Shown here: piece after piece, positions 1-45,233 of the stretch
How the letters are laid out: every line of letters starts with the position of its first letter
Position numbering within the stretch: position 1 is the stretch's first letter
Sequence record: OR594180
Length of the DNA: 45,233 nucleotides
Strand: one strand, 5' to 3'
Source: Escherichia phage vB_EcoM_SHAK7693
Notes under the pieces: model-generated
What the model was told of the DNA's origin: nothing
The model's input: the letters and a program-made list of their open reading frames with translations, nothing else
Databases searched by the model: none
Position numbers and translations under genes: made by a program

Positions 1-1251
1 ATGAGTATTCAGCTATCCGCGCCGCAGGCACTGTTCCTGAATTGTGACAACAAATACAAGGCCTACGTAGGCGGCTTCGGTAGTGGCAAGACGTTTGTCG
101 GCTGCCTTGACCTGCTTACGTTTATGCTCAAGCACCCCGGTACGCGCCTGGGCTACTTCGGCCCGACCTATCCCGCCATCCGTGACATCTTCTACCCAAC
201 ATTCGAGGAAGCGGCTAACCTGCTCGGCCTTGATGTGCTGGTTAAATCCGGAGACAAAGAGGTTGTGGTTACTCGCGGTAAGACGGTGCTCGGAACGGTT
301 ATCTGCCGCTCTATGGATAACCCCGGCTCGATTGTGGGTTTCAAAATCGCCGCAGCATGCGTGGATGAGCTCGATGTATTGAGCCGAGAAAAAGCTGAAC
401 TGGCATGGAACAAAATCGTCGCCCGTATGCGTCTGGTTATCCCTGGTGTAACCAACCACATCTCCGTCACCACGACGCCGGAAGGGTTCAAGTTCGTCTA
501 CGCCAAGTTCAAAGAGAACCCGACACCGAGTTACTCGATGGTGCAGGCTTCCACACACGAGAATGCGCGGTTCCTCCCGCCTGACTACATTAGCTCGCTG
601 ACCGAGACTTACCCCGCGCAGCTGATTAACGCGTATCTTAACGGGGAGTTCGTCAACCTGACATCCGGCAGCGTGTATTACGCCTACGACCGACGTAAGC
701 ATCGCAGCAAAGAGACAATCCAACCGGGCGACACGCTGTACATCGGGCAGGACTTCAACGTTACGAAGAACGCCAGCGCCGTGTATGTGCAACGTAAAGA
801 CGGCTGGCACGCGGTAGCAGAACTGAAAGGCCTGTTCGATACGCCGGATACCGTGCGCGTAATTACAGAGAAGTGGAAGTCGCAGGGCCACCGCATCGTC
901 GTGTACCCCGACGCCAGCGGCAAGAACCGCAAAACCAACTCAGCATCAATCTCCGATATTGCCTTACTACAGCAGGCGGGGTTCGATGTTCGCGCTAAAT
1001 CTGCCAACCCGCCGGTTAAAGACCGTGTTTTAGCGGTGAATACCGCACTGGAAAAAGGTAAGCTGTGGGTTAACGACCACTTATGCCCTGAGATAGCGAA
1101 GACGCTGGAGCAGCAGGCATATGACGATAACGGGGAGCCCTCCAAAGACGGCATCATCGACCATATGGCAGATGCCCTGGGCTATCCTGTAGTTTACGAG
1201 ATGCCGGTGGTTAAACCAGTAATCAACATCCCGGTGACTTTCGCACTTTAA
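1..1251 (+). CDS. terL: terminase large subunit
   Basis: Walker A GGFGSGKT at aa 24-31; 416 aa; immediately upstream of portal gene. Confidence 0.85.
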   Translation: MSIQLSAPQALFLNCDNKYKAYVGGFGSGKTFVGCLDLLTFMLKHPGTRLGYFGPTYPAIRDIFYPTFEEAANLLGLDVLVKSGDKEVVVTRGKTVLGTVICRSMDNPGSIVGFKIAAACVDELDVLSREKAELAWNKIVARMRLVIPGVTNHISVTTTPEGFKFVYAKFKENPTPSYSMVQASTHENARFLPPDYISSLTETYPAQLINAYLNGEFVNLTSGSVYYAYDRRKHRSKETIQPGDTLYIGQDFNVTKNASAVYVQRKDGWHAVAELKGLFDTPDTVRVITEKWKSQGHRIVVYPDASGKNRKTNSASISDIALLQQAGFDVRAKSANPPVKDRVLAVNTALEKGKLWVNDHLCPEIAKTLEQQAYDDNGEPSKDGIIDHMADALGYPVVYEMPVVKPVINIPVTFAL

Positions 1252-1263
1252 GAGGATTATTCA

Positions 1264-2733
1264 ATGTTAACTATGAACGGTCAGAATCAAGGTGTTAAGA
1301 CAAAACACCGGGAATGGCTGCACCACTTCGATAAATGGCAGAAGGTACGTCATGCGCTGGAAGGTGACCTTATTAGCTATCTGCGCAACGTCGGTAAGAA
1401 CGAACCCGACCCGACCTACGCAGCCCAGCGACAGGAAGAATATGAGAACGGCGCTATCTGCTACAACTTCACTAAACGTACCCTGGCCGGGATGGTCGGC
1501 AGTGTCATGCGCAAAGACCCCGAGCAAATTATTCCACCTGAACTGGAGTACCTGTTGCACAATGCCGACGGTTCCGGTGTTGGGCTGTGGCAGCACGCGC
1601 AGGACACGCTGATGGAGATTGACTCGGTTGGCCGTGGCGGGCTGCTGGTGGACGCCCCGGAGACAGCCGCAGCAACGGCAGCAGAGCAGAATGCTGGATT
1701 ATTAAACCCGGTCATCGCATTCTACACCGCAGAGAACATTATCAACTGGCGACTGACCCGCGTTGGTTCAGTTAACCGTGTGACAATGGTAGTGTTGCGT
1801 GAGGTATGGGAATACTCGGAACCTGGCGCAGAGTTCGAAACAAAGTTCGGCGAGCAATACCGCGTCCTTGACCTGATTGACAGCCGCTATCGCCAGCGCA
1901 TTTACCGCTTCGATTCCGAAGGTGGTGCACAGGATGAAGTAATCGAAATATTCCCGGAACTCGGCGAACAGTTACGCGGCAAAATCCCGTTCACGTTTAT
2001 TGGTGCAAGCAATAACGACGCAACCATCGACGATGCACCTTTGCTGCCGTTGGCCGAGCTTAATATTGGACATTTCCGCAACAGCGCGGACAATGAGGAG
2101 TCCAGCTTCGTTGTAGGCCAGCCAACGCTGTTCATCGCCCCGGGCGGGAATATGAGCATGGAGCAGTGGAAAGAAGCCAACCCACACGGGGTACGCATGG
2201 GGTCGCGTTCAGGCCATAACATCGGTGAGGGCGGCAATGCGTTTCTGGTTCAGGCGGGGGAGAACAACCTCGCCAAGCAGAACATGCTGGATAAAGAGAA
2301 TCAGGCCATCCAGATTGGCGCACAGCTTATTACCCCGACGCAGCAAATCACCGCGGAATCGGCGCGCCTGCAACGCGGCGCTGACACGTCTGTTATGGCG
2401 ACAATTGCACGTAACGTAAGCATGGCGTACACCGATGCGTTGCACTGGGTAGCTGCGATGCTTGGATTGCGTGAAGACACAGAGATTGAGTTCAAACTGA
2501 ACATGGAGTTCTTCCTGCAACCGATGACCGCTCAGGACCGCGCTCAGTGGATGGCGGATATTAACGCAGGCCTGTTACCGGCTACCGCCTACTACGCGGC
2601 ATTGCGTAAGGCGGGCGTAACCGACTGGACCGATGAGGACATTCAGAACGCTATCGAAGATGCTCCGCTGCCGTTGGGGGCTGTTACTCAGGTAGCCGGG
2701 GAGATTCCGCAGTCGGCGCAGCAACAGGAGTAG
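1264..2733 (+). CDS. portal protein
   Basis: 489 aa ORF directly after terL, RBS AAGAGG upstream; size and position typical of portal. Confidence 0.7.
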   Translation: MLTMNGQNQGVKTKHREWLHHFDKWQKVRHALEGDLISYLRNVGKNEPDPTYAAQRQEEYENGAICYNFTKRTLAGMVGSVMRKDPEQIIPPELEYLLHNADGSGVGLWQHAQDTLMEIDSVGRGGLLVDAPETAAATAAEQNAGLLNPVIAFYTAENIINWRLTRVGSVNRVTMVVLREVWEYSEPGAEFETKFGEQYRVLDLIDSRYRQRIYRFDSEGGAQDEVIEIFPELGEQLRGKIPFTFIGASNNDATIDDAPLLPLAELNIGHFRNSADNEESSFVVGQPTLFIAPGGNMSMEQWKEANPHGVRMGSRSGHNIGEGGNAFLVQAGENNLAKQNMLDKENQAIQIGAQLITPTQQITAESARLQRGADTSVMATIARNVSMAYTDALHWVAAMLGLREDTEIEFKLNMEFFLQPMTAQDRAQWMADINAGLLPATAYYAALRKAGVTDWTDEDIQNAIEDAPLPLGAVTQVAGEIPQSAQQQE

Positions 2734-2735
2734 AG

Positions 2736-2768
2736 AAAAAGGCCTCTTTCGAGGCCTTAGTTTTATTT
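2736..2768. terminator. bidirectional rho-independent terminator
   Basis: Stem AAGGCCTC-TTTC-GAGGCCTT flanked by A-run upstream and T-run downstream. Confidence 0.55.
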
Positions 2769-3284
2769 AAATCGCGCGGGCATTAACACCATAAAGGCCG
2801 TGTTTGAAAATTGTATTTTGCATCCTTTGGTTTGGTCCTGGAAATCGAAACGAGCAATTTCATTTTTGTATGCCTTAGAAATCTTGTACGCGTCTGCCAA
2901 ATAGCGCAGAGTGAACCCTATACTGTCGACAACACCCGGTGTGATGTGCGCCACGCGTCTCCAGTCAGGAAAGTTTCCTTCTACAACATCTACCGGAAGT
3001 GTACATATAAGCACACGATTATCGTCATAGAAAGATACACTGCCGTTGTCGTGGTTTACCTCTGCGTAGTTAAATTTAGAAGGCTCTCTCCCTTTGATGT
3101 CTATGAGAGTCCCTTTCTCAACGTTGGTCTTCACATTGTCGCAGAACAATCTATGACCGTCCGTAGACACTATCAATCCTTCAGGGTCTATGTAAAAAGC
3201 GTTCAAATAGTAGCGAACATCATTTTTAGCTCTGCATATTTTTGCCCCTACATACGCAGGGAAAGTAATTACTGTAGTAACCAT
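2763..3284 (-). CDS. DnaN-like protein (beta sliding clamp domain II plus C-terminal half of domain III)
   Basis: Motifs DVRYYLN, STDGHRL, GNFPDWRRV, SIGF..YL.D and C-terminal LMPARF match E. coli DnaN residues ~140-366 from memory; own promoter and terminator. Confidence 0.65.
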   Translation of the reverse strand: MVTTVITFPAYVGAKICRAKNDVRYYLNAFYIDPEGLIVSTDGHRLFCDNVKTNVEKGTLIDIKGREPSKFNYAEVNHDNGSVSFYDDNRVLICTLPVDVVEGNFPDWRRVAHITPGVVDSIGFTLRYLADAYKISKAYKNEIARFDFQDQTKGCKIQFSNTAFMVLMPARFK

Positions 3285-3311
3285 TTTGCGTCTCCTGTTT
3301 AAGTTAACTGA

Positions 3312-3340
3312 ATAGTACCCTATTATATTGGTGTCTGCAA
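3312..3340 (-). promoter_or_regulatory. class-A promoter (TTGCAG-N17-TACTATTCA) for DnaN-like gene
   Basis: Conserved element shared with five other loci; correct spacing to ATG at 3284. Confidence 0.5.
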
Positions 3341-3384
3341 ATATTATTTTTATACGTTACACTGGCGGTACTATAGGAGGGCAT

Positions 3385-4428
3385 ATGAGCTTACTTACAT
3401 CTCTAATCAGTCACCAGATATGGCTGCAACGCGCCGCATCCGGTGAAGTGAAAGACCTTACGCCGTTTATTCAGGAGATGCGGGACGAAATCAAACGGCA
3501 GGTGCTGTTATTCGGCGATGACGGGCGAAGCACCGCGCGACTGAATAAATTGTTACGTGACCTCGAAGAAGCACTAATGGGACTTACAGGCGACTGGCAA
3601 ACAAAGCTGACAGAAGACCTTAAGGAACTGGCGGCGTATGAGGCTGAGTGGAACGTAAAAACGCTGACCGCCAACGTAAACGCGGAATTTGTTACACCTA
3701 CCGCTGAGCAGGTATGGGCCGCCGCCGAGTTTCAACCGCTCTCATTAAGCGACAAGCCGGTTGATTTCACTAAGCTGATGTCAGGTTGGGGTGAAACAGA
3801 AGTTGCGCGCCTGGTAACCGGCGTTAAGATAGGCTTTGTTCAGGGCCAAACCACACGGCAGATTGTTAAGAATGTCGTAGGCGCTGGCGGACTGGCGGAC
3901 ATCTCAGAACGTAATGCAGCTACGGTAATCCGCACTGCGTTGTCTCACGTGTCCAACGAAGCACGCAACGAGACGTACCGCCAGAACGACGACATCATCG
4001 AGAAGTACGAATGGGTGTCCACCCTTGACAGCCGTACCAGTACGATTTGCAGAGCCAGAGACGGAATGACGTGGGAAATTGGTAAAGGTCCGATGCCCCC
4101 GGCTCATTTTGGGTGCAGAAGTACCACAGCACCAGTAATCAGTTCAGAATTCGACTTCCTCGATAAAGGCGCAAAACGTGCGGCTAAGGGCGCAGACGGA
4201 GGTACTCAAGTAAGCGCAGACACAACCTATTACGAGTTCCTCAAACAACAACCGGCGTGGTTTCAGGACCAGGCGCTCGGTCCTGTTCGCGGTAAGATTT
4301 TCCGTAACAGCGGTATATCGCCGGAAGAGTTTCGCGTAATATCTGTAGATGGTTTCGGGAATCCGCTCACGCTTAAGCAGATGGCGGAACTCGATAAACG
4401 TGTTGCTGATTATCTGAAAGGGGAATAA
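3385..4428 (+). CDS. head morphogenesis protein (Mu F / SPP1 gp7-like)
   Basis: Motifs TICRARDG and HFGCRS; RBS GGAGGG before ATG 3385; track ORF start 3328 overlaps promoter. Confidence 0.75.
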   Translation: MSLLTSLISHQIWLQRAASGEVKDLTPFIQEMRDEIKRQVLLFGDDGRSTARLNKLLRDLEEALMGLTGDWQTKLTEDLKELAAYEAEWNVKTLTANVNAEFVTPTAEQVWAAAEFQPLSLSDKPVDFTKLMSGWGETEVARLVTGVKIGFVQGQTTRQIVKNVVGAGGLADISERNAATVIRTALSHVSNEARNETYRQNDDIIEKYEWVSTLDSRTSTICRARDGMTWEIGKGPMPPAHFGCRSTTAPVISSEFDFLDKGAKRAAKGADGGTQVSADTTYYEFLKQQPAWFQDQALGPVRGKIFRNSGISPEEFRVISVDGFGNPLTLKQMAELDKRVADYLKGE

Positions 4429-4889
4429 TGATGGGCTTTTTCAAAGTAACTGATGTACCTGCGCGCCGCGTAGTCCAGTACGCCCGTGTGTCTGGCTCTG
4501 GCGAGAACGTGGTGTTTATTGAAGACGAAAGTGTACTAGGTACACCGGTAGATGATATGCCGTTTGCAGATAAAACCGGTATCGCACTCCCTGCGGCGGG
4601 TATGCTTTACGAGGTTCCATATCTGGCTGACGCTGGAGATGTGTATTTCTCTGTACAACCGCAGGGCGCTGAACTGGCGGACGGAAGTGCGACTATCACT
4701 GTCGAGGTTAAGGCAGGCAAAGCGCCATATGCATTTACCTGGTACAAAGACGGTAAGGAAGTGGTAAACGCCCCGGAAGAGGCTTTGTCTCTGACGGTTA
4801 ACGCGGTCGGCGAATACTTCGTTAAAGTTACCGATGCCGATGGCGTAGAGACGGTTAGCAAGGCGGCGAAGGTTACTAAGCCAGAATGA
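4428..4889 (+). CDS. structural protein with C-terminal Ig-like domain
   Basis: C-terminal segment YAFTWYKDGKEV...GEYFVKVTDADG resembles I-set/Big Ig-like fold. Confidence 0.5.
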   Translation: MMGFFKVTDVPARRVVQYARVSGSGENVVFIEDESVLGTPVDDMPFADKTGIALPAAGMLYEVPYLADAGDVYFSVQPQGAELADGSATITVEVKAGKAPYAFTWYKDGKEVVNAPEEALSLTVNAVGEYFVKVTDADGVETVSKAAKVTKPE

Positions 4890-4890
4890 T

Positions 4891-4920
4891 AAAAGGCCCC
4901 GTAAGGGGCCTTAGTTTTAG
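4891..4920. terminator. bidirectional rho-independent terminator
   Basis: AAAAGGCCCC-GTAA-GGGGCCTT then T-rich run. Confidence 0.55.
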
Positions 4921-5108
4921 TTAAGGTACGCGGCTCGCCCCGCCATATAACCAGCAAGATACATTTTAAACCACTCGTTACATTCTCCATTCTCGTAATA
5001 CGCCCCAATCTTCCACATTTCTTTTGCTTCGCGGTCAAAGCGGAAACGACCTTTACAGTTCTTCTCGAATGATTCCATGATTTCGTACCATTCTTTGGAA
5101 TATAACAT
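4917..5108 (-). CDS. hypothetical small protein (63 aa), antisense moron
   Basis: RBS AGGAGG before ATG 5108; own class-A promoter; shares terminator at 4891-4920. Confidence 0.5.
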   Translation of the reverse strand: MLYSKEWYEIMESFEKNCKGRFRFDREAKEMWKIGAYYENGECNEWFKMYLAGYMAGRAAYLN

Positions 5109-5134
5109 TTTTACCTCCTGTTTAATTTAACTGA

Positions 5135-5164
5135 ATAGTACCCTATTATGTTGGTGTCTGTAAA
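5135..5164 (-). promoter_or_regulatory. class-A promoter (TTTACA-N18-TACTATTCA)
   Basis: Near-identical to element at 3312-3340. Confidence 0.5.
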
Positions 5165-5215
5165 CTATTTATTTACGTATCCCAGTTATTCCACCGAATT
5201 GTAAATGTTGGAATA

Positions 5216-5258
5216 AACTATTCGAATAGTTGACTTTTCACTGAAAATGTGCTAAGCT
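5216..5258 (+). promoter_or_regulatory. sigma70-like promoter (TTGACT-N17-TAAGCT) overlapped by perfect 16-bp palindrome AACTATTCGAATAGTT
   Basis: Palindrome 5216-5231 is a dyad of the ACTATTC half-site found in class-A/B promoters. Confidence 0.45.
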
Positions 5259-5435
5259 CCACCTGAGCTTGTGAAGTATGAACAAGCGACCGCGGCGCGG
5301 GCGGGTAACGGAGCGGGACGTAAGTCCTGAGTGTAGTTACGCTGACGCGTTCGGAAGGGCCATACTCTATTGCTTGTGTAAAAAGTAACTGGTTTACTGA
5401 GATTACGCCGTTTCTATGTTTAAATGATAAGGACT

Positions 5436-5467
5436 AGCGCCCCGCTTTAAGGCGGGGCTTTACTTAT
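5436..5467 (+). terminator. rho-independent terminator
   Basis: GCCCCGC-TTTAAG-GCGGGGC followed by TTTACTTAT. Confidence 0.5.
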
Positions 5468-5482
5468 CGAGAAAGGAGAAAC

Positions 5483-5869
5483 ATGAATCTTAAAGCAACT
5501 GTCGTAGCGGGAGCATGTTTCATCACGCTGACTTACGCACACGGCATCTACCAGTATCGCAGCGGCTGGAACGAAGGCCGGGCGAATCTCGTTTCGCAGC
5601 AACAGCAGAAAGCACAGGCTGAGCTGACGAAGAAAACACAACGGCAGCAGCAGGATGAATCAAAGGCCGCCGCCGCTGACAACGAAGGCAAGACGAAATC
5701 AGAGGTGATTACCCGTGAAGTCGTTAAGTACATTAAAACGCCTGGCCGCAGCGTGTGCACTTTCGACGATGCTCGCGTCCTGCTCAAGTCCCACGCCGTT
5801 GCCAACGCCAATTCCATCCCCGGATACGACGATGATGCAGCCGCCGTGCAAACTGGTGCCGCCAAGTAG
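5483..5869 (+). CDS. i-spanin (Rz-like)
   Basis: N-terminal TM helix, long Q/A/K-rich coiled coil; o-spanin ORF embedded in +1 frame. Confidence 0.65.
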   Translation: MNLKATVVAGACFITLTYAHGIYQYRSGWNEGRANLVSQQQQKAQAELTKKTQRQQQDESKAAAADNEGKTKSEVITREVVKYIKTPGRSVCTFDDARVLLKSHAVANANSIPGYDDDAAAVQTGAAK

Positions 5870-5978
5870 CGACGCTGACGAGGATTTAGCTATCGACGTT
5901 CAGAACACCGAATGCGTACGGCAACTGAGGCTGAAAGTGTTCACGTTGCAGGATTACGTGAGGAATATTCTGGAATAG
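5715..5978 (+). CDS. o-spanin (Rz1-like lipoprotein)
   Basis: GTG start with RBS GAGGTG; signal peptide with lipobox LASC; Pro-rich PTPLPTPIPSP; overlaps Rz-like gene. Confidence 0.65.
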   Translation: MKSLSTLKRLAAACALSTMLASCSSPTPLPTPIPSPDTTMMQPPCKLVPPSSDADEDLAIDVQNTECVRQLRLKVFTLQDYVRNILE

Positions 5979-6060
5979 TTGCCTTGCATGTTGGAATAAT
6001 TTATTCTTGACATGTAAATCCGGGAGGCCCGGATTCCAACGTCCAGGGGACATACTGACT

Positions 6061-6762
6061 ATGAATCGTTTTTTACACTATCCGTTCCAGGAAGAAGCTG
6101 GGGCAGAAGATAAATCTGGCGGTGGCGACGCTCCAAAAATGTTCACCGCTGAAGAAGTTCAGGCGATGCTTGAGAAAGAAGTTGCCGGACTTAAGGCCAA
6201 TCAGGAAGCATTGCTGGCGGAGAAGAAAGAAGCCGCCCGTAAAGCAAAAGAGGCCGAAGAGGAACGTCAGCGCGCGCACCAGGAGGCGCTAAAAGCCGCC
6301 GGTAAGATGGACGAGTTCGAAAAGACGATTCGTAGCCAGTATGACCCGGTGTTAGCCGAGAAAGATGGTCGAATCACCAAAATGGCTGAGCGCATCCTCG
6401 GCAGCGAACGTAAAGCGGTGTTAGGCTCTTTCGCAGGTGATTTCATCACACCGGAAGCAGTAGACATTCTTGCTCCGTTCGTTAAGACTGAGTTTGAAGG
6501 CGATGACGTGGTTACTAAGTTTGTTGGGCCAGACGGCGGTGTAATCACGACTGACCCTGAACAGTTCCGCAAATACCTGCGCGAACACAAAGCGTTTTCG
6601 CATTTGATTAAAGCAAATGCAGCTTCCGGCGGCGGGGCTTCCGGTGGCAAAGGCGGCGGGGCCGCACCAGCGTTTAAAGACATGAGTGAAGCGGAGCGTT
6701 TAGCTCTGTATAAATCGAACCCTGCCGAATTTGAACGGCAACTTAAAGCCCTGAGGAAATAA
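6061..6762 (+). CDS. scaffolding protein
   Basis: Coiled-coil-rich E/K/A protein immediately upstream of major capsid gene. Confidence 0.6.
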   Translation: MNRFLHYPFQEEAGAEDKSGGGDAPKMFTAEEVQAMLEKEVAGLKANQEALLAEKKEAARKAKEAEEERQRAHQEALKAAGKMDEFEKTIRSQYDPVLAEKDGRITKMAERILGSERKAVLGSFAGDFITPEAVDILAPFVKTEFEGDDVVTKFVGPDGGVITTDPEQFRKYLREHKAFSHLIKANAASGGGASGGKGGGAAPAFKDMSEAERLALYKSNPAEFERQLKALRK

Positions 6763-6764
6763 TA

Positions 6765-7814
6765 ATGGCAATTACCACTATCGGCGATATCGTAACTGGC
6801 AACATCCCGGTCCTGGCGTCTTATATGACCGAGGACCCGGTAGAAAAAACCGCGTTCTTCCAGTCCGGTATTCTTACCCCTACTCCGTACGCCGCCGAGA
6901 TTGCCCGCGGCCCGTCCAACGTCGCTAACATTCCTTTCTGGAAAGCGATTGATACTTCTATCGAGCCTAACTACTCGAACGACGTATACCAGGACATCGC
7001 TACCCCGCGTAACGTGCAAACCGGCGAGATGATGGCGCGCGTTGCATACCTGAACGAAGGTTTTGGCCAGGCGGACCTGACTGTCGAACTGACCAGCCAG
7101 AACCCGCTGCAATCCGTAGCGTCCCGTCTGGATAACTTCTGGCAGCGCCAGGCGCAACGCCGTCTGATCGCTACCGCGCTCGGTCTGTACAATGACAACG
7201 TAGCCGCTACCGACGCATACCACGAGCAGAATGACATGGTTGTAGACGTGTCTGCTACTCTGGGCTTCGACGCAGGTGCGTTCATCGACGCCACCCAGAC
7301 TATGGGTGATGCGCTGATGGGCAACGGCGGAGAAGTGCTGGGTGCTATCGCGATGCACAGCTTCGTTTATGCACAGGCCCGTAAGCAGCAGCTTATTGAC
7401 TTCATCAAAGACGCCGACAACGACACACTGTTCGCCACCTACCAGGGTTACCGCGTGATTGTTGACGACAGCATGACCGTAGTCGACACCGGCTCTAGCC
7501 GTAAGTTCATCTCCATTATCTTCGGTAACGGCGCTATCGGTTACGGTGAAGGTTCTCCGTCCAACCCGTTGGAATACGAGCGCGAAGCGTCTCGCGGCAA
7601 CGGCGGTGGGGTAGAAACCCTGTGGACCCGTAAGACCTGGTTGCTGCACCCACTGGGCTACAGCTTTACCAGCGCGGTAATCACTGGCAACGGTACCGAG
7701 ACCGTCGCACGTTCTGCTTCCTGGCAGGACCTGGCGAACGCCTCCAACTGGAACCGCGTTGTTGAGCGTAAGCATGTACCGATTGCCTTCCTGGTAACTG
7801 GTGTCGGTGCTTAA
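6765..7814 (+). CDS. major capsid protein
   Basis: 349 aa after scaffold, followed by strong terminator; HK97-type by size and position. Confidence 0.8.
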   Translation: MAITTIGDIVTGNIPVLASYMTEDPVEKTAFFQSGILTPTPYAAEIARGPSNVANIPFWKAIDTSIEPNYSNDVYQDIATPRNVQTGEMMARVAYLNEGFGQADLTVELTSQNPLQSVASRLDNFWQRQAQRRLIATALGLYNDNVAATDAYHEQNDMVVDVSATLGFDAGAFIDATQTMGDALMGNGGEVLGAIAMHSFVYAQARKQQLIDFIKDADNDTLFATYQGYRVIVDDSMTVVDTGSSRKFISIIFGNGAIGYGEGSPSNPLEYEREASRGNGGGVETLWTRKTWLLHPLGYSFTSAVITGNGTETVARSASWQDLANASNWNRVVERKHVPIAFLVTGVGA

Positions 7815-7830
7815 GGTTAAGCTATAATCG

Positions 7831-7858
7831 AGAGGGACTTCGGTCCCTCTTTTCATTT
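7831..7858 (+). terminator. rho-independent terminator after capsid gene
   Basis: AGAGGGAC-TTCG-GTCCCTCT then TTTTCATTT. Confidence 0.6.
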
Positions 7859-7873
7859 ACTAAGAGGTAAATT

Positions 7874-8173
7874 ATGGCTAAGACTGGAAAAGGCTTGCCG
7901 CGCAGCCTTCAGAATGTCGATTTCGGCGACTTTGATATCCCTGTCGCACCTGCTACTACCAGCGTAGTTGGTGGGGTTAAAAAGTCAGCTACTGTGGATG
8001 CACCTGCGGCCGTTACCGCAGCCGCGGGGGGGCAGTCCGCTGCTGAACCGACTAAAGTCGAGTTCGACGCGCTTGTAGCGGAGTACAACAAACTCCTAAC
8101 CGATGTTACCGCGCTGCGCACTACCGTAGCGAACCTGTTAACCGCGCTTAAAAACGCAGGAACTGTAAGCTAA
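7874..8173 (+). CDS. hypothetical structural protein with C-terminal coiled coil
   Basis: 99 aa, Ala/Val-rich, heptad-like C-terminus. Confidence 0.4.
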   Translation: MAKTGKGLPRSLQNVDFGDFDIPVAPATTSVVGGVKKSATVDAPAAVTAAAGGQSAAEPTKVEFDALVAEYNKLLTDVTALRTTVANLLTALKNAGTVS

Positions 8174-8185
8174 AGGAGATTAAAA

Positions 8186-8557
8186 ATGGTTGATGTAATT
8201 AAACGTCGTATTACCGGTGTTTCTGATGAAGACTCTGACGGTCAGGTTGAAATCGACATGGCAAACATCTCTCCAGCGTCTTTTTCTACCGCACCGAGCG
8301 CCACCACAGCAGTTACAGCCGGGCAGACTATGACACTGACCGTAGTTGTTACTGGTGGTCTGGAGCCGTATTCCTACCAGTGGTACAAGAACAACAACGC
8401 TATCGCCGGGGCAAACGCGGCTTCCTATGCGAAGGCGTCCACCACTACCGCCGATTCAGGTACGTATAAAGTGGTTGTTCACGACGTGTATGGTAATATT
8501 ATCTCCAGCAGCACTAAAGTAACCGTGTCTCAATACAATGGCCCTTCGGGGCCGTAA
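8186..8557 (+). CDS. Ig-like domain protein (putative capsid decoration)
   Basis: YSYQWYKNN...SGTYKVVVHD Ig-like signature. Confidence 0.5.
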   Translation: MVDVIKRRITGVSDEDSDGQVEIDMANISPASFSTAPSATTAVTAGQTMTLTVVVTGGLEPYSYQWYKNNNAIAGANAASYAKASTTTADSGTYKVVVHDVYGNIISSSTKVTVSQYNGPSGP

Positions 8558-8569
8558 TAAGGAAAGGTC

Positions 8570-8749
8570 ATGACAGATAATTATGTAATCCGTGAAAAGT
8601 ACACCCACGTCGATATTGTCGATGGCCAGGTAATGCCCGTCCGCGGTGTTGTGGAAGCGGATGCGCTGGTTGCAGCACAACCGGACAACGAAGAAGCGCA
8701 CAACAACGGCGGTGGCACTAAGCGTCGTCGCCGTAAGTCAGAGGAATAA
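8570..8749 (+). CDS. hypothetical small protein (59 aa)
   Basis: RBS GGAAAGG; fills gap; basic C-terminus; below 60-aa track cutoff. Confidence 0.4.
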   Translation: MTDNYVIREKYTHVDIVDGQVMPVRGVVEADALVAAQPDNEEAHNNGGGTKRRRRKSEE

Positions 8750-8752
8750 TTT

Positions 8753-9265
8753 ATGCCGCTAATCGTGGAAACGGGGGCAATCGTCCCGAATGCCGACAGT
8801 TACATTAGTCTGGCTGACGCCCGCGCGTTAGCGGCTAATTATGGTCTTGAGTTACCCGCTGACGATACTGCCGCCGAAGTAGCCTTGCGCAACGGCGCTA
8901 CTTATGTCGGGCTCGCAGAACCGCAGATGTGCGGTAGACGTGTATCCGCTGAACAGTCGCTGGCGTACCCGCGTACAGGAACAACACTAAACGGCTTCAC
9001 CGTAGCTGATAATGTTATTCCGTCGCAGTTAATCCGTGCGCAAGTAATCGCCGCGGTTACATATGGCGCAGGCACTGATGTTCGGGCTAACTCCGATGGA
9101 CGTTCCGTGCAGACTGAGCGTGTAGAGGGTGCGGTAACAGTGACCTACTTCAACAACGGCAGCAGTGGTGCTACGACCGCGATTACCGCTGCGGACGACG
9201 CCTTACGCCCGTTACTGTGCGGTGGTCTTAACAATGGCTTCTCGTTTAATGTGTACCGGGGTTAA
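8753..9265 (+). CDS. putative head-tail connector/adaptor
   Basis: Position between head and tail genes. Confidence 0.4.
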   Translation: MPLIVETGAIVPNADSYISLADARALAANYGLELPADDTAAEVALRNGATYVGLAEPQMCGRRVSAEQSLAYPRTGTTLNGFTVADNVIPSQLIRAQVIAAVTYGAGTDVRANSDGRSVQTERVEGAVTVTYFNNGSSGATTAITAADDALRPLLCGGLNNGFSFNVYRG

Positions 9266-9267
9266 AA

Positions 9268-9882
9268 ATGGCGAAGACTAAATCTGAGATATTTACCCTT
9301 ATAGGGCAGGAGTTACCCGACAACACGACGGGGCTTATCACTCCGGCCAAGCTGCGCGGTGTTCTTACGCAGATGGCTGACTCACCTATTTACGCCACTC
9401 CTGGCGTTAAAGAGGTTGAAGTTCTCCGTGCCGCGTCTACCGTAACACAAGCGCCTACCGCGGTAGATACGGCATTGCAGTTAACTTTCGGTCCCGCGCA
9501 GGGTAGCACATCTGACCCGGTAATGATTAATGCAGCGGGTCTGGTTACGTTCAACACTGCAGGCAACTACGCCGTTCGCATCAAGTTACAGGCGGGGCGC
9601 ACTGGAGCGAGCGGGACGTCCGTCCTGTTATCGCGCATTCTTCTTAACGGCGCACAGTACGGCTCGCCAGCAGCTACTAAACTGGTAAGTGCTGATACTA
9701 CAATCCCGATTGAATCTCGCGTCGTTATTAACACAACCGCAGGCCAGACGTTTGCTGTTCAGATTATGCGGGATAGTGCCAGGACCAACTTCGGCGGCGT
9801 ATATCCGCAAGTTGCTACCGTAACCGCATGGGGTACAGCACCATCCGCATTACTGGTTATTTCGAGACTGGAGGCCGCCTGA
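9268..9882 (+). CDS. structural protein (putative neck/head-tail joining)
   Basis: Position in head-tail joining block. Confidence 0.4.
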   Translation: MAKTKSEIFTLIGQELPDNTTGLITPAKLRGVLTQMADSPIYATPGVKEVEVLRAASTVTQAPTAVDTALQLTFGPAQGSTSDPVMINAAGLVTFNTAGNYAVRIKLQAGRTGASGTSVLLSRILLNGAQYGSPAATKLVSADTTIPIESRVVINTTAGQTFAVQIMRDSARTNFGGVYPQVATVTAWGTAPSALLVISRLEAA

Positions 9883-9976
9883 TGAATAAGTTCACATGTG
9901 GTGTAGTTTTTGGTTTTCTTACCGCGGTAGTCTTGCACAGTTACAGTGTTCTTTTGACGCTGCAAGAGGTGCTAAA

Positions 9977-10336
9977 ATGAGCACCGCTTTCAGTAAACGT
10001 ATGCAAGGCGTCGGTACACGCCTGCTAACCAAATTCGGTAGCACGGTATCTCTTGTTCGCGCTGGCTCGAAAGTGTGGGATGAAGTTCTCGGTGAGTATG
10101 TCCGGTCCGCGAATGAAGTGCTGCCGTTGAAAGCTGTTCCGGTTCCTGTTAACGCAGGACTGGTAAACGGTACGACGATTCAGGCTGGCGACATGATTGT
10201 TAAAGCGGATTGCAGTGTTGTACCGAAGATGGAAGACAAGGTGCAATTCGGCGGCGAGCAATGGTCTGTCGTAGCCATTGAGAAGAAGATGGTTAACGAT
10301 GATGTCGTGGCATACTTTATCCAGGTGAGAAAATGA
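9977..10336 (+). CDS. putative head closure / neck protein
   Basis: RBS GAGGTG before ATG 9977; track start 9896 lacks RBS. Confidence 0.4.
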   Translation: MSTAFSKRMQGVGTRLLTKFGSTVSLVRAGSKVWDEVLGEYVRSANEVLPLKAVPVPVNAGLVNGTTIQAGDMIVKADCSVVPKMEDKVQFGGEQWSVVAIEKKMVNDDVVAYFIQVRK

Positions 10337-10728
10337 GTTTCGCGCTTGATGTCTCTAAGTTCGTGGAAAAGGCGAAGAAGAACCCAGAGAAGGTGATGCG
10401 TCAGGTGTCTATCAAGCTGTTTTCCGCTATTATAAAGGCGAGTCCGGTAGATACAGGCCGATTTCGTATGAACTGGATGGCATCTGGCGGTACTCCTGCT
10501 TCCGGGATTACGGACGCTACGGATAAATCAGGAAACATAGCAATCGGAAACGCTACAGGTTTCGTACTGAAAGCCACCGACTGGCGCGAGTTCACGCTGA
10601 CAAATAATCTGCCGTATGCACAACGACTGGAGTATGGTTGGTCACAGCAAGCGCCCGCCGGGATGGTCAGGACTAACGTGTCTCGCTTCCAGCAACTCAT
10701 TAATGAAGAAGCCAACAAGGTGAAATAA
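10333..10728 (+). CDS. tail completion protein (HK97 gp10-like)
   Basis: DTGRFRMNW motif. Confidence 0.55.
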   Translation: MSFALDVSKFVEKAKKNPEKVMRQVSIKLFSAIIKASPVDTGRFRMNWMASGGTPASGITDATDKSGNIAIGNATGFVLKATDWREFTLTNNLPYAQRLEYGWSQQAPAGMVRTNVSRFQQLINEEANKVK

Positions 10729-11141
10729 TGGGCTACTTTGAGGACTTAACCAAAGCGTTTGATGTGCCGTTGGTAGCCTTCGGGAACGCAAACGGCATCA
10801 AGGTTGCGCTTGAAAACATCGACGCGCCGACGTCAACAGATACGCCGTATCTGGCGAGTTACATGTTGCTGGCGGATACGGAACAGGCGGATTTGTTCTT
10901 CACCGAGCAACGCTCTGGTATCTATCAGGTCGACATTAACTACGCATCGGCGAAAGGTAGCGCGCCAATCAATAAAATGGCAGACTTACTTAACACGGCG
11001 TTTAAAGCAGGCAAGTCATTTTCACGTAACGACATCTGCGCCGAGGTTCAATCGGTTAGCCTGGGGCCGCTGATTGTAGAAAACGGATGGGCCAAAAGAC
11101 CATTGTCAATTAACTTTATTGCATTCACCAAGAGGCTGTGA
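10728..11141 (+). CDS. putative tail terminator protein
   Basis: Position immediately before major tail protein. Confidence 0.4.
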   Translation: MGYFEDLTKAFDVPLVAFGNANGIKVALENIDAPTSTDTPYLASYMLLADTEQADLFFTEQRSGIYQVDINYASAKGSAPINKMADLLNTAFKAGKSFSRNDICAEVQSVSLGPLIVENGWAKRPLSINFIAFTKRL

Positions 11142-11143
11142 AT

Positions 11144-12310
11144 ATGGCTACAACTCCTTTTAAGGGCGCGACTACCGCGCAATTCTATGTGGCGGAAGTC
11201 ACCCCGGGCGTAACACCGACTAACCCGGTATGGTCGCCGTTGCGTAACACAGGTGGCGTTCCTGCTATTACCCGTGACACGCTGACCTCCAACGAACTGG
11301 ACGGCAGCCGTGAAACTACATCCATCCGAACCGGTAACAAACAGGTTAGCGGTGAATACGCGGTCGAGCTTAGCTCTAAAAGCCAGGACGACTGGCTGGC
11401 GGGTGCTTTAGGCTCTACGTGGCAATCCGGTGTTTCTCTGTCCGGGCTGTCTATTACCGTCGCCCCGGCGGGAAAGACGTTCACCCGTGCTGATGGCAGC
11501 TTTATTACCGACGGCGTTGAAGTGGGCGACCTGATTGCGTTTACCGACTTAACAGGTGATAACGCCAAACCGTTTATCGTAACCGAGGTAAGTGCGACTG
11601 TTGTCACCGGTGCTGGTATCCAACATACGCTGACCACCGAGACCGCCACTACTGCGGCTAAAACTGGCGATAAGCTGGAAACCGGTAGCCAGTGTAAGAC
11701 GTTCTCTATTCTCACATGGTACAAAGGCCAGTGTGGTGGGGCTGACGCGTACACGCTGACCAAAGGCGTGGAAGTTTCTGGCTTCACTATTGAGCAGGCC
11801 GTTAACGCTATGGTAACTGGCAGCTTCCCGTTCATCGGTCGCAGTCAGGAGATTCTCACCACGCAGCCGTCTGGTTCTGATTTCTCTACGGTGACTTTCA
11901 CTGATGAGCCGTTCTCTTCGGTTGACGTTTCTGTGTTCGATGGCTCTACGCCGTTGCGTTGTGATAGCCTTACCATCACCAACGACAACAGCGCGTCCGC
12001 GCAGTTCGAACTCGGCAATACTAATGTGGCGTTTGTGGAGCGTAGCCGCGCGGCTAACACCTTCTCCATCTCCGGCAAGCTGTACGACATGGCTATGATT
12101 CAGAAGTTTATCAACGAACAACAGGTAGAGATTAACTCTATTCTGGCGGGGGTAAACGGGGCTATGTCTTTCAGTCTGAAACGTGCAGAACTCACGGCGG
12201 TTACGCCAGAGATTGGCGGGCCTGAGTCAATCACTCAGTCCATTGAAGGCCAGGCAACCGGCAATCAGTACCAGTCGTCTATTGTTATCCAGCGTATCAC
12301 CTACGCATAA
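11144..12310 (+). CDS. major tail protein
   Basis: 390 aa Thr/Ser/Gly-rich; RBS AGAGG; followed by terminator and then chaperone-frameshift pair. Confidence 0.65.
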   Translation: MATTPFKGATTAQFYVAEVTPGVTPTNPVWSPLRNTGGVPAITRDTLTSNELDGSRETTSIRTGNKQVSGEYAVELSSKSQDDWLAGALGSTWQSGVSLSGLSITVAPAGKTFTRADGSFITDGVEVGDLIAFTDLTGDNAKPFIVTEVSATVVTGAGIQHTLTTETATTAAKTGDKLETGSQCKTFSILTWYKGQCGGADAYTLTKGVEVSGFTIEQAVNAMVTGSFPFIGRSQEILTTQPSGSDFSTVTFTDEPFSSVDVSVFDGSTPLRCDSLTITNDNSASAQFELGNTNVAFVERSRAANTFSISGKLYDMAMIQKFINEQQVEINSILAGVNGAMSFSLKRAELTAVTPEIGGPESITQSIEGQATGNQYQSSIVIQRITYA

Positions 12311-12314
12311 AACT

Positions 12315-12340
12315 AAGGCCCCTTTCGGGGCCTTTTCTTA
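12315..12340. terminator. bidirectional rho-independent terminator
   Basis: GGCCCC-TTTC-GGGGCC then TTTTCTTA. Confidence 0.55.
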
Positions 12341-12499
12341 CTCACTTTTGAATGGCATTTCATGGAAGTTAGTTAACTGACCTCGGTTACTACGTTCTGT
12401 CATTTCTTTCGAGGCCTCTTCCTTACTACCAACAGCATAAATATCAACCCACTCATCCCATTCTTCGTCATATACGCGGATTACGTATATTGTTTTCAT
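12338..12499 (-). CDS. hypothetical small protein (53 aa)
   Basis: Hand-translated; last gene of antisense island. Confidence 0.3.
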   Translation of the reverse strand: MKTIYVIRVYDEEWDEWVDIYAVGSKEEASKEMTERSNRGQLTNFHEMPFKSE

Positions 12500-12506
12500 A
12501 ATATTT

Positions 12507-12737
12507 TCACTCATCAATGTTACTCCGGTACTCCCGTAACTTCTCCAGACTTTCTATTGCTTCTGCTAAGTCGGTTCCTGTGTCTTTGTGTCCGCGAAGG
12601 CCCATACACAACAGCTTCTTCAATGCGTGCTGTAGCGCCGGGTCCCGGATATCGAAGGCGCGGAGCACATCATAAACATCTACTGTCATAGTGCTGCCGT
12701 GGGTATTTGTCATTGTGCGGTTGTATTTATTTGTCAC
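12507..12737 (-). CDS. hypothetical protein (76 aa)
   Basis: ORF in antisense island. Confidence 0.45.
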   Translation of the reverse strand: MTNKYNRTMTNTHGSTMTVDVYDVLRAFDIRDPALQHALKKLLCMGLRGHKDTGTDLAEAIESLEKLREYRSNIDE

Positions 12738-12927
12738 TGTTAACTCTCTTAAATCGGGCTATGCCTGACTCGTTAATGCTGCCTATTTCAAAGAAGCTGC
12801 GATATTTAGGCGAATACATTCTTACGTCGCCGTTCTCTAGGGTGACCCCTTCATATACAGCGCCTACTTCGAATCCATTTTTCTCCGCGTACGGACTCAC
12901 ATCGGTGCATTCATACATATCTTTCAT
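12727..12927 (-). CDS. hypothetical protein (66 aa)
   Basis: ORF in antisense island, overlaps neighbours by a few codons. Confidence 0.45.
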   Translation of the reverse strand: MKDMYECTDVSPYAEKNGFEVGAVYEGVTLENGDVRMYSPKYRSFFEIGSINESGIARFKRVNSDK

Positions 12928-14054
12928 CCCAGCATCTCCGGTGAAATAGTTAAACGTGCGACCTCGCCATATTCGGCACTATAGGTAATTACATTTGCGC
13001 TACGGCCTGACATCCATCCACCGCGCGAGGCGTAGGCGTCTTTAGCCGCCAGGGTGCGGTGTTGCTCAACAATCATGTTACGGCTTTCCACAATCTTCTG
13101 ATGGTGGAGGTGGCCTACGTGGGCGTAGCTGTAAACGCTTTCGCCAAATGCTTTGCGGAACTTGGCAATCATAACCGGTTCGATAGCGTCGAATCGTGCC
13201 TTATGCCCGTGGTGAAAGAACAGCGTCGTTTTGCCGTGTTGCACCATCTTGTAAACATCTGGCGACGTATCGACGAACACACGAGGCTCATTGTCGTACA
13301 GCGTACTAAACATCTCAGCTAACCAAATCATTCCGCTTTCGTCGTGGTTTCCTTGCACGATAAGCAAGCGAACATTTTTATGCTTAACCAGCGCCATATC
13401 GACAACACGGCGGACCATACGAATCATGTAGCGGACAAGTTTCTGATAGCGAGTGTCCGCATCAAGGGCGTGACCGCTTGCAGGCGTAACGGCAACCAGA
13501 CTGTCGAAGTGCGCGAAGTCGCCCAGCAGGTTAATAACTCCAGTTCCTGCATCCGGCGCTTTCTGGAACGCCGCATCGAACCAGCGAGAAAACAGGTCTT
13601 CCGCAATCTTCATATCCCAGTCGTCGCCACTCTCGTCGGCCCAGGCCAGCATACCAAGATGGAAATCAGATACAGTGTAAAGATTGAGTAGTTTATCGTC
13701 ACGTTTGGTGCGAACGGCTTTAACTGGTACAACGGGAGTAATCTCCGACTTCATGCCTTCGATTACGGCTTTCATCAACTCGACCTGACGTTCAGCGTCA
13801 GTGTCTGTCTTAACCCATTGCAACTTAGTGTTGCCGAACTCGTCCACAAGCGACGACGTTCCTTTAATCTTGTAGCCGTCCGGGACAAGATGGCTAACGT
13901 CACGACCGTGACCTACGCCTTTCTTCGCCAGCTTCGCTTTACGGATACGAATAACGCGGTCTGAGATGCCGTATTTACGGGCGATGTCTACATTCTTCAT
14001 CCCGGCGTTCAATTCTTCCTGTAACTGTTCGTCGGTTATTTTCTTCTGGGCCAT
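12924..14054 (-). CDS. calcineurin-like metallophosphoesterase with N-terminal HTH
   Basis: Motifs DFH, GDFAH, GNHD, HHGH, GHLHH; N-terminal ~50 aa HTH-like (DIARKYGISDRVIRIR). Confidence 0.7.
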   Translation of the reverse strand: MAQKKITDEQLQEELNAGMKNVDIARKYGISDRVIRIRKAKLAKKGVGHGRDVSHLVPDGYKIKGTSSLVDEFGNTKLQWVKTDTDAERQVELMKAVIEGMKSEITPVVPVKAVRTKRDDKLLNLYTVSDFHLGMLAWADESGDDWDMKIAEDLFSRWFDAAFQKAPDAGTGVINLLGDFAHFDSLVAVTPASGHALDADTRYQKLVRYMIRMVRRVVDMALVKHKNVRLLIVQGNHDESGMIWLAEMFSTLYDNEPRVFVDTSPDVYKMVQHGKTTLFFHHGHKARFDAIEPVMIAKFRKAFGESVYSYAHVGHLHHQKIVESRNMIVEQHRTLAAKDAYASRGGWMSGRSANVITYSAEYGEVARLTISPEMLG

Positions 14055-14092
14055 GCTTACTTCCTCGTGTTTAGGATTTGTCCTATACTAGC

Positions 14093-14284
14093 TCACTTCT
14101 CTTTGACATTCGAGTTACAAGCCCAGATTAAAATAAATACCCACGGCAACAGAATCCAGCCAAGAAACAGGTTCGCCATGAATATCGCCAACTTCGCTTT
14201 ATGGTTGCGCATATGGGCTACTAAAAACGGGATAAAATAAACTAAAACGATAATGATTAAGAAGAACATAGTAATACCTGTCAT
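14093..14284 (-). CDS. small membrane protein (63 aa, two predicted TM helices)
   Basis: Internal ATG with RBS AGGAG; hydrophobic segments; first gene after class-A promoter. Confidence 0.5.
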   Translation of the reverse strand: MTGITMFFLIIIVLVYFIPFLVAHMRNHKAKLAIFMANLFLGWILLPWVFILIWACNSNVKEK

Positions 14285-14325
14285 GGTGTAGCTCCTGTTT
14301 GAGTTAACATTGTTGGTGTAAGTGA

Positions 14326-14354
14326 ATAGTATCCTATTATGTTGGGGTGCGCAA
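14326..14354 (-). promoter_or_regulatory. class-A promoter (TTGCGC-N17-TACTATTCA) for antisense island
   Basis: Conserved element upstream of island. Confidence 0.5.
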
Positions 14355-14462
14355 GTAATGTGATAGAATAATTTTGCGCCTAGTGTCGCACACGAAAAGC
14401 GGGTGGTTCCCGTCTGGCGCATTTACCATTAACCTGTAACCTCTTAACCAAAGGATTAAAGA

Positions 14463-14879
14463 ATGAAACTTTCTGATTTTTATTACGAAGCTGAGGCAGA
14501 AAAAGGCGCCCGTATGCCGATACCACTGAAAGACGGCACCGATTCAGGGGAGTGGCTGAACGTTGTTTCACCGGAGGCAGACGTTGCCGTTAAAGCTATG
14601 AGGGCGTTTACACTTGCGTACCGCGCGGCATTAGGTAAATTGAAACCGCTTCGCGATAAATGCGAGGAACTGAAAGATTTCTCGGAATACAACCTGAAGA
14701 TGGAAGACGCGGCCACGGACCTTAACCGACAGTTAGCAATTGAATTGGTTAACGGGTGGAGCCTGGACGACGAATTCAATAAAGAGAATCTGAACACACT
14801 CCTGACGCAATATAAACGACTCGCGGAACTTGTTGTTGTGTTTCATAACGAACAACTGCGCCAGTTACAGGAAAAGTAG
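14463..14879 (+). CDS. tail assembly chaperone (G-like)
   Basis: Acidic 138 aa protein immediately before tape measure with overlapping -1 frame ORF. Confidence 0.6.
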   Translation: MKLSDFYYEAEAEKGARMPIPLKDGTDSGEWLNVVSPEADVAVKAMRAFTLAYRAALGKLKPLRDKCEELKDFSEYNLKMEDAATDLNRQLAIELVNGWSLDDEFNKENLNTLLTQYKRLAELVVVFHNEQLRQLQEK

Positions 14880-15244
14880 ACGCGTTGCTCCAGTTCGCCC
14901 GTTGGAACTTCATAACCCGCCACAAACGGCGGGAATTTGACAGTATCGCCGACGGGCATAAAGCCGCGCTAATTGCTATGGGGGTTATGCAAGACGCGCC
15001 GGAAGCAACGCAGGACACCGGGCCGGAATGTCCCCCTGAGCTATTAACCACCTTCGAGAAGTACCGGGAAATCAAATTTACCCGCCGAGTGGATGCCGAC
15101 GGCATCAAGATGTACCCGCGCGAACAGTTACGATGGTCGGATTTAGTGGCATACAGCACCGTTTCAGGCCAGAATATAGGCATGTTTGAATCTGACATCA
15201 TCATGAGCTTAGACGCTATTTTCGAGGGTAGAAACGATGGCTGA
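14849..15244 (+). CDS. tail chaperone -1 frameshift extension (T-like part)
   Basis: -1 frame open from 14849; ends overlapping tape measure start; candidate slip site GGAAAAG at 14870-14876. Confidence 0.45.
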   Translation, partial: RTTAPVTGKVDALLQFARWNFITRHKRREFDSIADGHKAALIAMGVMQDAPEATQDTGPECPPELLTTFEKYREIKFTRRVDADGIKMYPREQLRWSDLVAYSTVSGQNIGMFESDIIMSLDAIFEGRNDG

Positions 15245-17576
15245 TGTAGCTAGTTTAGTTGTAAAAGTATCAGAGCAAGGCGCGAAAGCTACATCAGACC
15301 GTCTTGACAACCTTTCAAAGTCCGCAAAAGTAGCGGGGGCCGCTGTAGCAGGCCTTGCTTCTATCGTAGCGGCTACCGCATATAAAGCCGCGCAAGAACT
15401 GGTTGACTCACAGCGGCAACTGGACAAGATGTCCGCTAGTTTGAAGACCTTAACCGGAAGTACCCAGGGCGCTAAACAGGCGCTTAGTATCCTGCAAGAT
15501 TTTGCGCGCGACACACCATACGGGCTTGAGCAGGCGGTGGAAGGCTTCCGTAAGCTGGTGGCTCTGGGCCTTACCCCATCCGAGGAGGCGTTGCGGTCCT
15601 ACGGCAATACCGCATCGGCTATGGGTAAGGACCTTAATCAGATGATTGAGGCGGTAGCCGACGCCAGTACGTTCGAGTTCGAACGCCTCAAAGAATTCGG
15701 CATCAAAGCCAAGCAGAACAAAAACGACGTAGAGTTTACGTTCCAGGGAACGACAACGGTAGTTAAGAAAAGCGCTGCCGATATTGAGCAGTATTTACTC
15801 AATATTGGTAACGTAAATTTTGCAGGGGCTATGGCGGACCAAGCCAACACCCTTAATGGCGCTATCGCGAGTGCCAGTGACTCATGGTCGCAGCTAAAAA
15901 TGACGCTTGCCACCAGTCTTGATGTTGGCGCACTTGCTGAACCTATCAGGTATATCGATGACTTGATTCAGGAATTAAACGCGTCTGTTGCTTCCGGTGA
16001 ATTAGCCGCTGAAATGCAGATGTGGGGCGACATCGCGTCGGAAGTAGGAAGCGCTATCGAGATGTCATTCGACGCTGCGTTTGGCTTTGTTGGAGATGCC
16101 ATCAACGGGCTTAATGAACTGTGGGATTTCAGCAGCAAGAGTATTACGGATAGCGGAGAACAAACGGCTACTACCATCGCTGAATCCGCTGCCGATGCGC
16201 TTGACTTCATCGCGGAAGAGTTCACAGCGATGGAGAGATTCTTTGAAGATATGGTTAAAGGTGCGCAGGACGCGGGCCGTCTTGTACGAGCCGCTTTTAC
16301 CCCCGGGGAATCAGTAGACGTAGCTAAAAATATCAACTTCCAGCTTGGCATGGCTTTGGATACCCAGCGAGATGTCGCCGACGTTACGCGTAAAAGTTTC
16401 CGCGAACAGGTAGAAGCTCAACAGGATATTGTAGCGTTAAAACGCGCGGCGTATGACATCGATAAGGAATCCGCAAAAGCTGAGGGGTTAAACAAATTTA
16501 AGGTAACCGGAACTGGCGGCGGTTCTGATGATGACGGGTCTGCTGCAAAAGCCGCTAAGAAAGCAGCGGACGCGTTCGAGCGCCAGAAGAAAGCGGCGGA
16601 AGACTTCTACTATCAGTCAATCCATCTTAATGATGACGTATTTCAGAAAATAGAAGCTAACCAGGAAGAGCAACTATCTAAGTTGCAGGATTTCTATAGC
16701 AATAAGCTTCTTAGCGACCAGCAATACGAAAACGCCAAGACGCAGATTATGCTCTCTGCCGAACAGGCCCGCCAGGAAGAACTGGATAAACGCCAGAAAG
16801 AAGCCCTGGAAAAGCAGCAGAAAGGCGACGACTTCATGGCTCAGATTATGGGCCAGAACGCCACTGAGCTTGAGCTTCTCGATATTCAGGAACAGCAGAA
16901 ACTGGCGGTAGCGGATAAGTACCGGGAGCAGGGGCTGATTAGCGAGAAGCAGTATCAGGCCGCGCTTAACGCCATCAACGAGCAATACGCAACCAAGCGT
17001 GCCGACGCAACGGCAACCGCCTTCGGTAACATGGCCTCAAACATCGGGTCTGCGTTGGGTGAGGCTTCTGGCGCGTACAAGGCATTCGCTATCGTACAGG
17101 CCACCATAGCCACGTACACCGCCGCCATTGAAGCGTATAAGTCAACGGCTGCTATCCCGGTTGTTGGGCCGTTCCTCGCACCGGTAGCCGCTGCCGCTGC
17201 CGTTGGGGCAGGTATGGCGCAGGTTTCCGCTATCAGGTCTGCACGTGAACAGGGCGGTCAGTTATCCGCAGGGCAAGCATCTACCATCGCAGAACGAGGC
17301 AAACCTGAGGTCATCATGCCCGCTGGAGCATCGCGAGTGCGCACCGCGCAACAAATGAAAGAGATTATGGGGCAAAACGGAGGAAGTACCGGGCCCGCCA
17401 ATATCAGCATTATAAATAACACCAGCGCACAAATTGGCAACACCAGCGTTGAACAGGACGAAGAAGGCCGCCTACGTATCATCATCGAAGAACAGGTAGC
17501 CGCCTCTTTGCAGAATAGCAACAGCAAAATATCGAAAGCGAGGAAGGCTACAAGAAACGCACCGGGCTTTAAGTAG
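15237..17576 (+). CDS. tail tape measure protein
   Basis: 779 aa, Ala/Gln-rich coiled coil, follows chaperone pair. Confidence 0.85.
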   Translation: MADVASLVVKVSEQGAKATSDRLDNLSKSAKVAGAAVAGLASIVAATAYKAAQELVDSQRQLDKMSASLKTLTGSTQGAKQALSILQDFARDTPYGLEQAVEGFRKLVALGLTPSEEALRSYGNTASAMGKDLNQMIEAVADASTFEFERLKEFGIKAKQNKNDVEFTFQGTTTVVKKSAADIEQYLLNIGNVNFAGAMADQANTLNGAIASASDSWSQLKMTLATSLDVGALAEPIRYIDDLIQELNASVASGELAAEMQMWGDIASEVGSAIEMSFDAAFGFVGDAINGLNELWDFSSKSITDSGEQTATTIAESAADALDFIAEEFTAMERFFEDMVKGAQDAGRLVRAAFTPGESVDVAKNINFQLGMALDTQRDVADVTRKSFREQVEAQQDIVALKRAAYDIDKESAKAEGLNKFKVTGTGGGSDDDGSAAKAAKKAADAFERQKKAAEDFYYQSIHLNDDVFQKIEANQEEQLSKLQDFYSNKLLSDQQYENAKTQIMLSAEQARQEELDKRQKEALEKQQKGDDFMAQIMGQNATELELLDIQEQQKLAVADKYREQGLISEKQYQAALNAINEQYATKRADATATAFGNMASNIGSALGEASGAYKAFAIVQATIATYTAAIEAYKSTAAIPVVGPFLAPVAAAAAVGAGMAQVSAIRSAREQGGQLSAGQASTIAERGKPEVIMPAGASRVRTAQQMKEIMGQNGGSTGPANISIINNTSAQIGNTSVEQDEEGRLRIIIEEQVAASLQNSNSKISKARKATRNAPGFK

Positions 17577-17580
17577 TAAC

Positions 17581-17612
17581 AAAAAAAATAAGGCCCGAAA
17601 GGGCCTTATTTC
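17581..17612. terminator. bidirectional rho-independent terminator
   Basis: A8-TAAGGCCC-GAAA-GGGCCTTA-TTT. Confidence 0.6.
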
Positions 17613-17625
17613 TCCAGCCTCTGGG

Positions 17626-18276
17626 CTAACTACCCTCTTTTATCAAGGCGATAACGCGGTCGAACATACCTTCCCTTATCGCCTCTATCTCACATCTTCT
17701 TGATTCCGCCGCCCTTATCTTTTCAGCAATGTAAGCATCTAGCGCTTCTTCCTGAGTTTCAAAACGTCCTAGATTAATAGTTTTTTTATCACAGCTCACT
17801 GAGGCTTTAAATTTACCTCTAGATTCTTCATAAAAAACACCTGTAGGTGTTCCACTATTTTTCTTCTCCTTTAGGAAAACATTCAACCATTTCGGGATGA
17901 AAATGCAAGTGGTAGGGCTGTATACCTTATTAATACCAGAGAATATGTCCTTATCTAGCTCCCATCCCTCCACATAATTACAAAGCCACCATCTACGGAA
18001 GGACATAAACCTTTGCCACCCATGCCACACAGTTACATCCCTGTACGCAGGCCTTTTGTTTTTATACTCGGCGTCCACGCAACGTTGGATCATCCCTCGC
18101 CATGTAGCGTACGCCAGACACGTCTCACGGCTGCCGTTTATCTTAGGGCTAACCACATAATCGGCGTCATTTATGCCAAAACCACATATAGTTGCACGCT
18201 TAGTTTTGCTGCTTTTGTTCGCAGGATAATTCGCACGCAGCCACATGCTCTTGGCTACTTTTTCGGTTGGCATCAT
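17626..18276 (-). CDS. homing endonuclease-like protein with C-terminal AP2-like DNA-binding domain
   Basis: C-terminal KFKASV...INLGRFETQEEALDAYIAEKIRA resembles AP2 domain; RBS AGGAG before ATG 18276; catalytic motif not recognised. Confidence 0.45.
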   Translation of the reverse strand: MMPTEKVAKSMWLRANYPANKSSKTKRATICGFGINDADYVVSPKINGSRETCLAYATWRGMIQRCVDAEYKNKRPAYRDVTVWHGWQRFMSFRRWWLCNYVEGWELDKDIFSGINKVYSPTTCIFIPKWLNVFLKEKKNSGTPTGVFYEESRGKFKASVSCDKKTINLGRFETQEEALDAYIAEKIRAAESRRCEIEAIREGMFDRVIALIKEGS

Positions 18277-18311
18277 GTTAGTATCTCCTAAACTAATAGG
18301 AGTATCTTGCC

Positions 18312-19697
18312 ATGTCTTCTTTGAAATTTCCAGCAAGTTTAAAGCCAGTGGTATCGAAAGGCTACTCAATGACCAGACGCAACAACGTCTGGAGCGTCGA
18401 TTTAGCCGGTGGCGGGGTGCGTCAGGGGCGTGACACGTATTACGACGTGTTTCCGATAAGCGTAACCCTGATTACATCTGCACTAGGGCGGCAGGCGTTC
18501 CTGTCGTTCCTCGAAAAAGTCGATGGTGGTGCGTCAAGTTTCTGGATGGCGCACGACTTCGGCATGGGCATCGAGGATTATCAGGTAACAATCACGTCAA
18601 CCATCGCCGAGTCCACAGAAGATGGGATTAACTGGACAATCACTTTCACAGCAACCGCCGAGAAATCCCCGTTCCAGAACCTCGAGAATCAGTGCCTGAT
18701 TAACAATCTGCCAGATTTGTATGGTTGCTACGGGGATTGTCTGGGTAGTTTCCTGAAAATATACGCGAACTATGAGACTACGTTCCCGCGCATCTGGAGC
18801 GATGAAGGGCCCGCAGGATACCCGCCGATTAACCTTCTGGCGTCCGCCCTGGATAGCCGCATTGTGTACGACGGGCCGCAGGTTTATTACATCAACCGCA
18901 ACGGCAATCTTGTGCAATCAGCCACTAATGAATGGCCCCTAACATTTATTGATGGTGTTGCCGTTGGGCGTGTGCCGCCGGAGGTTGGTGGTCTAAACCT
19001 ACTAAAAATGTCAGAGGACTTATCGGATCCCGTATGGGCGAAAACAAGGACTACTGTTACCTACGGCGGAACGGGCGCATCCAAACTAGTCCCAACAACA
19101 ACCACTGGTACTCATCACGTTTTACAATTGATAACCCCGGAAGCATCTACGGCATACACCTATTCTGTTTTTGTGAAAGCAAATGGGTACAATAATGCTC
19201 TTGTTCAGATCGGAGTATTTGCTAGTCAGGTGGCAAGTAATCCTGTTTATGTAGACCTATCTACGGGGGTGATAACATCAGCTAATGACTATTCAAGATG
19301 CGGTATAATAGCAGTAGGTGATGGCTGGTTTAGAGTATGGGTGCGAGTTATTACTAATTCCTCCCCGACAAGTATAAACGCGTCTGTGTGGGCCTCTGAC
19401 GCTGCTAACAACACGTCTTTCCCAGGTGATGGTGTTAGTGCTATATCAGTTTTTGGCGCCCAAATGGAGAAATCTAATAATTCATCGTCGTATGTTAAAA
19501 CCGAAGAAAATTTAGTTACACGCCCCGCGGCATCGGCAAAAGTAGCCATGAATGGTGCGACAAGCATCGACATTACATACTCTGATGGTTCCACCGTAAA
19601 CGTGCCCGCAGTAGATAACTACGCCACCATCCCCCAAGCGGATTCGGCGTGGGGTAGTAAATATATCACCCGTATTGATTTTAATGTGGACGGTTAA
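18312..19697 (+). CDS. minor/distal tail protein
   Basis: First tail gene after tape measure; 461 aa. Confidence 0.5.
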   Translation: MSSLKFPASLKPVVSKGYSMTRRNNVWSVDLAGGGVRQGRDTYYDVFPISVTLITSALGRQAFLSFLEKVDGGASSFWMAHDFGMGIEDYQVTITSTIAESTEDGINWTITFTATAEKSPFQNLENQCLINNLPDLYGCYGDCLGSFLKIYANYETTFPRIWSDEGPAGYPPINLLASALDSRIVYDGPQVYYINRNGNLVQSATNEWPLTFIDGVAVGRVPPEVGGLNLLKMSEDLSDPVWAKTRTTVTYGGTGASKLVPTTTTGTHHVLQLITPEASTAYTYSVFVKANGYNNALVQIGVFASQVASNPVYVDLSTGVITSANDYSRCGIIAVGDGWFRVWVRVITNSSPTSINASVWASDAANNTSFPGDGVSAISVFGAQMEKSNNSSSYVKTEENLVTRPAASAKVAMNGATSIDITYSDGSTVNVPAVDNYATIPQADSAWGSKYITRIDFNVDG

Positions 19698-19700
19698 CTT

Positions 19701-20216
19701 ATGAGCCAGGAATCAGTAGAAGCAGCCTACCGCCGTAAGCTGGCGTCTAACCCGGACGGCGAGATGGATTACATCACGTTGCAAATCAGCCATCCGTTGC
19801 TGTCAAAGACGTATTATCTTGTGCGCGGGCTACAGGAACTTACGGCAACACTGGAGACAGGCGAAACAATAACATTCGAGCCAACCCCGATGGAGGCGTC
19901 GGGAGCGGCTAACAACAGTGATATGGACCAGACTACGACGTTTACTTTACCGGATATCCTCAATCAACTGGATGATGAGATGGATAAAATCCCGATGAGC
20001 AATACTGAGTTGCCTAAGTTCGTCTTCCGTCGTTATGTCAGCACCGACCTGTCTTACCCGGCTGACGGCCCTGTCGTGTACGAGTTACAGGCCATCAACC
20101 AGGAGAAGGGCGAGTTCTCCGCGGATGTCGGTACACCTATGCTGAACCAACGAAGCACTGGTATACTGATGACACCTAAAGAGATACCGTTATTACGCGG
20201 CCTGTTGACAACATGA
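19701..20216 (+). CDS. minor tail protein
   Basis: Position between distal tail and K-like genes. Confidence 0.4.
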   Translation: MSQESVEAAYRRKLASNPDGEMDYITLQISHPLLSKTYYLVRGLQELTATLETGETITFEPTPMEASGAANNSDMDQTTTFTLPDILNQLDDEMDKIPMSNTELPKFVFRRYVSTDLSYPADGPVVYELQAINQEKGEFSADVGTPMLNQRSTGILMTPKEIPLLRGLLTT

Positions 20217-20578
20217 ATATTAACGACTACACGGGCATACCTTACGACTTTCGCAAGCGCAATTGCTGGCATCATGTGCGAATTGTGCGGGCGGATGCCG
20301 GGTTAGAAACCCCGGCGTTCGACGTCACAAGCCCAACGGCAATTAATGAAGCGTTCGACGAAGGACATCGCAACACGAAGGGGCTTACGAAAATAGATAA
20401 GCCTGAAAACTTCTGTGCGGTGCTTATGGGGTATCGCCGTGGTGGTCGTATCGTGTGGCACGCAGGAGTTTACTTCGACGGGATGGTTAGCCATTGCGAG
20501 CTTGCTTCTCGTCAGGTACGGCTTGACAGGCTGGCGGACCTCAGAGACACGTACACGGAGATTGAATTTTGGCGATAA
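20213..20578 (+). CDS. tail assembly protein with NlpC/P60-type peptidase fold (lambda K-like)
   Basis: Cys in NCWHH and His residues in WHAGVY and VSHC spaced like the NlpC/P60 triad. Confidence 0.55.
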   Translation: MNINDYTGIPYDFRKRNCWHHVRIVRADAGLETPAFDVTSPTAINEAFDEGHRNTKGLTKIDKPENFCAVLMGYRRGGRIVWHAGVYFDGMVSHCELASRQVRLDRLADLRDTYTEIEFWR

Positions 20579-23124
20579 TCCTGCACTACACGCGAAACGC
20601 TGATGGCGCTTTCGACCGTACAAAACACGTCGGGATGCCGATGGAGTTTGTCGTTAACCGTATCCCGGACGGCGTGCCGGTGCGCGTCTACCTCGGCGAA
20701 ATTGGTGATGATACCGACGTAACTGACGACTTCGACGCACTCAAAGACGAAGACGCCGTGTACCACATTATAGAGGGTGCTGGTAGCGGGGCGCTTGGTG
20801 CCGTTAGTAAGGTGTTTGGTTTTATCCTTAAGCCAATCGCTAAGTTGTTTGGTCTGAACATGTCCGCAAACGCCAACTATACGGCGACTAACAACCAGAC
20901 AACATCACCAAATAACAGCCTCACAGACCGCTCAAACAAACCACGCCCTTACGAGCGCTCCTATGACATCTGCGGGACCGTGCAGACGATCCCTAATGAC
21001 CTGATGCAGACGTATAAGGCGTTCAACTCCACTGGTGCTTTGCTGGAATATTCGTACTATGACGCAGGGCGCGGACATCTGCATATTGAGGCTGATGGCG
21101 TCACAGAGGGCGACACCCTGATAAGCGACATCACAGGTTCCTCTGTTGCCATATATGCACCGTATACGTCACCGAACAACACCACATCGCCGCAACTACA
21201 AATCGGCGACGTCATTGACCAGAAACTCTATGTGACATACTCCAACGACGACGTTGACGGTATTGTACTGAAAGCACCAAACGACATCGGGGCCAACCCA
21301 AGCTCCGGTGGAACCGCCAAACGTATTTCGACCACCGGCTACCTATATGACCCGTCGGGTGATTCTGCTTTTTCTGAGTTTCTTAGTGTTGGTGATGTCG
21401 CAGTGTTGAGCAATTTCGACGTTAAGGACGTCACTAACCTAAACGGCTCGTTTGAAGTTTTATACGTCGACGACTTTGAGGTTCGGTTGTACGTCGGGGA
21501 TATAGGTAACTGGGGCAATCTTAATAACGGAGAGACTTACGCACTTACAGAGCGTTCTGACACGTTTATCGCCCCGAGCAACACCTATGACGTATCTCTT
21601 ACGGACTGGTATTACATGGTGCGCGGAGAGGTTGACCGGGTGCTTGCTAACGTTGCCGGGCAGAACGGCCTCTACAAATACGACGGGGGCTATAACCGCA
21701 CCAGTGTAACGGTGGAACTCCAGTACCAGATGATTGACTCCCAACGCAACCCTTTGAGCGACATTTACACGGTACAGGCTACAATTACAGGCAACAGTAC
21801 GGATTACGTCGGTACGTCTATCTACGGGCAGTTGCCGACCGCGTCTCGTTTCCGCGCCCGCATGCGCCGTATAACTAATTTCGACAAGGACTACGACGGT
21901 ACAGTAAGCGACGAGATAACGTTCATCAACCTGTACGGTCAGTCACTGGACACTACCCCGCATTACGGCAACCGAACTACAGTACATTGCGCCCGTAAAC
22001 AGACACCACGCGCCGCCAGTATCGATAACCCTGAACTGCGCATGATTGCTACAGAGATGTGCTACAAATACCTCGGCAATGGGGTATTCGATACAGTAAT
22101 GTCGCCAAACACTCAGGCCGTGCAGTCGCTAATCAGACTGGCTCGCGACCCGGCGGTGGGCAATCTGGAACTGACAACGGCAAACATGGATAAGTTGCTT
22201 GCCGTGCAGGAAGAAATTGAGTCCTATTTTGGCAGTGAATTAGCCGGACAATTCTGCTACACGTTCGACGACTACGATACCACGATGCAGGACATAGTTC
22301 AGACCATAGCGGAAGCCGTATTCTGTACTGCGTACCGCAAAGGTGCAGATATTATGCTGCGATTCGACCGTCCGGTTGCGGGGCCTGAAATGGTGTTCAC
22401 CCACCGCAGTAAGACGACCGGTACGGAGAAATGGACACGCACGTTCAATGATTCGACAACCTACGATAGCTTGTCGTTCTCGTACATCGACCCGGATACT
22501 AACGTACAGGAAACGATTTATATCCCGGAAGAACTCGGCGCAAACACCGAGGAATACGAATCGAAGGGCGTACGTAACTATCAGCAGGCGTATTGGCTGG
22601 CGTGGCGGCGCTACCAACGCAACGCGTTAAGTAAAGTTGTCGTAGAGTTTGAAGCTACCGAAGAAGGTGCGCTAGCTACCCCAGGCGGTGTAATCAGCGT
22701 AGTTAAAGGCTCGCGTATTGCGCCACAGGACGGCTATGTTGCTGCCGTTAATGGGCTTACGCTGACACTGTCACAGCCGGTTACGTTTACTCCGGGTGAC
22801 GACCATTCCATCATCCTCAAGAAGCGCGATGGCTCTGTACAGAGTATCTCCGTTATTAAAGGAAGCCACGACCGCGAGGTGATTATGCTCTCCGCGCCGG
22901 AGGAAGCAATCTACACGGGGAATAGCGCACTAAAAACTGAGTTTTCATTCGGCAACGAAGCAAGGCATAATGCTCAGAAGATAGTTGTTTCTTCAATCGA
23001 CCCTGGCGACGACCGCACGGTCAAGATTACGGGCTACAACTATGACGATGGATTCTATAAATACGACGGCGTCGCGCCTTTCGGTCGCGGTTTCTCCGAC
23101 GGATTAAGCAACGGTTTTTATTAA
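20569..23124 (+). CDS. tail tip / host specificity protein (J-like)
   Basis: 851 aa after K-like gene. Confidence 0.55.
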   Translation: MAIILHYTRNADGAFDRTKHVGMPMEFVVNRIPDGVPVRVYLGEIGDDTDVTDDFDALKDEDAVYHIIEGAGSGALGAVSKVFGFILKPIAKLFGLNMSANANYTATNNQTTSPNNSLTDRSNKPRPYERSYDICGTVQTIPNDLMQTYKAFNSTGALLEYSYYDAGRGHLHIEADGVTEGDTLISDITGSSVAIYAPYTSPNNTTSPQLQIGDVIDQKLYVTYSNDDVDGIVLKAPNDIGANPSSGGTAKRISTTGYLYDPSGDSAFSEFLSVGDVAVLSNFDVKDVTNLNGSFEVLYVDDFEVRLYVGDIGNWGNLNNGETYALTERSDTFIAPSNTYDVSLTDWYYMVRGEVDRVLANVAGQNGLYKYDGGYNRTSVTVELQYQMIDSQRNPLSDIYTVQATITGNSTDYVGTSIYGQLPTASRFRARMRRITNFDKDYDGTVSDEITFINLYGQSLDTTPHYGNRTTVHCARKQTPRAASIDNPELRMIATEMCYKYLGNGVFDTVMSPNTQAVQSLIRLARDPAVGNLELTTANMDKLLAVQEEIESYFGSELAGQFCYTFDDYDTTMQDIVQTIAEAVFCTAYRKGADIMLRFDRPVAGPEMVFTHRSKTTGTEKWTRTFNDSTTYDSLSFSYIDPDTNVQETIYIPEELGANTEEYESKGVRNYQQAYWLAWRRYQRNALSKVVVEFEATEEGALATPGGVISVVKGSRIAPQDGYVAAVNGLTLTLSQPVTFTPGDDHSIILKKRDGSVQSISVIKGSHDREVIMLSAPEEAIYTGNSALKTEFSFGNEARHNAQKIVVSSIDPGDDRTVKITGYNYDDGFYKYDGVAPFGRGFSDGLSNGFY

Positions 23125-23136
23125 AGAGGATTCTAT

Positions 23137-25374
23137 ATGTCAAGCGGATGCGGTGACGTTTTAAGCCTGGCGGATTTACAAACCGCCAAGAAGCACCAGA
23201 TTTTCGAAGCTGAGGTTATCACCGGTAAATCCGGCGGTGTTGCTACGGGTGCTGATATCGATTACGCGACAAATCAGGTTACTGGGCAGACACAGAAGAC
23301 GTTACCTGCCGTGTTGCGTGATGCTGGTTTTTCTCCTGTATCGTGGGACTTTTCTACAGGCGGTACGTTAACAGTTAATGACCGCGACAAAGTGGTGTAC
23401 GACCCTGTAAGTAAAACGTGGTACTCGTACGCGGGGACGTTACCAGTTACAGTTCCCGCGAGTTTTAATCCTGTAGGTAACGCTAACTGGAGTCCACAGA
23501 CCGATCCTAATTTACGTGGTGAGTTATCCATCATTGAAAACATAGCTGAGCTTATGTCTAAAACGCCAAACCCAGAACTCACGTACACCGTGAAAGGCTA
23601 TGCCCCCGGTACGACTTTCGGCGGGGGCATTTTCTACTGGGACGCCACCCTCCCTAAGTCACAACACAACGGCATCACTGTATTTAGTCCAACGGTGCCA
23701 TGGGACGGAACCTACACCACTCTCGCGACCTTCTTAGCTGGCACAGGGGAAACCACCCCATCCGGCAGAGGATGCTGGGTCCGTATGCAGAACAGCCGCG
23801 ACATGCTCGTTTCTTGGGGCGGCGTTGACATCACAGGGACGAACGTTGCGGACGCCGCTGTAACCGCTGTTATTAAGTATGCTAATACGGTCAAGCGTTC
23901 TGTTAGATTTGACTCTGGTGCAAATATTAAATGGGGCTTCTCTACCCTTGTCCAGCACTTTGACAAGTTCAATCTTAATGTGCAATGTTCTGTTGTTCTG
24001 GAGAATATCAGCGGGATTAAGGTTTACGCGGAGAATGACGTTGAGTTCAACACTGACCACCCTACTTATGCGGAGCGTGTTGTCTTTCGCCTTAAAAACT
24101 GTAGCGAAGTGGAATTCTCTGGATTCAACTTCAACTCCAATTTCGCCGACTATTCGACGACGACATCGGACACTACGTACAAGCCCCAAGAATGGTGGCA
24201 GGGCTTCACAGCCGAAGGTTGTTCTAATCTAGAAATCACTAAGCATCACGTTAATGCGTGCCAAGTATTTGTAAGGGCTGATTGTACAAACTTAGCAGCA
24301 AACCTTCATAACAAAGATATTCATGTTACAGATAACATGTTTAAGTATGTAACGAATTACTGCGTTATTTCCAGAAACATAAATCTGGTTGAATTCAGCC
24401 GCAACAAGGTTTCATTTAACGGGAGGAAATGGGATACCTTTGGTGAAGCGTTCGCTCCAACAACAGGCTCTCTCAATATAATTGCTAGAGATAATATTTT
24501 TACTGACCAGATTGCGCAACAGTCGTGTATAACTCCGACGATAGGCGCTTTATCTGTAACTATTCAGGGTAACTATTGCCGGCGGCAGTATGGTATTTTT
24601 GTTGAACTCGGTAGTTCAAGCAATGTGTTAATTTCTGGTAATACATCGATAAGTACCGGTGAGCGCGCTGATACAACACACATTCTTTTGATTGGGGCGG
24701 TAGATGGCAATCCGGCAGGTGGGCTTTCAAACGTAAACATTACCGCAAACTATTTTCAAGGCGGTGGTTTTGCCATTCAAGAATACAATACCGGAAACGC
24801 ATTGCGCACTGGGTTCAGTATAACTAATAATCATATGATTGACTGCAAATTACCAGCCATCACTAACCAATCTTACATTGGTGTTGTAGTTCGCGGTAAC
24901 TATATGGAAGCACCCACTAACTTTCCTGATTTAGCTATCGCAGGACAGAGGCCTGTTATAGACAGTAACATGTTTGTTGGTGTTAGGGTGCGTGCAAGAG
25001 ATTTAGGGTATAGCGTAATAGCTCCTAAGGTAACCAACAATGTATGGAGAGCAAACTCCCTGGGGGAATCATATCCAGCACTTATCGACTATACCGAATT
25101 CACCGCATTAGTGGCGGATGGCAACGACTCAACAGCAGCGGCGTACACGGACTTCATTGTCCACCCTTCAAATTGTAATAATGCAGGGTTCCGCAGAGTA
25201 GGCCATACCGAAGGGTTTACTGTCAGCCCTACTGCAAGATTTGGAGCCAAGCTCACTGATGCCAGAGTAGGTGATTTTGTAGCTAATTCGTCCCCTACAG
25301 CATCTGGTGCTTATGCGTGGGTATGCGTTAACCGATCAACAAAAGCGTTCAGTTCTATCGCATTGAGCGCATAA
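23137..25374 (+). CDS. tailspike / receptor-binding protein with beta-helix repeats
   Basis: 745 aa; Asn/Gly/Ile/Thr-rich repeats typical of right-handed beta helix; last structural gene. Confidence 0.6.
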   Translation: MSSGCGDVLSLADLQTAKKHQIFEAEVITGKSGGVATGADIDYATNQVTGQTQKTLPAVLRDAGFSPVSWDFSTGGTLTVNDRDKVVYDPVSKTWYSYAGTLPVTVPASFNPVGNANWSPQTDPNLRGELSIIENIAELMSKTPNPELTYTVKGYAPGTTFGGGIFYWDATLPKSQHNGITVFSPTVPWDGTYTTLATFLAGTGETTPSGRGCWVRMQNSRDMLVSWGGVDITGTNVADAAVTAVIKYANTVKRSVRFDSGANIKWGFSTLVQHFDKFNLNVQCSVVLENISGIKVYAENDVEFNTDHPTYAERVVFRLKNCSEVEFSGFNFNSNFADYSTTTSDTTYKPQEWWQGFTAEGCSNLEITKHHVNACQVFVRADCTNLAANLHNKDIHVTDNMFKYVTNYCVISRNINLVEFSRNKVSFNGRKWDTFGEAFAPTTGSLNIIARDNIFTDQIAQQSCITPTIGALSVTIQGNYCRRQYGIFVELGSSSNVLISGNTSISTGERADTTHILLIGAVDGNPAGGLSNVNITANYFQGGGFAIQEYNTGNALRTGFSITNNHMIDCKLPAITNQSYIGVVVRGNYMEAPTNFPDLAIAGQRPVIDSNMFVGVRVRARDLGYSVIAPKVTNNVWRANSLGESYPALIDYTEFTALVADGNDSTAAAYTDFIVHPSNCNNAGFRRVGHTEGFTVSPTARFGAKLTDARVGDFVANSSPTASGAYAWVCVNRSTKAFSSIALSA

Positions 25375-25389
25375 AACTACGGCCCCTAT

Positions 25390-25415
25390 ACGGCCCCTAA
25401 CGGGGCCTTTTTCTT
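25390..25415. terminator. rho-independent terminator
   Basis: GGCCCC-TAAC-GGGGCC then TTTTTCTT. Confidence 0.55.
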
Positions 25416-25551
25416 ACTCTTCTGATAACTTCTCCAGTACAAACGCCAGTTGCGCATTAGCGGCATCTCTTTGCTGGCGTAGGCGTAGAACCTCCTCCTC
25501 GAGTTCCTTGATACGTTTTTGCAATGCTGGAATAGGGGCTTCTAAATTCAT
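25414..25551 (-). CDS. hypothetical small coiled-coil protein (45 aa)
   Basis: Hand-translated; ATGA overlap with upstream gene. Confidence 0.35.
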   Translation of the reverse strand: MNLEAPIPALQKRIKELEEEVLRLRQQRDAANAQLAFVLEKLSEE

Positions 25552-25781
25552 TTAGAAATTCTCCATACGATCGGTACTAGAGCCAAGAATCGTCCAAGTC
25601 GCGTTTTACCCTTACATTGTATTAAATTCCAGTTAATAAACTTTATTTTTGCGGCATTTTCGGGTGTTACACCCAAATCAGAAGACAATAATACCGCAGC
25701 TTTTTCTCTGTGATTTGCTATGTACACACCCCCACTGCCGTCTATTGTCACTTCTTTAGCCAAATGTTGTTTAATCTTCAT
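25548..25781 (-). CDS. hypothetical protein (77 aa)
   Basis: ORF overlapping helicase stop. Confidence 0.45.
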   Translation of the reverse strand: MKIKQHLAKEVTIDGSGGVYIANHREKAAVLLSSDLGVTPENAAKIKFINWNLIQCKGKTRLGRFLALVPIVWRISK

Positions 25782-27202
25782 TTCTTACCTCGTCTCTTCA
25801 TGTAATTAAGCAATTCTTCCTGGACCGATTTCTTCTCGTCGGTACGCGCGGCAACAACCTCATCCAGCGTGTCTCGGGCTATTATTTGATAAATGAATAC
25901 AGACCTTTTGTATCCAGATTGCATCTGCCTTACCGGACCTATGCGCTCGATAACCTGCAGATAATGTTCCAGGTTCCATCCCTGACTCATAAAAGCCATG
26001 TGGTGTCCGCCGTGTTGTAGCGACAGCCCGTGACCCGCAGAGGCCGGGTGTATTAGGAGCATAGGTATCTCGCCACGGTTCCACGCTTCCATCTGCTTAT
26101 TACCCTTAGCGCCTTTGGCAAACGCCTGGGCTTGAGGGAATCGCTTAAGGATACGTTCCAGTTCGTGCTTGAACTGATAGGCCACCAGTAACGGTGCCCC
26201 CTGTAACTCCTCAACAATGGACTCGAGCGCATCCAGTTTCGTATCGTGCACTTTCTCCCAGTCTTTGGTTGCTTCTCCGTCTGGCCCCGATACATATACA
26301 GCGCCGGATGCAATCTGTAGGCACTTCGACGTCTTCGCGGCAGCGTTAGCCGCTTCAACTTCTCCGCTCTCCAGTTCCGCGAATAACTTTTCCTCCATAT
26401 CGATGTACGCCTGACGCGCCTTCTTCGGCAGGTCAATTTCCACTGGCACGATAATCGGCGCTTCGCAACCAAACCACTCGGCGGCGTCAACCGTGAGACT
26501 AATGTCTTTCATCTTCTGATGAATCTCATTATCCGCACCCGGTCGTGCGTGATACTCCCGCGCCATCGCGGATTTCCCTTTCTGTACCGAGTTAAACCAG
26601 CGGTCTGTGAATGCCGTGTACGAAGAACCAAGGCGCTCGCCAGCGTCGATAAACCAGTTCTGCCCCCACAAGTCCTTGAGGCCGTTCGGCGACGGTGTGC
26701 CTGTCAGGTTAATGAAACGCTTAACCTTTCCGAACGCCACTTTGCTTAGCGCCTTAGCCCGTTTGCTTCCTCCAGAACGGCTACGGAAAGATTTCAGCTT
26801 CGTGCTCTCATCAGCAACGATAACCGTAAAAGGCCAGTCGTCTTTGCCGTAGTAGTCAATCAGCCACTCGATAACTTCGTAGTTTGTGCACACCACGTTA
26901 GCATCTGACTCCAGCGCCGCGATACGGCGCTTCTCTGAACCGGTTGCGTCTACGACACTCAGACAGGGGAAGTTCCAACGTGCCTGTTCCGCGGGCCACG
27001 TACCTGACGCAACACGTAAAGGAGCCAGAATTAACACTCGGTCGTCGTCATTAAGTTGCCCATTACGGAACAGCCGATTGAGAACCCACAACGTTGACCC
27101 CGACTTACCGCTGCCCATGCTCGCCCAGATATTGCAGCGATGGTGCCGCAGCATGAACGAAGTCATGAGCTTCTGGTATTCGCGCCTTTGAAACTTACTC
27201 AT
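25778..27202 (-). CDS. SNF2-family helicase
   Basis: Walker A GSGKS, DEST box, LTGTP, C-terminal helicase motif GHGLSLQ. Confidence 0.8.
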   Translation of the reverse strand: MSKFQRREYQKLMTSFMLRHHRCNIWASMGSGKSGSTLWVLNRLFRNGQLNDDDRVLILAPLRVASGTWPAEQARWNFPCLSVVDATGSEKRRIAALESDANVVCTNYEVIEWLIDYYGKDDWPFTVIVADESTKLKSFRSRSGGSKRAKALSKVAFGKVKRFINLTGTPSPNGLKDLWGQNWFIDAGERLGSSYTAFTDRWFNSVQKGKSAMAREYHARPGADNEIHQKMKDISLTVDAAEWFGCEAPIIVPVEIDLPKKARQAYIDMEEKLFAELESGEVEAANAAAKTSKCLQIASGAVYVSGPDGEATKDWEKVHDTKLDALESIVEELQGAPLLVAYQFKHELERILKRFPQAQAFAKGAKGNKQMEAWNRGEIPMLLIHPASAGHGLSLQHGGHHMAFMSQGWNLEHYLQVIERIGPVRQMQSGYKRSVFIYQIIARDTLDEVVAARTDEKKSVQEELLNYMKRRGKK

Positions 27203-28061
27203 TTACCGCCCCCATGAATGCCTTTATAAATTCAGCGGCTACTTGCGGGACGATGGCATTGCCATAACCGCGCAATCGTCCCACTCTGGCGGGTATCCCA
27301 TTAGCCAGCGGGAATGCGCCGGGTTCAACTGGCCTGAATTTTCCATCCCGGCATCCGAGCCAGTCAGTATCTGACCAGAAGCCGTGATGCGGATTGGTTG
27401 TGTTATTTTCAGACCCTGCTCCGTCGAGTAGTCCAGCCTGTCGAATGTTCTGTCTTTTCCGTCCTTGCGAATAACTGTCTCTCCGCTCCCTCTGTAATCG
27501 TTCGCTGTTGGGGTCGGCCATGCCAAAAGGTATTGTGCGTGCGTCGCCAGATTGCAATTCGCATTCGGTCTGTTGAAGCGTTTTTCCGCGTAGGCTTGTG
27601 GGTCTTTCGCTCTGCTGTTGTTGTCGTCCGCAACCGCTGGCGTCGGCCAGGTTGTGCGCGCCGAAGAACAGTCTGTCGCGTTTGTGCGGTGCGCCGACGC
27701 TACAAGCTGGGAGTACGGCAAACCCGACGGCGTAGTCTTCTCCTTCCAGGTGAGTTTGTAAATCGCACATCCACGATTTTGCAATTGCTGGCGCAACCTG
27801 CTCCCCAAAGAGGACTGGAGGTCGGCACTCGCTGATAAGGTCGAGGAACACAGGTGCGAGGTGTCTCTGGTCGAACTGTCCGAGTTGCTTTCCCGCCGCG
27901 CTAAACGGTTGGCAAGGCGGGCTTCCCGTCCAGAGAGGCGCATCTTCCGGAACTCCCGCAAGTCTGAGCGCGAGAGGCCAGCCGCCGATACCAGCGAAAA
28001 AAATGACACTGGGTGAACCCGTCAAGGTCTTCTGGCTTAACTTCGGTAATGCTTCTTTCAT
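27195..28061 (-). CDS. DNA (cytosine-5)-methyltransferase-like protein
   Basis: Motifs FAGIGG (I), PPCQPFS (IV), GEQV (VI), KRDRLFF (VIII), GNAIVP (X); motif I to IV spacing unusually short. Confidence 0.6.
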   Translation of the reverse strand: MKEALPKLSQKTLTGSPSVIFFAGIGGWPLALRLAGVPEDAPLWTGSPPCQPFSAAGKQLGQFDQRHLAPVFLDLISECRPPVLFGEQVAPAIAKSWMCDLQTHLEGEDYAVGFAVLPACSVGAPHKRDRLFFGAHNLADASGCGRQQQQSERPTSLRGKTLQQTECELQSGDARTIPFGMADPNSERLQRERRDSYSQGRKRQNIRQAGLLDGAGSENNTTNPHHGFWSDTDWLGCRDGKFRPVEPGAFPLANGIPARVGRLRGYGNAIVPQVAAEFIKAFMGAVNE

Positions 28062-28149
28062 CTACAACTCCAAAAGGTATGTGACCCTGCTTTATTAATT
28101 CACGCAGCCACGCTGCCGCGCTTTTATCCCATTCATTGTAGTAATTCAT
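27901..28149 (-). CDS. ORF overlapping 5' end of methyltransferase in another frame
   Basis: ATGA-coupled to upstream gene; N-terminus carries NEWDK-like motif; A7/T7 tract at 27997-28003 at frame junction. Confidence 0.3.
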   Translation of the reverse strand: MNYYNEWDKSAAAWLRELIKQGHIPFGVVDERSITEVKPEDLDGFTQCHFFRWYRRLASRAQTCGSSGRCASLDGKPALPTV

Positions 28150-28337
28150 TTCGCCACCAGAACTAACTCTTTACGCCCGAACGCCGTAACGTTACCGGTT
28201 ACGTCTTCGATAACCAGTTTACCGTTCGACTCGACGAACACCGTATCAACGGCAACAGGACGACGGGTCTTAACGTTGAAAATCATGTCGCCCGGTACGA
28301 TGTCACGTGCTGGTTTGCGGTCATATTCGTGTTTCAT
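28146..28337 (-). CDS. hypothetical protein (63 aa)
   Basis: RBS AAGGA; first gene after class-B promoter. Confidence 0.45.
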   Translation of the reverse strand: MKHEYDRKPARDIVPGDMIFNVKTRRPVAVDTVFVESNGKLVIEDVTGNVTAFGRKELVLVAK

Positions 28338-28367
28338 TTATCAATTCCTTATATTGTTGGTGTATGA

Positions 28368-28652
28368 CTAACTATAATAGTTCGCTATTAGGTCGTCAAC
28401 CTGTTTAAACGAACCAACGACAAAAACATTCGCACCACGTTTACGCATCCGCTCATGCTCCCGTAACTGGTGCGGGTCAGGCTTCGTGTTCTCGTCTTTC
28501 TTCACCTCGACGAACCAGATGACGCCGCCGGGGAGAATTATCAGCAGGTCAGGAGCGCCCACTCTATTTTCGTACGACAATTTGCGTACAAGGCCCCCCA
28601 GGGCCTCGAATCGGTCTTTTGCGTATTTCTGAATCTTGCCTTCCGGGGTCAT
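28368..28652 (-). CDS. VRR-NUC domain nuclease
   Basis: GAPDLLIILPGG...FVEVK PD-(D/E)XK-like core; ATGA-coupled start. Confidence 0.65.
   Translation of the reverse strand: MTPEGKIQKYAKDRFEALGGLVRKLSYENRVGAPDLLIILPGGVIWFVEVKKDENTKPDPHQLREHERMRKRGANVFVVGSFKQVDDLIANYYS
28371..28399 (-). promoter_or_regulatory. class-B promoter (TTGACG-N17-TATAGT)
   Basis: Near-consensus sigma70 hexamers; spacer contains GCGAACTAT element shared with 32100 and 34976. Confidence 0.45.
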
Positions 28653-28801
28653 GACCGCAGAACCCAAGTTATAAACGCCCCGCCGAGAACGGCAACGCCA
28701 ACAAACTTAAAGAACAGGCCATAACAGAACATCGCGGCTATCCCCGCACCGAGTAACAGTGCGAGCATGGTTACTATCGTCCAAAATACAAACATTGTCA
28801 T
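28649..28801 (-). CDS. small membrane protein (50 aa)
   Basis: Hand-translated; hydrophobic; RBS GGAGG; ATGA-coupled. Confidence 0.35.
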   Translation of the reverse strand: MTMFVFWTIVTMLALLLGAGIAAMFCYGLFFKFVGVAVLGGAFITWVLRS

Positions 28802-28887
28802 AATACGCACCCCTCCCGTTTTGTATGCTCAATGCCACAGCGCGGACAGATTCGGCAGTCTTCTTCGTAGAACCAGTAAATTTTCAT
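28798..28887 (-). CDS. micro-ORF (28 aa) with CxxCxxC
   Basis: Hand-translated; ATGA overlaps at both ends. Confidence 0.25.
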   Translation of the reverse strand: MKIYWFYEEDCRICPRCGIEHTKREGCVL

Positions 28888-29015
28888 TCCAGCACCCACA
28901 GATAAATTGCGACTAACATACCCAATACGGCGACCATCATGCCGTATTGACCCTCGTGGCAGTAGACACCGGCGGTGAATCCCGCCAGTACTGCGATAAT
29001 CAGTTTACTTAGCAT
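28884..29015 (-). CDS. small membrane protein (43 aa)
   Basis: Hand-translated; hydrophobic; starts inside polymerase 3' end. Confidence 0.3.
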   Translation of the reverse strand: MLSKLIIAVLAGFTAGVYCHEGQYGMMVAVLGMLVAIYLWVLE

Positions 29016-31206
29016 AGCGTTTTAACTCCTGCCCTTCCGCTACAAGAGGGAACCCCTCGGCCCACTCAGGCAGAGAACACATTAATTTTTCCAGTTCGGC
29101 CACCGTGTACTCAGGGGTATCTGGGGTTTCACATACCAGTTCATCGTGTACCGAAAGCACGATAGGATACCCGCCACGCTCAACGTTAATCATCGCATAT
29201 GCCAGTAAATCACGGCACAGCGCCTGGACAATGTTTTCACATGCTTTACCGCCGTGGGTGTATAGAGTTGTCCATTGGCGGGTTAACTGGTTTTCGCCCT
29301 GATACTTGATTCGGACATTCGTGTTTACCCGTCCATCTTCGTCTGTTTCCTTTGTCACACTAACGCCGATTCCCGGATACGAGAGGATACGGCCTGACGG
29401 CAACTCCATACACAACCACCAGCCAGGAACCTTCCTGCCCGACGAATCAAATTCTACGGTACGCCATATGCGGATAGCCCTTTCACCATTCCGGCGCAAG
29501 TGTGCCCCGGCCCAAAATTCACGACCAGGATTACGAACAGCGGCTAAAATTCCGTCTTTAAGGTCGCGCCAGAACGCTACTGTTTCCGGGTGTGACTCGC
29601 GCCACATACGCTTGATTGCATCACATGTGCGCCACACTTTCTTGTCCAGAATATATGATGGTCGGTCATCCTTTTCACCAGGATGCGGTGGTCGCTTGGC
29701 TTCCTGAATACGCGCCCACTCATACCCACGTGCGGTAGCAGCCCAGATGTGGTCGGGGAAAGTCCCGTCCATTGTTTTTGCCATCTCAATAAGGTCAAGA
29801 CCTAAGTTTTTAGCAAACGTAACGAACGCTCCGACGCCGCCCTCGTAGCCGAGACCCAGTTCGCATGCTTTGCCTATCTGTCTGATTTCCTTAAAGTTTT
29901 TCTTAATATCGTCGGGGTCCATGCCAAACATCTTACCTGCGGTTACACAGTAAATATCCAGTCCGGCACGGAACGTATCGAGCGCGGTTTCTTCTCCTGC
30001 TAACCACGCTAACCCACGACCTTCGACGTTAGAGTAATCAGCTACGACAAACTTGTGCCCGGCTTCCGGTATGATGCAGCTACGGACCGTCGATGCCGTC
30101 AGCTTGGCTACGTCAAATCGGCGGTGAGCACGACCCTTAAGTAACGCTGAAATGCCTTTATCCAGTTCATCATCGTGATAGTAACCGCGCGCCAGGTTCT
30201 GCGGCTGAAAGCCTTTACCCGCCCATCGCAGAGTGCGTTTTGCCCCGCCGTACTGCAAGCAACCACGACGGCGGTCGTCAGACGAGCGGCCCAACAGAAG
30301 CGGGTTATATTTCGTGGACGCTGTTGACGCGGCACCGAGGCGCATTTCGATAATCGTCCGGGCGTCGTCCGGTAAATCATCATCTGCCAACAGGTCGTTA
30401 AGCGTAGACTTCTGCGCGTTGTGAATACGGTGCGCAGGCGCAAGTTCACGCAGAATCGGCAGAAAGTCCTTACCCGTAAGCGAGCCTCCGTATTTGCGCT
30501 GGGCTTCTTCCTGTAACTGCGCTTTATGTTTCTCTACGGCATCAATAGCGGCTTCCGCCAGTGCGACGTCAACCTTAAACCCGCGGTCATTAATTAACTG
30601 GTCCAGTTCCAGTACGCGGTCCTCGAACTCGGAGTTACCCCAACGCGGCAGCTTATGGAAGACTTCACGCATCGCAGTGATGTCGCTCACGGCGTACTTG
30701 ATGAACAGCTCCCACTCATCAGGGTGTGTTTCGGCGGTGTAGCGTCTGATTTTGTAGTTCTTCGGCGTCGGCTTAGAGAAACGCTGAATCAGCGCCTTGC
30801 CGCGTTTATCTTTCGCATTGTCAGCGGACACGCCCAGCACTTCGCACAACGCATCAAGTGACCCCGGCAGCGCGTGACGAAACGCCCAAATCATTGTATC
30901 AATGGTGTTGCTTACGGGAATATCAAAACCCCAGCAGTTCTTCATGATGAGTCTGTCGAACATTGAGCCGTTGTGCCACACCATCTTAATACGACTGTTC
31001 GGCTTAACTAGGCGGCGTAACGCGCGATACAAATCTCCCGGCATGTCGCTGCCATCGGTGCAATCCCACACCTGTACAGGCTCGTCATCAAAAGCATAGG
31101 TACAGATAAGCACTTCGGTTGACGGGTGTTCGGCGTAAGCGTAGGACCCGACTTTCTTTAAATCGGCTTCGGAGAATGTTTCAAAGTCCAGGTATAAGTA
31201 GCTCAT
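29005..31206 (-). CDS. DNA polymerase I (family A) with 3'-5' exonuclease domain
   Basis: N-terminal LYLDFETFS exo motif; DYSNVEGR and RQIGKACELGLGYEGG palm motifs. Confidence 0.85.
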   Translation of the reverse strand: MSYLYLDFETFSEADLKKVGSYAYAEHPSTEVLICTYAFDDEPVQVWDCTDGSDMPGDLYRALRRLVKPNSRIKMVWHNGSMFDRLIMKNCWGFDIPVSNTIDTMIWAFRHALPGSLDALCEVLGVSADNAKDKRGKALIQRFSKPTPKNYKIRRYTAETHPDEWELFIKYAVSDITAMREVFHKLPRWGNSEFEDRVLELDQLINDRGFKVDVALAEAAIDAVEKHKAQLQEEAQRKYGGSLTGKDFLPILRELAPAHRIHNAQKSTLNDLLADDDLPDDARTIIEMRLGAASTASTKYNPLLLGRSSDDRRRGCLQYGGAKRTLRWAGKGFQPQNLARGYYHDDELDKGISALLKGRAHRRFDVAKLTASTVRSCIIPEAGHKFVVADYSNVEGRGLAWLAGEETALDTFRAGLDIYCVTAGKMFGMDPDDIKKNFKEIRQIGKACELGLGYEGGVGAFVTFAKNLGLDLIEMAKTMDGTFPDHIWAATARGYEWARIQEAKRPPHPGEKDDRPSYILDKKVWRTCDAIKRMWRESHPETVAFWRDLKDGILAAVRNPGREFWAGAHLRRNGERAIRIWRTVEFDSSGRKVPGWWLCMELPSGRILSYPGIGVSVTKETDEDGRVNTNVRIKYQGENQLTRQWTTLYTHGGKACENIVQALCRDLLAYAMINVERGGYPIVLSVHDELVCETPDTPEYTVAELEKLMCSLPEWAEGFPLVAEGQELKRYAK

Positions 31207-31358
31207 TTCTTTTTCCTTAAATCCAGTGCCTTCGTTTCACTTAATCTTATTTTCATACAATCACGGCAAATCCACACATGCCTGTACCCGGCCCGGTACT
31301 CATCTGCGTACCACGGAAGCGGTTTCATATAGCGATAAACGTGCTTACAGAAAAACAT
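31203..31358 (-). CDS. Cys-rich small protein (51 aa)
   Basis: Hand-translated; RBS AAGGG; stop overlaps polymerase ATG. Confidence 0.35.
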   Translation of the reverse strand: MFFCKHVYRYMKPLPWYADEYRAGYRHVWICRDCMKIRLSETKALDLRKKK

Positions 31359-31371
31359 TATTTTGACCCTT

Positions 31372-31396
31372 AGTAAAAAGGCCCAATGAAGGGCCT
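31372..31396 (-). terminator. rho-independent terminator/attenuator between SSB-like and polymerase genes
   Basis: GGCCC-loop-GGGCC followed by T-run on minus strand. Confidence 0.4.
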
Positions 31397-31416
31397 TAGT
31401 TAAATTGATTCAGATA

Positions 31417-32046
31417 TTAACGGCGGCGACGTTCGCGGCGCGGTGCTTCATCTTCTTCGTCGTCTTCCAGGTCGTCAGTGCTCGCTACTACACTGGAGCC
31501 TCCGAAGCGTTTACCTTCACCCATATACTTGATGCCGAGGATGGTAGCGCACAGGTTTTTCCAATCTTTGTGCCACCATAATTCTACAGATACGTTTGCG
31601 ACACATCCGCTATATACCTGCTCGCCTTCGATTTCTTTCCCGTCGATGTTGAAATCAGGCTCGGTTTGTTTTTCACCTTTAGCCGATGTCATAATCACCG
31701 GTTGACGGTTGTTAGTGGCCCGGAAATACAGACCTTCTTCAAAATCCTCAATAGGATTGTCTCGCATTGCCAGGTCACGTACACAGCACTTGTCCGCGTG
31801 GTGGTCTACACCGTAGTTGGCCTTCATCCATTTCTCGGCAGCGGCGGCACCGATTGCATCTGTTACAACTTCCAGCGCGGTGTCATAAAGCGCGTCGATT
31901 TGAGGGTGGTCAGGCTGCATAAGAACCGTAACCTGGTATTTACCCTTAATCAGTTTACCGGTTTTCTTGTCCTCAGAGTCGGCAGCACGTTCGAATACGT
32001 TAACCCATGCAGTGTTTACTTTACGCAGATTCAGTTTAATACCCAT
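31417..32046 (-). CDS. putative ssDNA-binding protein (DUF2815-like)
   Basis: 209 aa with acidic C-terminal stretch DDLEDDEEDE; neighbours DUF2800-like nuclease and polymerase. Confidence 0.45.
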   Translation of the reverse strand: MGIKLNLRKVNTAWVNVFERAADSEDKKTGKLIKGKYQVTVLMQPDHPQIDALYDTALEVVTDAIGAAAAEKWMKANYGVDHHADKCCVRDLAMRDNPIEDFEEGLYFRATNNRQPVIMTSAKGEKQTEPDFNIDGKEIEGEQVYSGCVANVSVELWWHKDWKNLCATILGIKYMGEGKRFGGSSVVASTDDLEDDEEDEAPRRERRRR

Positions 32047-32099
32047 CGTGATTTCTCGCTTTTCAGTTTACTCCGGGAACTGCCCGGCCAGTGATTAGA

Positions 32100-32128
32100 A
32101 CTATAATAGCTAACTATTCAGGTGTCAA
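32100..32128 (-). promoter_or_regulatory. class-B promoter (TTGACA-N17-TATAGT)
   Basis: Consensus -35; spacer TGAATAGTTAGCTAT. Confidence 0.45.
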
Positions 32129-32132
32129 CACT

Positions 32133-32624
32133 TTATTTGCCGTGATTTTCGTGGAAACCGTACTTAACCTCTGCGGCCTTTCGCGCTGCTATTGCGCCGT
32201 CGATAGTTTCAAAACGTCCGAGATGAATTAGTTTCTTCTCAACTTTTATCTCAGCTCGCCATTTGCCGCGGGTTTTATCGAAACTAACACCCGTCACCCC
32301 TGACGTGTTGTTGCGGGCTAAAGATAAATTACGGCTGTTCTCTTTTCGGGTTGTTTTCCTTAAATTAGAAAGAAGATTATTTTCCCGATTATGGTCAATA
32401 TGGTCTATCTCCTCTCCAGGTTGAAGTTTATTTTCAGGGTTCATCATATCCCATATAATTCTATGCGCCAGAAATGTCCTTCCACGTAAACGTACGCACA
32501 CATAGCCCCAATTACGGACAGACGCGACCTCGCTCCCAGCGGGTGCACGATTGCTGTTAGTTACGCGCCAATACAACTTACCGGTATTGGTATCATACCT
32601 AAAATAATCTTCCCATTTAATCAT
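32133..32624 (-). CDS. HNH homing endonuclease with AP2 domain
   Basis: DHIDHNRENN...ENSRN HNH motif; GVSFDKTRGKWRAEI...LGRFETIDGA AP2 domain. Confidence 0.8.
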   Translation of the reverse strand: MIKWEDYFRYDTNTGKLYWRVTNSNRAPAGSEVASVRNWGYVCVRLRGRTFLAHRIIWDMMNPENKLQPGEEIDHIDHNRENNLLSNLRKTTRKENSRNLSLARNNTSGVTGVSFDKTRGKWRAEIKVEKKLIHLGRFETIDGAIAARKAAEVKYGFHENHGK

Positions 32625-33862
32625 TCCAAATCCTCCTCTGTTACCCCCTTCCACTCAGGTCGTTTGTCGTCCGCCGTTGTAACGCATGGGGCTCCGGGCT
32701 TACGCGTGATGAAGTTTTTTAGTTCTTCTTCTGGGATAACTTTCAAGGCTGCTGTAGGGGTCATGATTGACTTAGTCATAACTTTATCACCAAATTTAGC
32801 AATAACGGCATCGGGGTCCGCCCAGGAGCGATTGCCATCCCGCCCTTCAACCAGTTTGTACCCCTGAACTTTCTTACCGGAATGCAATGCGGCGGACATC
32901 GCTTTTTCAACCTTGTCAATGTGCTGACGCAACAACGGCAACTTCTCATACTCAGCCACGAGTTGCTCAGGTGTCAGTTCCGGCAAAAAGTCGTCCTCCA
33001 GTTCTTCTGCCAGTACCGAATTAACAGTCTTCGTTCTGGCAGCGCACTGTTCAGAGAACCTGCACCACTGGCAACCATCAACCGACGGCTTAAAGTCTGA
33101 CGCTTTCAGGTTCTTCTTACCGCGGAAGTACGCATCGAGCGCTAACAGTGCGCGTTTCTGTGCGAACTTAGCGAACAGTTCCAGACCTTGAACAGAGATA
33201 TCCCACTCCGAAGCACCGCCAGCATACGGCTGGAAGATGACCAGACGAACAGTTGTTATGTTATAACGTCTCTTGAGTCGGCGATAAACACCGAGAGCGT
33301 AAAGCATAAGCTGCTTGTTTTCTTTCGCTTCGACACGATGCCGTCCGGTTTTCAGGTCGCCAATAATGAGCATGTGCTCGTCGGTGTTTGCCAGGTCCTG
33401 AACGGCAACGAGGTCGGCGGTCCCGAACGTCTCAACGCCTTCATATCCCGGATGCAGCACCTCGGTAAGATTTACGCGCATTTCCAGCTTGGCGTAAGTC
33501 GCTACATCGATAATAGCTTTGCAGTAGTCGGTGTACTTACGCACCTGCTCAATCATGTCCGCCGTAATAAGTACCGCACCTTTCACAGGGCTGATTAACG
33601 CCTTAATCTGGCCTTTGCCTTCATCCAGCACGTAAGCGCCAACTTCACGCTCTAACGGCAATGCAGTGCCACGGATATAGGCGTTTAGATGGACCTCTGC
33701 TATGGTGTGGCACGCGGTCCCTGTAACTGCGGCTTTACCCGACGTGTTAGGAATATCTTTTTCACAGGCTAGCGATGCAGCGCAGCTTAGCCACTTTTTA
33801 GCGCCCGACGGCGACAGTAAGGCGTGTACATCGTTATTGCCGCCGCGTTCTTTTAGGATCAT
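32621..33862 (-). CDS. PD-(D/E)XK nuclease, DUF2800/Cas4-like
   Basis: N-terminal LSPSGAKKWLSC hallmark; C-terminal Cys cluster CQWCRFSEQC; ATGA-coupled. Confidence 0.5.
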   Translation of the reverse strand: MILKERGGNNDVHALLSPSGAKKWLSCAASLACEKDIPNTSGKAAVTGTACHTIAEVHLNAYIRGTALPLEREVGAYVLDEGKGQIKALISPVKGAVLITADMIEQVRKYTDYCKAIIDVATYAKLEMRVNLTEVLHPGYEGVETFGTADLVAVQDLANTDEHMLIIGDLKTGRHRVEAKENKQLMLYALGVYRRLKRRYNITTVRLVIFQPYAGGASEWDISVQGLELFAKFAQKRALLALDAYFRGKKNLKASDFKPSVDGCQWCRFSEQCAARTKTVNSVLAEELEDDFLPELTPEQLVAEYEKLPLLRQHIDKVEKAMSAALHSGKKVQGYKLVEGRDGNRSWADPDAVIAKFGDKVMTKSIMTPTAALKVIPEEELKNFITRKPGAPCVTTADDKRPEWKGVTEEDLE

Positions 33863-34131
33863 ACCCTGTTCTCCCACTGGTCAATTAAATGTCGTGTCTT
33901 ATGGTCGCAGTGCATAGCCCACCCATACATCGACTCGAAGACATAAAAGTCAGGTTTGGCGAAAGTCGTGCGCTTAATCTGCGACACGTGGCGGCCTATA
34001 TCTTTAGGCCGGGGTGCTTTGCCTAAGTACGCCATCTCTTCCATCTGGTGCGCACCGGACGGCGCACGCAACAGCCATAGCGACTCTGTGTTGTCTCGCC
34101 TGTCTACGGCGCGGTAGAGTTGGTAAATCAT
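33859..34131 (-). CDS. hypothetical protein (90 aa)
   Basis: ORF in replication operon. Confidence 0.45.
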   Translation of the reverse strand: MIYQLYRAVDRRDNTESLWLLRAPSGAHQMEEMAYLGKAPRPKDIGRHVSQIKRTTFAKPDFYVFESMYGWAMHCDHKTRHLIDQWENRV

Positions 34132-34430
34132 TTATCCACCTCATGCATTCTCAAGAAGACAATCATAGCGGCGCGTAGAGGGTTTTCGTGCGTACTTTTG
34201 GTGAACGAGGCGGAGTGATACGCTCTATATGTGAACGTATGCCGGTTAACCGTAACGCATTCAATTGATATGTGATTATCAATTATTATAGGCCATGCGT
34301 CCTCCACCCGATTACAATAATCGACTCCTCCGGAAGCTAATTCCATCTGATGCCCCCGCGAAACATTTCCGTATAGCGCGCGGCTGACACGTGCATTGAT
34401 TTCTATGTCTGTTAAATTTCCGTAGTTCAT
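34128..34430 (-). CDS. hypothetical protein (100 aa)
   Basis: ORF in replication operon. Confidence 0.45.
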   Translation of the reverse strand: MNYGNLTDIEINARVSRALYGNVSRGHQMELASGGVDYCNRVEDAWPIIIDNHISIECVTVNRHTFTYRAYHSASFTKSTHENPLRAAMIVFLRMHEVDK

Positions 34431-34473
34431 AATTCCGACCCTCAGTTAAAGCGGCCCGAAGGCCGCGGGATAG

Positions 34474-34944
34474 TTATTCTTCTTCGAAATACTTGTTCTT
34501 GATTGCCGTCAGGCGTTCCAGATACTCCGCCAGGTCTTCGTCTTTAATCGCGGCAATCTTCATCTTCTTACCGGTGAACTCTTCCAGCAGTTCATCAGAA
34601 TCATCACACGCGGCATCGCTCGGACCTTCGTTAATTGCATCGTCGATAGCCTGAATCTGGTCGCGCAGAGACTGGTAATCGACTTCTTCTTTATCCTCTT
34701 CCGGTTCTGGCGTCGGTTCCTCTACTTTAGCTTTACGCGGCTTGCGTTTCGGCTTCTCTTCTTCTACCGGTTTAGTGTCAACTACGTCTTCACCTTCTAC
34801 CGGGATTTCTTTTGTTGCATCTTTTGCAACAGTAGGCTCGATTGTTGCGGTTTCAGCAACGACAACTTGTTTCGCGCTGTTAGCAGCAATCAGTTCGTGG
34901 GCAACTACGAAACGTTCTAGTAATACTAAGAATTTCTCTAACAT
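34474..34944 (-). CDS. acidic hypothetical protein (156 aa)
   Basis: Glu/Asp/Lys-rich; first gene after class-B promoter at 34976. Confidence 0.45.
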   Translation of the reverse strand: MLEKFLVLLERFVVAHELIAANSAKQVVVAETATIEPTVAKDATKEIPVEGEDVVDTKPVEEEKPKRKPRKAKVEEPTPEPEEDKEEVDYQSLRDQIQAIDDAINEGPSDAACDDSDELLEEFTGKKMKIAAIKDEDLAEYLERLTAIKNKYFEEE

Positions 34945-34975
34945 TTGTTTCTCTCCTCTCGTTTGGTATTGGCTA

Positions 34976-35004
34976 ACTATAATAGCGAACTATTCACATG
35001 TCAA
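34976..35004 (-). promoter_or_regulatory. class-B promoter (TTGACA-N17-TATAGT)
   Basis: Consensus hexamers; divergent from HTH regulator gene. Confidence 0.45.
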
Positions 35005-35009
35005 TGGGC

Positions 35010-35045
35010 TTTTCTAAAATAATTAATATGGTACTATTCACATAT
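35010..35045 (+). promoter_or_regulatory. class-A-like element (TACTATTCA) upstream of HTH regulator gene
   Basis: -10-like TACTAT with TTCA; weak -35. Confidence 0.35.
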
Positions 35046-35068
35046 CAACTGACTAAGGAGTAATTGAC

Positions 35069-35284
35069 ATGCAACCATCTGAACTAGGCATCCGTGTAGA
35101 ACAACGCCGTAAAGAACTCGGCATCTCCCAACGTCGTCTGGCTGTTCTGACCGGCGTTTCCCAGGGCGCGATTAACCAGCTTGCACTCGGTGTAACCCAG
35201 GACGTCCGCCCGGCAACGCTGTTTAAACTGGCGGAAGTGCTGGAAGTAGACGCCAAGTGGCTGGCGTTAGGTGAAGGGGCTTAA
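35069..35284 (+). CDS. XRE-family HTH transcriptional regulator
   Basis: ISQRRLAVLTGVSQGAINQL helix-turn-helix; RBS AAGGAG. Confidence 0.7.
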   Translation: MQPSELGIRVEQRRKELGISQRRLAVLTGVSQGAINQLALGVTQDVRPATLFKLAEVLEVDAKWLALGEGA

Positions 35285-35300
35285 GCCCCTTTCTTTTTAT
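35268..35300 (+). terminator. rho-independent terminator
   Basis: GGGGCTTAAGCCCC palindrome then TTTCTTTTTATT. Confidence 0.5.
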
Positions 35301-35611
35301 TGCAACTTATCGAGTTCTTCCAAATTCTTAATCGTGTGTTGCACATTCAGGTACTGAATCCAGGCAAAAAGCCATACGCTCACCGGAAAACTAACCGCGG
35401 CAGCCGTTCTGAAAACAATGTGGGCGGTACACGCTACAATTTCCTTTAACGTCATATCCAGAACATGGCGCAATTCTGCAACTTCCTCTAACGCTAGCTT
35501 GCAAACAGGCCACCATTGGTGGGCTACACAAGAAACACATGTCAGGTATGTCGGGCGGTATCCGGCCCTAACTGCTTTAAACGGGTTATTTATAAAATCG
35601 TAAATATTCAT
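35297..35611 (-). CDS. hypothetical protein (104 aa)
   Basis: ATGA-coupled to primase/helicase gene. Confidence 0.45.
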   Translation of the reverse strand: MNIYDFINNPFKAVRAGYRPTYLTCVSCVAHQWWPVCKLALEEVAELRHVLDMTLKEIVACTAHIVFRTAAAVSFPVSVWLFAWIQYLNVQHTIKNLEELDKLQ

Positions 35612-37875
35612 TCCAAATCCTCCTCTGTCACTGTCAGCATTTCATTCGGTTCGTATATTGTCTTCGGAATCTTGTTATCCGTTATTCGGGTGTTCAACCT
35701 GTAACGGCCAGGTATTATCTGATTGTTTTCGTCGGTCCCTGGCACAAGATACCCCGCCTCAACCATTTTCTTAATCTTCCCGCGTTCTATAGCTTCTTTG
35801 GAGTTAAACGCCTTCGCGTTGGGGTCAGACTGTGCGAGCTTATTTGCCGCGGCTACTGTGATACCCTCGTTGCCGTTGTAGGTTCCTTCTGCCAGTTCAA
35901 ACGCCGCGAGTATCGTGGACTCGGAACTGTTGACGGCGTTCTCTACGGTTTTACGTACGTTTTGTTTACCTTCGTTAGTTAACCTTTCTTCCCGCTCTTT
36001 CTCCTCGTCAGTCTTGAACGGCTCGAAACCCCACGGCATCAGCACAAGCGCCTTGTGCGGCTCAGGAAGGTCGAGGTTTATGATTGTGCCGTATTCCTCT
36101 GTGCTACCGAGGAACTCAACCGCACGGTACTCTTTCGGCGGTGGTGCTTCACGGAACTGTACTGACTCAAGCACCATTCCAACCGTTTTCTGTTGGGGGC
36201 CGTGCTTAAATTTAGAGTGGTATACGTTTATCTGACGGTCGGTAGCGCGCTCAATTGTCAGTTCTACGTCAACACCGGCATACAGCGCCCCACTGCCACG
36301 GGCTTTCTTTCCACCCTTCGGCGTATGGTGGACAGCACCCACCGCGGCTTTAGTCGCGTCGCGTACTTCTTTCAGGATGGCGATAACTTTACCCATGCCG
36401 ATTGCCGTTGATGAACTGTTCTCGTCGAACTTATCAATCGTCAGGGCCAGCGTCTGGTTAAGGGTGTCGAACGCGACCATTCCGATAGGTTCACCCCCAG
36501 CAGTTTCGCGCATTAACTTAATCAGGTTTTTCAGTTTTCCGACTTCGCCCATGTCGATAACATGTACATAATCTTTACCTTCCGCGCCGTATTTAGCGGC
36601 TAGAGCATCAATACGTGTTCGCGTAGCTGCACCACCTTCACCATCAATATAGAAATGGTGGCAACGCTGGGTATCAGCCCCGGCAAACCGGTATCCGGCG
36701 GCGCTCAGGTACATCATCCCCAGCGTATAGAACGATTTATACGTACCGGACTCACCGACAATATCCCATATGCAATCCGACGGCATATAACCTTCAACGA
36801 CGAAATCAGCCTTTACCGGTTCCGGTAGCTCGTCCTCCTCTGAGCCATCATCGTCTTCCAGGTCGTCCAGGCTGCATGAAACAGATTCACGCGCACCCCA
36901 TCCGATAGCCTCGGCGACTTCACTGAACGGCAGCCCGGTCGCATCACACGCATACTTCCACACCTCTTTCGGCGACATGCCTTCGGTTGCCGTAATGTCA
37001 GTGTCGTGGATCATGGTTACGTTCGGCGCTTCGTAGCCCTCGCGCGGGAAGCACAGCAGGAAGTCGTCCGGCCGCGGCGTAGGGTCGCTGTAATTTTCTG
37101 CATGTTCCGGCGTAGCTGGCATCTTAAGGCCGCGGAGCGTCATAACACCGCCGTACTCAAACGCCAGCGCCTCAAACGCATCAGTAAACGCGGTACGCAG
37201 TTCTTCCGGTATCTGGTAATCCGATGCGCTGCTAACGTCAACGGCGGGGATACCTTCCAGTAACTCGTCCGGGTCAATCAGGTCGTTGCGGCGCGACCAG
37301 ATAACCGTAGAGCCAACCGGCGGCAGGTACATCGGTTGTGACAGAGTAAACCCGCTGCGGTCAGCGCCCATGCCTTTGAAGAAGTGCTCAAGCAAGCCAT
37401 GACGAACACGGATGATGTCACCACCCTCAACAGGACGGGCCATCGGCATGACGACGCGAAAGCGTGGTGACTCATCGGTATGGGATGCCGTGGTGTAGAG
37501 GCACATAGCCAGGCGGCTGCGCTTAACCAGGCGCACAGCTTCCTGATACTCTTCCGGTGTTGCGCTGTCGAAGTCCAGATAGGCGAGCGACGATTTGCTT
37601 ACAGACGCGTCGCAGCGATAGAAGAAGCCTTTACGCGCTTGCTTAAAGTCACCGGTTTCCGGGTCTTTTACGGCGCTGTGCGTAGAGTCGCACGCGGCAG
37701 TGATATAGCCAGGCGCGGTCTTCGGGTTAATTCCGTCACGAACAACATCGAGTGGCTGGATTAACTCTTTCAGGTCGTCCAGTGTTGCCGTGTGGGTGGT
37801 TCTGACGTTTATATCCTTTTTCTCTGCCCGCGCGTTGCGACGAGACCACGAGTAGGATAAAATTACATCGGACAT
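35608..37875 (-). CDS. putative primase/helicase (RecA-like ATPase)
   Basis: Walker A GESGTYKS in central domain; 755 aa; large N-terminal domain. Confidence 0.55.
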   Translation of the reverse strand: MSDVILSYSWSRRNARAEKKDINVRTTHTATLDDLKELIQPLDVVRDGINPKTAPGYITAACDSTHSAVKDPETGDFKQARKGFFYRCDASVSKSSLAYLDFDSATPEEYQEAVRLVKRSRLAMCLYTTASHTDESPRFRVVMPMARPVEGGDIIRVRHGLLEHFFKGMGADRSGFTLSQPMYLPPVGSTVIWSRRNDLIDPDELLEGIPAVDVSSASDYQIPEELRTAFTDAFEALAFEYGGVMTLRGLKMPATPEHAENYSDPTPRPDDFLLCFPREGYEAPNVTMIHDTDITATEGMSPKEVWKYACDATGLPFSEVAEAIGWGARESVSCSLDDLEDDDGSEEDELPEPVKADFVVEGYMPSDCIWDIVGESGTYKSFYTLGMMYLSAAGYRFAGADTQRCHHFYIDGEGGAATRTRIDALAAKYGAEGKDYVHVIDMGEVGKLKNLIKLMRETAGGEPIGMVAFDTLNQTLALTIDKFDENSSSTAIGMGKVIAILKEVRDATKAAVGAVHHTPKGGKKARGSGALYAGVDVELTIERATDRQINVYHSKFKHGPQQKTVGMVLESVQFREAPPPKEYRAVEFLGSTEEYGTIINLDLPEPHKALVLMPWGFEPFKTDEEKEREERLTNEGKQNVRKTVENAVNSSESTILAAFELAEGTYNGNEGITVAAANKLAQSDPNAKAFNSKEAIERGKIKKMVEAGYLVPGTDENNQIIPGRYRLNTRITDNKIPKTIYEPNEMLTVTEEDLE

Positions 37876-37932
37876 GTTGTATTTCCTTCAGCAAGTAATT
37901 TGGCCTCGGCGCTCTAACGTCGGGGCTTTCTT

Positions 37933-38166
37933 TTATTCCAGGTCTTCTAAAGTGGCGGCCATTCCGCGAACTTCAGCAACAGCGCTATATTTCCCACCAA
38001 CATTTTTCACGACACCGGATTTAACCAGTACCCTCAACGACCCTTCAATAATGGCTGAACTATAGTACTTAAAATAACTACGGCGCAAGTCCATAACGCT
38101 GCACGACCCTTTTTTGCGGGTTAACGAAACGACCGCCGTAAATACGCGTGACTGGAACTCGGTCAT
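37933..38166 (-). CDS. hypothetical protein (77 aa)
   Basis: ORF between regulator and primase/helicase. Confidence 0.45.
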   Translation of the reverse strand: MTEFQSRVFTAVVSLTRKKGSCSVMDLRRSYFKYYSSAIIEGSLRVLVKSGVVKNVGGKYSAVAEVRGMAATLEDLE

Positions 38167-38333
38167 TTAACGTTCTCCTTAATCCACGCTTCCACTTTCT
38201 CTGGGTCAAACGTACCCGGCTGCCGGCGGCCCATAATGCGGATACAACAATCCGGGAACTTCCCACTCTTTAACCAGTTATTAAGCGTGCGGCGAGTAAC
38301 CCCAATACGCTCAGCTACCTCATTCTGTGTCAT
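38163..38333 (-). CDS. AlpA-like HTH DNA-binding protein
   Basis: MTQNEVAERIGVTRRTLNNW helix-turn-helix; RBS GAGGG. Confidence 0.55.
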   Translation of the reverse strand: MTQNEVAERIGVTRRTLNNWLKSGKFPDCCIRIMGRRQPGTFDPEKVEAWIKENVK

Positions 38334-38365
38334 TCTCAAACCCTCATTATCAGTCAACGAAACCA

Positions 38366-38394
38366 AGTATACATTGCGAATAATGGGAAATCAA
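38366..38394 (-). promoter_or_regulatory. sigma70-like promoter (TTGATT-N17-TATACT) for minus-strand early operon
   Basis: Hexamers and spacing read from sequence. Confidence 0.4.
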
Positions 38395-38764
38395 ACATAA
38401 TCGCACCTATTGACATTATGGAAATCTTCGTTTAAGGTGCTTCTATATCTTAGTTACTTTTATTCCTGTTCACCTTGTAAGAATGTTTAACCCGTGCGTC
38501 AAGCAAAGGGTTAAACACAGGCTTACTGAACATTAGAATTATAGTAACTTTCCTTCCTAAGTATCTCCAGTTGCCTTGGGCAAGCTCTATTCTCATCGGC
38601 AGCATATATCTTAAGTATCTGATTTTCTTAAAGTGCCGTAGATTCGCAACCGTAAAAATGTAACGATTATTGGGCAGGCCTTAAGCCTGCCCTTTAGTTA
38701 CCAAGTAATAAGAATAAAGGCACAACCTTCCCCGAAGAATCACAACGGCAACGTAACTATTCTC

Positions 38765-38793
38765 TTGCACACCCCAATATAATAGGATACTAT
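38765..38793 (+). promoter_or_regulatory. class-A promoter (TTGCAC-N17-TACTATTCA)
   Basis: Conserved element; extra AACTATTC half-site about 20 bp upstream. Confidence 0.5.
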
Positions 38794-38827
38794 TCACTTA
38801 TCGGAACGAGACAGAGGAGTTGGGGTT

Positions 38828-39097
38828 ATGTTTAAGAAGGGTCAGTTGGTGAAAACGAAACGCGGTGGGCAGTACGTAATAGTGTTGCAGGACGAGAACG
38901 AGTATGACGAGGATAATATAGTCGACGTATGGGGCCTGGTAAGAAAGAAACCCGGGTTCGCCTTACGCGATAATCTGGAATTAATTGGCAACAATTTTAA
39001 ACTCAAAGGGGTATTCGATGGCGGACTGAAAACCTCATTCACAACGGCATCGAATCATGATGCTTGTGCCGACGACTCTGAGGGAGGTTGCCGTTAA
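38828..39097 (+). CDS. hypothetical protein (89 aa)
   Basis: RBS GAGGAG; first gene after class-A promoter. Confidence 0.45.
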   Translation: MFKKGQLVKTKRGGQYVIVLQDENEYDEDNIVDVWGLVRKKPGFALRDNLELIGNNFKLKGVFDGGLKTSFTTASNHDACADDSEGGCR

Positions 39098-39288
39098 TGA
39101 AAATACGTATAACTGATGTTGATTATATGAGCCCGCGCGATGGTGACTATTTGCCGCTTAGTTACTGGGGTGTTGTCGTAGGGGATGAATTTAATGTCAC
39201 CCACGCCTATCCCGATATGTTCATTATCAAATGCGACGCTGAGTATGTAGTTGTGTACCCAAGTGAGTGTGAGGTTCTGGAGGACTAA
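39097..39288 (+). CDS. hypothetical protein (63 aa)
   Basis: RBS GAGGGAGG before ATG 39097. Confidence 0.4.
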   Translation: MKIRITDVDYMSPRDGDYLPLSYWGVVVGDEFNVTHAYPDMFIIKCDAEYVVVYPSECEVLED

Positions 39289-39291
39289 GTT

Positions 39292-39447
39292 ATGAGAGAA
39301 GCATTCGAACGGTGGGCCGTCGTCGAGGGTCTGCCCGTTAATAAGGGTTCGAAGAAAGAGTACCTGAACGTTAAGACGCGTCTCGCGTGGCGGGCGTGGA
39401 AAGCTGGTGTGTTGTCTGTTGTGTTGTCTGTTGCGAATCCGAGGTGA
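39292..39447 (+). CDS. hypothetical small protein (51 aa) containing 12-bp tandem duplication
   Basis: Hand-translated; GTGTTGTCTGTT x2 encodes VLSVVLSV. Confidence 0.35.
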   Translation: MREAFERWAVVEGLPVNKGSKKEYLNVKTRLAWRAWKAGVLSVVLSVANPR

Positions 39448-39450
39448 GAT

Positions 39451-39651
39451 ATGGGTAAGTGGATTAAGTGTAGTGGGATGCTGCCGGGCAATGGGTATAC
39501 GGATAAGGAGTTCCTGGTGTATGAAACGTTGAATAACGCAGTGCAGCACGATTATTACATCGTCCCTGATGATGTGAGAAAGCCTTTCTGGAATCACTAC
39601 GATAAGTTTGTTACCCACTGGGTGCCGTTACCCGAGCCGCCGGAAGTGTGA
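39451..39651 (+). CDS. DUF551-like protein
   Basis: C-terminal VTHWVPLPEPP motif. Confidence 0.45.
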   Translation: MGKWIKCSGMLPGNGYTDKEFLVYETLNNAVQHDYYIVPDDVRKPFWNHYDKFVTHWVPLPEPPEV

Positions 39652-39692
39652 TGTTATATTGTAACAATAGTTTGGGATTTTACTGAGTGACT

Positions 39693-39730
39693 TACGCTGC
39701 TACACAGCAGCGTATCATTTTTCTCATTTT
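39693..39730 (+). terminator. rho-independent terminator
   Basis: TACGCTGCT-ACAC-AGCAGCGTA then T-rich run. Confidence 0.55.
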
Positions 39731-39807
39731 TGTTCTATTTCACCAAACGCAACAATCGAAGCGACTATTGCAGGAGATGCAACAATACAAACACCAATAA
39801 AATTTAC

Positions 39808-39836
39808 TTGCACACTGGGATAGAATAGGCTACTAT
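39808..39836 (+). promoter_or_regulatory. class-A promoter (TTGCAC-N17-TACTATTCA)
   Basis: Conserved element. Confidence 0.5.
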
Positions 39837-39969
39837 TCATTTACACGAACGAGGGGGGAGACGGAATATGATTCCTGGGCATTAGGCGAACTGGTAGATG
39901 CTTACGAAATAATGGGTAGCACTTCGGTGCGCGACGGTGACACTAAAGCGATAAAAATGGGGGTTGAGG

Positions 39970-40416
39970 ATGAGTAACAAAAACGAGGTATTCGAGTACC
40001 TGATTGGCCAGTTACGGCAGCAGGTAAATGGCAACCAGTGCGAAGACCTGGCGCACGAGGTGTTGTCACTCAAGAATCAGTTACGTGATGCGTCAGAACA
40101 TATTAAGGAGTTGCATAAGGCGTTGGCTACAGCTACAGGTGACGTAGGCGCTTATATAGCAGCAGAGCAATCTGGTTGCCGTAAGGAAGATACTCAGTAC
40201 AACGCCTGGAGGCCTCATTATGGTGCACGACAACCTGTGCCGGATGGGACTATGGTATTTATCCGGTATCGCAACGGGGAGGAGCCGAAACACAGTGTAG
40301 CAGCAGAAAAGCGGTCGTGGATTTGGGATGGAACATACGCAGACATAGTGGAATACAAGATTGACACACAGGAATGCGAACACGAGTGGTATTGGTATAA
40401 CAGGTGGGTTAAATAA
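39970..40416 (+). CDS. hypothetical protein, paralog family member 1
   Basis: Shares CRKEDTQ and TQECEHEW motifs with 40879-41238. Confidence 0.45.
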   Translation: MSNKNEVFEYLIGQLRQQVNGNQCEDLAHEVLSLKNQLRDASEHIKELHKALATATGDVGAYIAAEQSGCRKEDTQYNAWRPHYGARQPVPDGTMVFIRYRNGEEPKHSVAAEKRSWIWDGTYADIVEYKIDTQECEHEWYWYNRWVK

Positions 40417-40617
40417 ATGACCTCACTACTTTTCATCTGGGCACTGACCGCGGGCCAGTTACAGCTAGCGGCAACAGAAACGTTTTACTCACTGGAGGCG
40501 TGCCAGGCTGCGGCACGCAACGCAGAGAACGCGCACTTCCTGTTTCAGGATAAGCCGATTGATACTGAGGTGCGCGCGACATGTTCAACGAAACGATTAG
40601 CTAAGCAGGAGAAATAA
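40417..40617 (+). CDS. small protein with N-terminal hydrophobic signal-like segment
   Basis: MTSLLFIWALTAGQLQLAA hydrophobic N-terminus. Confidence 0.4.
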   Translation: MTSLLFIWALTAGQLQLAATETFYSLEACQAAARNAENAHFLFQDKPIDTEVRATCSTKRLAKQEK

Positions 40618-40618
40618 G

Positions 40619-40882
40619 ATGGTACAGAGATACGAGATAATAAGATGGGGTCTGCCGGAGATGGCTAAGTACCCATACGGTGACTACGTTGAGTATGATA
40701 GCTATAAGGAACTGGAAGACAGTTTCCAGGACTACATAACGACTACGGACATGGAAATAGAAGGGCTTGCGGCGAGACTGGCGGAAGTAAACGCCGAGTT
40801 ACAGAAATACAAAGACCAGTTCCCGGATTACGTCGAGTGCGCGAACTGTGGGTCAGTTACTCATGTGGAAGGGGTGGAATGA
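40619..40882 (+). CDS. hypothetical protein, paralog family member 2
   Basis: MVQRYE N-terminus and ELQKYKDQ motif shared with member 3. Confidence 0.45.
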   Translation: MVQRYEIIRWGLPEMAKYPYGDYVEYDSYKELEDSFQDYITTTDMEIEGLAARLAEVNAELQKYKDQFPDYVECANCGSVTHVEGVE

Positions 40883-41238
40883 TGGTACAGAAATACGAGG
40901 TTCGCGGTACCGAATTAGGTGGCGATGCATTCTACGAAGATTGGGTTGAGGTAGTTCGCTACGAAGATTACGCGAAACTCGAAGCCGAGCTACAGAAATA
41001 TAAAGACCAGTTACGCGATTCTTCGGTACAGATTAAGGAGATGCAGAAAGATATAGATGAGTTGCAGCGAGAGGTGCAACATAAGACCGAAGCACTAGAC
41101 TACCTTTACGCAAACCAGGTATCGCCAGGGCAATCCGTTTGCCGTAAAAACGATACCCAGGAATGTGCGCACGAGTGGAGTAGGTACATTGTACACCCCT
41201 ATAGAAAGATATGCTTGGTATGCGGAGTGAAGGAGTGA
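40879..41238 (+). CDS. hypothetical protein, paralog family member 3
   Basis: MVQKYE, ELQKYKDQ, CRKNDTQECAHEW; C-terminal CxxC. Confidence 0.45.
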   Translation: MMVQKYEVRGTELGGDAFYEDWVEVVRYEDYAKLEAELQKYKDQLRDSSVQIKEMQKDIDELQREVQHKTEALDYLYANQVSPGQSVCRKNDTQECAHEWSRYIVHPYRKICLVCGVKE

Positions 41239-41402
41239 CGTTAGCAACTGACATCCTGAAACACAGCGGCAAAGCGCCGCTGTCACCACGTAAAAGACAT
41301 TTCAACACGCATCCGACGTATCTTGAATTGCATGAGTGCCGGAAGACACCCGCACAACGACTGGCTGAATATTGGAGAAAGCATGACTACTATCGCATTT
41401 GA
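41235..41402 (+). CDS. hypothetical small protein (55 aa)
   Basis: GTG start with RBS GAAGGAG, GTGA overlap. Confidence 0.3.
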   Translation: MTLATDILKHSGKAPLSPRKRHFNTHPTYLELHECRKTPAQRLAEYWRKHDYYRI

Positions 41403-41823
41403 CGGTAAGACTATGGCCTGTGATACCCGGGTTACGTGCGGAAGCAGTTACTATAATACCGACACTAAGATATACGAGAATGATTTTTATATTATCGGAG
41501 TAGCCGGTGACGCGGGTGTCGGAACTATGCTCGTAGACTGCCCGTATATCCTCCAGGCCAGACATTATGACTTCGATTTCGAAGCCCTGGTGTTTGCTAA
41601 AGACACGCGGAAACTGTATAAAGTCGCGTTCTATAAATCGTGGGATTGCACTCTTAGTTCAGTTATCCTCGTCGCCGACAAATTCTCTGCCGTTGGGTCT
41701 GGTTCTCCGTACGCTCTGGCCGCCATGTATTTAGGTAATACCGCTACACACGCTGTTATGGTAGCGGCGGAGTTCGACACGAACACAGGCGGCAAGATTA
41801 TTACCAAACCATTATTCGGATAA
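41383..41823 (+). CDS. HslV/proteasome-like Ntn-hydrolase protease
   Basis: N-terminal M-TTI (Thr1 nucleophile after Met removal), conserved Lys ~33, GSGSPYALAA motif; alignment to E. coli HslV done by eye from memory. Confidence 0.6.
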   Translation: MTTIAFDGKTMACDTRVTCGSSYYNTDTKIYENDFYIIGVAGDAGVGTMLVDCPYILQARHYDFDFEALVFAKDTRKLYKVAFYKSWDCTLSSVILVADKFSAVGSGSPYALAAMYLGNTATHAVMVAAEFDTNTGGKIITKPLFG

Positions 41824-41839
41824 TTCCTAACCGTGGTAT

Positions 41840-41875
41840 CCTCCAGGTACAGCATACTAAATATGCACCTGGAGG
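41840..41875 (+). promoter_or_regulatory. hairpin sequestering the holin ribosome-binding site
   Basis: Perfect 9-bp inverted repeat CCTCCAGGT...ACCTGGAGG; right arm contains the GGAGG upstream of TTG start. Confidence 0.5.
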
Positions 41876-41882
41876 ATTCATC

Positions 41883-42191
41883 TTGGATAAATTTACTGAA
41901 ACTGTGACAGGCTGGCTTCTGGCTGCCGCACTAGCTGGCGGGGTAATAGGCCTACGGCAACACAAAGCCACTATTACTGGTCCTGTCGATGCTCTCTGTT
42001 TTCTCGCCACTGGATTTGCGTGCGCCGTATTCGGTGCACCTCTTGCCGCTCAATGGTTCGGTATCGCAGGTGAACGCGAAATAGCAGGCCTTGGGTTCAT
42101 CATTGCTATTCTCTGGATGCCCATCTATTCCCGCCTCTCCGGTATCGTCGCCGGAGAATATATCGCACGTCGAGGAGGCACAGATGAATGA
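41883..42191 (+). CDS. holin-like membrane protein
   Basis: Several hydrophobic helices; directly upstream of lysozyme; TTG start. Confidence 0.5.
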   Translation: MDKFTETVTGWLLAAALAGGVIGLRQHKATITGPVDALCFLATGFACAVFGAPLAAQWFGIAGEREIAGLGFIIAILWMPIYSRLSGIVAGEYIARRGGTDE

Positions 42192-42456
42192 GTTATTCTG
42201 GTTCGGTGGTATGCTGGCAATCGGAGGCGCATCGCTGTTTAATGTGTATCACCCCCGCGTGGACGACGGACTATTTGGCCGGGTGCTCTATATCCTGACT
42301 GCTATTGTCTGCGCCGCCGGAGGCATTCACCTGTTACAGGGCAGCATGTCGCCCACGTTGCCTGAGACCTTAATCACATTAGTTGCGCTGCGTCAGATTC
42401 GTCAGGCGTGGCTATCATATGGAGGATATAAGCGTGTCTCGAAACATTTCCGATAA
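42184..42456 (+). CDS. second lysis-cassette membrane protein (holin/antiholin-like)
   Basis: Two hydrophobic helices; RBS GGAGG; overlaps holin stop. Confidence 0.45.
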   Translation: MNELFWFGGMLAIGGASLFNVYHPRVDDGLFGRVLYILTAIVCAAGGIHLLQGSMSPTLPETLITLVALRQIRQAWLSYGGYKRVSKHFR

Positions 42457-42953
42457 TGGCTTACATTTCTGCGCCGCGTTCGAGGGATTCCGCGGAATTG
42501 CGTATCGTGCTACGCCGAATGAGAAGTACCTGACTATTGGGTACGGTCACTATGGGCCGGACGTAACACCAGGTAAGACCATCACCCCTGGCCAAGGCCT
42601 CCTGTTACTGAATCGCGATAGGCCAAGGCCTCCTGTTACTGAATCGCGATATGGCTAAGGCCGTAGCTGCGGTTGATGCAGCAGCACACCATTCGCTGAC
42701 ACAGGCGCAGTTCGACGCCGTGTGTGACCTGGTCTATAACGCCGGTGCAGGTGTGATTGCAGCTACTACTGGCACGGGTAAGGCGCTGCGTTCCGGTGAT
42801 GTTGCGACGCTACGGGCTAAACTGGCGCTGTTTATCAACCAGAACGGCAAACCGCTACTCGGCTTGCGCCGTCGTACAGCGGGTCGTCTGGCGCTGTACG
42901 ACGGTAAACCATGGCGGGAGGCAGAGGCTATTGGGCGCGCGGTGAAAGGTTGA
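42419..42953 (+). pseudogene. endolysin (GH24 lysozyme) interrupted by a 31-bp tandem duplication
   Basis: N-terminal ORF has EG..AY...TIGYGH; C-terminal ORF has QFDAV..L.YN.G lysozyme motifs; frames differ by +1 at duplication. Confidence 0.7.
42590..42651. repeat. perfect 31-bp tandem direct duplication
   Basis: GGCCAAGGCCTCCTGTTACTGAATCGCGATA at 42590-42620 and again at 42621-42651. Confidence 0.9.
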
Positions 42954-43017
42954 CACCTAAGACTAATCCGACGATACTTAAATCACCTCCTGTTCCCTCC
43001 CTCTGCTCTCCAGTTTT

Positions 43018-43052
43018 CTCCCGGCCCTGACCCAGCCGGGATTTTTTTTTAT
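43018..43052 (+). terminator. rho-independent terminator after lysis cassette
   Basis: CCGGC...GCCGGG stem followed by T9. Confidence 0.6.
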
Positions 43053-43072
43053 CTATTTTCTGTAATGACTAG

Positions 43073-43101
43073 TTGACTATTATCCTGGACCCTATTATAT
43101 T
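43073..43101 (+). promoter_or_regulatory. sigma70-like promoter (TTGACT-N17-TATATT)
   Basis: Near-consensus hexamers with 17-bp spacer. Confidence 0.5.
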
Positions 43102-43133
43102 TACTTCATCGACAACGAGAACGGAGTAGAGAA

Positions 43134-43283
43134 ATGAAAATCACAGATATCGATGCATTCGAAGACGCACAACTGATGGCACGTATCGCTGTTAGTAACC
43201 TGAGCTGCAATATCCCGGCGGATGCGTTCTGGTCCGCTGCGATGCAGACCCTTAAAGCAGCTTATGCAGGAGAGAAGAAATGA
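43134..43283 (+). CDS. hypothetical small protein (49 aa)
   Basis: RBS GGAG; first of a chain of overlapping small ORFs. Confidence 0.35.
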   Translation: MKITDIDAFEDAQLMARIAVSNLSCNIPADAFWSAAMQTLKAAYAGEKK

Positions 43284-43435
43284 GTGAACAAGGTCAAGTA
43301 AGCCCGCCATTACAAGTAGGCCGTAAAGTCAGTAACACCCCGTTTCCGACACGCGAGGAACTGATGAAACGTAACAGTTTCCCGGGGCCAGACAAGAACA
43401 AGTATCTCAATCGCATGTGGGGAGAGAAGAAATGA
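43280..43435 (+). CDS. hypothetical small protein (51 aa)
   Basis: ATGA overlap with previous ORF. Confidence 0.35.
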   Translation: MSEQGQVSPPLQVGRKVSNTPFPTREELMKRNSFPGPDKNKYLNRMWGEKK

Positions 43436-43605
43436 CTAACAACGAATACGAGAAAGCATGCGTAGAATCGGCGCTAGGTATGTACGCTATTGAAGAGTGT
43501 GACAAGACGATTGCCGAATTAGAAAAGGCGTTATATGTGGTACAGGAGCATCGTCGTGAACTGATCAACCGCTTCAACCTGAACAAAGGAGCCACTAATG
43601 CCTAA
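43432..43605 (+). CDS. hypothetical small protein (57 aa)
   Basis: ATGA overlap; track ORF 43417-43605. Confidence 0.4.
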   Translation: MTNNEYEKACVESALGMYAIEECDKTIAELEKALYVVQEHRRELINRFNLNKGATNA

Positions 43606-43837
43606 AATCACAATCTCATCACTTGAGCGCCGTATTCTGGTGCTTGAGTCGGAGAAACAGACGTTAGGCGGGCAACTGTCAATTAACGGTGAGTTTCAAC
43701 TGGAGGCGTTTAAGTTGTTACTTGATAAGTTGAAAGCGGACGAAAAGCCTTGTGAGCACGATTACTACATACGTGTTGTTGGCGGGTCACGACGTATCAC
43801 ATGCCTGAAATGCGGTAAAGCGTATGGGGACGCCTGA
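43598..43837 (+). CDS. hypothetical protein with C-terminal CxxC...CxxC zinc-ribbon-like motif
   Basis: CEHDYY...CLKCG. Confidence 0.4.
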   Translation: MPKITISSLERRILVLESEKQTLGGQLSINGEFQLEAFKLLLDKLKADEKPCEHDYYIRVVGGSRRITCLKCGKAYGDA

Positions 43838-44006
43838 ACCAGTAATTATCGATGGCGTCCTGTGGAAACCTTACTCGGTCAACCACATCGACGCCGACGG
43901 GAAGAAGTTCAGCTTCTACATTTTTGCAATCAGCCGAGAGCACGCCGCTTGTGTGGTTGACGATATAAGAGAAACGGCGTGGTTGGGCGACGAGATAGTG
44001 GGGTAA
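43824..44006 (+). CDS. hypothetical protein (60 aa)
   Basis: Overlaps neighbours; complete ORF. Confidence 0.4.
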   Translation: MGTPEPVIIDGVLWKPYSVNHIDADGKKFSFYIFAISREHAACVVDDIRETAWLGDEIVG

Positions 44007-44008
44007 AT

Positions 44009-44179
44009 ATGTTCAGTGACATCAACGCAGCAATCGAAGAAGCAATCTGGCGTCGCTACAACGGTGAGCAACAGCGGCACTTCTGCCTGGTGCAACGCGG
44101 TAACATGGTTGCGGTAGTGCAGGACCGCGATAACAAGTATCCGAATGCGATGTGGACGACGAGGAATTTCGTAGGATGA
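44009..44179 (+). CDS. hypothetical small protein (56 aa)
   Basis: RBS GTGGGG before ATG 44009. Confidence 0.35.
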   Translation: MFSDINAAIEEAIWRRYNGEQQRHFCLVQRGNMVAVVQDRDNKYPNAMWTTRNFVG

Positions 44180-44412
44180 TTACCAGCATTCCGAACCTGA
44201 TTAAAGAATTCGGCACGATGGCCGAGACATGCCGACAAACCGGCATCAACGAAATGACCATCGCCAAATACAGTAAAGACGTCGATTGCGAGCGCCATGT
44301 AATTTATAACAATCGTCTGATGACGCACGTTAAGACAAGCCCGGTGTTATTCACGCGCCGGGGTATCACTAAAACAGAGCAACGTATTGCTAAAGAGGAG
44401 AGTGAGGAGTGA
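44176..44412 (+). CDS. small HTH-like protein (78 aa)
   Basis: AETCRQTGINEMTIAKY helix-turn-helix-like; ATGA overlap. Confidence 0.35.
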   Translation: MITSIPNLIKEFGTMAETCRQTGINEMTIAKYSKDVDCERHVIYNNRLMTHVKTSPVLFTRRGITKTEQRIAKEESEE

Positions 44413-44563
44413 AAAAGTTAACTGTCTACTGGAAAACCGGCGCTACGTCAGAACTCGATGTTTTCAGTGTAACGCAGTGTGAGAAGTTCTGGTGCGCAGA
44501 AACATTCAACGGAGAAGTGAGAATACCAATCGCACTGGTAGACGGCGGCGATATAACCGAATA
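44408..44563 (+). CDS. hypothetical small protein (51 aa)
   Basis: GTG start overlapping previous stop (GTGA); hand-translated. Confidence 0.3.
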
Positions 44564-44573
44564 GTCACACCAC

Positions 44574-44598
44574 AAGCCCTCTACGGAGGGCTTTTCTG
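44574..44598 (+). terminator. rho-independent terminator
   Basis: AGCCCTC-TACG-GAGGGCT then TTTCTGT. Confidence 0.5.
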
Positions 44599-44691
44599 TA
44601 CATCCTGCCTAATCCCCTTATATAATCCCTTTAGACGCGTAGGGCGCGTCTGGTGCGCTCTGATGGTCAGACGCATATGCAAGGGGGTTCT

Positions 44692-45233
44692 ATGAAGCTG
44701 AAACTTAAGCGGCCATCGCCAGAGGTGGTGCAAGCTGCGCATGAAGAAGCTGTTAGCGCAAACCGTCGCCGTAAACGACCGCGCGGTAAACAGAGTCTTT
44801 ATCAATCATCCCGTAATTCCGCCGCGCTGTGGGACCCGGACTATTGCGACGCGTTAATCGAGTTCTTCGACCGCACGTCTTGGGAGCTTGTGCCTACGTC
44901 CAAGGGTGACGAACGCCCGCTGATTCAGGATAAGCCCCCGTCACTGGCCCGCTTCGCCTTACACATCGGCGTAACTATCCCTATTATTAAGCTGTGGTTG
45001 CGTGAGATTCCGGCGTTTGCAGAAGCCTATGAAACCGCTCAGGCGCTGGAAGAGGCGTATTTCACTGAGACAGGCGCTGCCGGTATCTCCGCTACGTTTG
45101 CTGCGGTTAAGCTGGGCTTAAGCAAAGAGAAACCTGTTGAATCCTCCGAAGAAACTGCGCCGACTGAGATTGTGTTCACCGTAGCGGAGCCGGTAGGTAA
45201 AATCGTTACCACGAACATGGGTGAGGTAGGGGA
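44692..45233 (+). CDS. putative terminase small subunit (3'-truncated by window end)
   Basis: RBS AAGGGGG; HTH-like ARFALHIGVTIPIIKLWLREIPAF; last gene before terL assuming a circularly permuted genome. Confidence 0.45.
   Translation, partial: MKLKLKRPSPEVVQAAHEEAVSANRRRKRPRGKQSLYQSSRNSAALWDPDYCDALIEFFDRTSWELVPTSKGDERPLIQDKPPSLARFALHIGVTIPIIKLWLREIPAFAEAYETAQALEEAYFTETGAAGISATFAAVKLGLSKEKPVESSEETAPTEIVFTVAEPVGKIVTTNMGEVG

Follow-up and report, generated by a model that had tools for sequence, protein, structure and literature searches.

The interval between the DNA polymerase gene and a VRR-NUC-type nuclease gene in Escherichia phage vB_EcoM_SHAK7693 most probably holds three genuine small genes, here called p43, p29, and p50 after the lengths of their products, which together with a fourth, p51, at the start of the polymerase gene would be translationally coupled members of a minus-strand replication operon. 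In this reading, to which we give a probability of about 80%, p29 is the core member and the carrier of a Shine-Dalgarno (SD) sequence for the gene that follows it, and p43, p50, and p51 are optional cassettes. The window, by which we mean the whole stretch of 45,233 nucleotides that was analysed (record OR594180), belongs to a siphophage of Kagunavirus (Guernseyvirinae), a virulent group. A search of a phage collection matched the region to 584 phage records, the closest being Kagunavirus 536P11 at 97.8% identity, and numerous siphophages of Escherichia and Salmonella within the Guernseyvirinae (Kagunavirus and Jerseyvirus) match it at 85–91%.

Every gene between 25.7 and 32.7 kb of the window lies on the minus strand, and p43, p29, and p50 take up all the space that separates polA from the VRR-NUC gene. 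The chain begins upstream with polA (29005–31206, minus strand), which encodes a family A DNA polymerase of 733 aa whose relatives are annotated as DNA polymerase, with a DnaQ-like exonuclease and DNA_pol_A. Its last codons contain the ATG of p43 (28884–29015, minus strand), a hydrophobic ORF of 43 aa with the sequence MLSKLIIAVLAGFTAGVYCHEGQYGMMVAVLGMLVAIYLWVLE, which is followed by p29 (28798–28887, minus strand), a hydrophilic Cys/His ORF of 29 aa with the sequence MKIYWFYEEDCRICPRCGIEHTKREGCVL, and by p50 (28649–28801, minus strand), a very hydrophobic ORF of 50 aa (MTMFVFWTIV...VLRS). The VRR-NUC-type gene (28368–28652, minus strand) encodes 94 aa when read from the ATG at 28652, matches the endonuclease family phrog_93 (E = 4.4e-33) and, weakly, Pfam VRR_NUC, and is annotated in phage fFiEco02 (vB_EcoS_fFiEco02) as a VRR-NUC domain protein. 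Start calls for this gene differ among records, orf38 of phage S102 being taken from an upstream TTG/GTG with a 19-nt overlap of p50 (28368–28667) and not from the ATG of the ATGA junction. On the far side of polA lies p51 (31203–31358, minus strand), a basic ORF of 51 aa.

The original prediction had described a chain of three micro-ORFs at this place, and read on the minus strand both its coordinates and its description are correct, save that the middle peptide, given there as 28 aa, has 29. It had also joined each ORF to its neighbour by an ATGA, which is what we find at p43/p29, p29/p50, and p50/VRR-NUC, whereas polA and p43 share an 11-nt overlap, ATGCTAAGTAA. The 51-aa ORF, which had been described as coupled to the polymerase start, overlaps the start of polA through an ATGA, although to call a protein with 3 cysteines Cys-rich is generous. 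With GRAVY values of 1.43 and 1.77, p43 and p50 are as hydrophobic as had been thought, and p29 and p51 are hydrophilic. Taken together, the evidence supports two hydrophobic peptides and one Cys-motif peptide encoded by ATGA-coupled micro-ORFs, from whose conservation we infer that they are translated.

These ORFs have not gone unnoticed: GenBank records of relatives (fFiEco02, fBC-Eco01, and S102) already carry them as CDS, so that they are already catalogued as small hypothetical genes, in a genome where small overlapped genes are usual. In fFiEco02, FE2_041, FE2_040, FE2_039, and FE2_043 (QNO11602, QNO11601, QNO11600, and QNO11604) are the counterparts of p43, p29, p50, and p51 at 84–100% aa identity, in identical order and with identical overlaps; there is no difference of substance, and all are named "hypothetical protein." A p29 match falls where there is no annotated feature in several relatives, in which it was missed by gene callers and by some GenBank records. 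Along their whole length, p43 and p50 match phrog_10404 (E = 7.5e-31, residues 1–43 on profile positions 1–43 of 43) and phrog_14925 (E = 5.3e-34, residues 1–50 on positions 1–50 of 50), and p29 matches phrog_38225 (E = 2.5e-22, residues 1–28 on positions 5–32 of 36), all three families being labelled as of unknown function; p51 has a weak PHROG match only, to phrog_7696 (E = 1.7e-3). Sequence searches of Pfam, NCBIfam, and the PDB returned sub-threshold matches only and no protein of known function. Papers on Kagunavirus K1B4 (transcriptome), fBC-Eco01, EcoPhCCP1, and the BASEL collection hold no functional data on the ORFs, and the K1B4 transcriptome, the only such study of a relative, annotated 57 genes and did not resolve them.

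The distribution of the peptides is uneven. Phage records with p29 number 444 (324 from Salmonella and 102 from Escherichia phages), those with p43 number 223 (106 and 102), and those with p50 number 120 (50 and 60). All 102 Escherichia-phage records with p29 are thus equalled by 102 with p43, whereas p43 is found in 106 of the 324 Salmonella-phage records carrying p29, and from these counts we take p29 to be the core, p43 to have been lost from Salmonella phages in many cases, and p50 to be optional. In a collection of 5.8 billion proteins, p50 has 103 clusters with identities of 73% or more; their contigs reach about 45 kb at most, and their only name is "hypothetical." Among 1.84 billion cluster representatives, only two truly belong to p29; the third match of an exhaustive search, P0106, turned out to be repetitive junk and no relative. 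A prophage origin was considered and set aside, since 5,426 complete E. coli genomes gave no match and 185,579 representative prokaryotic genomes yielded no relative of p50. By these searches, the peptides appear to be orphan families restricted to one group of virulent phages.

The pattern of substitutions argues that purifying selection acts on each of the four ORFs in its own frame. We collected 79 related loci from IMG/VR by means of the VRR-NUC protein, placed the peptides in them by tblastn, and computed dN/dS as pooled pairwise Nei-Gojobori values over 42 distinct sequences of p43, 33 of p29, 22 of p50, and 9 of p51. In frame, dN/dS is 0.21–0.24 for p43, 0.06–0.07 for p29, 0.17 for p50, and 0.11 for p51, next to 0.12 for VRR-NUC and 0.13 for the polA C-terminus, and the other two sense frames of the ORFs give 0.8–2.7. 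Conservation and dN/dS in related phages were the check that the original prediction had put forward, and its outcome, in-frame values of 0.07–0.21 that are comparable to those of polA and VRR-NUC, favours the peptides. A segment-wise repeat over all six frames gave the same answer, and in the minus-strand frames the differences among relatives cluster at third codon positions. In the wobble-sharing antisense frame, dN/dS is low as well, which mirrors the sense value as expected, and stops interrupt that frame. The sampled sequences are close (86–94% nucleotide identity within the architecture of the window), so the pooled dN/dS counts shared ancestry repeatedly. Mere openness of the ORFs was discarded as a test, since many frames on both strands are open at this 86–94% identity in the 17 relatives of the same architecture. 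No other member of the slot is as strongly conserved as p29, and part of the conservation of its C-terminus may stem from the SD embedded there and not from the peptide.

How much weight can be given to the chain of junctions itself? The window has 28 ATGA junctions between two ATG-initiated ORFs of at least 25 aa, 19 on the minus and 9 on the plus strand, where Markov-1 random sequence has 4.3 ± 2.1 per strand; a three-junction ATGA chain occurs in about 1 in 100 random windows; and fFiEco02 has about 21 four-nt overlaps among its 77 annotated features. An ATGA chain is ordinary for this genome and by itself not very improbable, and we hold the chain to be real because its junctions are conserved among relatives. 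The overlap of polA stop and p43 start, ATGC[C/T]AAGTAA, is kept in 51 of 54 relatives, and the p43/p29 junction is ATGA or GTGA in 46 of 46. The stop/start overlaps that mark translationally coupled genes of an operon are therefore present here in a conserved arrangement.

The SD sequences suggest how such coupling might be organised. The duplex energies with the anti-SD are −10.8 kcal/mol for p50, −7.2 for p43, −6.0 for p29, and −3.6 for VRR-NUC, on a background mean of −2.75, so that the SD of p50 (GAGGGG, in the p29 3' end) is the strongest among the genes tested. It lies at 28810–28817 (minus strand) as GGGAGGGG, within the codons for REGC. The motif GAGGGGTG is in every p29 3' end listed, in all architectures, and in the DNA alignment the sequence after p29 begins at ...GAGGGGTG[C/T][G/A]TATTATGA. 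In the short architectures, VRR-NUC comes directly after p29 and takes the p29-embedded SD. The SD at the 3' end of p29 would accordingly serve whichever gene comes next, which here is p50. Since p50 occupies the strong SD and the SD of VRR-NUC is weak, VRR-NUC probably needs reinitiation after p50, and its translation is suggested to depend on that of p50. If so, ribosomes would be handed from gene to gene, from polA to p43 by the 11-nt overlap and then to p29, p50, and VRR-NUC via ATGA, with p29 as a soluble micro-protein whose last codons, R-E-G-C, would double as the SD of the next gene.

The interval between polA and VRR-NUC is a mosaic slot, for which 54 loci from Guernseyvirinae show 13 architectures. 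Most frequent are p43-p29 by itself, in 17 loci, the p43-p29-p50 of the window, in 13, and p43-p29 followed by a 63–64-aa Cys ORF and p50, in 6; rarer ones have p43-p29 with the Cys ORF, p43-p29 with a hydrophobic peptide of 23–25 aa, or an HNH endonuclease before p43 or after p29. In the DNA alignment, every breakpoint is at a gene junction. We would picture p43 and p50 as gained and lost exactly at the TTATGA junction, and p51 as likewise optional upstream of polA, where the slot is empty (57–59 nt) in the majority of loci, 10 loci carry p51, and the others have an ORF of 92 aa or an HNH endonuclease of 157 aa. The 23–25-aa peptides, which hhalign relates to p50 with a probability of 8.8%, may be deletion derivatives of p50, as the DNA alignment hints.

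Some loci depart from this scheme within the genes. An in-frame deletion of 116 nt, present in many Jerseyvirus-type relatives (L014, L033, L037, L043, L046, L049, and L052), fuses the first seven codons of p43 to p29 (MLSKLII-YYFREEDC...; MLSKLIIYYFREEDCRICPRCG...), with or without p50, and in the 72-aa database protein P0104 a frameshift joins helix 1 of p43 to p29. In the deletion and frameshift variants alike, p29 is still translatable from the p43 start. The 63–64-aa ORF (..MPEWEFIMVMGDGFFSD.C.GCTHKGVYYSEHDIYQAYFLRNPDAEPLL) stands between p29 and p50 or VRR-NUC with an ATGA on both sides (in L002, L004, L008, L016, L028, L047, and others), and an NCBIfam search with it gave no match. Distant phages, in which VRR-NUC is 40–53% identical, have unrelated small ORFs between polA and VRR-NUC, some of them hydrophobic. 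At a VRR-NUC identity of about 40–46%, these are a 49-aa ORF just upstream of VRR-NUC in L067, a 51-aa ORF in L070 and L072, and others in L061, L062, L065, L073, and L076, and they include one canonical zinc knuckle (C-x2-C-x4-H-x4-C) and several hydrophobic-helix peptides. This may reflect functional analogy or the mere abundance of such small genes.

Could the micro-ORFs be mainly translational relays from polA to VRR-NUC that set the level of the nuclease, with peptides of little or no function? The weak SD of VRR-NUC (−3.6 kcal/mol) and the interchangeable content of the slot are what one would expect of a relay, as is the stop of the preceding ORF, which overlaps the VRR-NUC start almost always, even in very divergent relatives. 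A relay would leave the amino acid sequence unconstrained, however, yet in-frame dN/dS is 0.07–0.21 and each peptide forms a tight family of conserved length. The shortest natural architecture, moreover, couples VRR-NUC to p29 directly, and p43 and p50 are therefore dispensable for a relay. We consider this explanation quite unlikely as the main reason for the ORFs.

Two further explanations would deny that the three ORFs are separate genes at all. They lie in successive frames without a spacer, and fused or frameshifted variants are known (the 72-aa P0104 and a 33–36-aa p43N-p29), as would be expected if they were frameshift-broken remnants of one larger gene, but a fused homolog, which would have about 120 aa, did not turn up in 79 IMG/VR loci, 584 phage records, or large protein collections. 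Remnants of a single gene would also not be expected to occur independently, as p43, p29, and p50 do, to show purifying selection each on its own frame, or to have other genes inserted precisely between them, and we regard such a pseudogene as very improbable. Even less credit can be given to a non-coding DNA or RNA element (an origin, a promoter, or a structured RNA) or to coding on the plus strand. A weak promoter-like match (28801–28773, minus strand) and a weak terminator-like hairpin (28748–28733) are within chance numbers: a scan found no excess of promoters or terminators over shuffled sequence, and an Rfam scan of the whole window matched no family. The low dN/dS of the wobble-sharing antisense frames, which would suit plus-strand coding, is the expected mirror of sense constraint; variation is concentrated at the third positions of minus-strand codons, and no plus-strand ORF covers a whole unit or has a layout of start, SD, and stop like that of the minus strand. 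Coupled small genes, with p29 as their core, thus remain our preferred reading.

If the peptides are made, what kind of proteins would they be? The original prediction had seen a CxxCxxC motif in p29. A Cys-motif peptide it is, but CxxCxxC is not its conserved motif, because 6 of 30 variants have R or F in place of the first cysteine (C11). These 30 distinct variants share an almost fixed core, RIC[P/L]RCG..HTKREGC; no variant alters C14 or C27, C17 is changed once (to Y), and H21 twice (once to Q and once to Y), so that the conserved pattern is C14-x2-C17-x3-H21-x5-C27, in which three zinc ligands look secure and the fourth ambiguous. Searches for a zinc finger gave nothing significant, the best Pfam match being zf_C2H2_ZNF598 (E = 0.22), with nothing in NCBIfam; the best PDB match is COX5B (E = 0.4), and all sub-threshold PDB matches fall on zinc-binding CPxCG sites. 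In p29, C-P-R-C-G precedes an H and a C whose spacing resembles that of a knuckle, as in the zinc knuckles and ribbons of CPxCG type (for example the retroviral CCHC, RpoM, Nop10, and the zinc site of COX5B), although its C-x2-C-x3-H-x5-C differs from the canonical C-x2-C-x4-H-x4-C. On this pattern, p29 is plausibly, and we think probably, a zinc knuckle. In p51, C4, H6, and C31-x2-C34 are kept in all variants. One or two of the micro-proteins probably bind zinc.

The two hydrophobic peptides would be small inner-membrane proteins. Hessa-scale sums are −2.4 for residues 26–42 of p43 and −1.8 to −2.8 for residues 1–21 of p50, and both thus possess a hydrophobic segment of the grade that membrane insertion of an integral micro-protein calls for. 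The AF2 model of p43 has helices at residues 2–19 and 23–42 with a turn at HEG (pLDDT 81.6), the turn sequence HEGQYG is conserved, and p43 is predicted to be a two-helix membrane hairpin. In the closest relative, 536P11 (L086, 401–553), p43 has 50 aa through an in-frame tandem duplication of 21 nt (VAVLGML repeated), with a longer second helix. A hairpin for p50 is unsupported, AF2 giving one continuous 48-residue helix (residues 2–49, pLDDT 86.5). Its residue 32 is polar in all variants, a natural deletion of 5 aa (FCYGL) lies just before it, and p50 is predicted to span the membrane via one or two segments. Paralogy of p43 and p50 was rejected (hhalign probability 1.2%).

Nor does a holin/antiholin pair commend itself. 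Both peptides have hydrophobic helices, but their C-termini, ...WVLE in p43 and ...WVLRS in p50, have no charged tail, and both genes lie in the replication operon and not in a lysis cassette; in fFiEco02 the holin-like FE2_066 and FE2_067 and the endolysin FE2_068 are about 13 kb away on the opposite strand. Against the superinfection-exclusion families (T4 Imm and Sp, P22 Sie, Cor, and Llp), PHROG, Pfam, and NCBIfam searches gave no match for p43 or p50, and in relatives a distinct gene, annotated as superinfection-immunity-like, lies in another part of the genome. Small membrane proteins that act on larger membrane proteins or on membrane integrity are known from bacteria (AcrZ, MgrB, and MgtS), among type I toxins (Hok and TisB), and from phage (T4 Imm and Sp). 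All of these are alike with p43 and p50 in a size of 25–50 aa, in having 1–2 hydrophobic helices, and in having no enzymatic domain, but share no sequence similarity with them.

The surrounding genes show irregularities of their own. Downstream of the VRR-NUC gene, a C5-cytosine DNA methyltransferase gene (27195–28149, minus strand) is split into ORFs of 82 and 288 aa near 28003 by one extra T in a homopolymer, which is T7 here and T6 in phage Ivi with its intact 317-aa CDS; the extra T may have arisen in sequencing, may mark a real pseudogene, or may belong to a slippery run. A second-frame ORF of 256 aa (27239–28009, minus strand) is nested wholly within the methyltransferase gene (27195–28061). 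The nested frame is open for 217–280 codons in 15 of 15 relatives with the gene, where the third frame has 9–17 stops; pooled dN/dS is 0.45 for the main frame, 0.77 for the nested, and 1.77 for the third; and K1ind2 annotates the nested ORF as a second CDS, FDH15_gp33, "Mte8-like." A Pfam search with the nested ORF gave no match, and the frame statistics make it look like conserved dual coding. At the other end, a 173-aa homing-type endonuclease with HNH_3 and AP2 (32133–32654, minus strand) lies upstream of the gene for an Enc34-type ssDNA-binding protein (31417–32046), and fFiEco02 is without a gene at this position. Related HNH genes are also found in the polA/VRR-NUC slot of other relatives, which suggests that homing endonucleases move around the replication module.

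The mosaic accessory genes of tailed phages, with recombination at gene boundaries, are known as morons (Hendrix/Juhala), and classical morons have their own promoter and terminator. The slot described here resembles them in its small optional genes between conserved neighbours, its junction-exact breakpoints, and the unrelated cassettes that share one place. Its cassettes differ in having no detectable promoter or terminator, and would rely on the operon transcript and on translational coupling.

As to what the peptides do, p43 and p50 might act on the host envelope in the replication phase, for instance to block superinfection or to modulate one of the host's membrane proteins, and p29 might have a binding partner, a nucleic acid or a protein, in the polymerase/nuclease module; we hold either suggestion with low certainty. 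A fuller version, in which p29, as a zinc-binding micro-subunit kept by nearly all Guernseyvirinae, cooperates with the replication-recombination machinery of polymerase and VRR-NUC, and p43 and p50 are membrane effectors of an uncharacterised kind (for superinfection exclusion or for neutralising a membrane-associated host defence) whose presence tracks the host, is speculative and rather unlikely to be right as it stands. In any case, all three peptides, which are small, conserved, and restricted to phages, make suitable candidates for screens of function. The polA/VRR-NUC interval is a defined natural insertion site in which the junction GAGGGGTG..TTATGA would supply the SD, and this could aid the engineering of therapeutic phages of Kagunavirus and Jerseyvirus.

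Follow-up and report, generated by a model that had tools for sequence, protein, structure and literature searches.

A 14-bp dyad in promoter cores of a virulent Kagunavirus-like phage as the candidate operator of a 434-Cro-like protein

Introduction

The operators of phages 434 and P22 are 14 bp long and follow a 5-4-5 layout. In a further group of systems, which includes the C1 operators of phage P1, the conserved inverted repeats (CIR) of phiC31 and the stoperators of mycobacteriophage L5, one repressor acts on many dispersed short sites. These sites lie mostly in promoters or intergenic regions and serve prophage maintenance; those of P1 and L5 are asymmetric, and the L5 stoperators block elongation within operons. 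The repressors of these three phages are unrelated, or only distantly related, to the protein considered below.

Few siphophages are isolated, or suggested for therapy and biocontrol directed at Escherichia coli and Salmonella, as often as those of the genera Kagunavirus and Jerseyvirus, and their transcriptional control is essentially unstudied. Papers on Kagunavirus describe its phages as lytic. Genome papers label a gene for a 71-aa protein 'repressor' or 'DicA', and in one case the gene is present, yet the phage is said to be without a repressor. Lists of 'phage promoters' predicted with PHIRE have been published for the Kagunavirus members fBC-Eco01 (PMC9825357) and Golestan (PMC7203180), and those of fBC-Eco01 comprise seven 20-mers with the consensus tgAATAGTa-ccTATTat-T, called 'phage RNAP promoters' (PMC9825357). 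Both papers take the element for a promoter of a phage RNA polymerase. The sigma70 promoters termed class B below are unlisted in both, and the dyad symmetry of the motif and its link to a helix-turn-helix (HTH) protein go unremarked (PMC9825357; PMC7203180).

Here we focus on the genome of Escherichia phage vB_EcoM_SHAK7693 (record OR594180), a virulent Kagunavirus-like E. coli siphophage; the whole stretch of 45,233 nucleotides is referred to as the window.

Class-B promoters head DNA-metabolism units

A sequence-only reading of this DNA had described three minus-strand promoters with near-consensus hexamers. All three are confirmed at the positions given there and are the best sigma70-type matches within 25.3-45.2 kb (11/12, 11/12 and 10/12, with 11/12 for PB2), each with a spacer of 17 nt, and a degenerate relative lies close to the third:

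28371..28399, minus strand: PB1, TTGACG-N17-TATAGT; read from 28399 to 28371, TTGACGACCTAATAGCGAACTATTATAGT
32100..32128, minus strand: PB2, TTGACA (32128..32123), 17-nt spacer, TATAGT (32105..32100); TTGACACCTGAATAGTTAGCTATTATAGT
34976..35004, minus strand: PB3, TTGACA-N17-TATAGT; read from 35004 to 34976, TTGACATGTGAATAGTTCGCTATTATAGT
35019..35048, minus strand: degenerate fourth class-B-like copy, TTGATA-N18-AATTAT, which holds the dyad O2 (see below) in the register of PB1 to PB3

Scanning the window for TTGAC-N18-TATAGT with at most one mismatch returned 4 matches against 0.72 expected, a number reached in 0 of 100 shuffles, and judged by their sequence the class-B elements look like strong, genuine host sigma70 promoters. 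In the gene map, each of PB1 to PB3 lies on the same strand as the genes downstream and heads a leftward DNA-metabolism unit, with leaders of 33-53 nt from the -10 to the ATG codons at 28337, 32046 and 34944. PB1, which is located within the last 10 codons of a nuclease ORF (28368..28667), is followed by hyp58, a C5-methyltransferase, a helicase and small ORFs, and its unit ends at the terminator 25392-25407. Downstream of PB2 lies the SSB (DUF2815) gene 31417..32046, with read-through to hyp63, the DNA polymerase and a VRR-NUC nuclease, and the PB3 unit comprises hyp70 (34474..34944), three small ORFs, a PD-(D/E)XK exonuclease and an HNH endonuclease. The 5' leader of the SSB gene contains a hairpin, and its overall folding energy is ordinary (z = 0.5).

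The class had been proposed to be specific to replication genes. The promoter of the first replication unit (Xis-like HTH, primase-helicase), TTGATT-N17-TATACT at 38394..38366, is different and carries no dyad, so that class B does not cover every replication gene.

A 14-bp dyad is the shared element

Common to PB1, PB2 and PB3 is a 14-bp inverted repeat, AATAG-N4-CTATT, rather than the heptamer GAATAGT, which had been put forward as a half-site shared with a second promoter class (class A). A shared element of a protein-binding type does exist, and its unit is the dyad. Likewise, the proposed conserved spacer TGAATAGTT.GCTAT with GAATAGT describes two of the three class-B copies; the one at 28371-28399 has TAATAGC...ACTATT. 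The dyads of this region are the following:

28376..28389: PB1 spacer dyad, AATAGCGAACTATT on the minus strand, position weight matrix (PWM) score 22.7
32105..32118: PB2 spacer dyad, AATAGTTAGCTATT on the minus strand, its last T being the first T of the -10; PWM score 26.2
34981..34994: O1, the PB3 spacer dyad, AATAGTTCGCTATT on the minus strand, PWM score 25.1
35025..35038: O2, AATATGGTACTATT, one mismatch, PWM score 20.4, 44 bp from O1

The genome-wide motif scan suggested by the sequence-only reading revealed a clear enrichment of the dyad, which occurs in 8 exact copies in the window and in 12 matches with at most one mismatch (0.98 expected; equalled in 0 shuffles) and is the commonest 5-N-5 palindrome in the genome. 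Nine sites, namely the exact copies and one clear one-mismatch copy, reach PWM scores of 20-31, as compared with shuffled maxima of 11.3 on average and 18.6 at the peak. The heptamer itself is found 16 times (4.6 expected), and 9 of these 16 copies belong to dyad sites. The 7 isolated heptamers were considered as further half-sites and rejected, since they occur at about chance level (7 against 4.6 expected); the GAATAGT upstream of 38765 (38756-38762), which had been counted as a recurrence of the half-site, is one such isolated copy. An Rfam scan of the whole window gave no match, so that the motif corresponds to no RNA element known so far, and the dyads lie upstream of the predicted transcript starts.

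All nine strong dyads, spread from 3.3 to 39.8 kb, are embedded in promoter cores, and the genes that follow have ribosome-binding sites. In class B the dyad fills the spacer, and in class A, which is represented by five promoters, it covers the -10:

3312..3340, minus strand: TTGCAG-N17-TACTAT; dyad 3311-3324 over the -10, PWM score 31.3; drives a 173-aa beta-clamp-domain gene (2763..3284)
5135..5163, minus strand: TTACAG-N17-TACTAT; dyad 5134-5147; drives a 63-aa ORF (4917..5108)
14326..14354, minus strand: TTGCGC-N17-TACTAT; dyad 14325-14338; drives the unit 14284..12341 (superinfection-immunity-like gene, DNA-repair exonuclease, three small ORFs)
38765..38793, plus strand: TTGCAC-N17-TACTAT; dyad 38781-38794, PWM score 31.4; small early-type genes from 38828
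39808..39836, plus strand: TTGCAC-N17-TACTAT; dyad 39824-39837; rightward genes from about 39868

The sigma70 match of class A is poor (about 7/12). A TATAAT over the upstream half of these dyads was considered as the true -10 and discarded, since nothing that resembles a -35 hexamer precedes it at a distance of 16-18 nt and TTGCAC-N17-TACTAT fits all five copies.

Relative to the -10, the dyad registers of classes A and B are 6 bp, or about half a helical turn, apart, and the dyad is centred at about -12.5 or -18.5 (about -18.5 in PB2). The dyad is used in both orientations, which are opposite relative to transcription in the two classes. The occurrence of the same dyad in two registers favours a separate binding protein and disfavours direct polymerase contacts, and its position inside the promoter core points to repression rather than to general coordination.

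Two weaker, one-mismatch copies lie over the -35 of candidate class-C promoters:

43068..43101, plus strand: TTGACT-N17-TATATT; dyad ACTAGTTGACTATT, PWM score 13.9; downstream of a terminator and upstream of small genes, terS and terL
5225..5258, plus strand: TTGACT-N17-TAAGCT; dyad AATAGTTGACTTTT, PWM score 13.5; upstream of spanin, scaffold and capsid genes

Scores of this size (13.5-13.9) are also reached in shuffled sequence and are not significant alone. The site at 43068 is invariant in 28 loci and present in the Salmonella phage SE2, and the equivalent of the 5225 promoter in fBC-Eco01 was given as host promoter HP1 (PMC9825357). The palindrome at 5216-5231 to which the sequence-only reading had drawn attention is real (AACTATTCGAATAGTT); it precedes the 5225 promoter and abuts the weak dyad over its -35. 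One DNA-binding protein had been suggested to link early, replication and late transcription, and a single phage protein is indeed a good explanation of the shared element; for the late link there are only the two sub-threshold dyads at 43068 and 5225.

Conservation among relatives

PB1 to PB3 are kept at syntenic positions in about 37 relatives. In alignments of 35-39 loci the class-B hexamers are conserved above the flanking sequence, with spacers of 17 or 18 nt, and in the case of PB2 (39 loci) conservation collapses upstream of the -35. Within these promoters the dyad is conserved in a footprint-like manner: in alignments made without anchoring on the motif, 113 orthologous class-B copies include only about six with an altered half-site, and the centre varies. 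Where the spacer length differs (17 versus 18 nt), the indel is in every case located on the -35 side of the dyad, which thus keeps its register to the -10. Altogether, 39 Kagunavirus loci (729 kb) contain 177 exact dyads with 26 different central tetramers; the information content amounts to 2 bits for the half-sites, as compared with 0.15-0.47 bit for the centre and 0.5-0.6 bit for the flanks. O2 is nearly invariant in the 39 loci.

Two Salmonella phages of the same subfamily carry differing motifs. SE2 has 7 matches to AATAG-N4-CTATT (1.2 expected); in Shemara this motif is absent, and ATTAG-N4-GTATT occurs 9 times (2.0 expected). The difference led us to reject the idea of a host factor. 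A clean covariation of recognition helix with half-site was sought within the Guernseyvirinae and not found: Jerseyvirus keeps the AATAG core though 4 of 7 helix-3 residues differ from those of the protein encoded in the window, and Cornellvirus has a consistently non-palindromic variant of the dyad. The link to a protein therefore rests on the more distant CI-type homologues described below. In all three genera, the dyad flanks a gene of the HTH_3 family.

The 71-aa HTH protein and its distant relatives

This gene is located next to PB3 and forms a unit of its own:

34993..35020, plus strand: candidate regulator promoter, TTCACA-N16-TAAAAT (10/12), back to back with PB3
35069..35284, plus strand: regulator gene, encoding a 71-aa Cro/CI-type HTH protein, the putative operator-binding repressor
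35273..35292, plus strand: intrinsic terminator, closing the single-gene unit

O1 adjoins the -35 of the regulator promoter (TTCACA, 34993-34998), with two bases overlapping, and O2 lies over its predicted start region. The protein matches Pfam HTH_3 (E 2e-12, 47 bits against a cut-off of 23), and its closest solved relative is 434 Cro, aligned over the full length (E 8e-6), followed by the N-terminal domain of 434 repressor and by P22 C2. The predicted structure has five helices (pLDDT 85) and resembles 2cro (TM 0.77-0.83), with a further match to 3cro. Homologues were found in 538 phage records. Other small proteins encoded nearby are an Xis-like HTH_17 protein (38163..38333) and a 77-aa protein of no assigned function (37933..38166). 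Neither the window nor the annotated relative contains a CI-length repressor, an integrase or a lysogeny module, and the arrangement is not that of a lambdoid immunity switch (cI-cro, OR/OL), as the operators are single and dispersed save for the O1/O2 pair.

The recognition helix GV(S/T)QG.I.Q recurs in distant CI-type repressors (loci L055, L056, L058/L059 and L060) and in a short HTH protein (L063). These proteins share 37-61% mutual identity in the matched part, and their C-terminal domains differ. The CI-type loci contain 2-5 copies of A[A/T]TAG-N4-CTA[A/T]T (0.2-0.5 expected), which are found only in a cluster directly upstream of the repressor gene and, in 4 of 5 loci, as a second pair 0.7-2.4 kb away, an arrangement that resembles the OR/OL layout. 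L063 has one exact dyad copy 29 bp upstream of the gene (1.0 expected). Thus, this type of dyad is associated with genes of same-helix proteins in at least four distant lineages of otherwise unrelated phages. Two HTH proteins had been named as possible binders, and the comparative evidence favours the HTH_3 protein (35069-35284) over HTH_17.

Published expression data

The only time-course RNA-seq of a Kagunavirus, that of vB_Eco_K1B4, provides gene-level counts (PMC12645636). The regulator is gene 004 of the 'middle' class, and apart from the Xis-like HTH gene (gene 008) the earliest, 'early' class has no annotated member; genes for helicase, methyltransferase and DNA polymerase and one class-A-driven gene peak latest (PMC12645636). 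This order differs from the prediction of a simple early shut-off. Sampling at 5-120 min, a 30-min latent period and an asynchronous infection make the data too coarse to decide on shut-off.

Possible modes of action

We propose with moderate confidence that the 434-Cro-like protein encoded at 35069-35284 probably acts as a repressor on dispersed, promoter-embedded dyads and regulates its own gene. A protein dimer would place one recognition helix on each AATAG half-site and leave the central 4 bp uncontacted; bound to the dyad, it would block RNA polymerase. As it accumulates, the protein would damp or shut off early and DNA-metabolism promoters, and it would limit its own synthesis via O1 and O2. 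In this model we infer that the protein binds the dyad, that it does so as a dimer and that it represses rather than activates, and we likewise infer when it acts. A far-reaching extension, which we consider rather doubtful, is a one-protein timer, in which the 71-aa protein and its 14-bp operator would run the whole temporal programme of a strictly virulent family. Host-type promoters would hold the operator at one of three registers (-10, spacer or -35), and affinities would be graded by central tetramers that are specific to each class and subject to indirect readout as in 434 and P22. As protein level and genome copy number rise, the promoter classes would be switched one after another, and neither a sigma factor nor an antiterminator nor a CI partner would take part.

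It is unlikely, in our view, that the same protein on the same operator is an activator or dual regulator instead of effecting a Cro-like shut-off, either by firing the weak class-A promoters or by delaying class-B units until replicated genomes titrate it. The weak class-A hexamers (TTGCAC/TACTAT, about 7/12) might require activation, the operators of the two classes are about half a helical turn apart, and genes of the PB1, PB2 and one class-A unit peak latest in K1B4, but that sampling is too coarse to lean on, UP elements could be provided by the AT-rich tracts that precede the -35 boxes of class A, and the near-consensus class-B promoters should need no help. Moreover, operators centred at about -12.5 and -18.5 fall inside the polymerase footprint, and proteins of the 434, P22 and lambda type repress from such positions. 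That a different factor occupies the dyad, be it the Xis-like HTH_17 protein (38163..38333), the 77-aa protein (37933..38166) or a host regulator, seems quite unlikely. The first leftward unit contains the genes of both phage proteins, one of which is clearly an HTH protein, the HTH_17 gene stands alone among annotated genes in the earliest K1B4 class, and Jerseyvirus retains the AATAG core although the recognition helix of its HTH_3 protein has diverged; against this, the dyad type tracks same-helix HTH_3 proteins in unrelated temperate phages and is found on either side of the HTH_3 gene in all three genera, the promoter of the HTH_17 gene has no dyad in its vicinity, and the differing motifs of the two Salmonella phages argue against a host factor.

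The dyad could also be the product of common descent of duplicated promoters and of -10-like, A/T-rich constraints, with no dedicated binder at all. The promoters are plainly paralogous and the dyad shares bases with the -10 hexamers (TACTAT in class A, the first T of TATAGT in class B), but the AATAG half in class B and the upstream half in class A occupy positions that polymerase does not contact and are almost invariant, while the 4-bp centre drifts. Together with the two registers, the use of both orientations and the same dyad type in CI loci of unrelated promoter context, this makes such an origin very unlikely. The annotation of the fBC-Eco01 20-mers as promoters of a phage-encoded RNA polymerase concerns the same element, as the seven PHIRE copies occupy positions that correspond to the class-A promoters, to O2 and to one PB1-like site. 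We regard this explanation as highly improbable: the annotation of the closest relative lists no RNA polymerase gene, the window ORFs of at least 700 aa all map to tail protein, DNA polymerase or primase-helicase, the palindromic motif is oppositely oriented to transcription in classes A and B, and it is surrounded by ordinary sigma70 hexamers.

Reading the dyad as the operator of a Cro-like regulator would resolve both the 'lacks repressor' contradiction and the phage-polymerase label, and the regulon defined in this way would number 9-11 promoters. Engineering could make use of the three repressible promoters, which are compact and near consensus, and of a small orthogonal repressor-operator pair, and the pairing of the GV(S/T)QG.I.Q helix with an A(A/T)TAG half-site may be a data point for the recognition code of the 434/P22 repressor family. 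As a type of circuit, this would be a real but fairly ordinary form of control.

Comparison with known systems

The closest counterpart is 434 Cro, which likewise has 71 aa and a five-helix fold, is 36-40% identical to the window protein in structural alignments and shares the glutamine that opens the recognition helix (Q32 in the window protein). The 434 operator resembles the dyad as a two-fold symmetric 14-bp site in promoter cores, with conserved outer 5 bp and a variable centre. The phage described here differs from 434 in its half-site (AATAG, not ACAA(G/T)), in having neither a CI partner nor an integrase nor OR/OL clusters, in being strictly virulent, and in its at least 9 operators, which are scattered genome-wide with one per promoter.

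The CI repressors of D3, P22 and the lambdoid type have a DNA-binding domain homologous to the window protein. The annotated 14-bp operators of D3 cI (ATGGG-N4-CYCAT, spaced 24 bp) show the same 5-4-5 layout, and the uncharacterised CI loci L055-L060 combine A[A/T]TAG-N4-CTA[A/T]T, spaced 24-25 bp, with the recognition helix of the window protein. That protein amounts to the DNA-binding domain alone, whereas these repressors have a C-terminal domain as well, for dimerisation or of the S24 peptidase type. They maintain lysogeny, and their operators are in tandem and confined to the immunity region. With dispersed-operator regulons such as those of P1 C1 and the phiC31 CIR, finally, the window has in common many operator copies located in promoters throughout the genome; it differs from them in that there is no prophage state and the lysogeny module is absent.

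Operator-Like Dyads in Promoter Cores

The three minus-strand class-B promoters (PB1, PB2 and PB3) proposed in the sequence-only reading are present as described, each with TTGACG or TTGACA, a 17-nt spacer and TATAGT, and they are the top three sigma70-type matches of the right-hand 20 kb. The class-B pattern with up to one mismatch is matched four times (0.72 expected), a number reached in no shuffle. The shared features claimed for them hold less well, since the TGAATAGTT.GCTAT string and the GAATAGT heptamer occur in two of the three copies and not in the third; lone heptamers outside dyads are at chance level (7 vs. 4.6 expected), including one upstream of the -35 box of the class-A promoter at 38765. 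Common to all three copies is the inverted repeat AATAG-N4-CTATT, the genome's commonest 5-N-5 palindrome, with eight exact copies and 12 matches allowing one mismatch (0.98 expected). A position weight matrix sets nine dyad sites apart (scores 20-31), all nine within promoter cores, and the next two (13.5-13.9) fall within the range of shuffled sequences (maxima with a mean of 11.3 and a peak of 18.6).

Dyads and their place in the promoters
28376, 32105, 34981 (class B, minus strand; PB1 28371-28399, PB2 32100-32128, PB3 34976-35004): dyad fills the spacer, its last T being the first T of TATAGT; centre at about -18.5
3311, 5134, 14325, 38781, 39824 (class A, TTGCAC-N17-TACTAT): dyad over the -10 box; centre at about -12.5
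43068, 5225 (candidate class C, plus strand): sub-threshold dyads over -35 boxes, both with central tetramer TTGA

In its slightly asymmetric 18-bp version (TGAATAGT...CTATTAT), the dyad has one orientation to transcription in class A and the reverse in class B. The two sub-threshold sites are candidate promoters of the packaging/structural block (43068) and the spanin/capsid block (5225). The perfect 16-bp palindrome AACTATTCGAATAGTT at 5216-5231 is built from two half-sites placed in reverse (tail-to-tail) order; directly next to it comes the weak dyad that covers the -35 box of a TTGACT-N17-TAAGCT promoter upstream of the spanin genes. A further class-C-type promoter may be formed by GAATAGTTGCCTT at 5973-5985, where the o-spanin ORF ends and the scaffold gene lies downstream; Salmonella phage Shemara has this sequence too, in the corresponding intergenic region (~8300-8330).

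Conservation Among Kagunavirus Loci

A search with the regulator protein encoded next to PB3 yielded 37 Kagunavirus-type loci from IMG/VR, and their promoters were aligned by anchoring on flanking sequence, without using the motif as anchor. All three class-B promoters keep their syntenic positions, and changes are limited to the four bases at the dyad's centre and the 3-5 bases separating it from the -35 box, the half-sites being altered in only about 6 of 113 orthologous copies. The spacer measures 17 or 18 nt, and the additional base always lies between the -35 box and the dyad, so that the register of the dyad to the -10 box is unchanged. At PB2, conservation collapses upstream of the -35 box. 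Across 39 loci, 177 exact dyads comprise 26 different central tetramers, and the centre carries 0.15-0.47 bit of information vs. 0.5-0.6 bit in the flanks. Judged from sequence, this is the footprint to be expected of a dimeric protein reading two 5-bp half-sites and leaving the centre uncontacted.

Gene Layout and Class-B Units

Matches to 9 kb around the finding came from 491 phage records, the closest being Escherichia phage Ivi (91% identity), followed by K1G/K1H/K1ind-type and Kagunavirus-named records; by these matches, the window is a virulent E. coli siphophage of Kagunavirus-like type (subfamily Guernseyvirinae). In the gene map transferred from the Ivi annotation, small early-type genes, lysis genes and the structural module occupy the plus strand, and the DNA-metabolism genes form a leftward arm from 38333 to 25417.

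Leftward class-B units
PB3: 156-aa protein, three small ORFs, PD-(D/E)XK exonuclease, HNH endonuclease
PB2: SSB (DUF2815), hairpin 31378-31397, DNA polymerase, VRR-NUC nuclease
PB1: C5-methyltransferase, helicase

The proposed specificity for replication genes is thus fair for these units but does not extend to the first leftward unit (Xis-like HTH_17, 77-aa protein, 755-aa primase-helicase, 104-aa protein), whose conserved promoter, TTGATT-N17-TATACT, lacks the dyad. PB1 and its operator (28368-28399) are wholly contained in the end of the VRR-NUC nuclease ORF, in its final ten codons (VDDLIANYYS*), and the same bases therefore serve as coding sequence, promoter and operator. Because a terminator-like hairpin (AAGGCCC...GGGCCTT plus T-run, minus strand, 31378-31397) directly follows the SSB gene, at a place where Shemara has an annotated terminator, PB2 may mainly serve SSB, with DNA polymerase reached by read-through. 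The SSB leader (32047-32093, minus strand) opens with a conserved hairpin, CCGGG-loop-CCCGG, near position +8 of the transcript predicted from PB2; its loop varies among ~35 loci, the stem is CCTGG/CCAGG in the Cornellvirus Shemara (a compensatory double change), and the overall folding energy of the leader is ordinary (z = 0.5). It could act as a 5' stabiliser or translational operator.

Several leaders (34945-34975, 38795-38827, 39838-39867 and 43102-43133; examples AACGAGAGGAG and AACGAGACAGAGGAG) have AACGAG and then, right before the ATG, a purine-rich ribosome-binding site, possibly a translation-initiation context common to them. In the 430 bp between the leftward and rightward early units (38334-38764), which diverge, there is a terminator-like hairpin (38672-38692), together with several weak promoter matches; homologues of genes annotated in the closest relative are lacking. 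Three minus-strand islands interrupt the plus-strand structural module in a moron-like arrangement, each with a class-A promoter of its own and an AAGGCC...GGCCTT bidirectional terminator.

Minus-strand islands
2763-3284: beta-clamp-domain protein; terminator 2739-2758
4917-5108: terminator 4893-4912
12341-14284: exonuclease and superinfection-immunity-like gene; terminator 12315-12334

The Proposed Regulator and Its Candidate Promoter

The likely binder of the dyad is the 71-aa Pfam HTH_3 protein encoded at 35069-35284 (plus strand). By sequence, the solved proteins nearest to it are phage 434 Cro, likewise 71 aa long, and the N-terminal domain of the 434 repressor, with P22 C2 farther away; a single-sequence model has five helices (pLDDT 85) and superimposes on 2cro and 3cro with TM-scores of 0.77-0.85. 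The gene forms its own unit, divergent from PB3 and ending in a terminator.

Regulator locus
34993-35020, plus strand: best candidate regulator promoter, TTCACA-N16-TAAAAT
34981-34994: dyad O1, adjoining its -35 box with a two-base overlap
35025-35038: dyad O2, 44 bp from O1, covering its start region; also contained in a degenerate fourth class-B copy (35048..35019)
35273-35292: terminator

The 120-bp promoter region holding O1 and O2 is almost invariant among relatives. The regulator gene and the first leftward unit meet tail to tail at 35273-35611, and the regulator's terminator hairpin has a T-run on the plus strand only; leftward transcripts from 38394 may thus read through antisense to the regulator gene, making transcriptional interference possible.

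Related Regulators and Their Proposed Operators

The Jerseyvirus SE2 regulator is 48% identical, and the AATAG-N4-CTATT core is retained at the same syntenic places in TTGAYA-N17-TATATT promoters (7 matches vs. 1.2 expected). In Shemara, whose regulator is 40% identical, this sequence is absent; the equivalent promoters carry a consistently non-palindromic variant, ATTAG-N4-GTATT (9 vs. 2.0 expected), either within the spacer or on top of the -10 or -35 box (6873, 27878, 31402, 35221, 35285, 38487 and 39103). Clean helix-to-half-site covariation was not seen among the SE2, Shemara and window regulators.

A second search, with an alignment of Kagunavirus, Jerseyvirus and Cornellvirus regulators, also retrieved CI-type repressors of unrelated temperate elements (loci L055, L056, L058/L059 and L060) and a short HTH protein (L063). 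These proteins are only 37-61% identical to one another in the matched part and differ in their C-terminal domains, and all have the window regulator's recognition helix, GV(S/T)QG.I.Q. The CI-type loci contain 2-5 copies of A[A/T]TAG-N4-CTA[A/T]T with up to one mismatch (0.2-0.5 expected), confined to a cluster directly upstream of the repressor gene and, for four of five loci, a second pair at a distance of 0.7-2.4 kb; L063 has one exact copy 29 bp upstream of its HTH gene (1.0 expected).

ATTAG-N4-CTAAT clusters (24-25 bp spacing)
L055: 9909-9959, 10734-10772
L058: 9931, 11186-11224
L059, L060, L056: also present

This layout resembles OR/OL, and the clusters constitute a predicted operator code for an entire repressor subfamily. 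The glutamine starting the recognition helix is invariant, and the first base is A in all these operators and in that of 434, where Gln28 contacts adenine. In phage D3 cI, the helix differs (DQTSISN); its 14-bp annotated operators share the 5-4-5 geometry but have an unlike half-site, ATGGG-N4-CYCAT.

Proposed Mechanism and Alternatives

Host sigma70 polymerase would fire the class-B promoters, which are near consensus, as well as the class-A promoters, which are weaker and preceded by A/T-rich tracts. The accumulating Cro-like protein would then bind the dyads, presumably as a dimer, within the polymerase footprint and damp class-A, class-B and its own promoter.

The motif itself is not new: seven PHIRE 20-mers (consensus tgAATAGTa-ccTATTat-T) are given as phage RNA polymerase promoters in the paper on the fBC-Eco01 genome, in which the class-B sigma70 promoters are not listed (PMC9825357), and seven PHIRE matches were also reported for Golestan (PMC7203180). 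That reading fails, as neither the closest-relative annotation nor the window gene map includes an RNA polymerase gene and the palindrome is used in both orientations. Binding by a host factor is argued against by the different motifs of SE2 and Shemara, which share a host genus. As for the sign and timing of regulation by the Cro-like protein, a delay-or-titration or a dual-regulator variant may apply in place of simple early shut-off. For a Kagunavirus, the sole RNA-seq time course (vB_Eco_K1B4, MOI 100, 30-min latent period), with samples from 5 to 120 min, classes the Xis-like HTH_17 gene as early and the Cro-like and primase-helicase genes as middle (PMC12645636). With these classes assigned to window genes via gene coordinates, the latest-peaking class takes in the genes for helicase, methyltransferase and polymerase and a single class-A-driven gene (PMC12645636), a pattern that lends no support to simple early shut-off and keeps both variants alive.

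Comparison With Known Systems

Phage records annotate the regulator variously as repressor, DicA or Cro, and one paper both lists a "repressor DicA" gene and describes the phage as lacking a repressor; no experimental work on it was found in the literature. The window regulator belongs to the 434 Cro fold family, and the system would work like 434 Cro and its operators. Unlike the latter, the window has neither a CI partner nor lysogeny functions, and its single operators are spread over at least nine promoters, a dispersed layout that has its other known examples in temperate phages, P1 and phiC31 among them.

Follow-up and report, generated by a model that had tools for sequence, protein, structure and literature searches.

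Two replication genes of Escherichia phage vB_EcoM_SHAK7693 (record OR594180), coding for a DUF2800 nuclease and a helicase-primase, end in the same 21 bp, and comparison with related genomes suggests that the encoded peptide is the primary feature of these gene ends, the identity of the DNA being secondary. We show herein that the repeat is a by-product of a shared C-terminal hexapeptide and of the constraint imposed by an SD sequence and an ATGA overlap. The peptide itself is, in our judgment, probably a docking motif of the SSB-tail type that is shared by the replication machinery and represents a variant of the tails of T7 gp4 and gp2.5.

The motif and its bearers

The DNA analyzed (the window; 45,233 nucleotides) is from a Kagunavirus (Guernseyvirinae) phage with a replication module of the duf2800-gp2.5-polA type (Table 1). 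Its gene order, DUF2800 nuclease, DUF2815 SSB, and PolA, is that described for this module in the passages of PMC8093625 covered here, except that an HNH gene is inserted between the nuclease and the SSB; the same order was found in the distant contigs L094, L097, L098, and L100. A mirrored nuclease/SSB tail motif is unmentioned in those passages of PMC8093625, and a literature search returned no description of a DUF2800 tail motif or of Guernseyvirinae replisome contacts.

Table 1. Features of the replication region, with positions in the window
Feature	Position	Strand	Remarks
Family A DNA polymerase with 3'-5' exonuclease domain	29005..31206	-	PF00476, E=1.9e-18; downstream
DUF2815/Enc34-type (T7 gp2.5-like) SSB	31417..32046	-	Pfam PF10991, E=2.1e-11; tail ...FGGSSVVASTDDLEDDEEDEAPRRERRRR
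SSB motif copy	31462..31485	-	ASTDDLED, aa 188-195, start of tail
Promoter-like TTGACA-17-TATAGT	32100..32128	-	Upstream of SSB gene
HNH_3 + AP2 homing-endonuclease-like accessory gene	32133..32624	-	ATGA-overlaps nuclease gene
Junction 1	32621..32641	-	Nuclease codons T408-E413 + TGA; SD and ATGA start of HNH gene
DUF2800/PD-(D/E)XK nuclease, four conserved Cys	32621..33862	-	Pfam PF10926, E=3.7e-69; ends ...DDKRPEWKGVTEEDLE
104-aa accessory gene, phrog_2638	35297..35611	-	Unknown function; ATGA-overlaps helicase-primase gene
Junction 2	35608..35628	-	Helicase-primase codons T750-E755 + TGA; SD and ATGA start of 104-aa gene
Helicase-primase, 755 aa, AAA_25, phrog_3228	35608..37875	-	Ends ...EPNEMLTVTEEDLE
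Helicase interdomain-linker motif copy	36853..36876	-	CSLDDLED, aa 334-341
Helicase N-terminal motif-like stretch	37768..37788	-	ATLDDLK, aa 30-36
g77, 77 aa, phrog_5169	37933..38166	-	Unknown function; ends ...ATLEDLE

Within the window, the nuclease and the helicase both end in the motif [ST][DE][DEG]DL[E..], and further copies lie in g77, in the linker of the helicase, and where the SSB tail begins. Among 773 six-frame ORFs, the only ones that end in [DE]DL.{0,5} are g77, the helicase, and the nuclease, and the internal pattern is confined to these three proteins and the SSB; the family A polymerase contains no copy. All aligned full-length helicases carry the linker copy, C-[STDQ]x[DEA]DLx, even where the N-terminal domain has been replaced. 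ATLDDLK near the N-terminus of the helicase is kept within Kagunavirus only, and its place in the motif set is therefore doubtful.

The C-terminal motif is retained down to 43% identity in the nuclease and 26% in the helicase. Relatives write VSEEDLE as agt gaa gaa gat tta gaa TAA; in more remote relatives the ends are SDEDLS, ADADLSD, TDEDLSNE, or TDDDLKD, and the codons differ in each case. Because the peptide is kept while its codons change, it appears to be selected at the protein level. The anchor is a Leu, at position -2 here and at -1 to -7 in relatives.

The nuclease has a RecB/AddB/Dna2/Cas4-like fold and resembled the AdnAB/AddB/Dna2/MGME1/Cas4 nucleases in a fold search. Most of 150 DUF2800 representatives have an acidic tail end with a hydrophobic residue, and in a 40-sequence alignment of distant DUF2800 members one tail Phe is kept in 90% or more. 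Homologue searches with the nuclease and with g77 returned close relatives only. In Jersey-like relatives, g77 ends in ...ATPEDLE; it is missing or replaced in many others, the commonest replacement (96 aa) ending in ...CLAKR, without the motif. No Pfam family was found for g77, and the sole hint concerning it comes from the phiSD1 record, in a note on a structure alignment.

Foldseek matched the SSB to 4KLK, 5ODL, and 4JG2 (E=1e-6 to 1e-9); a phmmer search with it against the PDB gave no match, whereas a profile search did. In the SSB the motif is not C-terminal: the tail reads ASTDDLEDDEEDE..., and the motif is followed there by an acidic run and a polybasic end, APRRERRRR. All Guernseyvirinae-type SSBs contain AS[TV][DN]DLEDD, which aligns with the AS.DDF[DE] of PDB entries 4KLK and 4JG2 and of distant DUF2815 SSBs; Enc34 ORF6 has TSDAYDE at the aligned position. 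Acidic tails are common among DNA-binding proteins in general, which, like the internal position of the SSB copy and the loss or replacement of g77 in many relatives, weighs against a shared docking motif.

Proposed docking and its alternatives

In T7, the acidic tails of gp4 and gp2.5 have sites in common on the T7 DNA polymerase and in the DNA-binding cleft of gp2.5; on the polymerase they attach to basic patches and can replace one another, with a C-terminal Phe as the essential anchor. The helicase-primase (...VTEEDLE) and the SSB of the present phage both carry an acidic C-terminal tail as well, short and with a hydrophobic anchor, and here too the neighboring family A polymerase gene is without such a tail. 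The SSB belongs to the same structural class as gp2.5 (the T7-type/DUF2815 fold; PMC5686142). There are also differences from T7. A C-terminal Phe anchor was not found in these proteins, the anchor being a Leu followed by Glu (or by up to about five more residues); distant DUF2800/DUF2815 lineages do use Phe, but away from the terminus. The motif is also carried by a PD-(D/E)XK nuclease, a 77-aa protein, and a helicase linker; in the SSB it lies inside the tail, ahead of the polybasic end; and the nuclease tail comes out as ordered in the prediction.

Crystals of Enc34 ORF6, 4JG2, 4KLK, and T7 gp2.5 hold the acidic tail in the concave sheet of a neighboring molecule (PMC5686142). A DTDF peptide that mimics the T7 gp4 tail is contained in the polymerase structure 6P7E, and the front basic patch of the polymerase anchors the gp2.5 tail (PMC12339929). 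The motif [VA][ST][DE][DEG]-D-L-[E/S/K...], here TEEDLE, is similar to the proximal segment of the SSB tail in this phage (ASTDDLED) and is displayed at the C-termini of the nuclease, the helicase-primase, and g77 and in the helicase linker. By analogy with T7, these copies probably let their bearers bind, or compete for, one common replication/recombination docking surface. Candidate receptors would be the concave OB-fold groove of the SSB, a pocket of the nuclease, perhaps filled by the nuclease's own tail in cis, and the family A polymerase, the last suggested only by its likeness to T7 gp5. A shared, T7-like interaction motif had been proposed in the original prediction for the three C-termini; the comparative evidence favors it and points to a wider distribution, which takes in the linker, the SSB, other genomes, and tails that appear to covary.

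This covariation was seen in distant duf2800-gp2.5-polA modules, where the nuclease tail appears to mirror the SSB tail of its own genome and the two seem to change together. Nuclease and SSB tails read, respectively, SDDFEDIA and SDDFDVIA in L092, DEFEDL..DDLI and DDFEEF..DDLM in L091, DDDLND and DDDLAD in L097, VDDLGFD and KDDLGMD in L098, and KDDLSLD and KDDLGFD in L100; some tails of nuclease and SSB alike are bipartite, with ..DL[VI] as a second end. In permutation tests, tails from the same genome were more similar for the nuclease-SSB pair (p=0.007, 11 lineages) and for the nuclease-helicase pair (p=1e-4, 9 lineages); helicase-SSB similarity was not higher within than between genomes (p=0.30). 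For nuclease and SSB the effect is of modest size (mean score 21.5 vs 18.7; p=0.05 for the L-type lineages alone), and the L-type lineages form one clade, so that the switch from F to L may be a single event. Several contigs were too short to contain the SSB gene.

A different explanation of these tails is that each protein's acidic, DNA-mimicking end covers its own DNA-binding surface and has no partner in common with the others; folding back would then serve autoinhibition or substrate selection, and the likeness among tails would reflect a common physico-chemical requirement. The AF2 model of the nuclease is in keeping with this. Its mean pLDDT is 93.6, and the tail (93 for residues 401-410 and 89 for 411-413) is set on the nuclease itself and not left free, which suggests that, instead of docking freely, it may be packed or act in cis. 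What speaks for a shared motif is the one-turn helix that is predicted alike for EEDL (nuclease residues 409-412) and for TDDL (SSB residues 190-193); the pLDDT of the SSB tail is 51-66. To judge by the title of a 2008 paper from Marintcheva and colleagues, the tail reportedly competes with ssDNA for the same surface, which would also suit action in cis. In addition, the T7 gp2.5 tail fills its own groove in an AlphaFold2 model (PMC12339929), and the DNA specificity of Enc34 ORF6 alters once its tail is removed (PMC5686142). Against this stands the nature of the likeness, which is specific in sequence and lineage and not in composition alone (DDLGFD/DDLGMD, DDFEDIA/DDFDVIA, and the bipartite tails), together with the excess similarity within genomes for nuclease-SSB and nuclease-helicase. 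Moreover, the folds of the bearers are unrelated, and independent sites in cis are hence not expected to select the same peptide. We therefore consider it unlikely that cis action accounts for the tails.

Still less probable, in our view, is recruitment of a host factor, in which all bearers would dock on one E. coli protein, such as a client of the SSB tail or a chaperone. The motif is of the bacterial SSB-tail type, with an acidic run and a hydrophobic anchor. The E. coli SSB has the C-terminus DDDIPF, a flexible tail end that contacts genome-maintenance enzymes, and the Prim-Pol/DUF5906 helicase of the distant L092 module ends in ...DLDIPF. However, TEEDLE does not end in an aromatic residue, as the tails of bacterial SSBs do, and the motif covaries with the SSB tail of the same phage in phages of very diverse origin, contrary to what a host receptor predicts. 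The present tails also differ from the bacterial tip in sequence, having no Pro-Phe terminus, and in their bearers: in bacteria the SSB bears the tail and nucleases and helicases are the receptors, whereas here a nuclease and a helicase bear SSB-like tails.

The docking reading can be carried further, to a set of propositions that, taken jointly, we regard as doubtful. In duf2800-gp2.5-polA modules at large, all enzymes that produce or process ssDNA, among them the nuclease, various unrelated helicase-primases, and small initiator-like proteins, would carry lineage-specific copies of the SSB tail, and these copies would evolve in step with the SSB and amount to a private code. In the pocket meant for the SSB tail, the tail of the nuclease itself would act as a pseudo-ligand; on meeting DNA coated with SSB, the nuclease would be switched on or the ssDNA would be passed on.

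The repeated junction and its accessory genes

A search of the whole window found TCATTCCAAATCCTCCTCTGT in two exact copies and, with up to three mismatches tolerated, nowhere else in it. The chance expectation for this 21-mer is 0.00, and two matches were reached in none of 100 dinucleotide-preserving shuffles. Read on the minus strand, each copy is ACA GAG GAG GAT TTG GAA TGA (T-E-E-D-L-E-stop), and the repeat grows to 24 nt if one synonymous mismatch is counted (GTA/GTG, Val). In both, the final A of GAA and the TG of the stop form an ATG that opens the next ORF, with GGAGG 7 nt 5' of it. The original prediction of one 21-bp junction used twice, encoding the last residues and stop codon of the nuclease and of the primase/helicase, is confirmed by these readings, as is its mention of a third gene that ends in ...TLEDLE.

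Both of the genes opened in this way are accessory, being missing or exchanged for others in most relatives; among the sampled genomes, the HNH gene stands at the nuclease junction only in this phage and in phage Ivi. Wherever an accessory gene lies directly behind the stop, Glu-Glu is written GAG-GAG, the last Glu GAA, and the stop TGA. For the nuclease gene, GAGGAGG with a TGA stop was found in 25 of 25 contexts with an overlapping downstream ORF and in 0 of 25 without one (Fisher 1.6e-14, phylogeny not corrected for), in agreement with the earlier suggestion that the tail codons double as a ribosome-binding site and an ATGA start. Relatives without the downstream gene have the codons agtgaagaagat...TAA and no SD. 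Both accessory genes are thus predicted to be translationally coupled to the genes upstream through the ATGA overlap. A need for the SD as the primary cause of the peptide was rejected, since relatives without a downstream gene keep the peptide. In relatives without the accessory gene, a sequence closely similar to the promoter-like element of Table 1 lies directly 3' of the nuclease stop.

The same 21 bases stand at two gene ends because both proteins carry ...TEEDLE and its codons serve as a ribosome-binding site: with GAG-GAG, GAA, and TGA fixed, only the Thr, Asp, and Leu codons are free, and identity of the junctions is unsurprising. As in other ATGA-coupled gene pairs, the ATG overlaps the stop and GGAGG is placed 7 nt before it within the last codons of the upstream gene. 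What differs is that the Glu-Glu codons of a conserved peptide spell out the SD, so that the same solution arose at two genes; the mechanism is otherwise ordinary.

The repeat had also been thought a possible recombination seam, and the two junctions might stay identical as microhomology for moving accessory cassettes or through concerted evolution. Both are indeed hot spots, with many different accessory genes beginning exactly at the stop codon, and one of them holds an HNH homing-endonuclease-like gene. Yet when ORFs beginning at or near the nuclease and helicase stops were clustered (about 90 loci), none of the 15 clusters, 10 after the nuclease (2 single-locus) and 5 after the helicase (3 single-locus), was common to both junctions, and cassette exchange between them was accordingly rejected. 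What relatives share of the junction is the peptide, kept in other codons, and not the exact 21-mer. Of the 43 genomes, three have the latter at both sites, where independent alleles would give 1.5 (p=0.16), and the double match is thus about as frequent as such alleles predict. Most relatives have at least one synonymous difference between their own two junctions, and the remaining motif copies are all written in different codons; gene conversion that keeps the copies identical is thus unsupported by codon comparison and allele frequencies. Reciprocal recombination between these direct repeats would, moreover, remove 3 kb with the nuclease gene and five other ORFs. A seam is therefore very improbable, and of the original interpretation the double use of the tail codons and, on comparative evidence, the shared motif remain. 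That two unrelated genes end alike by coincidence, with the likeness of g77 and the SSB a low-complexity artifact, is scarcely credible even for a short motif of common acidic residues, given that no match is expected by chance at the DNA level, that the motif is restricted to replication proteins among the 773 ORFs, and that it is kept with synonymous variation in relatives down to 26-43% identity.

Meaning for phage replication

The DNA repeat in itself is ordinary. The conserved peptide, on the other hand, appears to have been co-opted at the DNA level, its Glu-Glu codons forming a ready-made ribosome-binding site, and this may explain why accessory genes gather behind these two genes. If the more elaborate reading of the tails as a private code held, the replisome of the phage would be insulated from the clients of the host SSB and from co-infecting phages.

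The Guernseyvirinae, a large group, infect Salmonella and E. coli and find use in biocontrol. A shared docking peptide, if real, would provide a simple wiring diagram for their replication and recombination machinery. This diagram would hold equally for the widespread duf2800-gp2.5-polA module, for which we found no description of the protein contacts. The principle known from T7, in which the tails of a helicase and an SSB compete for one site, would then also cover a RecB-type nuclease and an internal linker.

Dual coding and probable translational coupling at the repeated junction

The sequence TCATTCCAAATCCTCCTCTGT occurs in two exact copies in the window, and no further site was found there with up to three mismatches allowed, shuffled sequences giving an expectation of none. 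On the minus strand, both copies read ACA GAG GAG GAT TTG GAA TGA, and a Val codon (GTA vs GTG) precedes each, so that the nuclease and the helicase-primase both end in VTEEDLE. At both copies, the start ATG of the next ORF is composed of the last A of GAA and the TG of the stop codon, with GGAGG 7 nt before it. The repeat, its coding, the coupled starts and a third gene ending in EDLE (g77) had all been described in the original prediction, and this description proved accurate.

Features of the replication region
Feature	Position	Strand	Remarks
Two long overlapping ORFs	27195-28061	-	288 aa and 256 aa, different frames
Polymerase	29005-31206	-	family A
SSB	31417-32046	-	DUF2815, T7 gp2.5-like
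SSB residues 196-209	31417-31461	-	acidic run, then APRRERRRR at tail end
SSB motif copy	31462-31485 (bases shared with linker copy 31462-31476)	-	ASTDDLED, aa 188-195; directly after OB fold, start of tail
Promoter-like TTGACA-17-TATAGT	32128-32100	-	just after HNH gene
HNH_3/AP2 homing-endonuclease-like gene	32133-32624	-	next ORF after nuclease
21-bp repeat, first copy	32621-32641		nuclease end
Nuclease	32621-33862	-	413 aa, DUF2800/PD-(D/E)XK; ends VTEEDLE
g156	34474-34944	-	phrog_3127
Promoter-like site of g156	35004-34976		strong
HTH gene	35069-35284	+
Hairpin	35273-35292		GC-rich, T-runs on both sides
104-aa protein, function unknown	35297-35611	-	next ORF after helicase
21-bp repeat, second copy	35608-35628		helicase end
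Helicase-primase	35608-37875	-	755 aa, AAA_25, phrog_3228; ends VTEEDLE
Helicase linker copy	36853-36876 (bases shared with SSB copy 36853-36867)	-	CSLDDLED, aa 334-341
g77	37933-38166	-	77 aa; ends ATLEDLE

The codons of the motif also serve as a translation start region, as had been claimed: GGAGG or GAGGA was present in the nuclease tail in 25/25 contexts with an overlapping downstream ORF vs 0/25 without one (Fisher 1.6e-14, for unique sequence contexts, shared ancestry not being corrected for). Ten different, unrelated clusters of accessory ORFs follow the nuclease, nearly all starting at an ATGA overlap, a few at -1 and one cluster at -8; several resemble small membrane proteins by eye, with a hydrophobic N-terminal stretch. 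Five clusters follow the helicase, one being a doubtful 37-aa ORF that starts 20 nt past the stop. Across loci L001-L090, accessory starts at both stops are nearly all ATGA overlaps. The HNH_3 + AP2 gene (2630-3121 in L001) separates the nuclease stop from the SSB promoter. Of ~50 related contexts, it was found at this site in just two, the window and phage Ivi; the other genomes carry one of nine further small genes, or nothing. In relatives lacking an accessory gene, the promoter-like TTGACA-17-TATAGT immediately follows the nuclease stop. Each junction is a slot for accessory-gene exchange.

The repeat had also been proposed as a recombination seam, but no accessory cluster common to both junctions was found, and this idea is therefore unsupported. 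Given the peptide, most bases are fixed by GAG-GAG (Shine-Dalgarno), GAA (ATG formation) and TGA (overlap), and the codons for Thr, Asp and Leu alone remain free. Among 43 Kagunavirus-like genomes, the exact 21-mer occurs at the nuclease end in 6, at the helicase end in 11 and at both in 3, vs 1.5 expected from independent alleles (p=0.16); in IMG/VR it occurs in 12 contigs, just one of which has two copies. The DNA repeat is by itself ordinary, a case of dual coding and translational coupling, and very probably a by-product of the shared peptide and the coupling constraints.

Conservation of the peptide and its further copies

The region shares ~92% identity with Escherichia phage Ivi and 88-91% with many Kagunavirus (Guernseyvirinae) phages. 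The minus-strand operon runs from g77 through the helicase-primase, the 104-aa gene, the plus-strand HTH gene, g156, NinX, g90, the nuclease, HNH and the DUF2815 SSB to the family A polymerase, an arrangement corresponding to the duf2800-gp2.5-polA module noted in PMC8093625. The hairpin between the HTH and 104-aa genes has the appearance of a bidirectional terminator; where relatives lack an accessory gene, it lies directly 3' of the helicase stop. The two same-strand ORFs at 27195-28061 possibly represent a frameshift or split gene, the first containing a PCQPFS stretch that by eye resembles a cytosine-C5 methyltransferase motif.

Related phages (3 from GenBank, and 75 IMG/VR loci surrounding homologues of the nuclease) were compared for the same junction. 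Nuclease and helicase keep the same type of ending across all loci with varying codons, and similar endings reach down to 43% identity in the nuclease series and 26% in the helicase. In phage phiSD1, where no gene lies behind either stop, the nuclease ends VSEEDLE (gtt agt gaa gaa gat tta gaa TAA) and the helicase VTEEDLE, then TAG. As the different copies of the motif use differing codons, their resemblance is maintained at the protein level and not by recent gene conversion. The conserved entity is the peptide, not the DNA, and the claim of a shared motif holds.

Tails of module proteins in related phages and loci
Group	Nuclease	Helicase	g77	SSB
Kagunavirus	V[TS]EEDLE	VTEEDLE	ATLEDLE
Jersey-like	VTEDDLEA or VTEEDL	TTEGDLE	ATPEDLE
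L065	ADADLSD	DDDLSD	-
L067-73	SDEDLS	SDEDLNS	-
L074-87	TDEDLSNE	TDDDLKD	-
L091	DEFEDLDDLI			DDFEEF..DDLM
L092	SDDFEDIA			SDDFDVIA
L094	TDDFEDMT			DSDFDDLG
L095	ADDFDNLF			EDEFDSED
L097	SDDDLND			DDDDLAD
L098	VDDLGFD			KDDLGMD
L100	KDDLSLD			KDDLGFD

Among the window's six-frame ORFs of 30 aa or more (773 in all), C-terminal [DE]DL plus 0-5 residues occurred in only three (g77, helicase and nuclease), and internal [ST]x[DEGN]DL[EDSNKG] only in the helicase (three times), SSB, nuclease and g77. The motif is conserved and module-specific, lies on four replication proteins and resembles the SSB tail. All full-length helicases that could be aligned have the linker copy (variants C-TLEDLED, C-DEEDLAD, C-QDEDLMD, C-TDEDLDD and C-TDADLDN), even where the N-terminal domain is replaced, and the SSB copy is AS[TV][DN]DLEDD in all Guernseyvirinae-type SSBs. 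The helicase N-terminal ATLDDLK, conserved only within Kagunavirus, was left out.

Linker and SSB copies share 15 identical bases, GAC GAC CTG GAA GAC (DDLED), probably through codon bias. Helicases of L017, L032, L040, L042, L043 and L047 have a different N-terminal (primase-side) domain and align locally with the window protein at only 32-33% identity at best. They retain both the motif in the linker and the ...VTEEDLE terminus, which points to shuffling of domains around a linker that stays fixed. A 60-aa accessory protein overlapping the nuclease stop in L020 ends ...CKKEDLE, and a 91-aa protein at the g77 position upstream of the helicase in L024 and L034 ends ...NIS[RH]DLE; the commoner g77 replacement (96 aa, as in Ivi) ends ...CLAKR, without the motif. 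The very acidic g156, annotated in relatives as '13.88 kDa late protein', holds KDEDLAEYLE, a motif-like stretch without Ser/Thr.

Paired tails in the wider DUF2800/DUF2815 family

Most of 150 DUF2800 representatives (29-58% identity) have an acidic C-terminal tail that includes a hydrophobic anchor. The ..DL.. tail (L-type) characterizes relatives of at least 43% identity and several at 36-42%; more distant tails read ..DDFxD[LIV].. (F-type), in many cases with another ..DL[VI] at the C-terminus itself, and one tail Phe is conserved in at least 90% of a 40-sequence alignment of distant members. DUF2815 SSBs have the same two types directly after a conserved FGG (AS.DDFDDLG....DDLV vs AT.DDLGDDDD...), the crystallised proteins showing AESDFGD (4KLK), AADDFTTIEDDD (4JG2) and TSDAYDEDED (Enc34 ORF6) at this position. 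SSB tails of relatives contain 2-3 alternating acidic/basic blocks, e.g. DEDEEDEKPRRRRSRDEDDEDEEEERPRRRRR, and F-type SSBs have another acidic motif, ..DDLV, as their C-terminus instead of a basic stretch.

Where one contig carries both genes, the tail of its nuclease mirrors that of its SSB. With one representative per lineage, lineages not being fully independent, permutation gave same-genome vs other-genome similarities of 21.5 vs 18.7 for nuclease-SSB (p=0.007, n=11) and 20.0 vs 14.9 for nuclease-helicase (p=1e-4, n=9), and no same-genome excess for helicase-SSB (p=0.30); for nuclease-SSB within the L-type clade alone, p was 0.05. This similarity provides moderate support.

The bacterial SSB C-terminal tip is DDDIPF. 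A Prim-Pol/DUF5906 helicase in a distant module (L092, 60-2546, minus strand) ends ...SNQDLDIPF, resembling that tip; unrelated helicases end ...REDLS (L094), ...PDFDLV (L095) and ...ESLDFE (L098).

Candidate receptors and a possible docking function

The motif-bearing proteins may use it to dock at, or compete for, a single common site. One candidate receptor would be the SSB groove. The SSB model (AlphaFold2, confident, mean pLDDT 89.6) matches DUF2815 structures 4KLK, 5ODL and 4JG2; crystals of Enc34 ORF6, 4JG2, 4KLK and T7 gp2.5 show the acidic tail in a neighbouring molecule's concave sheet, and tail removal in Enc34 altered DNA specificity (PMC5686142). Another candidate would be the polymerase, the constant module member without the motif; in T7, the tails of gp4 and gp2.5 have both been located to the front basic patch of the polymerase (PMC12339929). 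A third could be the nuclease itself, whose likewise confident AlphaFold2 model (mean pLDDT 93.6) resembles AdnAB/AddB/Dna2/MGME1/Exo5/Cas4 nuclease domains. Its own tail is predicted as a docked one-turn helix (pLDDT ~89-93), which would fit a cis pseudo-ligand, and the same helix is predicted at lower confidence (pLDDT 61-66) for the SSB tail TDDL.

A search of an incomplete body of literature turned up neither a tail motif described for DUF2800 proteins nor replisome contacts described for Guernseyvirinae. The closest known system is the paired acidic tails of T7 gp4 and gp2.5. Unlike in T7, the anchor here is a Leu and is not terminal, copies also occur on a RecB-type nuclease and a small protein and internally in the helicase linker, the end of the SSB tail is basic, and the nuclease tail is predicted to be ordered. 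On balance, we lean slightly towards the peptide being a shared docking motif.

Follow-up and report, generated by a model that had tools for sequence, protein, structure and literature searches.

A Cro-type regulator gene in a Kagunavirus genome and a 14-bp palindrome shared by its control region and other phage promoters

The operators of 434 Cro and 434 repressor are 14-bp palindromes whose outer bases are contacted and whose centre is not. Genome-wide operators are also known in phages, as in the scattered Op sites of P1 C1, the 'stoperators' of L5 gp71 and the conserved inverted repeats of the phiC31 repressor, all of them larger proteins which maintain lysogeny in temperate phages. Aca genes share an operon with the anti-defence gene they control and usually lie directly downstream of it, while C proteins and XRE antitoxins combine an XRE fold of about 70–100 aa with autoregulation via palindromes. 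In the Jerseyvirus SGP-C, the same gene as the one analysed here has been described as the Cro-like ORF49, paired with an HTH_17 gene in a 'lysogeny module' and proposed as half of a lysis/lysogeny switch (PMC8790156). The idea of an immunity-like switch in an otherwise lytic genome, raised for our locus by a first-pass annotation, is not new, having appeared in print for SGP-C (PMC8790156).

Our locus encodes a 71-aa regulator in a Kagunavirus (Guernseyvirinae) genome, the whole stretch of 45,233 nucleotides analysed being referred to hereafter as the window. The regulator belongs to the same fold family as 434 Cro and the N-terminal domain of 434 repressor, and it has the length of 434 Cro. 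Like OR1–OR3 of phage 434, its candidate 14-bp operator has conserved outer bases and a free centre and overlaps divergent promoters, and the presence of two sites of unequal quality could provide a built-in order of occupancy. Nevertheless, identity to 434 Cro is only about 35–40% and the operator sequence is unrelated, neither a partner CI repressor nor a lysogeny module accompanies the gene in the Kagunavirus phage, the regulator has a stand-alone transcript with its own terminator instead of being the first gene of an early right operon, and the candidate operator lies over at least eight promoter regions, not in two operator clusters. As for P1 C1, L5 gp71 and the phiC31 repressor, one short operator is repeated in many promoters and a single protein could shut most transcription, although here the protein is a Cro-sized minimal domain from a phage family regarded as virulent. 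With Aca repressors it shares the small HTH protein, an inverted repeat inside a very strong early promoter and predicted self-regulation, but its gene is divergent and monocistronic and the candidate operator is found at many loci. The likeness to C proteins and XRE antitoxins extends to weak sequence matches with HipB, HigA and MqsA models; unlike in those systems, no restriction, methylase or toxin gene is adjacent, and the neighbours are convergent or divergent.

The regulator gene, its neighbours and its terminator

The 71-aa protein matches the Pfam family HTH_3 (PF01381) with an E value of 2.3e-12 (47.2 bits against a curated cut-off of 23, residues 11–65 covered), as well as HTH_19 and HTH_31, and it matches PHROG families of transcriptional repressors and regulators with E values of about 1e-10. 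Among proteins of solved structure, those nearest to it are 434 Cro (E=7.9e-6), 434 repressor (E=1.5e-5) and P22 C2 (E=6e-3). An HTH_3 score above the cut-off, together with similarity to structurally characterised members, places the protein among the XRE/Cro-C1-type HTH regulators, as the first-pass annotation had proposed. It is a bare DNA-binding domain to which neither an oligomerisation nor a cleavage domain is attached. The gene is present in more than 500 phage records under the labels Cro, repressor or XRE, with identities of 94–100% in about 116 Kagunavirus records and 41–49% in several hundred Jerseyvirus and Cornellvirus-like records, the Cornellvirus protein standing at 43%; a protein search outside the subfamily returned only Kagunavirus variants, 77–99% identical and with an identical recognition helix. 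The gene is real and conserved but not new, and its public labels ('transcriptional regulator Cro', 'repressor', 'DicA') are homology calls. In the literature searched, no functional study of the regulator or of Guernseyvirinae promoters was found, only annotation and one coarse RNA-seq study, and the searchable papers on this regulator report no binding sites, genome-wide palindrome or functional test. The Kagunavirus RNA-seq data place the probable equivalent of the regulator, assigned only by its 'specific DNA binding' annotation and its place beside the primase gene, in a broad 'middle' class which is too coarse to help (PMC12645636). The gene and its surroundings comprise the following features.

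35069..35284, plus strand: XRE/Cro-type regulator gene, an ORF of 71 aa whose stop codon lies within the terminator loop
35055..35060, plus strand: RBS AAGGAG, 8 nt before the regulator ATG, unchanged in 36 of 37 relatives
35273..35300, plus strand: intrinsic terminator of the regulator, 8-bp G+C stem, 4-nt loop and T run
34474..34944, minus strand: 156-aa acidic protein, phrog_3127, function unknown, first gene of the leftward operon here
35297-35611, minus strand: accessory 104-aa ORF, convergent and upstream, missing from many relatives
35608-37875, minus strand: primase-helicase, convergent, upstream of the regulator

The regulator is indeed the sole plus-strand gene within a 13-kb minus-strand block, as noticed at first pass: the other plus-strand ORFs between 25.4 and 38.6 kb all overlap long minus-strand genes, and in the annotated relative Schulenburg every CDS between record positions 25784 and 38144 lies on the minus strand except the regulator gene. 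Transcripts of the 104-aa ORF and of the primase-helicase gene would consequently run antisense across it. The terminator claimed for the regulator was likewise borne out, since a hairpin at 35273–35292 with a stem of −13 kcal/mol is followed by a T run, CTTTTTATT; no U tract follows this hairpin in the minus-strand direction, which makes the terminator unidirectional. Its stem is conserved and its loop variable in 37 relatives, and the Jerseyvirus and Cornellvirus terminators have another stem sequence with the same structure. A scan of the window against Rfam gave no known RNA family.

In the three Guernseyvirinae genera examined the regulator is monocistronic, with its own promoter, RBS and terminator, and the cassette of regulator and terminator facing the same operon is kept whatever the orientation of the primase gene; in Cornellvirus the primase gene follows the regulator on one and the same strand, but the regulator retains a terminator of its own. 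The gene of the divergent 156-aa protein belongs to the conserved core (77% in Jerseyvirus, 38% in Cornellvirus), and neither this protein nor the convergent 104-aa neighbour gave family matches as toxin, restriction enzyme or methylase. About a third of the relatives carry an unrelated small gene (37–75 aa, at least five kinds) in first position after the leftward promoter.

The control region and the recurrent palindrome

The non-coding gap between the regulator and the divergent 156-aa gene spans 124 bp (34945–35068) and contains the following elements.

34976..35004, minus strand: leftward class B sigma-70 promoter, TTGACA (35004..34999), 17 nt, TATAGT (34981..34976)
35029..35037, plus strand: putative regulator promoter, class A extended −10 (TGg followed by TACTAT), no −35
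34993..35020, plus strand: alternative rightward promoter, TTCACA (34993-34998), 16 nt, TAAAAT (35015-35020), 10/12, the best rightward sigma-70 match
34980-35004 and 35024-35048, plus strand: 25-nt direct repeat in two copies of 84% identity, 44 bp apart, each with one palindrome
34981..34994, unstranded: O1, perfect palindrome AATAG-CGAA-CTATT, within the spacer of the leftward promoter
35025..35038, unstranded: O2, AATAT-GGTA-CTATT, over the −10 of the regulator itself, differing from the genome-wide consensus at one position

Between 34955 and 35068, 16% of 114 compared positions were variable in 37 distinct relatives, against a background of 62% at third codon positions of the adjacent gene, so the signals in this region are more than chance. 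The leftward class B promoter described at first pass, TTGACA-17-TATAGT, matches the consensus at 11/12 positions; both hexamers are essentially invariant, with no position varying in two or more of 37 relatives, and the same architecture recurs at 32105 and 28376. On the plus strand, the class A extended −10 is most likely the promoter of the regulator, to judge from its core and its distance to the ATG, which are the same as at 38781, 39824, 3311, 5134 and 14325. Only one of its nine positions (35029..35037) is variable among 37 relatives, where the TG is kept and the following base is G, A or C. In the alternative rightward promoter TAAAAT is conserved, while the −35 candidate varies at two of six positions and relatives show indels. 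Hence, the picture of divergent promoters, class B to the left and class-A-like to the right, stands insofar as two promoter families are repeated in the genome. The overlap of −35 regions that went with it has to be abandoned: TTCACA adjoins the leftward −35 back to back without overlapping it, and the class-A-like element (35024–35048), with its −10 TACTAT at 35032–35037 preceded by TGn, has no recognisable −35.

The two copies of the 14-bp palindrome AATAG-N4-CTATT in the control region, O1 and O2, contain the sole recurring inverted repeat of these 124 bp, AATA-N6-TATT, which occurs exactly twice. Their arms are invariant at 20/20 positions in 37 relatives, and within O1 three of the four central positions vary against none of the ten in the arms; invariant arms around a free centre are, as read from this conservation, the footprint of a candidate dimeric HTH site. 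A search of the control region for an alternative operator of the XRE protein found none. Two candidates were considered and rejected because they vary in close relatives: a 9-nt inverted repeat, CATGTCAAT / ATTGACATG (34997–35005 and 35063–35071), which changes in both arms and has indels in one, and a near-palindrome, TTCACATGTCAA, where the two −35 regions meet, a place more variable than any other in the control region.

The palindrome, overlooked at first pass, is the most enriched of the genome: the window holds eight perfect copies, against 0.98 expected even with one mismatch allowed. All copies are intergenic, while about 92% of the DNA is coding, and they appear in at least eight intergenic promoter regions, the following sites (all unstranded) adding to those of the control region.

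32105..32118: in the class B promoter of the ssDNA-binding protein / DNA polymerase operon; Jerseyvirus orthologous site L039:30682
28376..28389: in the class B promoter of the VRR-NUC/helicase operon; Jerseyvirus orthologue L039:27369
38781..38794: in a rightward class A promoter (TTGCAC-17-TACTAT); Jerseyvirus orthologue L039:36450
39824..39837: in a second rightward class A promoter; Jerseyvirus orthologue L039:37545
14325..14338: in the class A promoter of a minus-strand Imm-like / metallophosphatase cassette within the tail genes; Jerseyvirus L039:15200
5134..5147: in the class A promoter of a small minus-strand gene within the head genes
3311..3324: in the class A promoter of a minus-strand 173-aa gene (2763-3284)

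In class B promoters the palindrome lies wholly in the spacer, and in class A promoters it lies over the −10. Since its placement relative to the hexamers differs between the two classes, it is not a by-product of RNA polymerase recognition, and both placements would be repressive. In Jerseyvirus, five perfect copies were found at orthologous promoters, against 0.06 expected. The palindrome thereby shifts the likely scope of regulation from local to genome-wide.

Proposed turn-down of promoters and rival explanations

Our tentative preference, held at slightly less than even confidence, is for a Cro-type repressor which lowers transcription of the leftward operon and of its own gene, and probably that from most promoters of the phage. 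The small 434-Cro-like protein would be made from its own weak promoter (extended −10, no −35) as a single-gene mRNA ending at its own terminator, and its dimer would bind the 14-bp AATAG-N4-CTATT. Binding at O1, in the spacer of the strong leftward promoter predicted to drive the exonuclease and downstream replication genes, would block RNA polymerase, while O2, with its one mismatch and its position over the regulator's −10, would allow a weaker and later self-repression. As at least seven more promoters have the palindrome in their core (the other two that serve replication operons, two rightward early and three of minus-strand cassettes inside structural genes), the regulator would most likely act as a genome-wide turn-down regulator of early/middle transcription and not as a local switch, for which lambda and 434 Cro acting on PL and PR provide the model. 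Its features are those of the Cro-like class, a small single-domain protein at a divergent control region, facing the opposite operon, with dyad-symmetric candidate operators overlapping the cores of the promoters it faces. We have filed it as Cro-like and not as half of a CI/Cro switch because no CI-type partner was found, that is, no gene combining an HTH with a peptidase or oligomerisation domain in the window or in the annotated relatives.

We infer that the regulator is the palindrome binder, that its binding represses, and when it would act. The geometry of AATAG-N4-CTATT is that of a 434-type operator, which counts in favour of the regulator as the binder. Cornellvirus keeps the regulator without the HTH_17 and winged-helix pair discussed below, yet contains a different palindrome in the same 16-bp frame, TATTA-N6-TAATA, in three copies against 0.02 expected, at least one of them in a promoter region that is recognisably orthologous, a point that also speaks for the regulator. 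Other findings count against it. The palindrome is identical between Kagunavirus and Jerseyvirus, whereas the regulator is only 49% identical, four of its eight recognition-helix residues are changed and it is among the most diverged genes common to both genera. The promoter of the Jerseyvirus regulator itself has only one palindrome arm left. AATAG-N4-CTATT is absent from Cornellvirus, where the regulator is kept, and the palindromes of that genus are few and have the −10 hexamer TAATAT as right arm. Besides, repression of nearly every promoter, including those apparently feeding late genes, needs further explanation.

The main rival explanation, which we consider unlikely although it deserves serious attention, assigns the palindrome to one or both of two other proteins and leaves the XRE protein as a purely local regulator, or one of unassigned role, with an operator of its own yet to be recognised. 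These proteins are encoded by overlapping genes.

38166-38333, minus strand: HTH_17 protein, 56 aa, Pfam HTH_17 E=2e-7, at the head of the leftward early operon
37933-38166, minus strand: 77-aa winged-helix protein, overlapping the HTH_17 gene, AF2 model with pLDDT 86 and winged-helix topology

The pair was found only in Kagunavirus and Jerseyvirus, the two sampled genera that also have the palindrome; neither protein is present in the two Cornellvirus-like genomes tested. Between these genera, where the palindrome is identical, identity reaches 87.5% for the HTH_17 protein and 69% for the 77-aa protein, against 49% for the XRE protein. The two genes open the leftward early operon, and the region upstream of them, up to the class A promoter at 38781, contains no palindrome, as would be expected if they are made first and then control the remaining promoters. 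For the 77-aa protein, the confident predicted model has fold matches to the MotA N-terminal domain and LexA, which are the best, and to MarR. In the RNA-seq data the HTH-domain gene K1B4_008, probably the HTH_17 gene, is among the four earliest genes (PMC12645636).

This phyletic pattern, however, amounts to one evolutionary split, Kagunavirus and Jerseyvirus against Cornellvirus, and Cornellvirus, without both proteins, still has a related palindrome at some of the same promoters, while ten other small Cornellvirus proteins gave no HTH match. If the palindrome is taken from the XRE protein, no other operator is left for it in the control region. The typical targets of excisionase/Cox-like HTH_17 proteins (Xis, TorI, Cox, Apl) are direct repeats, bound by monomers or filaments, and not 14-bp palindromes, which counts against the HTH_17 protein as the binder. 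An AlpA/Q-type antitermination by this protein, with the palindrome as a loading site within promoters, was also considered and appears unlikely: the phage protein has 56 aa, whereas Pseudomonas aeruginosa AlpA is much longer (residues up to 142 are discussed), needs an N-terminal segment which enters the RNA exit channel, and binds a single 6-bp element (PMC9371919).

A further explanation, to which we give little credence, is that the regulator works as an immunity or carrier-state repressor, silencing the genome in some infected cells and giving rise to an unstable, plasmid-like immune pseudolysogen with no integrase. Turbid bull's-eye plaques, 'lysogens' with superinfection immunity and a possibly episomal genome have been described for the Jerseyvirus SGP-C, whose authors point to the regulator gene and the HTH_17 gene (PMC8790156). 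The presence of the candidate operator in most promoters would also fit such a state, and a complete Kagunavirus genome has been deposited as a circular 44-kb 'plasmid' of an E. coli blood isolate (CP088689.1), even if this lone record could reflect phage carry-over in culture. On the other hand, the protein is a bare 71-aa DNA-binding domain with neither oligomerisation nor cleavage domain, no integrase or partition genes were seen, the regulator region appears as a prophage in 0 of 5,426 complete E. coli genomes, and most papers call Kagunavirus-type phages strictly lytic. The strongest form of this proposal strikes us as improbable: a minimal pseudolysogeny of one protein and one operator, in which the regulator silences the genome through the palindrome in nearly every promoter, and phages of both genera that are called 'strictly lytic' and are widely put forward for therapy and food biocontrol persist in an unstable carrier state, plasmid-like and immune, with no integrase. 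Serratia phage eta, reported with 'unstable lysogens', was set aside as a comparison, having only the structural module in common and being uninformative.

It is equally improbable that the palindrome has no dedicated phage binder, being a host-factor site or a composite of back-to-back −10-like elements, with the XRE protein acting elsewhere, for instance on host or prophage genes. Its arms each resemble a −10 hexamer (TATAAT, TACTAT and TATAGT overlap them) and in Cornellvirus the right arm of the palindrome is the −10 itself. Sigma-70 polymerase, though, reads no bases in the promoter spacer, and the class B palindrome lies precisely there, perfectly conserved both inside genera and across them, better even than the −35 hexamers, while its centre varies freely; moreover, we know of no E. 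coli regulator with an AATAG-N4-CTATT consensus.

Finally, the Aca-like switch suggested at first pass, in which the regulator would damp the strong promoter of anti-defence genes placed directly after it, is very hard to credit in spite of the HTH protein beside a very strong promoter whose core contains an inverted repeat, and of a first gene which varies, as accessory early genes typically do, in about one relative in three: it fails on architecture because the regulator, divergent and monocistronic in three genera with both neighbours on the other strand, has no co-transcribed partner and shares no operon with the small genes, none of which has a known anti-defence function, and, besides, the first gene after the leftward promoter encodes a conserved core protein in most genomes, the same candidate operator recurs in replication and other promoters, and the family matches of the regulator are to generic HTH models only (HTH_3/19/31).

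Bearing on phage use and occurrence of the palindrome elsewhere

The element is of an ordinary kind, and the palindrome is a useful new lead. Few small siphoviruses of E. coli and Salmonella are isolated as often as Kagunavirus and Jerseyvirus phages, which are under development for therapy, biocontrol and as synthetic-biology chassis, with a transcription programme essentially unstudied. If the regulator binds the palindrome, one gene and one 14-bp site would explain the turn-down of early/middle promoters, and the operator-bearing promoters would constitute a ready-made set of regulated parts for engineering. Such binding would also bear on the safety claims made for therapy and biocontrol phages, since some members may not be cleanly lytic, to judge from reports of turbid plaques, of immune survivors and of an episomal copy. 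If the regulator does not bind, the palindrome would still mark a regulon, and the factor would be found among two or three candidate proteins.

A de novo search for a common intergenic motif in Cornellvirus found nothing comparable to the Kagunavirus palindrome. Scanning viral contigs with the extended form TATAATAG-N4-CTATTCA gave multi-copy matches only on contigs of about 40–45 kb, as in Kagunavirus, or on fragments, the matches elsewhere being single and presumably due to chance. Several of the multi-copy contigs were already among the relatives retrieved.

The regulator gene and its control region

Region 34400-35700 matched 444 phage records, with Kagunavirus phages NRG857CP3, EC3-1, Schulenburg and Snoke as best matches (93-94% identity) and mostly Salmonella Jerseyvirus among the rest. 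The window is therefore assigned to Kagunavirus (subfamily Guernseyvirinae), of which it represents a complete or near-complete genome. Kagunavirus members are siphoviruses of 41-45 kb, usually described as lytic. The features of the regulator locus are as follows.

Features of the regulator locus
34474-34944, minus strand: divergent gene for a 156-aa protein, separated from the regulator gene by a 124-bp gap
35004-34976, minus strand: leftward promoter TTGACA-17-TATAGT, near-consensus (11/12)
34980-35004 and 35024-35048: 25-nt direct repeat, with a 14-bp palindrome at the core of each copy
34981-34994: O1, AATAG-CGAA-CTATT, occupying the spacer of the leftward promoter
35025-35038: O2, AATAT-GGTA-CTATT, over TACTAT (35032-35037) with TGn preceding
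35069-35284, plus strand: regulator gene (71 aa), with the ribosome-binding site AAGGAG 8 nt before the ATG
35273-35292, plus strand: G+C hairpin of an intrinsic terminator, followed by a T run and good on this strand only

The first-pass annotation had described a 71-aa HTH protein with its own terminator, encoded by the sole plus-strand gene of a minus-strand block, and this observation was correct. The product matches Pfam HTH_3 (E=2.3e-12), as well as HTH_19 and HTH_31; its stop codon lies within the terminator loop, and its best solved relatives are 434 Cro, also of 71 aa, and the DNA-binding domain of the 434 repressor. In Schulenburg all other CDS of the record interval 25784-38144 are on the minus strand, and the orthologue carries its own annotated ribosome-binding site and terminator; that of Jerseyvirus Shelanagig is likewise a lone plus-strand gene. 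A translated search yielded 538 phage records with the protein: those at 90-100% identity, about 116, are Kagunavirus, several hundred at 41-49% belong to Jerseyvirus, Cornellvirus and unclassified Guernseyvirinae, and the tail comprises more distant XRE proteins from unrelated phages. The gene is thus already known and widely annotated (among other labels, 'transcriptional regulator Cro', 'transcriptional repressor', 'repressor DicA', 'XRE family'), and the cassette is a real, conserved, Cro-type element of an ordinary kind. We found no published functional test of the regulator.

Divergent promoters with overlapping -35 regions had also been proposed. The leftward promoter stands, but the overlap does not, since the best rightward match (TTCACA-16-TAAAAT) only abuts the leftward -35. 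The layout from O2 to the ATG matches five other promoters of the window (class A, TTGCAC-17-TACTAT, with the palindrome over the -10), minus the -35. As the TG before TACTAT is retained in relatives while the next base is G, A or C, the element fits an extended -10 promoter. In a comparison of 37 distinct relatives, variation affects 16% of intergenic positions versus 62% of third codon positions. None of the 20 palindrome-arm positions varies, three of the four positions of the O1 centre do, and the -35 and -10 hexamers of the leftward promoter show essentially no variation.

A 35-nt stretch inside the gene (35232-35266) is 100% identical to a type I-E CRISPR array adjoining cas2e and iap in E. 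coli strain 2017.09.02CC (NZ_AP025214.2), probably made up of a 32-nt spacer and matching bases from the edge of the repeat. By our reading, the PAM beside it in this phage would be ACG rather than the canonical AAG.

A promoter-embedded palindrome and its candidate binders

The palindrome, AATAG-N4-CTATT, is the sole recurring inverted repeat of the control region and the most enriched palindrome of the window, with eight perfect and four one-mismatch copies versus 0.98 expected at up to one mismatch. About 92% of the window is coding, yet every perfect copy is intergenic, as are four of five one-mismatch copies that were examined (O2 among them), and each of these intergenic copies lies 25-60 nt 5' of a start codon.

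Palindrome-bearing promoters
28376, 32105 and 34981, leftward: class B promoters of replication genes, TTGAC(A/G)-N4-palindrome-ATAGT
38781 and 39824, rightward: class A promoters
3311, 5134 and 14325: class A promoters of minus-strand cassettes inside structural genes

The palindrome-to-hexamer offset differs by 6 bp between the classes, and class B copies sit where RNA polymerase reads no bases, so the palindrome is not a by-product of promoter recognition. Jerseyvirus has five perfect palindromes versus 0.06 expected, located at orthologous promoters whose palindrome centres, flanks and even -35 hexamers have diverged. What these comparisons add to the existing annotation is a promoter-embedded palindrome that likely delimits a regulon.

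One-mismatch palindromes at 43068-43081 and 5225-5238 overlap the -35 (TTGACT) of two more rightward promoter-like sites. One of these sites lies directly past the lysis-cassette terminator, before the small-gene/terminase/structural block, and its Jerseyvirus orthologue has the mismatch in the opposite arm. Several palindrome-promoter leaders of Kagunavirus and Jerseyvirus conserve an AACGAG(A/G) box just 5' of the Shine-Dalgarno sequence (38805-38811, 39849-39855, 43118-43124 and, on the minus strand, 34959-34965; also in the Jerseyvirus locus L039), which could be an extended ribosome-binding site or a processing site.

We tentatively predict that the XRE regulator binds the palindrome, a reading held at slightly below an even chance on the balance of the points for and against it. 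Operators of the 434 type have a 14-bp geometry matching the palindrome; the regulator has a 434-type fold, and two copies lie at its own gene. Cornellvirus keeps the regulator and has a related palindrome in the same frame, TATTA-N6-TAATA (three copies versus 0.02 expected, at least one in a recognisably orthologous promoter region); ten other small Cornellvirus proteins tested had no recognisable HTH. Against this prediction, Kagunavirus and Jerseyvirus share an identical palindrome, yet their XRE proteins have just 49% identity and differ at half of the recognition-helix residues; in addition, the regulator's own Jerseyvirus promoter retains only one palindrome arm.

The same balance leaves it rather unlikely that another phage factor is the binder, namely an excisionase/Cox-like HTH_17 protein and/or an overlapping 77-aa protein, whose genes (37933-38333, minus strand) head the leftward early operon. 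These proteins are 87.5% and 69% identical between Kagunavirus and Jerseyvirus, respectively, and occur only in these two palindrome-sharing genera. The AlphaFold model of the 77-aa protein is a confident winged helix (pLDDT 86), its best fold matches being the T4 MotA N-terminal domain, LexA and MarR, and the non-coding stretch from these genes to the class A promoter at 38781 has no palindrome. However, Cornellvirus possesses neither gene and still has the related palindrome. The resulting short list of three candidate binders, also new here, could be separated by simple experiments.

About 460 bp (38367-38827), separating this early operon from the first class A promoter that points right, hold only a 51-aa ORF, no convincing gene, and a strong rightward hairpin terminator (38672-38692). 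No position could be assigned with confidence to the immediate-early leftward promoter.

If the regulator is the binder, a regulatory scheme might follow; beyond the palindrome sites themselves, which exist and are under selection, we infer each of its steps. Expressed from its weak -35-less promoter, the regulator would build up over infection, first filling the perfect operators in the strong promoters of both classes, which would lower expression of the early and replication operons, and next its own imperfect operator. Because the hairpin lacks a minus-strand U tract, transcripts of the primase operon probably run antisense through the regulator gene; they would add convergent-transcription interference, limited to Kagunavirus and Jerseyvirus.

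History of the cassette and its possible roles

The regulator gene of Cornellvirus FSL SP-031 and of vB_SenTO17 lies opposite the same leftward operon, with a homologue of the 156-aa gene first, and the primase-helicase gene is downstream on the regulator's strand. The terminator 3' of the regulator is kept despite this same-strand arrangement, with a stem that differs in sequence, but not in structure, among the three genera. Regulator, terminator and divergence from the leftward operon thus form the conserved unit. In these loci (L040, 10724-13749; L041, 19840-22826) the terminator parting both genes is bordered by runs of A and T. The primase module of Kagunavirus and Jerseyvirus shares only 31% identity with its Cornellvirus counterpart, which, together with the same-strand primase, indicates that the antisense layout of the window arose by module inversion or replacement. 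The antisense position relative to the primase operon is peculiar to Kagunavirus and Jerseyvirus, and this comparative evidence, the third new element here, indicates a cassette older than its antisense orientation. A 104-aa accessory gene (35297-35611, minus strand; phrog_2638) lies between the regulator terminator and the primase-helicase gene. Shelanagig and many Kagunavirus relatives lack it, and their primase gene stops at the terminator.

An immunity or carrier-state role for the regulator is improbable. For Jerseyvirus SGP-C, turbid plaques and immune 'lysogens' were attributed to a proposed 'lysogeny module' made up of the regulator, called Cro-like (ORF49), and the HTH_17 gene 2.4 kb away (PMC8790156). 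Such a role would also draw on a genome-wide operator, as whole-genome silencing would require, and on CP088689.1, a 44,086-bp circular sequence (pC16EC0033-2) deposited as a non-mobilizable 'plasmid' of an E. coli human blood isolate from Korea. This is a complete Kagunavirus genome with equal gene order, 91% identical to the window over the replication region, regulator included; it could represent an episome in the carrier state, or else carry-over of phage in culture. However, a lone 71-aa domain makes an unlikely agent of stable maintenance, and the region is absent from the chromosomes of all 5,426 complete E. coli genomes. The Aca-like switch suggested by the first-pass annotation lacks its defining architecture, as the regulator is co-transcribed with nothing and its candidate operator spreads beyond one locus.

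Directly after the leftward promoter (34945-34960 in the window, with equivalents in relatives) lies a variable slot, a lead worth noting as the kind that houses accessory early genes. About one-third of relatives carry there a different small gene (37-75 aa) before the conserved 156-aa gene, of at least five unrelated kinds (37, 49, 53, 58 or 75 aa), the 75-aa protein being cysteine-rich and by appearance zinc-binding.

Follow-up and report, generated by a model that had tools for sequence, protein, structure and literature searches.

The stretch of DNA analyzed here (the window; 45,233 nucleotides of Escherichia phage vB_EcoM_SHAK7693, record OR594180) derives from a Kagunavirus-like siphophage of the subfamily Guernseyvirinae. 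Within it, a gap of 494 bp (38334-38827) separates a leftward HTH_17 gene from the first rightward early ORF, whose ATG lies at 38828. The 1.4 kb around the gap match the E. coli phages SZH-1, ULINTec2, and ZCEC5 at 91-93%, while the more distant matches are many Salmonella Jerseyviruses. A preliminary description, made from the sequence alone, had singled out this gap as the largest intergenic region in the window, which agrees with the annotated genome of the close relative SZH-1, where the homologous gap spans 504 bp and is the largest present, the second-largest measuring 268 bp. The HTH_17 gene (38163-38333, minus strand) encodes an excisionase/AlpA/MerR-like protein of 56 aa (Pfam HTH_17, E = 2e-7) and is annotated in relatives as a 171-nt CDS. 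It heads a leftward operon that continues with a gene for a 77-aa protein and then the gene for a 755-aa AAA_25 helicase-primase. In the genome records of Kagunaviruses and Jerseyviruses, the corresponding gap of ~500 bp is either left empty or filled with doubtful small ORFs, and our search of the literature on Guernseyvirinae, Jerseyvirinae, and Kagunavirus found no paper describing the region; the genome-reduction study of phage seszw deals with a Skatevirus. The only Kagunavirus RNA-seq paper found (PMC12645636) reports gene counts only, with non-coding RNA not analyzed, and it classes the HTH gene as early.

Two sigma-70-type promoter motifs stand back-to-back within the gap. The leftward promoter PL (TTGATT-17-TATACT; 38366-38394, minus strand, read from 38394 to 38366) was recovered by a promoter scan with 9/12 matches, and its ATAATGGGAAATCAA is invariant across 12 aligned relatives. 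The rightward promoter PR (TTGACA-17-TAAGGT; 38410-38438, plus strand) was read from the sequence and consists of a -35 TTGACA at 38410-38415, a spacing of 17 nt, and a -10 TAAGGT at 38433-38438, which would place the transcription start near 38445. PR does not appear in the promoter-scan list because its -10 is weak, with only 3/6 matches. Its -35 block, CACCTATTGACATT, was invariant in the first 12 sequences aligned and carries single-base variants in two later ones, and the GenBank records of phages Jersey and AG11 both annotate a promoter at this position. Furthermore, even those relatives that carry unrelated sequence in the gap retain a TTGAC(A/T) promoter that matches PR in position and orientation. 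At the opposite end of the gap lies a third promoter, referred to as class-A (38765-38794, plus strand), which can be read as TTGCAC-17-TACTAT with the conserved spacer AATATAATAGG. It belongs to a recurring set: three copies with at most three mismatches occur in the window, the other two being at 3311-40 and 14325-54, compared with 0 expected, and there are partial copies at 5138-52, 43087-101, and 39808-40. A conserved block, GAATCACAACGGCAACGTAACTATTCTC (38736-38764, plus strand), directly precedes the class-A promoter and is common to all Kagunavirus alleles examined. On the 3' side of the promoter follow the ribosome binding site (38813-38819) and the ATG of the first rightward early ORF; the class-A promoter is the predicted driver of the rightward early ORFs. 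The portrayal of the gap as a promoter-bearing, non-coding hub between divergent early operons is supported, and each of the features that had been listed for it, including the leftward promoter, the rightward TTGACA, and the class-A promoter, was recovered where it had been placed.

The claim that the gap is devoid of coding sequence likewise withstood comparison with relatives. It contains only ORFs of 26, 30, and 51 codons, none of which has a conserved start, and indels of 1 nt and 8 nt between the two genera disrupt the reading frames, so a conserved small protein was rejected. No tRNA or tmRNA was found, nor was any similarity between the gap and E. coli genomes. Rfam 15 returned no match at the gathering threshold for the whole window or for six loci with other alleles, and with relaxed thresholds the best scores within 38300-38900 were 15-18 bits versus family thresholds of 45-79. 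Scanning viral and metagenome collections with a 15-nt pattern gave hits that were mostly due to chance. When used as the sole query, the gap matched 447 phage records, with the Jerseyviruses exhibiting 72-80% identity over ~400 nt. This level of identity is not by itself proof of constraint, since the block comprising the HTH gene, the promoters, and the leader looks to have been exchanged between the genera as a module: by manual count, the HTH_17 protein is ~88% identical between Kagunavirus and Jerseyvirus, whereas the helicase-primase is only 58% identical. The evidence for function is to be found in the pattern of variation within the gap rather than in its overall conservation.

This pattern is most readily seen in a 98-nt hairpin domain, HP1 (38452-38549, plus strand), the 5' edge of which lies ~7 nt past the predicted PR start. 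HP1 is unbranched and composed of helices P1-P6, with a minimum free energy of -35.8 kcal/mol and a folding z-score of -7.0; for the whole 261-nt stretch, the z-score is -4.3. The preliminary description had noted a perfect inverted repeat here and interpreted it as a hairpin with a 9-bp stem (38485-38516). The repeat is indeed present (38484-38493 and 38508-38517; 10 nt, 100% complementary), but it constitutes helix P5 near the tip of HP1 and is not an isolated element. Among relatives, HP1 occurs with five classes of tip sequence, all of which have the same predicted unbranched architecture. The whole hairpin of the other four classes yields z-scores of -4.1, -5.3, -6.6, and -6.5, and the tips alone range from -2.1 to -5.3. 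This uniformity of shape is maintained despite tip sequences that share just 50-58% identity when the class of the window or that of Jersey is compared with the others; among themselves, the three remaining Kagunavirus classes share 67-83% identity. As the tips cannot be aligned without reference to structure, they were compared fold by fold. Helices P2 and P5 are wholly replaced between classes with their pairing kept, P3 reads UGUUCA/UGAACA in Kagunavirus and GUUUCA/UGAAAC in Jerseyvirus, the closing pair of P4 is G-C, A-U, or U-A, and its middle pair is A-U, G.U, or G-C. In a MAFFT alignment, pairing in the lower stems reaches 99.5%, compared with 31-51% when the partner strand is slid. Formal covariation in this alignment is modest, with three pairs changed on both sides, and the lower stems, such as P1 (AGUUACU/AGUAACU), are nearly invariant, which renders much of the pairing uninformative. 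Within Jerseyvirus alone, 98.6% of the cells pair, and pair 42/58 is found as U-A, G.U, or G-C. In every class, helices P1-P5 add up to ~30 bp interrupted by small internal loops, exceeding the length of at least ~20 bp that defines an RNase III-type helix. Two further proposals concerning HP1 were rejected. A kissing interaction between its CAAG loop and a CUUG in the downstream hairpin HP2 was dismissed by eye, as HP2 carries CCUG and CAUG variants beside an unchanged HP1 loop. Covariation of the HP1 tip with a neighboring protein was also dismissed: across all Kagunavirus tip classes, the HTH_17 protein is unchanged and the 77-aa protein almost so.

The substitutions additionally indicate which strand folds. 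By manual tally, the consensus pairs contain 81 G.U cells versus 2 A.C cells, and the reverse complement of the Jersey sequence folds to a different, rearranged shape. The folded molecule thus fits the sequence of the plus strand, which is the one PR would transcribe, whereas a DNA palindrome or a minus-strand structure would tolerate both kinds of mismatch equally. The same asymmetry bears upon a reading in which the gap is solely regulatory DNA, comprising operators for the HTH protein, an IHF site, and upstream elements of the promoters, with the hairpins as mere by-products of palindromic sites. Certain observations do fit such an arrangement: the HTH gene adjoins the gap, the sequence flanking PL changes along with the HTH allele (Sciku and Hrm2 versus the window), an IHF consensus is present (see below), and the motif GTAAC/GTTAC occurs five times by manual reading. 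However, palindromic DNA sites would be expected to accept G.T and A.C alike, an interrupted hairpin of 98 nt with compensated changes far exceeds the size of an operator, and the HP1 tip classes vary while the HTH protein does not. In addition, the loop capping the hairpin of one allele is a cUUCGg tetraloop, which is typically an RNA motif. Given this combination of features, we regard an exclusively DNA-level role as highly improbable.

Downstream of HP1, the consensus fold (RNAalifold) includes a small 32-nt hairpin, HP2 (38571-38602, plus strand; UUGCC...GGCAG), whose loop and 3' strand, GCUCUAUUCUCAUCGGC, are conserved. Its changes are exclusively one-sided (UG/CG, UA/UG, and GU/AU), all of them G.U-compatible on the plus strand, and its support is weaker than that for HP1. 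The second long hairpin domain, contained in module B1 (38633-38723, plus strand; 91 nt), was derived with RNAalifold from 16 unique sequences. It is closed by the helices GUGCC/GGCAC, AUUC/GAAU, and GUAAC/GUUAC, the outer ones being invariant and hence uninformative. The stacked helix that results is similar to HP1 and likewise qualifies as an RNase III-type helix. A further pairing between GAUUC (38641-45) and GAAUC (38736-40), suggested by the single-sequence fold, was rejected, as its 3' partner is GAACC, GGAUC, or deleted in relatives with no compensation. The tip of the B1 domain is the hairpin GGGCAGGC/GCCUGCCC at 38672-38692, followed by TTTAGTTACC; this is the GGGCAGG/CCTGCCC hairpin of the preliminary description, which had called it terminator-like. 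Its stem of 8 bp with seven GC pairs and its 5-nt loop are indeed those of the GC-rich stem-loop of an intrinsic terminator, and it was listed by the terminator scan, the lenient setting of which is passed by the tail UUUAGUUA with 5 U in 8. In relatives, the top pair of the stem is C-G or U-A, with one-sided changes leading to U.G or G.U. However, the hairpin is the tip of a larger domain, its U-tract is limited to UUUAGUU, and the tail doubles as the GUUAC strand of an outer B1 helix. Moreover, the hairpins found at the same position in other alleles, namely GGGUGGGC-UAAC-GCCCACCC, GGUGCC-UUCG-GCACC, and GCACUUGCC-UUAC-GGCAAGCGC, all lack an adjacent U-tract, the sequences 3' of these hairpins being ACUGCG in B2, ACGUUCG in B3, and UUACCUGA in the Jerseyvirus module C. 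The B1-tip hairpin is therefore probably not a dedicated intrinsic terminator, and we conclude that it is primarily structural and at most a weak terminator. The presence of conserved B1 closing helices 3' of the hairpin also suggests that at least some read-through occurs.

These observations are equally relevant to whether PR might produce a free, trans-acting sRNA of ~250 nt, extending from PR to the hairpin at 38672-38692 and acting upon host or phage mRNAs or proteins. There is precedent for such a molecule in the lambdoid PR' leader RNAs, which double as the sRNAs StxS, AgvB, and AsxR. The RNA would have its own conserved promoter motif, no ORF, and a GC-rich stem whose UUUAGUU tail passes the terminator scan. 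A conserved single-stranded stretch, UGCCGUAGAUUCGCAACCGUAAAAAUGUAACGAUUA, is located directly 5' of the B1-tip hairpin and resembles seed/Hfq modules, while five consecutive A-R-N triplets can be read manually at ~38702-38716. Conversely, the U-tail is short and has no counterpart next to the B2, B3, and C hairpins, module B1 is wholly missing from some Jerseyviruses, and the B1 domain is closed by pairing with sequence 3' of the hairpin. On balance, a free sRNA is rather unlikely. As for the preliminary suggestion that an sRNA is encoded here, the notion of a folded plus-strand transcript has gained strong comparative evidence, whereas the two hairpins turned out to be the tips of two domains of ~95 nt and not isolated elements.

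The comparison of relatives further revealed that the gap is assembled from exchangeable parts. Module A contains PL, PR, and ~190 nt of non-coding sequence (38334 to ~38632), whereas the adjacent module B1 (~38633-38762) is missing from Jersey KF148055, ER15, and SB3, apparently through a deletion between the repeats TGCCGTAGATTC and TGCCGAAAGATTC. Jerseyviruses alone carry module C, which has the layout of B1: it begins with TGCCG, contains a GC hairpin, and ends with AAGAATAAA(AA)GGCAC next to the class-A promoter. Across 38 Kagunavirus-type loci, the A side comes in 6-7 mutually unrelated alleles and the B side in 3. They occur in many combinations, the alleles in this slot having recombined freely among related phages. 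The Sciku-type allele (12 loci) provides an example of how the arrangement persists: a TTGACT-17-TAAGCT promoter is followed by a small hairpin and then by a long GC-rich hairpin, the interior of which differs among three sub-variants and is still paired in each. All alleles share (G)UCUAUU, then ~25 nt, and then UAAGNNNCUGAU and UGCCGU. Judging from these alignments, the layout of the gap is conserved where its sequence is not.

Between HP2 and the B1 tip lies an AT-rich linker (38600-38671) with a GC content of 0.32, and the gap itself ranks among the window's most AT-rich regions. The conserved core of the linker, TAAGTATCTGAT, contains a perfect match to the IHF consensus on the minus strand (AATCAGATACTTA = WATCARNNNNTTR; 38612-38624). 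This is the single match in the gap, compared with 7 in the window versus 2.5 expected. Exactly one perfect match is present in 43 of 58 unique intergenic sequences representing both genera and all alleles, always at the same junction and on the same strand with none elsewhere, and most of the remaining sequences are one base off. The free or degenerate positions of the consensus vary among relatives (ATAC, TGAC, TGTC, TAAC, TAGC, TGGC, and others), which is the pattern that a maintained IHF site would show. Conservation of the linker core could alternatively reflect a constraint at the level of the RNA. The candidate site suggests that the gap has a DNA-level function as well and that the DNA may be bent there.

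Another reading is a replication origin, which had also been among the initial suggestions. In this scenario, the DNA would be opened jointly by PR transcription, the AT-rich linker, and a bend induced by IHF, while the folded plus strand, be it RNA or displaced DNA, would provide a primer or loading site, analogous to the promoter-dependent origins of T7 and T4 and to ColE1 RNA II. The location is suitable, as the gap occupies the divergence point beside the replication genes, with the start of the AAA_25 helicase-primase gene ~460 bp away, and both the low GC content of the linker and the conservation of the IHF consensus motif across otherwise unrelated alleles fit such a role. The gap similarly shares with the T7 primary origin, T4 oriF/oriG, and ColE1 RNA II a promoter, an AT-rich stretch, and a structured transcript next to replication genes. 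It differs from them in having no G-rich RNA segment, iterons, or DnaA boxes and in having its sequence swapped among close relatives. Specifically, the gap contains no iterons or multi-copy direct repeats, only two-copy repeats of 8-15 nt, the top family being two copies of 12 nt. P4-type iterons were rejected on similar grounds: a single TGTTCACC octamer resides inside HP1, and the four scattered copies in the window (1.4 expected) were treated as chance occurrences. A perfect DnaA box (TTATNCACA) is absent from the gap, and boxes with one mismatch are at chance level in the window (29 versus 33.6 expected). The cumulative GC-skew minimum does fall here (38-39 kb), as an origin would predict, but gene orientation switches at the same place, which leaves the minimum uninformative. 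In addition, the RNA is C-rich, with a (G-C)/(G+C) of -0.14 that is unfavorable to a stable R-loop, and replacement of an origin by unrelated sequence beside an unchanged helicase would be odd. Since no test returned a positive result and only the linker and the IHF-type site fit, we consider an origin at this location quite doubtful.

Taken together, the shared architecture of HP1, the plus-strand bias of the substitutions, and the conserved layout of the modules argue for the gap encoding a conserved, folded, non-coding transcript of the plus strand that originates from PR and most likely functions in cis as a leader, a reading to which we assign a probability of roughly one half. According to this model, the gap would serve as a modular early-control hub in which two host-type promoters, PL and PR, fire outward from a back-to-back arrangement. 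PL would transcribe into the HTH gene and the replication operon, whereas PR would produce a rightward non-coding RNA of ~280-350 nt ahead of the first early ORF. This RNA would fold into two long, irregular hairpin domains, HP1 and B1, connected by HP2 and the AU-rich linker. The structured leader would then decide the fate of PR transcripts, with termination or processing at B1 as one outcome and extension into the early genes as the other. The early genes also have their own class-A promoter, and past the first few early ORFs come a clear intrinsic terminator (39693-39714, followed by TTTTT) and another class-A-like promoter at 39808-40. As the rightward region is cut into short units in this manner, control of read-through would be a plausible task for the PR leader. 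Points against the leader reading are the weak -10 of PR, the modest formal covariation with its nearly invariant stems, the apparent exchange of the block between genera, and the DNA-level function to which the IHF-type site points. In addition, the class-A promoter directly downstream could make PR dispensable for the early genes.

If PR does produce such a leader, it is apparently an undescribed example of a phage early leader or non-coding RNA, and several known systems provide useful comparisons. In the leader of the lambdoid late operon, the order is PR', qut, the 194-nt '6S' RNA, and tR'. That system resembles the gap in having a constitutive promoter, a structured non-coding transcript of ~200-300 nt, a stem-loop before the genes, and a small DNA-binding protein encoded nearby, as well as in the potential of the leader to act in trans. 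It differs in that the neighbor of the gap encodes an HTH_17 protein with no Q homolog found, the stem-loop has no proper U-tract, a second strong promoter separates the gap leader from the genes, and the phage is virulent. Another parallel is the put RNA of HK022, a protein-independent, cis-acting antiterminator of ~70 nt with two stem-loops. In both cases, the RNA structure sets in within a few nucleotides of an early promoter start, terminators are located downstream in the operon (here at 39693-39714), and no dedicated RNA-binding protein is evident; unlike put, the gap has an unbranched hairpin of 98 nt plus a second domain of 91 nt. Lastly, the T7 early leader, with its RNase III hairpins (R0.3 and others), resembles the gap in its host-type early promoters, its several-hundred-nucleotide non-coding leader, and its long irregular hairpins with internal loops before small early genes. 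The T7 sites are ~50-60 nt in length and located between genes, whereas the hairpins of the gap are ~95 nt, have variable tips, and precede an internal promoter.

A bolder proposal can also be made, although we think it improbable and offer it chiefly as speculation. The Guernseyvirinae might possess a previously unrecognized class of immediate-early RNA, consisting of two ~95-nt domains whose interiors are swapped while the fold is kept and which require no dedicated protein. Such an RNA could, in the manner of put, allow polymerase that started at PR to override the terminators of the early region, or it could act as a dsRNA-like decoy or sensor target that has diversified in an arms race with host RNA-directed defenses, with the IHF site coupling it to DNA bending or the start of replication. 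If true, a protein-free antiterminator or counter-defense decoy would constitute a rare mechanism in an easily handled model. Kagunaviruses and Jerseyviruses rank among the E. coli and Salmonella phages isolated most often, and they are used in therapy, biocontrol, and synthetic biology. The gap warrants caution before it is deleted or used as an insertion site. Its folded RNA, a candidate new RNA family, together with the IHF-type site and the swappable modules, provides a target for the study of early-transcription timing and possibly of replication.

The leftward HTH protein that borders the gap (38163-38333) retains ~88% identity between Kagunavirus and Jerseyvirus, and the helicase-primase encoded by the adjoining gene (35608-37875) retains 58% in the same comparison. 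Judging from these sequences, the HTH gene, the divergent promoters and the leader seem to have been transferred between the genera as one unit. Other Kagunaviruses, Sciku and Hrm2, carry a different HTH allele of 183 nt together with a different region around the leftward promoter, PL. In some close relatives, an extra ORF of ~50 codons (MVTLTEEQLKELLIEAWFNGH...) lies between the HTH gene and PL (1342-1494 in the ZCEC5 locus L003, and also in loci L271 and L272); it is absent from the window.

In Jerseyviruses, an additional GUAAC is located directly 5' of HP1, the first hairpin domain of the leader, at the 5' end of the transcript from the rightward promoter, PR (e.g. ~1585-1610 of locus L001), and it could possibly replace the distal GUAAC in pairing with the GUUAC strand of helix P1, a potential alternative pairing. 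The window lacks this additional GUAAC, and its gap contains five occurrences of GTAAC or GTTAC. HP1 also includes one copy of the octamer TGTTCACC (38467-38474), the iteron of the P4 alpha protein. The window as a whole has four scattered copies versus 1.4 expected, and the match to a P4-type iteron is judged a coincidence.

A repeated promoter of ~30 nt, TTGCRCACCCCAAYATAATAGGRTACTATTCA, is found upstream of short operons on both strands of the window. Copies of this class-A promoter, which we read as TTGCAC-17-TACTAT, occur at 3311-3340 (-), 5138-5152 (-), 14325-14354 (-) and 38765-38794 (+), with a class-A-like copy at 39808-39840 (+) and a partial one at 43087-43101 (-). Its spacer is conserved far above the requirement for sigma-70 recognition, which suggests that a phage factor additionally reads it.

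The first early ORF (38828-39097) has homologues in relatives (60-148 aa) sharing conserved ends (MFKKGQLVK...LIGNNFKFKG) around a middle highly variable in both sequence and length, and in some loci an unrelated ORF (MNKATASVV...) takes its place. The counterpart of the gap next to the HTH gene is ~1 kb long in some Jerseyviruses, namely Ent1 (L009) and VSe103 (L008), at ~775-1775, and also ER15 (L010). In these long-gap phages, the sequence 3' of the class-A promoter starts with ATGTTTAA[AG][AG]GGGGTCA, which resembles the first early ORF and has no annotated CDS; it may represent a copy of this ORF that has decayed or has escaped annotation. The second non-coding gap of the rightward early region (39652-39869) contains a clean intrinsic terminator (39693-39714; TACGCTGCT-ACAC-AGCAGCGTA, then TCATTTTT) followed by the class-A-like promoter. 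Ent1 and VSe103 carry the same terminator sequence within their ~1-kb gaps.

Follow-up and report, generated by a model that had tools for sequence, protein, structure and literature searches.

Genes A, C and D, three small genes preceding the lysis genes of Escherichia phage vB_EcoM_SHAK7693 (sequence record OR594180), are probably expressed, selected accessory genes from two adjacent, inter-recombining families encoding small beads-on-a-string proteins. Homology, mosaicism, purifying selection and the recent exchange of a patch are established. The window, i.e. the whole stretch of 45,233 nucleotides that was analysed, is a complete Kagunavirus (Guernseyvirinae) genome whose nearest relative is phage Ivi. 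In the original prediction, the three open reading frames were tandem paralogues with shuffled modules. They exist as claimed (Table 1), and the motifs are all found, with MVQ(R/K)YE and ELQKYKDQ in C and D, and CRK(E/N)DTQ...EC blocks in A and D. Gene M, located between A and C, is no paralogue of A, C or D. In 44 related loci, found with gene M as anchor, the order is A, M and then 0-3 C-type genes. The 36 unique A proteins of these loci fall into 24 coarse architectures, with 0-2 zinc-ribbon motifs per protein (up to three in database relatives). The A family covers 245 phage records and 247 places, nearly all with one place per record, and 1322 distinct 90% clusters; among the matches listed, its proteins have 96 to 257 aa. 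Across the related loci, conserved islands alternate with unalignable stretches, the boundary between genes is conserved (HVEGVE-stop / MVQRYE start) and an MVQRY start is common to 33 genes.

A, C and D immediately precede the holin, endolysin and spanin genes, which lie on the same strand, and a terminator scan detects none in the stretch from D to the lysis genes. Such a position favours a core role linked to it, for example in lysis timing or control of late transcription. The helix-plus-zinc-finger architecture of some transcription factors (DksA/TraR, Ogr/Delta) points in the same direction. But the hypervariability in architecture and in the number of C-type genes is unlike a core regulator, profile scans give no match to the DksA/TraR or Ogr families, and none of A, C and D shows a transmembrane segment on inspection by eye. 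A core role is therefore improbable.

Table 1. Features of the A-M-C-D locus and its upstream flank, with positions in the window
Feature	Coordinates	Strand	Evidence
True DUF551 gene (PF04448)	ORF 39451-39651		Profile match, E 6e-8
Terminator-like hairpin (intrinsic), followed by a T tract	39693..39714	+	Terminator scan
Patch of gene A unlike phage Ivi, ~300 bp	39860..40160	+	Sliding identity profiles
Small ORF preceding gene A, as remnant or short form	39912..39977	+	Translations; Snoke, fBC-Eco01 and Ivi annotations
Gene A, 148 aa, phrog_6094 family	39970..40416	+	phrog_6094, E 7.2e-39 on residues 1-76
Three further A/D DNA repeats, 35-41 nt at 77-80%	40078-40118/41008-41048; 40163-40197/41126-41160; 40363-40397/41152-41186		
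Conserved linker EQSGCRKEDTQ (A66-76)	40165..40197	+	41 occurrences in related loci
55-residue beta domain, W..G..PVP..V.I.R.G...W....DIV.Y	40198..40362	+	Alignment; profile search; BFVD
Gene M, 66 aa, phrog_3766	40417..40617	+	phrog_3766, E 1.7e-29
Gene C, 87 aa, phrog_29624 family	40619..40882	+	phrog_29624, E 3.8e-20 on residues 54-87
Direct repeat copy 1, ELQKYKDQ block of gene C	40781..40829	+	
Gene D, 119 aa	40879..41238	+	phrog_6094, E 2.7e-19 on 29-119; phrog_29624, E 1.6e-8 on 25-47
Direct repeat copy 2, ELQKYKDQ block of gene D	40972..41020	+	

Protein similarities were evaluated by comparing Smith-Waterman scores with 2000 shuffles. Scores are 71 for A and D (29.9 ± 5.3 shuffled) and 67 for C and D (28.8 ± 5.3 shuffled), and in neither case do any of the 2000 shuffles score as high, whereas A and C (28 versus 27.6 shuffled) are not significantly similar. 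The suggested pairwise alignment thus upholds the similarity of A–D and C–D, and shows nothing significant for A–C directly. Since A and C each resemble D and not one another, D is the bridge that links them. The non-helical C-terminal block alone (A66-148 against D80-119) scores 57 versus 22.4 ± 4.2, unmatched in 2000 shuffles, indicating that the A–D signal is more than coiled-coil composition.

By its construction, gene D is an inter-family hybrid and no diverged copy. Its head (MVQKYE, for MVQRYE in C) and its ELQKYKDQ block (D37-44, C61-68) are those of the C family (phrog_29624), and its helix, CRKNDTQEC-H-W linker and C-H-CxxC zinc-ribbon motif those of the A family (phrog_6094). The C-type/A-type junction was placed by eye at 41005-41015, where AAAGACCAGTT is followed by ACGCGAT. 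Elements contiguous in D (CRKNDTQECAHEW, D89-101) are apart in A, as CRKEDTQ (A70-76) and DTQECEHEW (A131-139). Comparison with homologues makes the second ATG of D (40882) its more probable start, giving 118 aa. Gene C consists, in order, of the MVQRYE head, a helix, ELQKYKDQ and FPDYVECANCGSVTHVEGVE; its head resembles Snoke gp068 and its tail Snoke gp067. The AF2 model of D contains a helix at 28-78 (pLDDT>90) and a hairpin at 100-112 (pLDDT ~73). With the zinc ribbon defined by C-x-H, 9-26 residues and C-x2-C (four ligands, two knuckles), D fits the predicted pattern (C97-x-H99 ... C112-x2-C115), zinc binding being deduced from ligand spacing only; gene A has C-x-H and lacks CxxC, and so falls outside it. 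The C-H-CxxC pattern is retained in >15 unrelated ribbon variants, and phrog_6094 also matches isolated zinc-ribbon tails (E 2e-9 to 4e-25).

At the DNA level, 27 of 29 nt are identical between 40793-40821 and 40984-41012, a repeat that extends to 49 nt at 80%, as are 18 of 19 nt at the gene starts (40618-40636 and 40881-40899); 100 dinucleotide shuffles of the window give 0 chance matches for each. The near-identical DNA reported earlier is therefore present, with its second coordinate ~3 nt out of register. The DNA common to the genes is made up of islands of 19-49 nt with 77-95% identity, separated by unalignable sequence, and the two mismatches in the 29-nt repeat are inside the ordinary synonymous divergence between phages (dS ~0.4). 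Such shared blocks, in adjacent, translationally coupled genes on the same strand, invite the explanation of a simple recent tandem duplication: in this genome, one ancestor would have been duplicated two times, and divergence would have followed. This has little probability given that A and C are not similar and that identity is limited to short islands. Moreover, the tail of D is nearer to a foreign A allele than to the resident gene A: its nearest relative among retrieved A-type proteins is P0007 from another phage (65% identity over 72% of D), as against 34% identity with the resident gene over the aligned helix. Other phages also pair these heads and tails differently: there, the tail of D (P0001-P0007) follows four or more distinct MVQRY heads and also an A head found at the A position. 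Thus, the claim of recent duplication is unsupported and that of module shuffling by recombination is retained, the latter also on account of the patch exchanged with respect to Ivi.

The window and its 99-100% identical relative Ivi differ in gene A, where a patch of ~300 bp has been swapped. Downstream of the patch (40160-41390), identity with Ivi is 93-100% per 30-nt bin, mostly 100%, and the right-hand boundary coincides with the conserved linker. Compared with phage Snoke, 39965-40385 is mostly 93-100% identical, including the part of the patch at 39965-40160. The patch is a recent recombination tract; together with the reassorted heads and tails, it supports recombination and not a simple recent duplication. 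The 14-nt core of the linker, CAATC(T/C)GGTTGCCG, is nearly invariant, with Gln always encoded by CAA; some relatives have Arg instead of the first Cys of the linker.

Gene A combines a helical head and stalk, the linker, the beta domain and a truncated zinc-ribbon motif (CEHEW..., without CxxC). In its AF2 model, residues 4-67 form helices and the beta domain reaches pLDDT 86-88. The beta domain, placed between two DTQ triplets, aligns with invariant W, G, PV, V, R, G, W, I and Y columns, matches phrog_9174 (E 3.4e-6 on A73-135) and has BFVD structure matches at 0.8-1.7 Å rmsd. A profile search retrieves 8172 protein clusters (50% identity) at E<=1e-3, the top matches of which agree with phrog_9174 at up to 1e-46. 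The domain is often in tandem (2-8 copies) and also fused with RHH, DUF6378 and other domains. It is an instance of an uncurated, very widespread phage domain (phrog_9174/26870/16943), a promiscuous module present in 8172 clusters. Profile searches with the domain give no Pfam, NCBIfam or PDB match; against PDB sequences, the profiles of the beta domain and of the D family find nothing, the best hit being Aca2 (E 0.57), with no more in common than the string 'W..G..PVPD'. A relationship with DUF551 (PF04448) was considered and rejected (hhalign probability 0.2%; no Pfam match at E<=10).

Upstream, the terminator-like hairpin lies between the DUF551 gene and the A-M-C-D unit. The region around it is kept in 40 of 43 loci, and in phage Snoke a terminator is annotated at the homologous place. 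A mini-ORF at 39687-39800, containing 'EMQQYKHQ', overlaps the hairpin and is probably not coding. Its 'EMQQYKHQ' (39774-39800) was also rejected as a remnant of a fourth paralogue, given the overlap with this conserved region and a match of only 74-78% over 23 nt. The small ORF preceding gene A has 39-45 aa in relatives and overlaps the gene A start by 8 nt; the corresponding frame of the window stays open from ~39801 and contains no ATG, GTG or TTG before 39912. Gene M is conserved and non-mosaic (75-95% identity in 40 loci), and its protein may be exported, as its N-terminus is hydrophobic.

Every conserved module has a dN/dS of 0.09-0.36, obtained from segments chosen by protein patterns, which biases dN downwards; gene M has a dN/dS of 0.16. 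These ratios indicate that the modules are selected proteins. They argue against non-functional debris, i.e. unselected, decaying ORF fragments in a recombination hotspot, for which one could cite the truncated zinc-ribbon motif in the gene A of the window, the absence of a start codon in the ORF upstream of A, the variable number of C-type genes (0 to 3) and the occurrence of truncated heads (e.g. 3119-3322 in locus L046). Frames remain open in essentially all 44 loci despite rearrangement, Cys/His ligands are kept across unrelated ribbon variants and start/stop overlaps are retained, all of which makes debris very improbable. Even less credible is a reading of the conserved islands as elements that act at the DNA or RNA level, for instance in regulation or as dedicated recombination sites, with coding being incidental. 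The alternation of islands with unalignable stretches and the near-invariant linker core with its constant CAA would suit such elements, but the dS of the linker (0.84, with dN/dS 0.115) is no lower than that of other segments (0.3-0.9), dN is low, and gene starts vary synonymously (GTA/GTG/GTT, AGA/AGG/CGG). Similarly, maintenance of the junctions as DNA recombination sites is unsupported in view of this dS value, which suggests that crossovers at junctions are a by-product of protein conservation. Finally, chance or compositional likeness of coiled-coil-like sequences without real kinship, suggested by many weak matches to unrelated coiled-coil families (Sos7, scaffold proteins, SMC-like proteins), can be dismissed with near certainty in the face of the shuffling results for A–D, C–D and the non-helical tail alone, DNA repeats with zero chance expectation and the same motifs in hundreds of homologues.

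Tandem paralogues diversified by recombination are found in the lpl cluster of S. aureus, where homologous recombination acts at an internal conserved region (Tsuru & Kobayashi 2008, PMC2568036), and likewise among the T7SS esaG immunity genes (bioRxiv 10.1101/2022.01.07.475358). As in these clusters, paralogues lie side by side on one strand, short conserved segments within each gene have variable flanks that are exchanged among copies and among genomes, the limits of the genes are conserved and a role in host interaction is presumed. Variable parts assort independently as in lpl, the tail of D being combined with at least five different heads. Evidence for a site conserved at the nucleotide level, as in lpl, is mixed: one recent crossover ends at the linker and the linker core is near-invariant, yet linker dS is high, and unlike lpl and esaG the junctions appear to be conserved as protein and not as DNA. 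Other differences are the virulent phage context, the very small size of the proteins (60-260 aa), the presence of several junctions per gene with whole domains gained, lost or repeated, and the swapping of tails between two non-homologous head families. In the modular theory of phage evolution, mosaicism results from exchange at conserved linker or boundary sequences. The conserved islands with unrelated replacements and the patch exchange relative to Ivi and Snoke conform to this classical picture, from which the locus differs in that its units are sub-genic, in-frame protein modules and not whole genes or blocks.

Known protein families offer partial likenesses. The clusters phrog_6094 (A, D), phrog_29624 (C, D) and phrog_9174 (insert of A) are all annotated 'unknown function'; they are clustering products without described biology, and each window protein matches them in part only, which is a sign of mosaicism. 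Lar-like restriction alleviation proteins (PF14354 / phrog_3592) are likewise small, phage-encoded and equipped with a CxxC-type zinc motif, and PHROGs assign them to moron/host-takeover. Membership was rejected: phrog_3592 matches helix only (E 0.005 on D23-67), and PF14354 reaches 14.5 bits (cutoff 28.6) on 17 residues of the tail of C and, at E<=1, gives no match to the full-length A, C or D. The CxxC zinc hook of Rad50/SbcC/SMC likewise has a long helix beside Cys motifs, and weak profile matches lie within coiled-coil parts of Rad50, LmuB, PbeC and JetC. This candidate fails as well, with NF041034 at 15.4 bits (cutoff 1000), no ATPase head and a single helix without antiparallel coil in the AF2 model. 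More generally, no relative above threshold is found in Pfam, NCBIfam and PADLOC (whole proteins and isolated modules) or PDB, no family of known function matches A, C or D in profile searches, and literature searches on the phrog identifiers and on variable regions of Kagunavirus or Jerseyvirus give no description of the locus.

Returning to accessory genes of two inter-recombining families, each protein would start with a family-specific N-terminal head (MSNKNEVFEY... or MVQRYE...), continued by a long helical stalk that, judging from helix length only, probably oligomerises. A short, charged, conserved junction (ELQKYKDQ or EQSGCRKEDTQEC-H-W) would then connect to a tail made of a variable set of small modules, C-H-CxxC zinc-ribbon motifs and/or the 55-residue beta domain. 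Diversity would arise by recombination inside the protein-conserved junctions and at gene boundaries, with co-infecting relatives or neighbouring paralogues as partners. Gene D would have arisen by joining a C-type head to an A-type tail at a K(D/N)Q–LRD microhomology. The gene A of the window would be Snoke-like in its 5' part and Ivi-like at its 3' end, which has lost CxxC, and would have received the beta domain as an insert; its module without the CxxC half may be degenerate.

Concerning function, a host-interaction gene family, as evoked in the original prediction, would be a candidate. It is conceivable, although rather doubtful, that the proteins are cytoplasmic oligomeric adaptors without a core role, whose swappable modules bind a factor of the host or of a rival phage in takeover, counter-defence or exclusion. 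Kagunaviruses are reported to be highly sensitive to restriction-modification systems (PMC11990801), which counts against a strong anti-restriction activity. It is tempting to go further, on admittedly speculative and unlikely grounds, and see in the A-M-C-D unit of Guernseyvirinae a combinatorial cassette in which recombination at a few protein-conserved junctions would build ever-changing multivalent adaptors for counter-defence or inter-phage exclusion, each a helical stalk bearing zinc ribbons and/or the beta domain, with a module repertoire that would follow an arms race, and in the 55-residue W..GG.CPVP...DIVAYRV module a large undescribed family of phage binding domains.

Mosaic tandem paralogues and phage modularity are already well known, and current understanding is not overturned. 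The locus is a compact natural case of very small proteins whose domains are shuffled in frame, with mappable breakpoints, and it brings to light a very widespread phage beta domain undescribed in the curated libraries tested (Pfam, NCBIfam, PADLOC). Hypervariable and under selection, the locus is carried by coliphages and Salmonella phages of a group that is common and in therapeutic use, and is a natural candidate for determinants of host range, defence evasion or exclusion. Such phages would differ here despite a near-identical remainder of the genome, as the window does from Ivi.

The original prediction treated A, C and D as three tandem paralogues. All three lie on the + strand, within a series of small genes. 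The shared blocks are real: Smith-Waterman scores, judged against 2000 shuffles, lie far outside chance for A-D (71 versus 29.9 +/- 5.3) and C-D (67 versus 28.8 +/- 5.3), and the non-helical tail alone, A against D, scores 57 versus 22.4 +/- 4.2. BLASTP aligns A27-76 with D34-94, A130-143 with D90-103 and C1-70 with D2-47. A and C, however, match at chance level in the same shuffling test, leaving D as the sole link between them, and gene M, which separates A from C, is no paralogue. The predicted near-identical DNA blocks also exist, with the second coordinate a few bases out of register: 40793-40821 versus 40984-41012 (27/29 identical) and 40618-40636 versus 40881-40899 (18/19), neither with a chance match in shuffled windows.

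Features of the A-M-C-D locus and its surroundings
Feature	Coordinates	Strand	Size	Remarks
Small ORF	39292-39447			
12-nt tandem repeat	39404-39433			CTGTTGTGTTGT x2.5; 3' end of small ORF
DUF551 gene	39451-39651			upstream of A; PF04448, E 6e-8
Mini-ORF	39687-39800			ends ...LLQEMQQYKHQ
Terminator-like hairpin	39693-39714			upstream of A; conserved
Gene A	39970-40416	+	148 aa	
Gene M	40417-40617		66 aa	unrelated ORF between A and C; phrog_3766
Gene C	40619-40882	+	87 aa	
Gene D	40879-41238	+	119 aa	
HslV-family peptidase-like gene	41383-41823			phrog_1040, E 4e-35; weak Pfam Proteasome match
Endolysin gene	~42434-42953	+		
31-nt tandem duplication	42591-42652			GGCCAAGGCCTCCTGTTACTGAATCGCGATA x2, perfect; in endolysin gene

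PHROG profile matches are split, with phrog_6094 covering A1-76 and D29-119 and phrog_29624 covering C54-87 and D25-47, which makes D a hybrid of these two families. As read from its sequence, D passes from C-type to A-type at K(D/N)Q|LRD, a point at which the DNAs have AAAGACCAGTT / AAGAATCAGTT in common. The motif CRKNDTQECAHEW is unbroken in D and split in A (CRKEDTQ, 55 residues, DTQECEHEW); gene A carries an insertion, a domain lying between two DTQ triplets. AlphaFold2 models built on family alignments give A helices at 4-67 and a confident beta domain at residues 80-130 (pLDDT 86-88), and give D one 50-residue helix (28-78, pLDDT>90), followed by a flexible linker, then by a small hairpin bearing C-x-H...C-x2-C. 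Gene A of the window ends ...ECEHEWYWYNRWVK, without the CxxC that most relatives have, an allele also present in Ivi and in the database clusters P0071 and P0084.

A tblastn search located A-type genes in 245 phage records at 247 places, nearly all one per record, and full-length D only in Ivi (100%) and, distantly, AV104. In a large protein database, A retrieves 1322 distinct 90% clusters (those listed span 96 to 257 aa) and D 70 proteins. By their sequences, these relatives resemble beads on a string. A-type proteins carry a conserved head and core helix, optional extra helical segments, the linker EQSGCRKEDTQ, an optional beta domain (at least three sequence variants) and 1-3 zinc-ribbon motifs (>15 variants), each with an RKEDTQ-like linker in front of it. 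C-type proteins carry MV(Q/R)xY heads in several variants, variable helices, ELQKYKDQ, FPDYVECANCGSVTHVEG and, optionally, the beta domain or the same tail, GQSGCRKEDxQEC-H-W...CxxCG. The D tail stands behind four different MVQRY heads (P0001-P0004), including the head of gene C in the window itself (P0004) and a fusion of two gene starts (P0002); in P0007 (locus L046) it follows an A-type head at the A position of the genome.

Across 44 loci (the window, three annotated phages and 40 viral contigs anchored on gene M), genes are arranged as a small ORF, A, M, 0-3 C-type genes, an optional HslV-like gene and the holins. Among 36 distinct A proteins there are 24 coarse architectures, with no ribbon in 5 proteins, one in 18 and two in 13, and a beta domain in 11. 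Such variety fits poorly with a core role of these proteins in lysis or transcription. Gene M is the sole conserved, non-mosaic gene within the variable cluster; its hydrophobic N-terminus (MTSLLFIWALTAGQLQLAA) and two cysteines suggest a small exported protein.

A megablast search with 39600-41500 matched 195 phage records, almost all from Escherichia or Salmonella phages in the Guernseyvirinae, headed by Escherichia phage Ivi (97.7% identity, 77% of the query), and these matches mark the 45-kb window as a Kagunavirus genome. Against Ivi, 40160-41390 is 93-100% identical per 30-nt bin, mostly 100%, whereas 39860-40160, comprising the upstream small ORF allele and the head and helix of A, is unalignable or weakly similar. 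Most of 39965-40160 is 93-100% identical to Snoke, which departs from the window after 40385. The right-hand crossover coincides with the start of the conserved linker. This pattern is direct evidence for a recent patch exchange. Together with the tail found behind several heads, this upholds predicted recombination and module sharing. Recent duplication within the genome, also predicted, finds no such backing. The islands in common are short, and they resemble each other no more closely than orthologous islands of different phages do.

Nei-Gojobori dN/dS across related loci is 0.09-0.36 for every conserved module tested (A head, core helix, M, C tail, linker, two ribbon variants and beta domain), dN being biased low because segments were selected by protein patterns. 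The linker has high synonymous divergence (dS 0.84), which argues for its conservation as protein and not as a DNA site. Low dN/dS, open frames, and retained ligands and start/stop overlaps point the same way: these are functional proteins.

A beta-domain profile (14 domain sequences, alignment A3) searched among 1.84 billion sequences found 8172 representatives at E<=1e-3, 1293 of them at E<=1e-10. In many, 2-8 copies stand in tandem, and fusion partners include an RHH domain and DUF6378. The domain has its PHROG counterparts in phrog_9174, phrog_26870 and phrog_16943, families without an assigned function, and in BFVD it superposes at ~1 A on numerous uncharacterised phage proteins; it has no match in Pfam, NCBIfam or PDB and no detectable relationship to DUF551.

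The DUF551 gene and its homologues in the related loci (L002-L046) follow the same pattern as the A/C/D locus, with nearly invariant ends (MGEWIKCSERMPE... / ...THWMPLPEPPEV) and a core completely different between phages. The mini-ORF end is 74-78% like ELQKYKDQ over 23 nt, probably by chance, since this ORF overlaps the hairpin. In relatives, the small ORF overlapping the A start (39-45 aa) has at least two unrelated alleles; in the window (39801-39977) the homologous frame is open, without ATG, GTG or TTG before 39912 and with an ACG near the point where the fBC-Eco01 ORF starts with Met-Gly-Trp. In Escherichia phage NTEC3 (NC_073318.1, ~14709-15212), the A-type match overlaps an annotated homing endonuclease, a hint that mobile endonucleases visit the locus. 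On the 3' side lie the HslV-like gene, detected in only ~1/3 of related loci, two holin genes and one endolysin gene. The 31-nt duplication shifts the endolysin frame, yielding two ORFs (42383-42658 and 42651-42953), whereas in Ivi the orthologue is intact at 167 aa; the duplication may be either an artefact of assembly or a true mutation of the lysis gene.

Among described phenomena, the nearest is the way tandem paralogues diversify when they recombine at a conserved region inside them, as in the lpl cluster of S. aureus (PMC2568036) and the T7SS esaG genes; phage mosaicism in general comes close as well. Unlike these systems, the A/C/D locus displays in-frame shuffling of domains below the gene level, at multiple junctions and in very small proteins, along with exchange of parts between two head families that are not homologous and junctions apparently conserved only as protein. 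Tests for membership in Lar, DksA/TraR, Rad50-hook and DUF551 were negative, and a literature search found no paper describing the A-M-C-D locus. Its interest is raised by the extent of shuffling and the large, uncurated beta-domain family, and lowered by the lack of a functional handle.

Collectively, the comparisons show that two adjacent families of small proteins under selection swap heads, helices and terminal modules in frame, with crossovers located at junctions conserved in the protein and at conserved gene boundaries. Taken as a whole, this account of structure and evolution is probable; an adaptor or host-interaction function is proposed only tentatively. Kagunaviruses are reported to be sensitive to restriction (PMC11990801), which sits poorly with strong anti-restriction activity. 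The long helices would oligomerise, the ribbons would bind zinc, and the proteins may be multivalent adaptors that engage a target in the host or in a rival phage, a role that would account for their hypervariability and for the differences in copy number.
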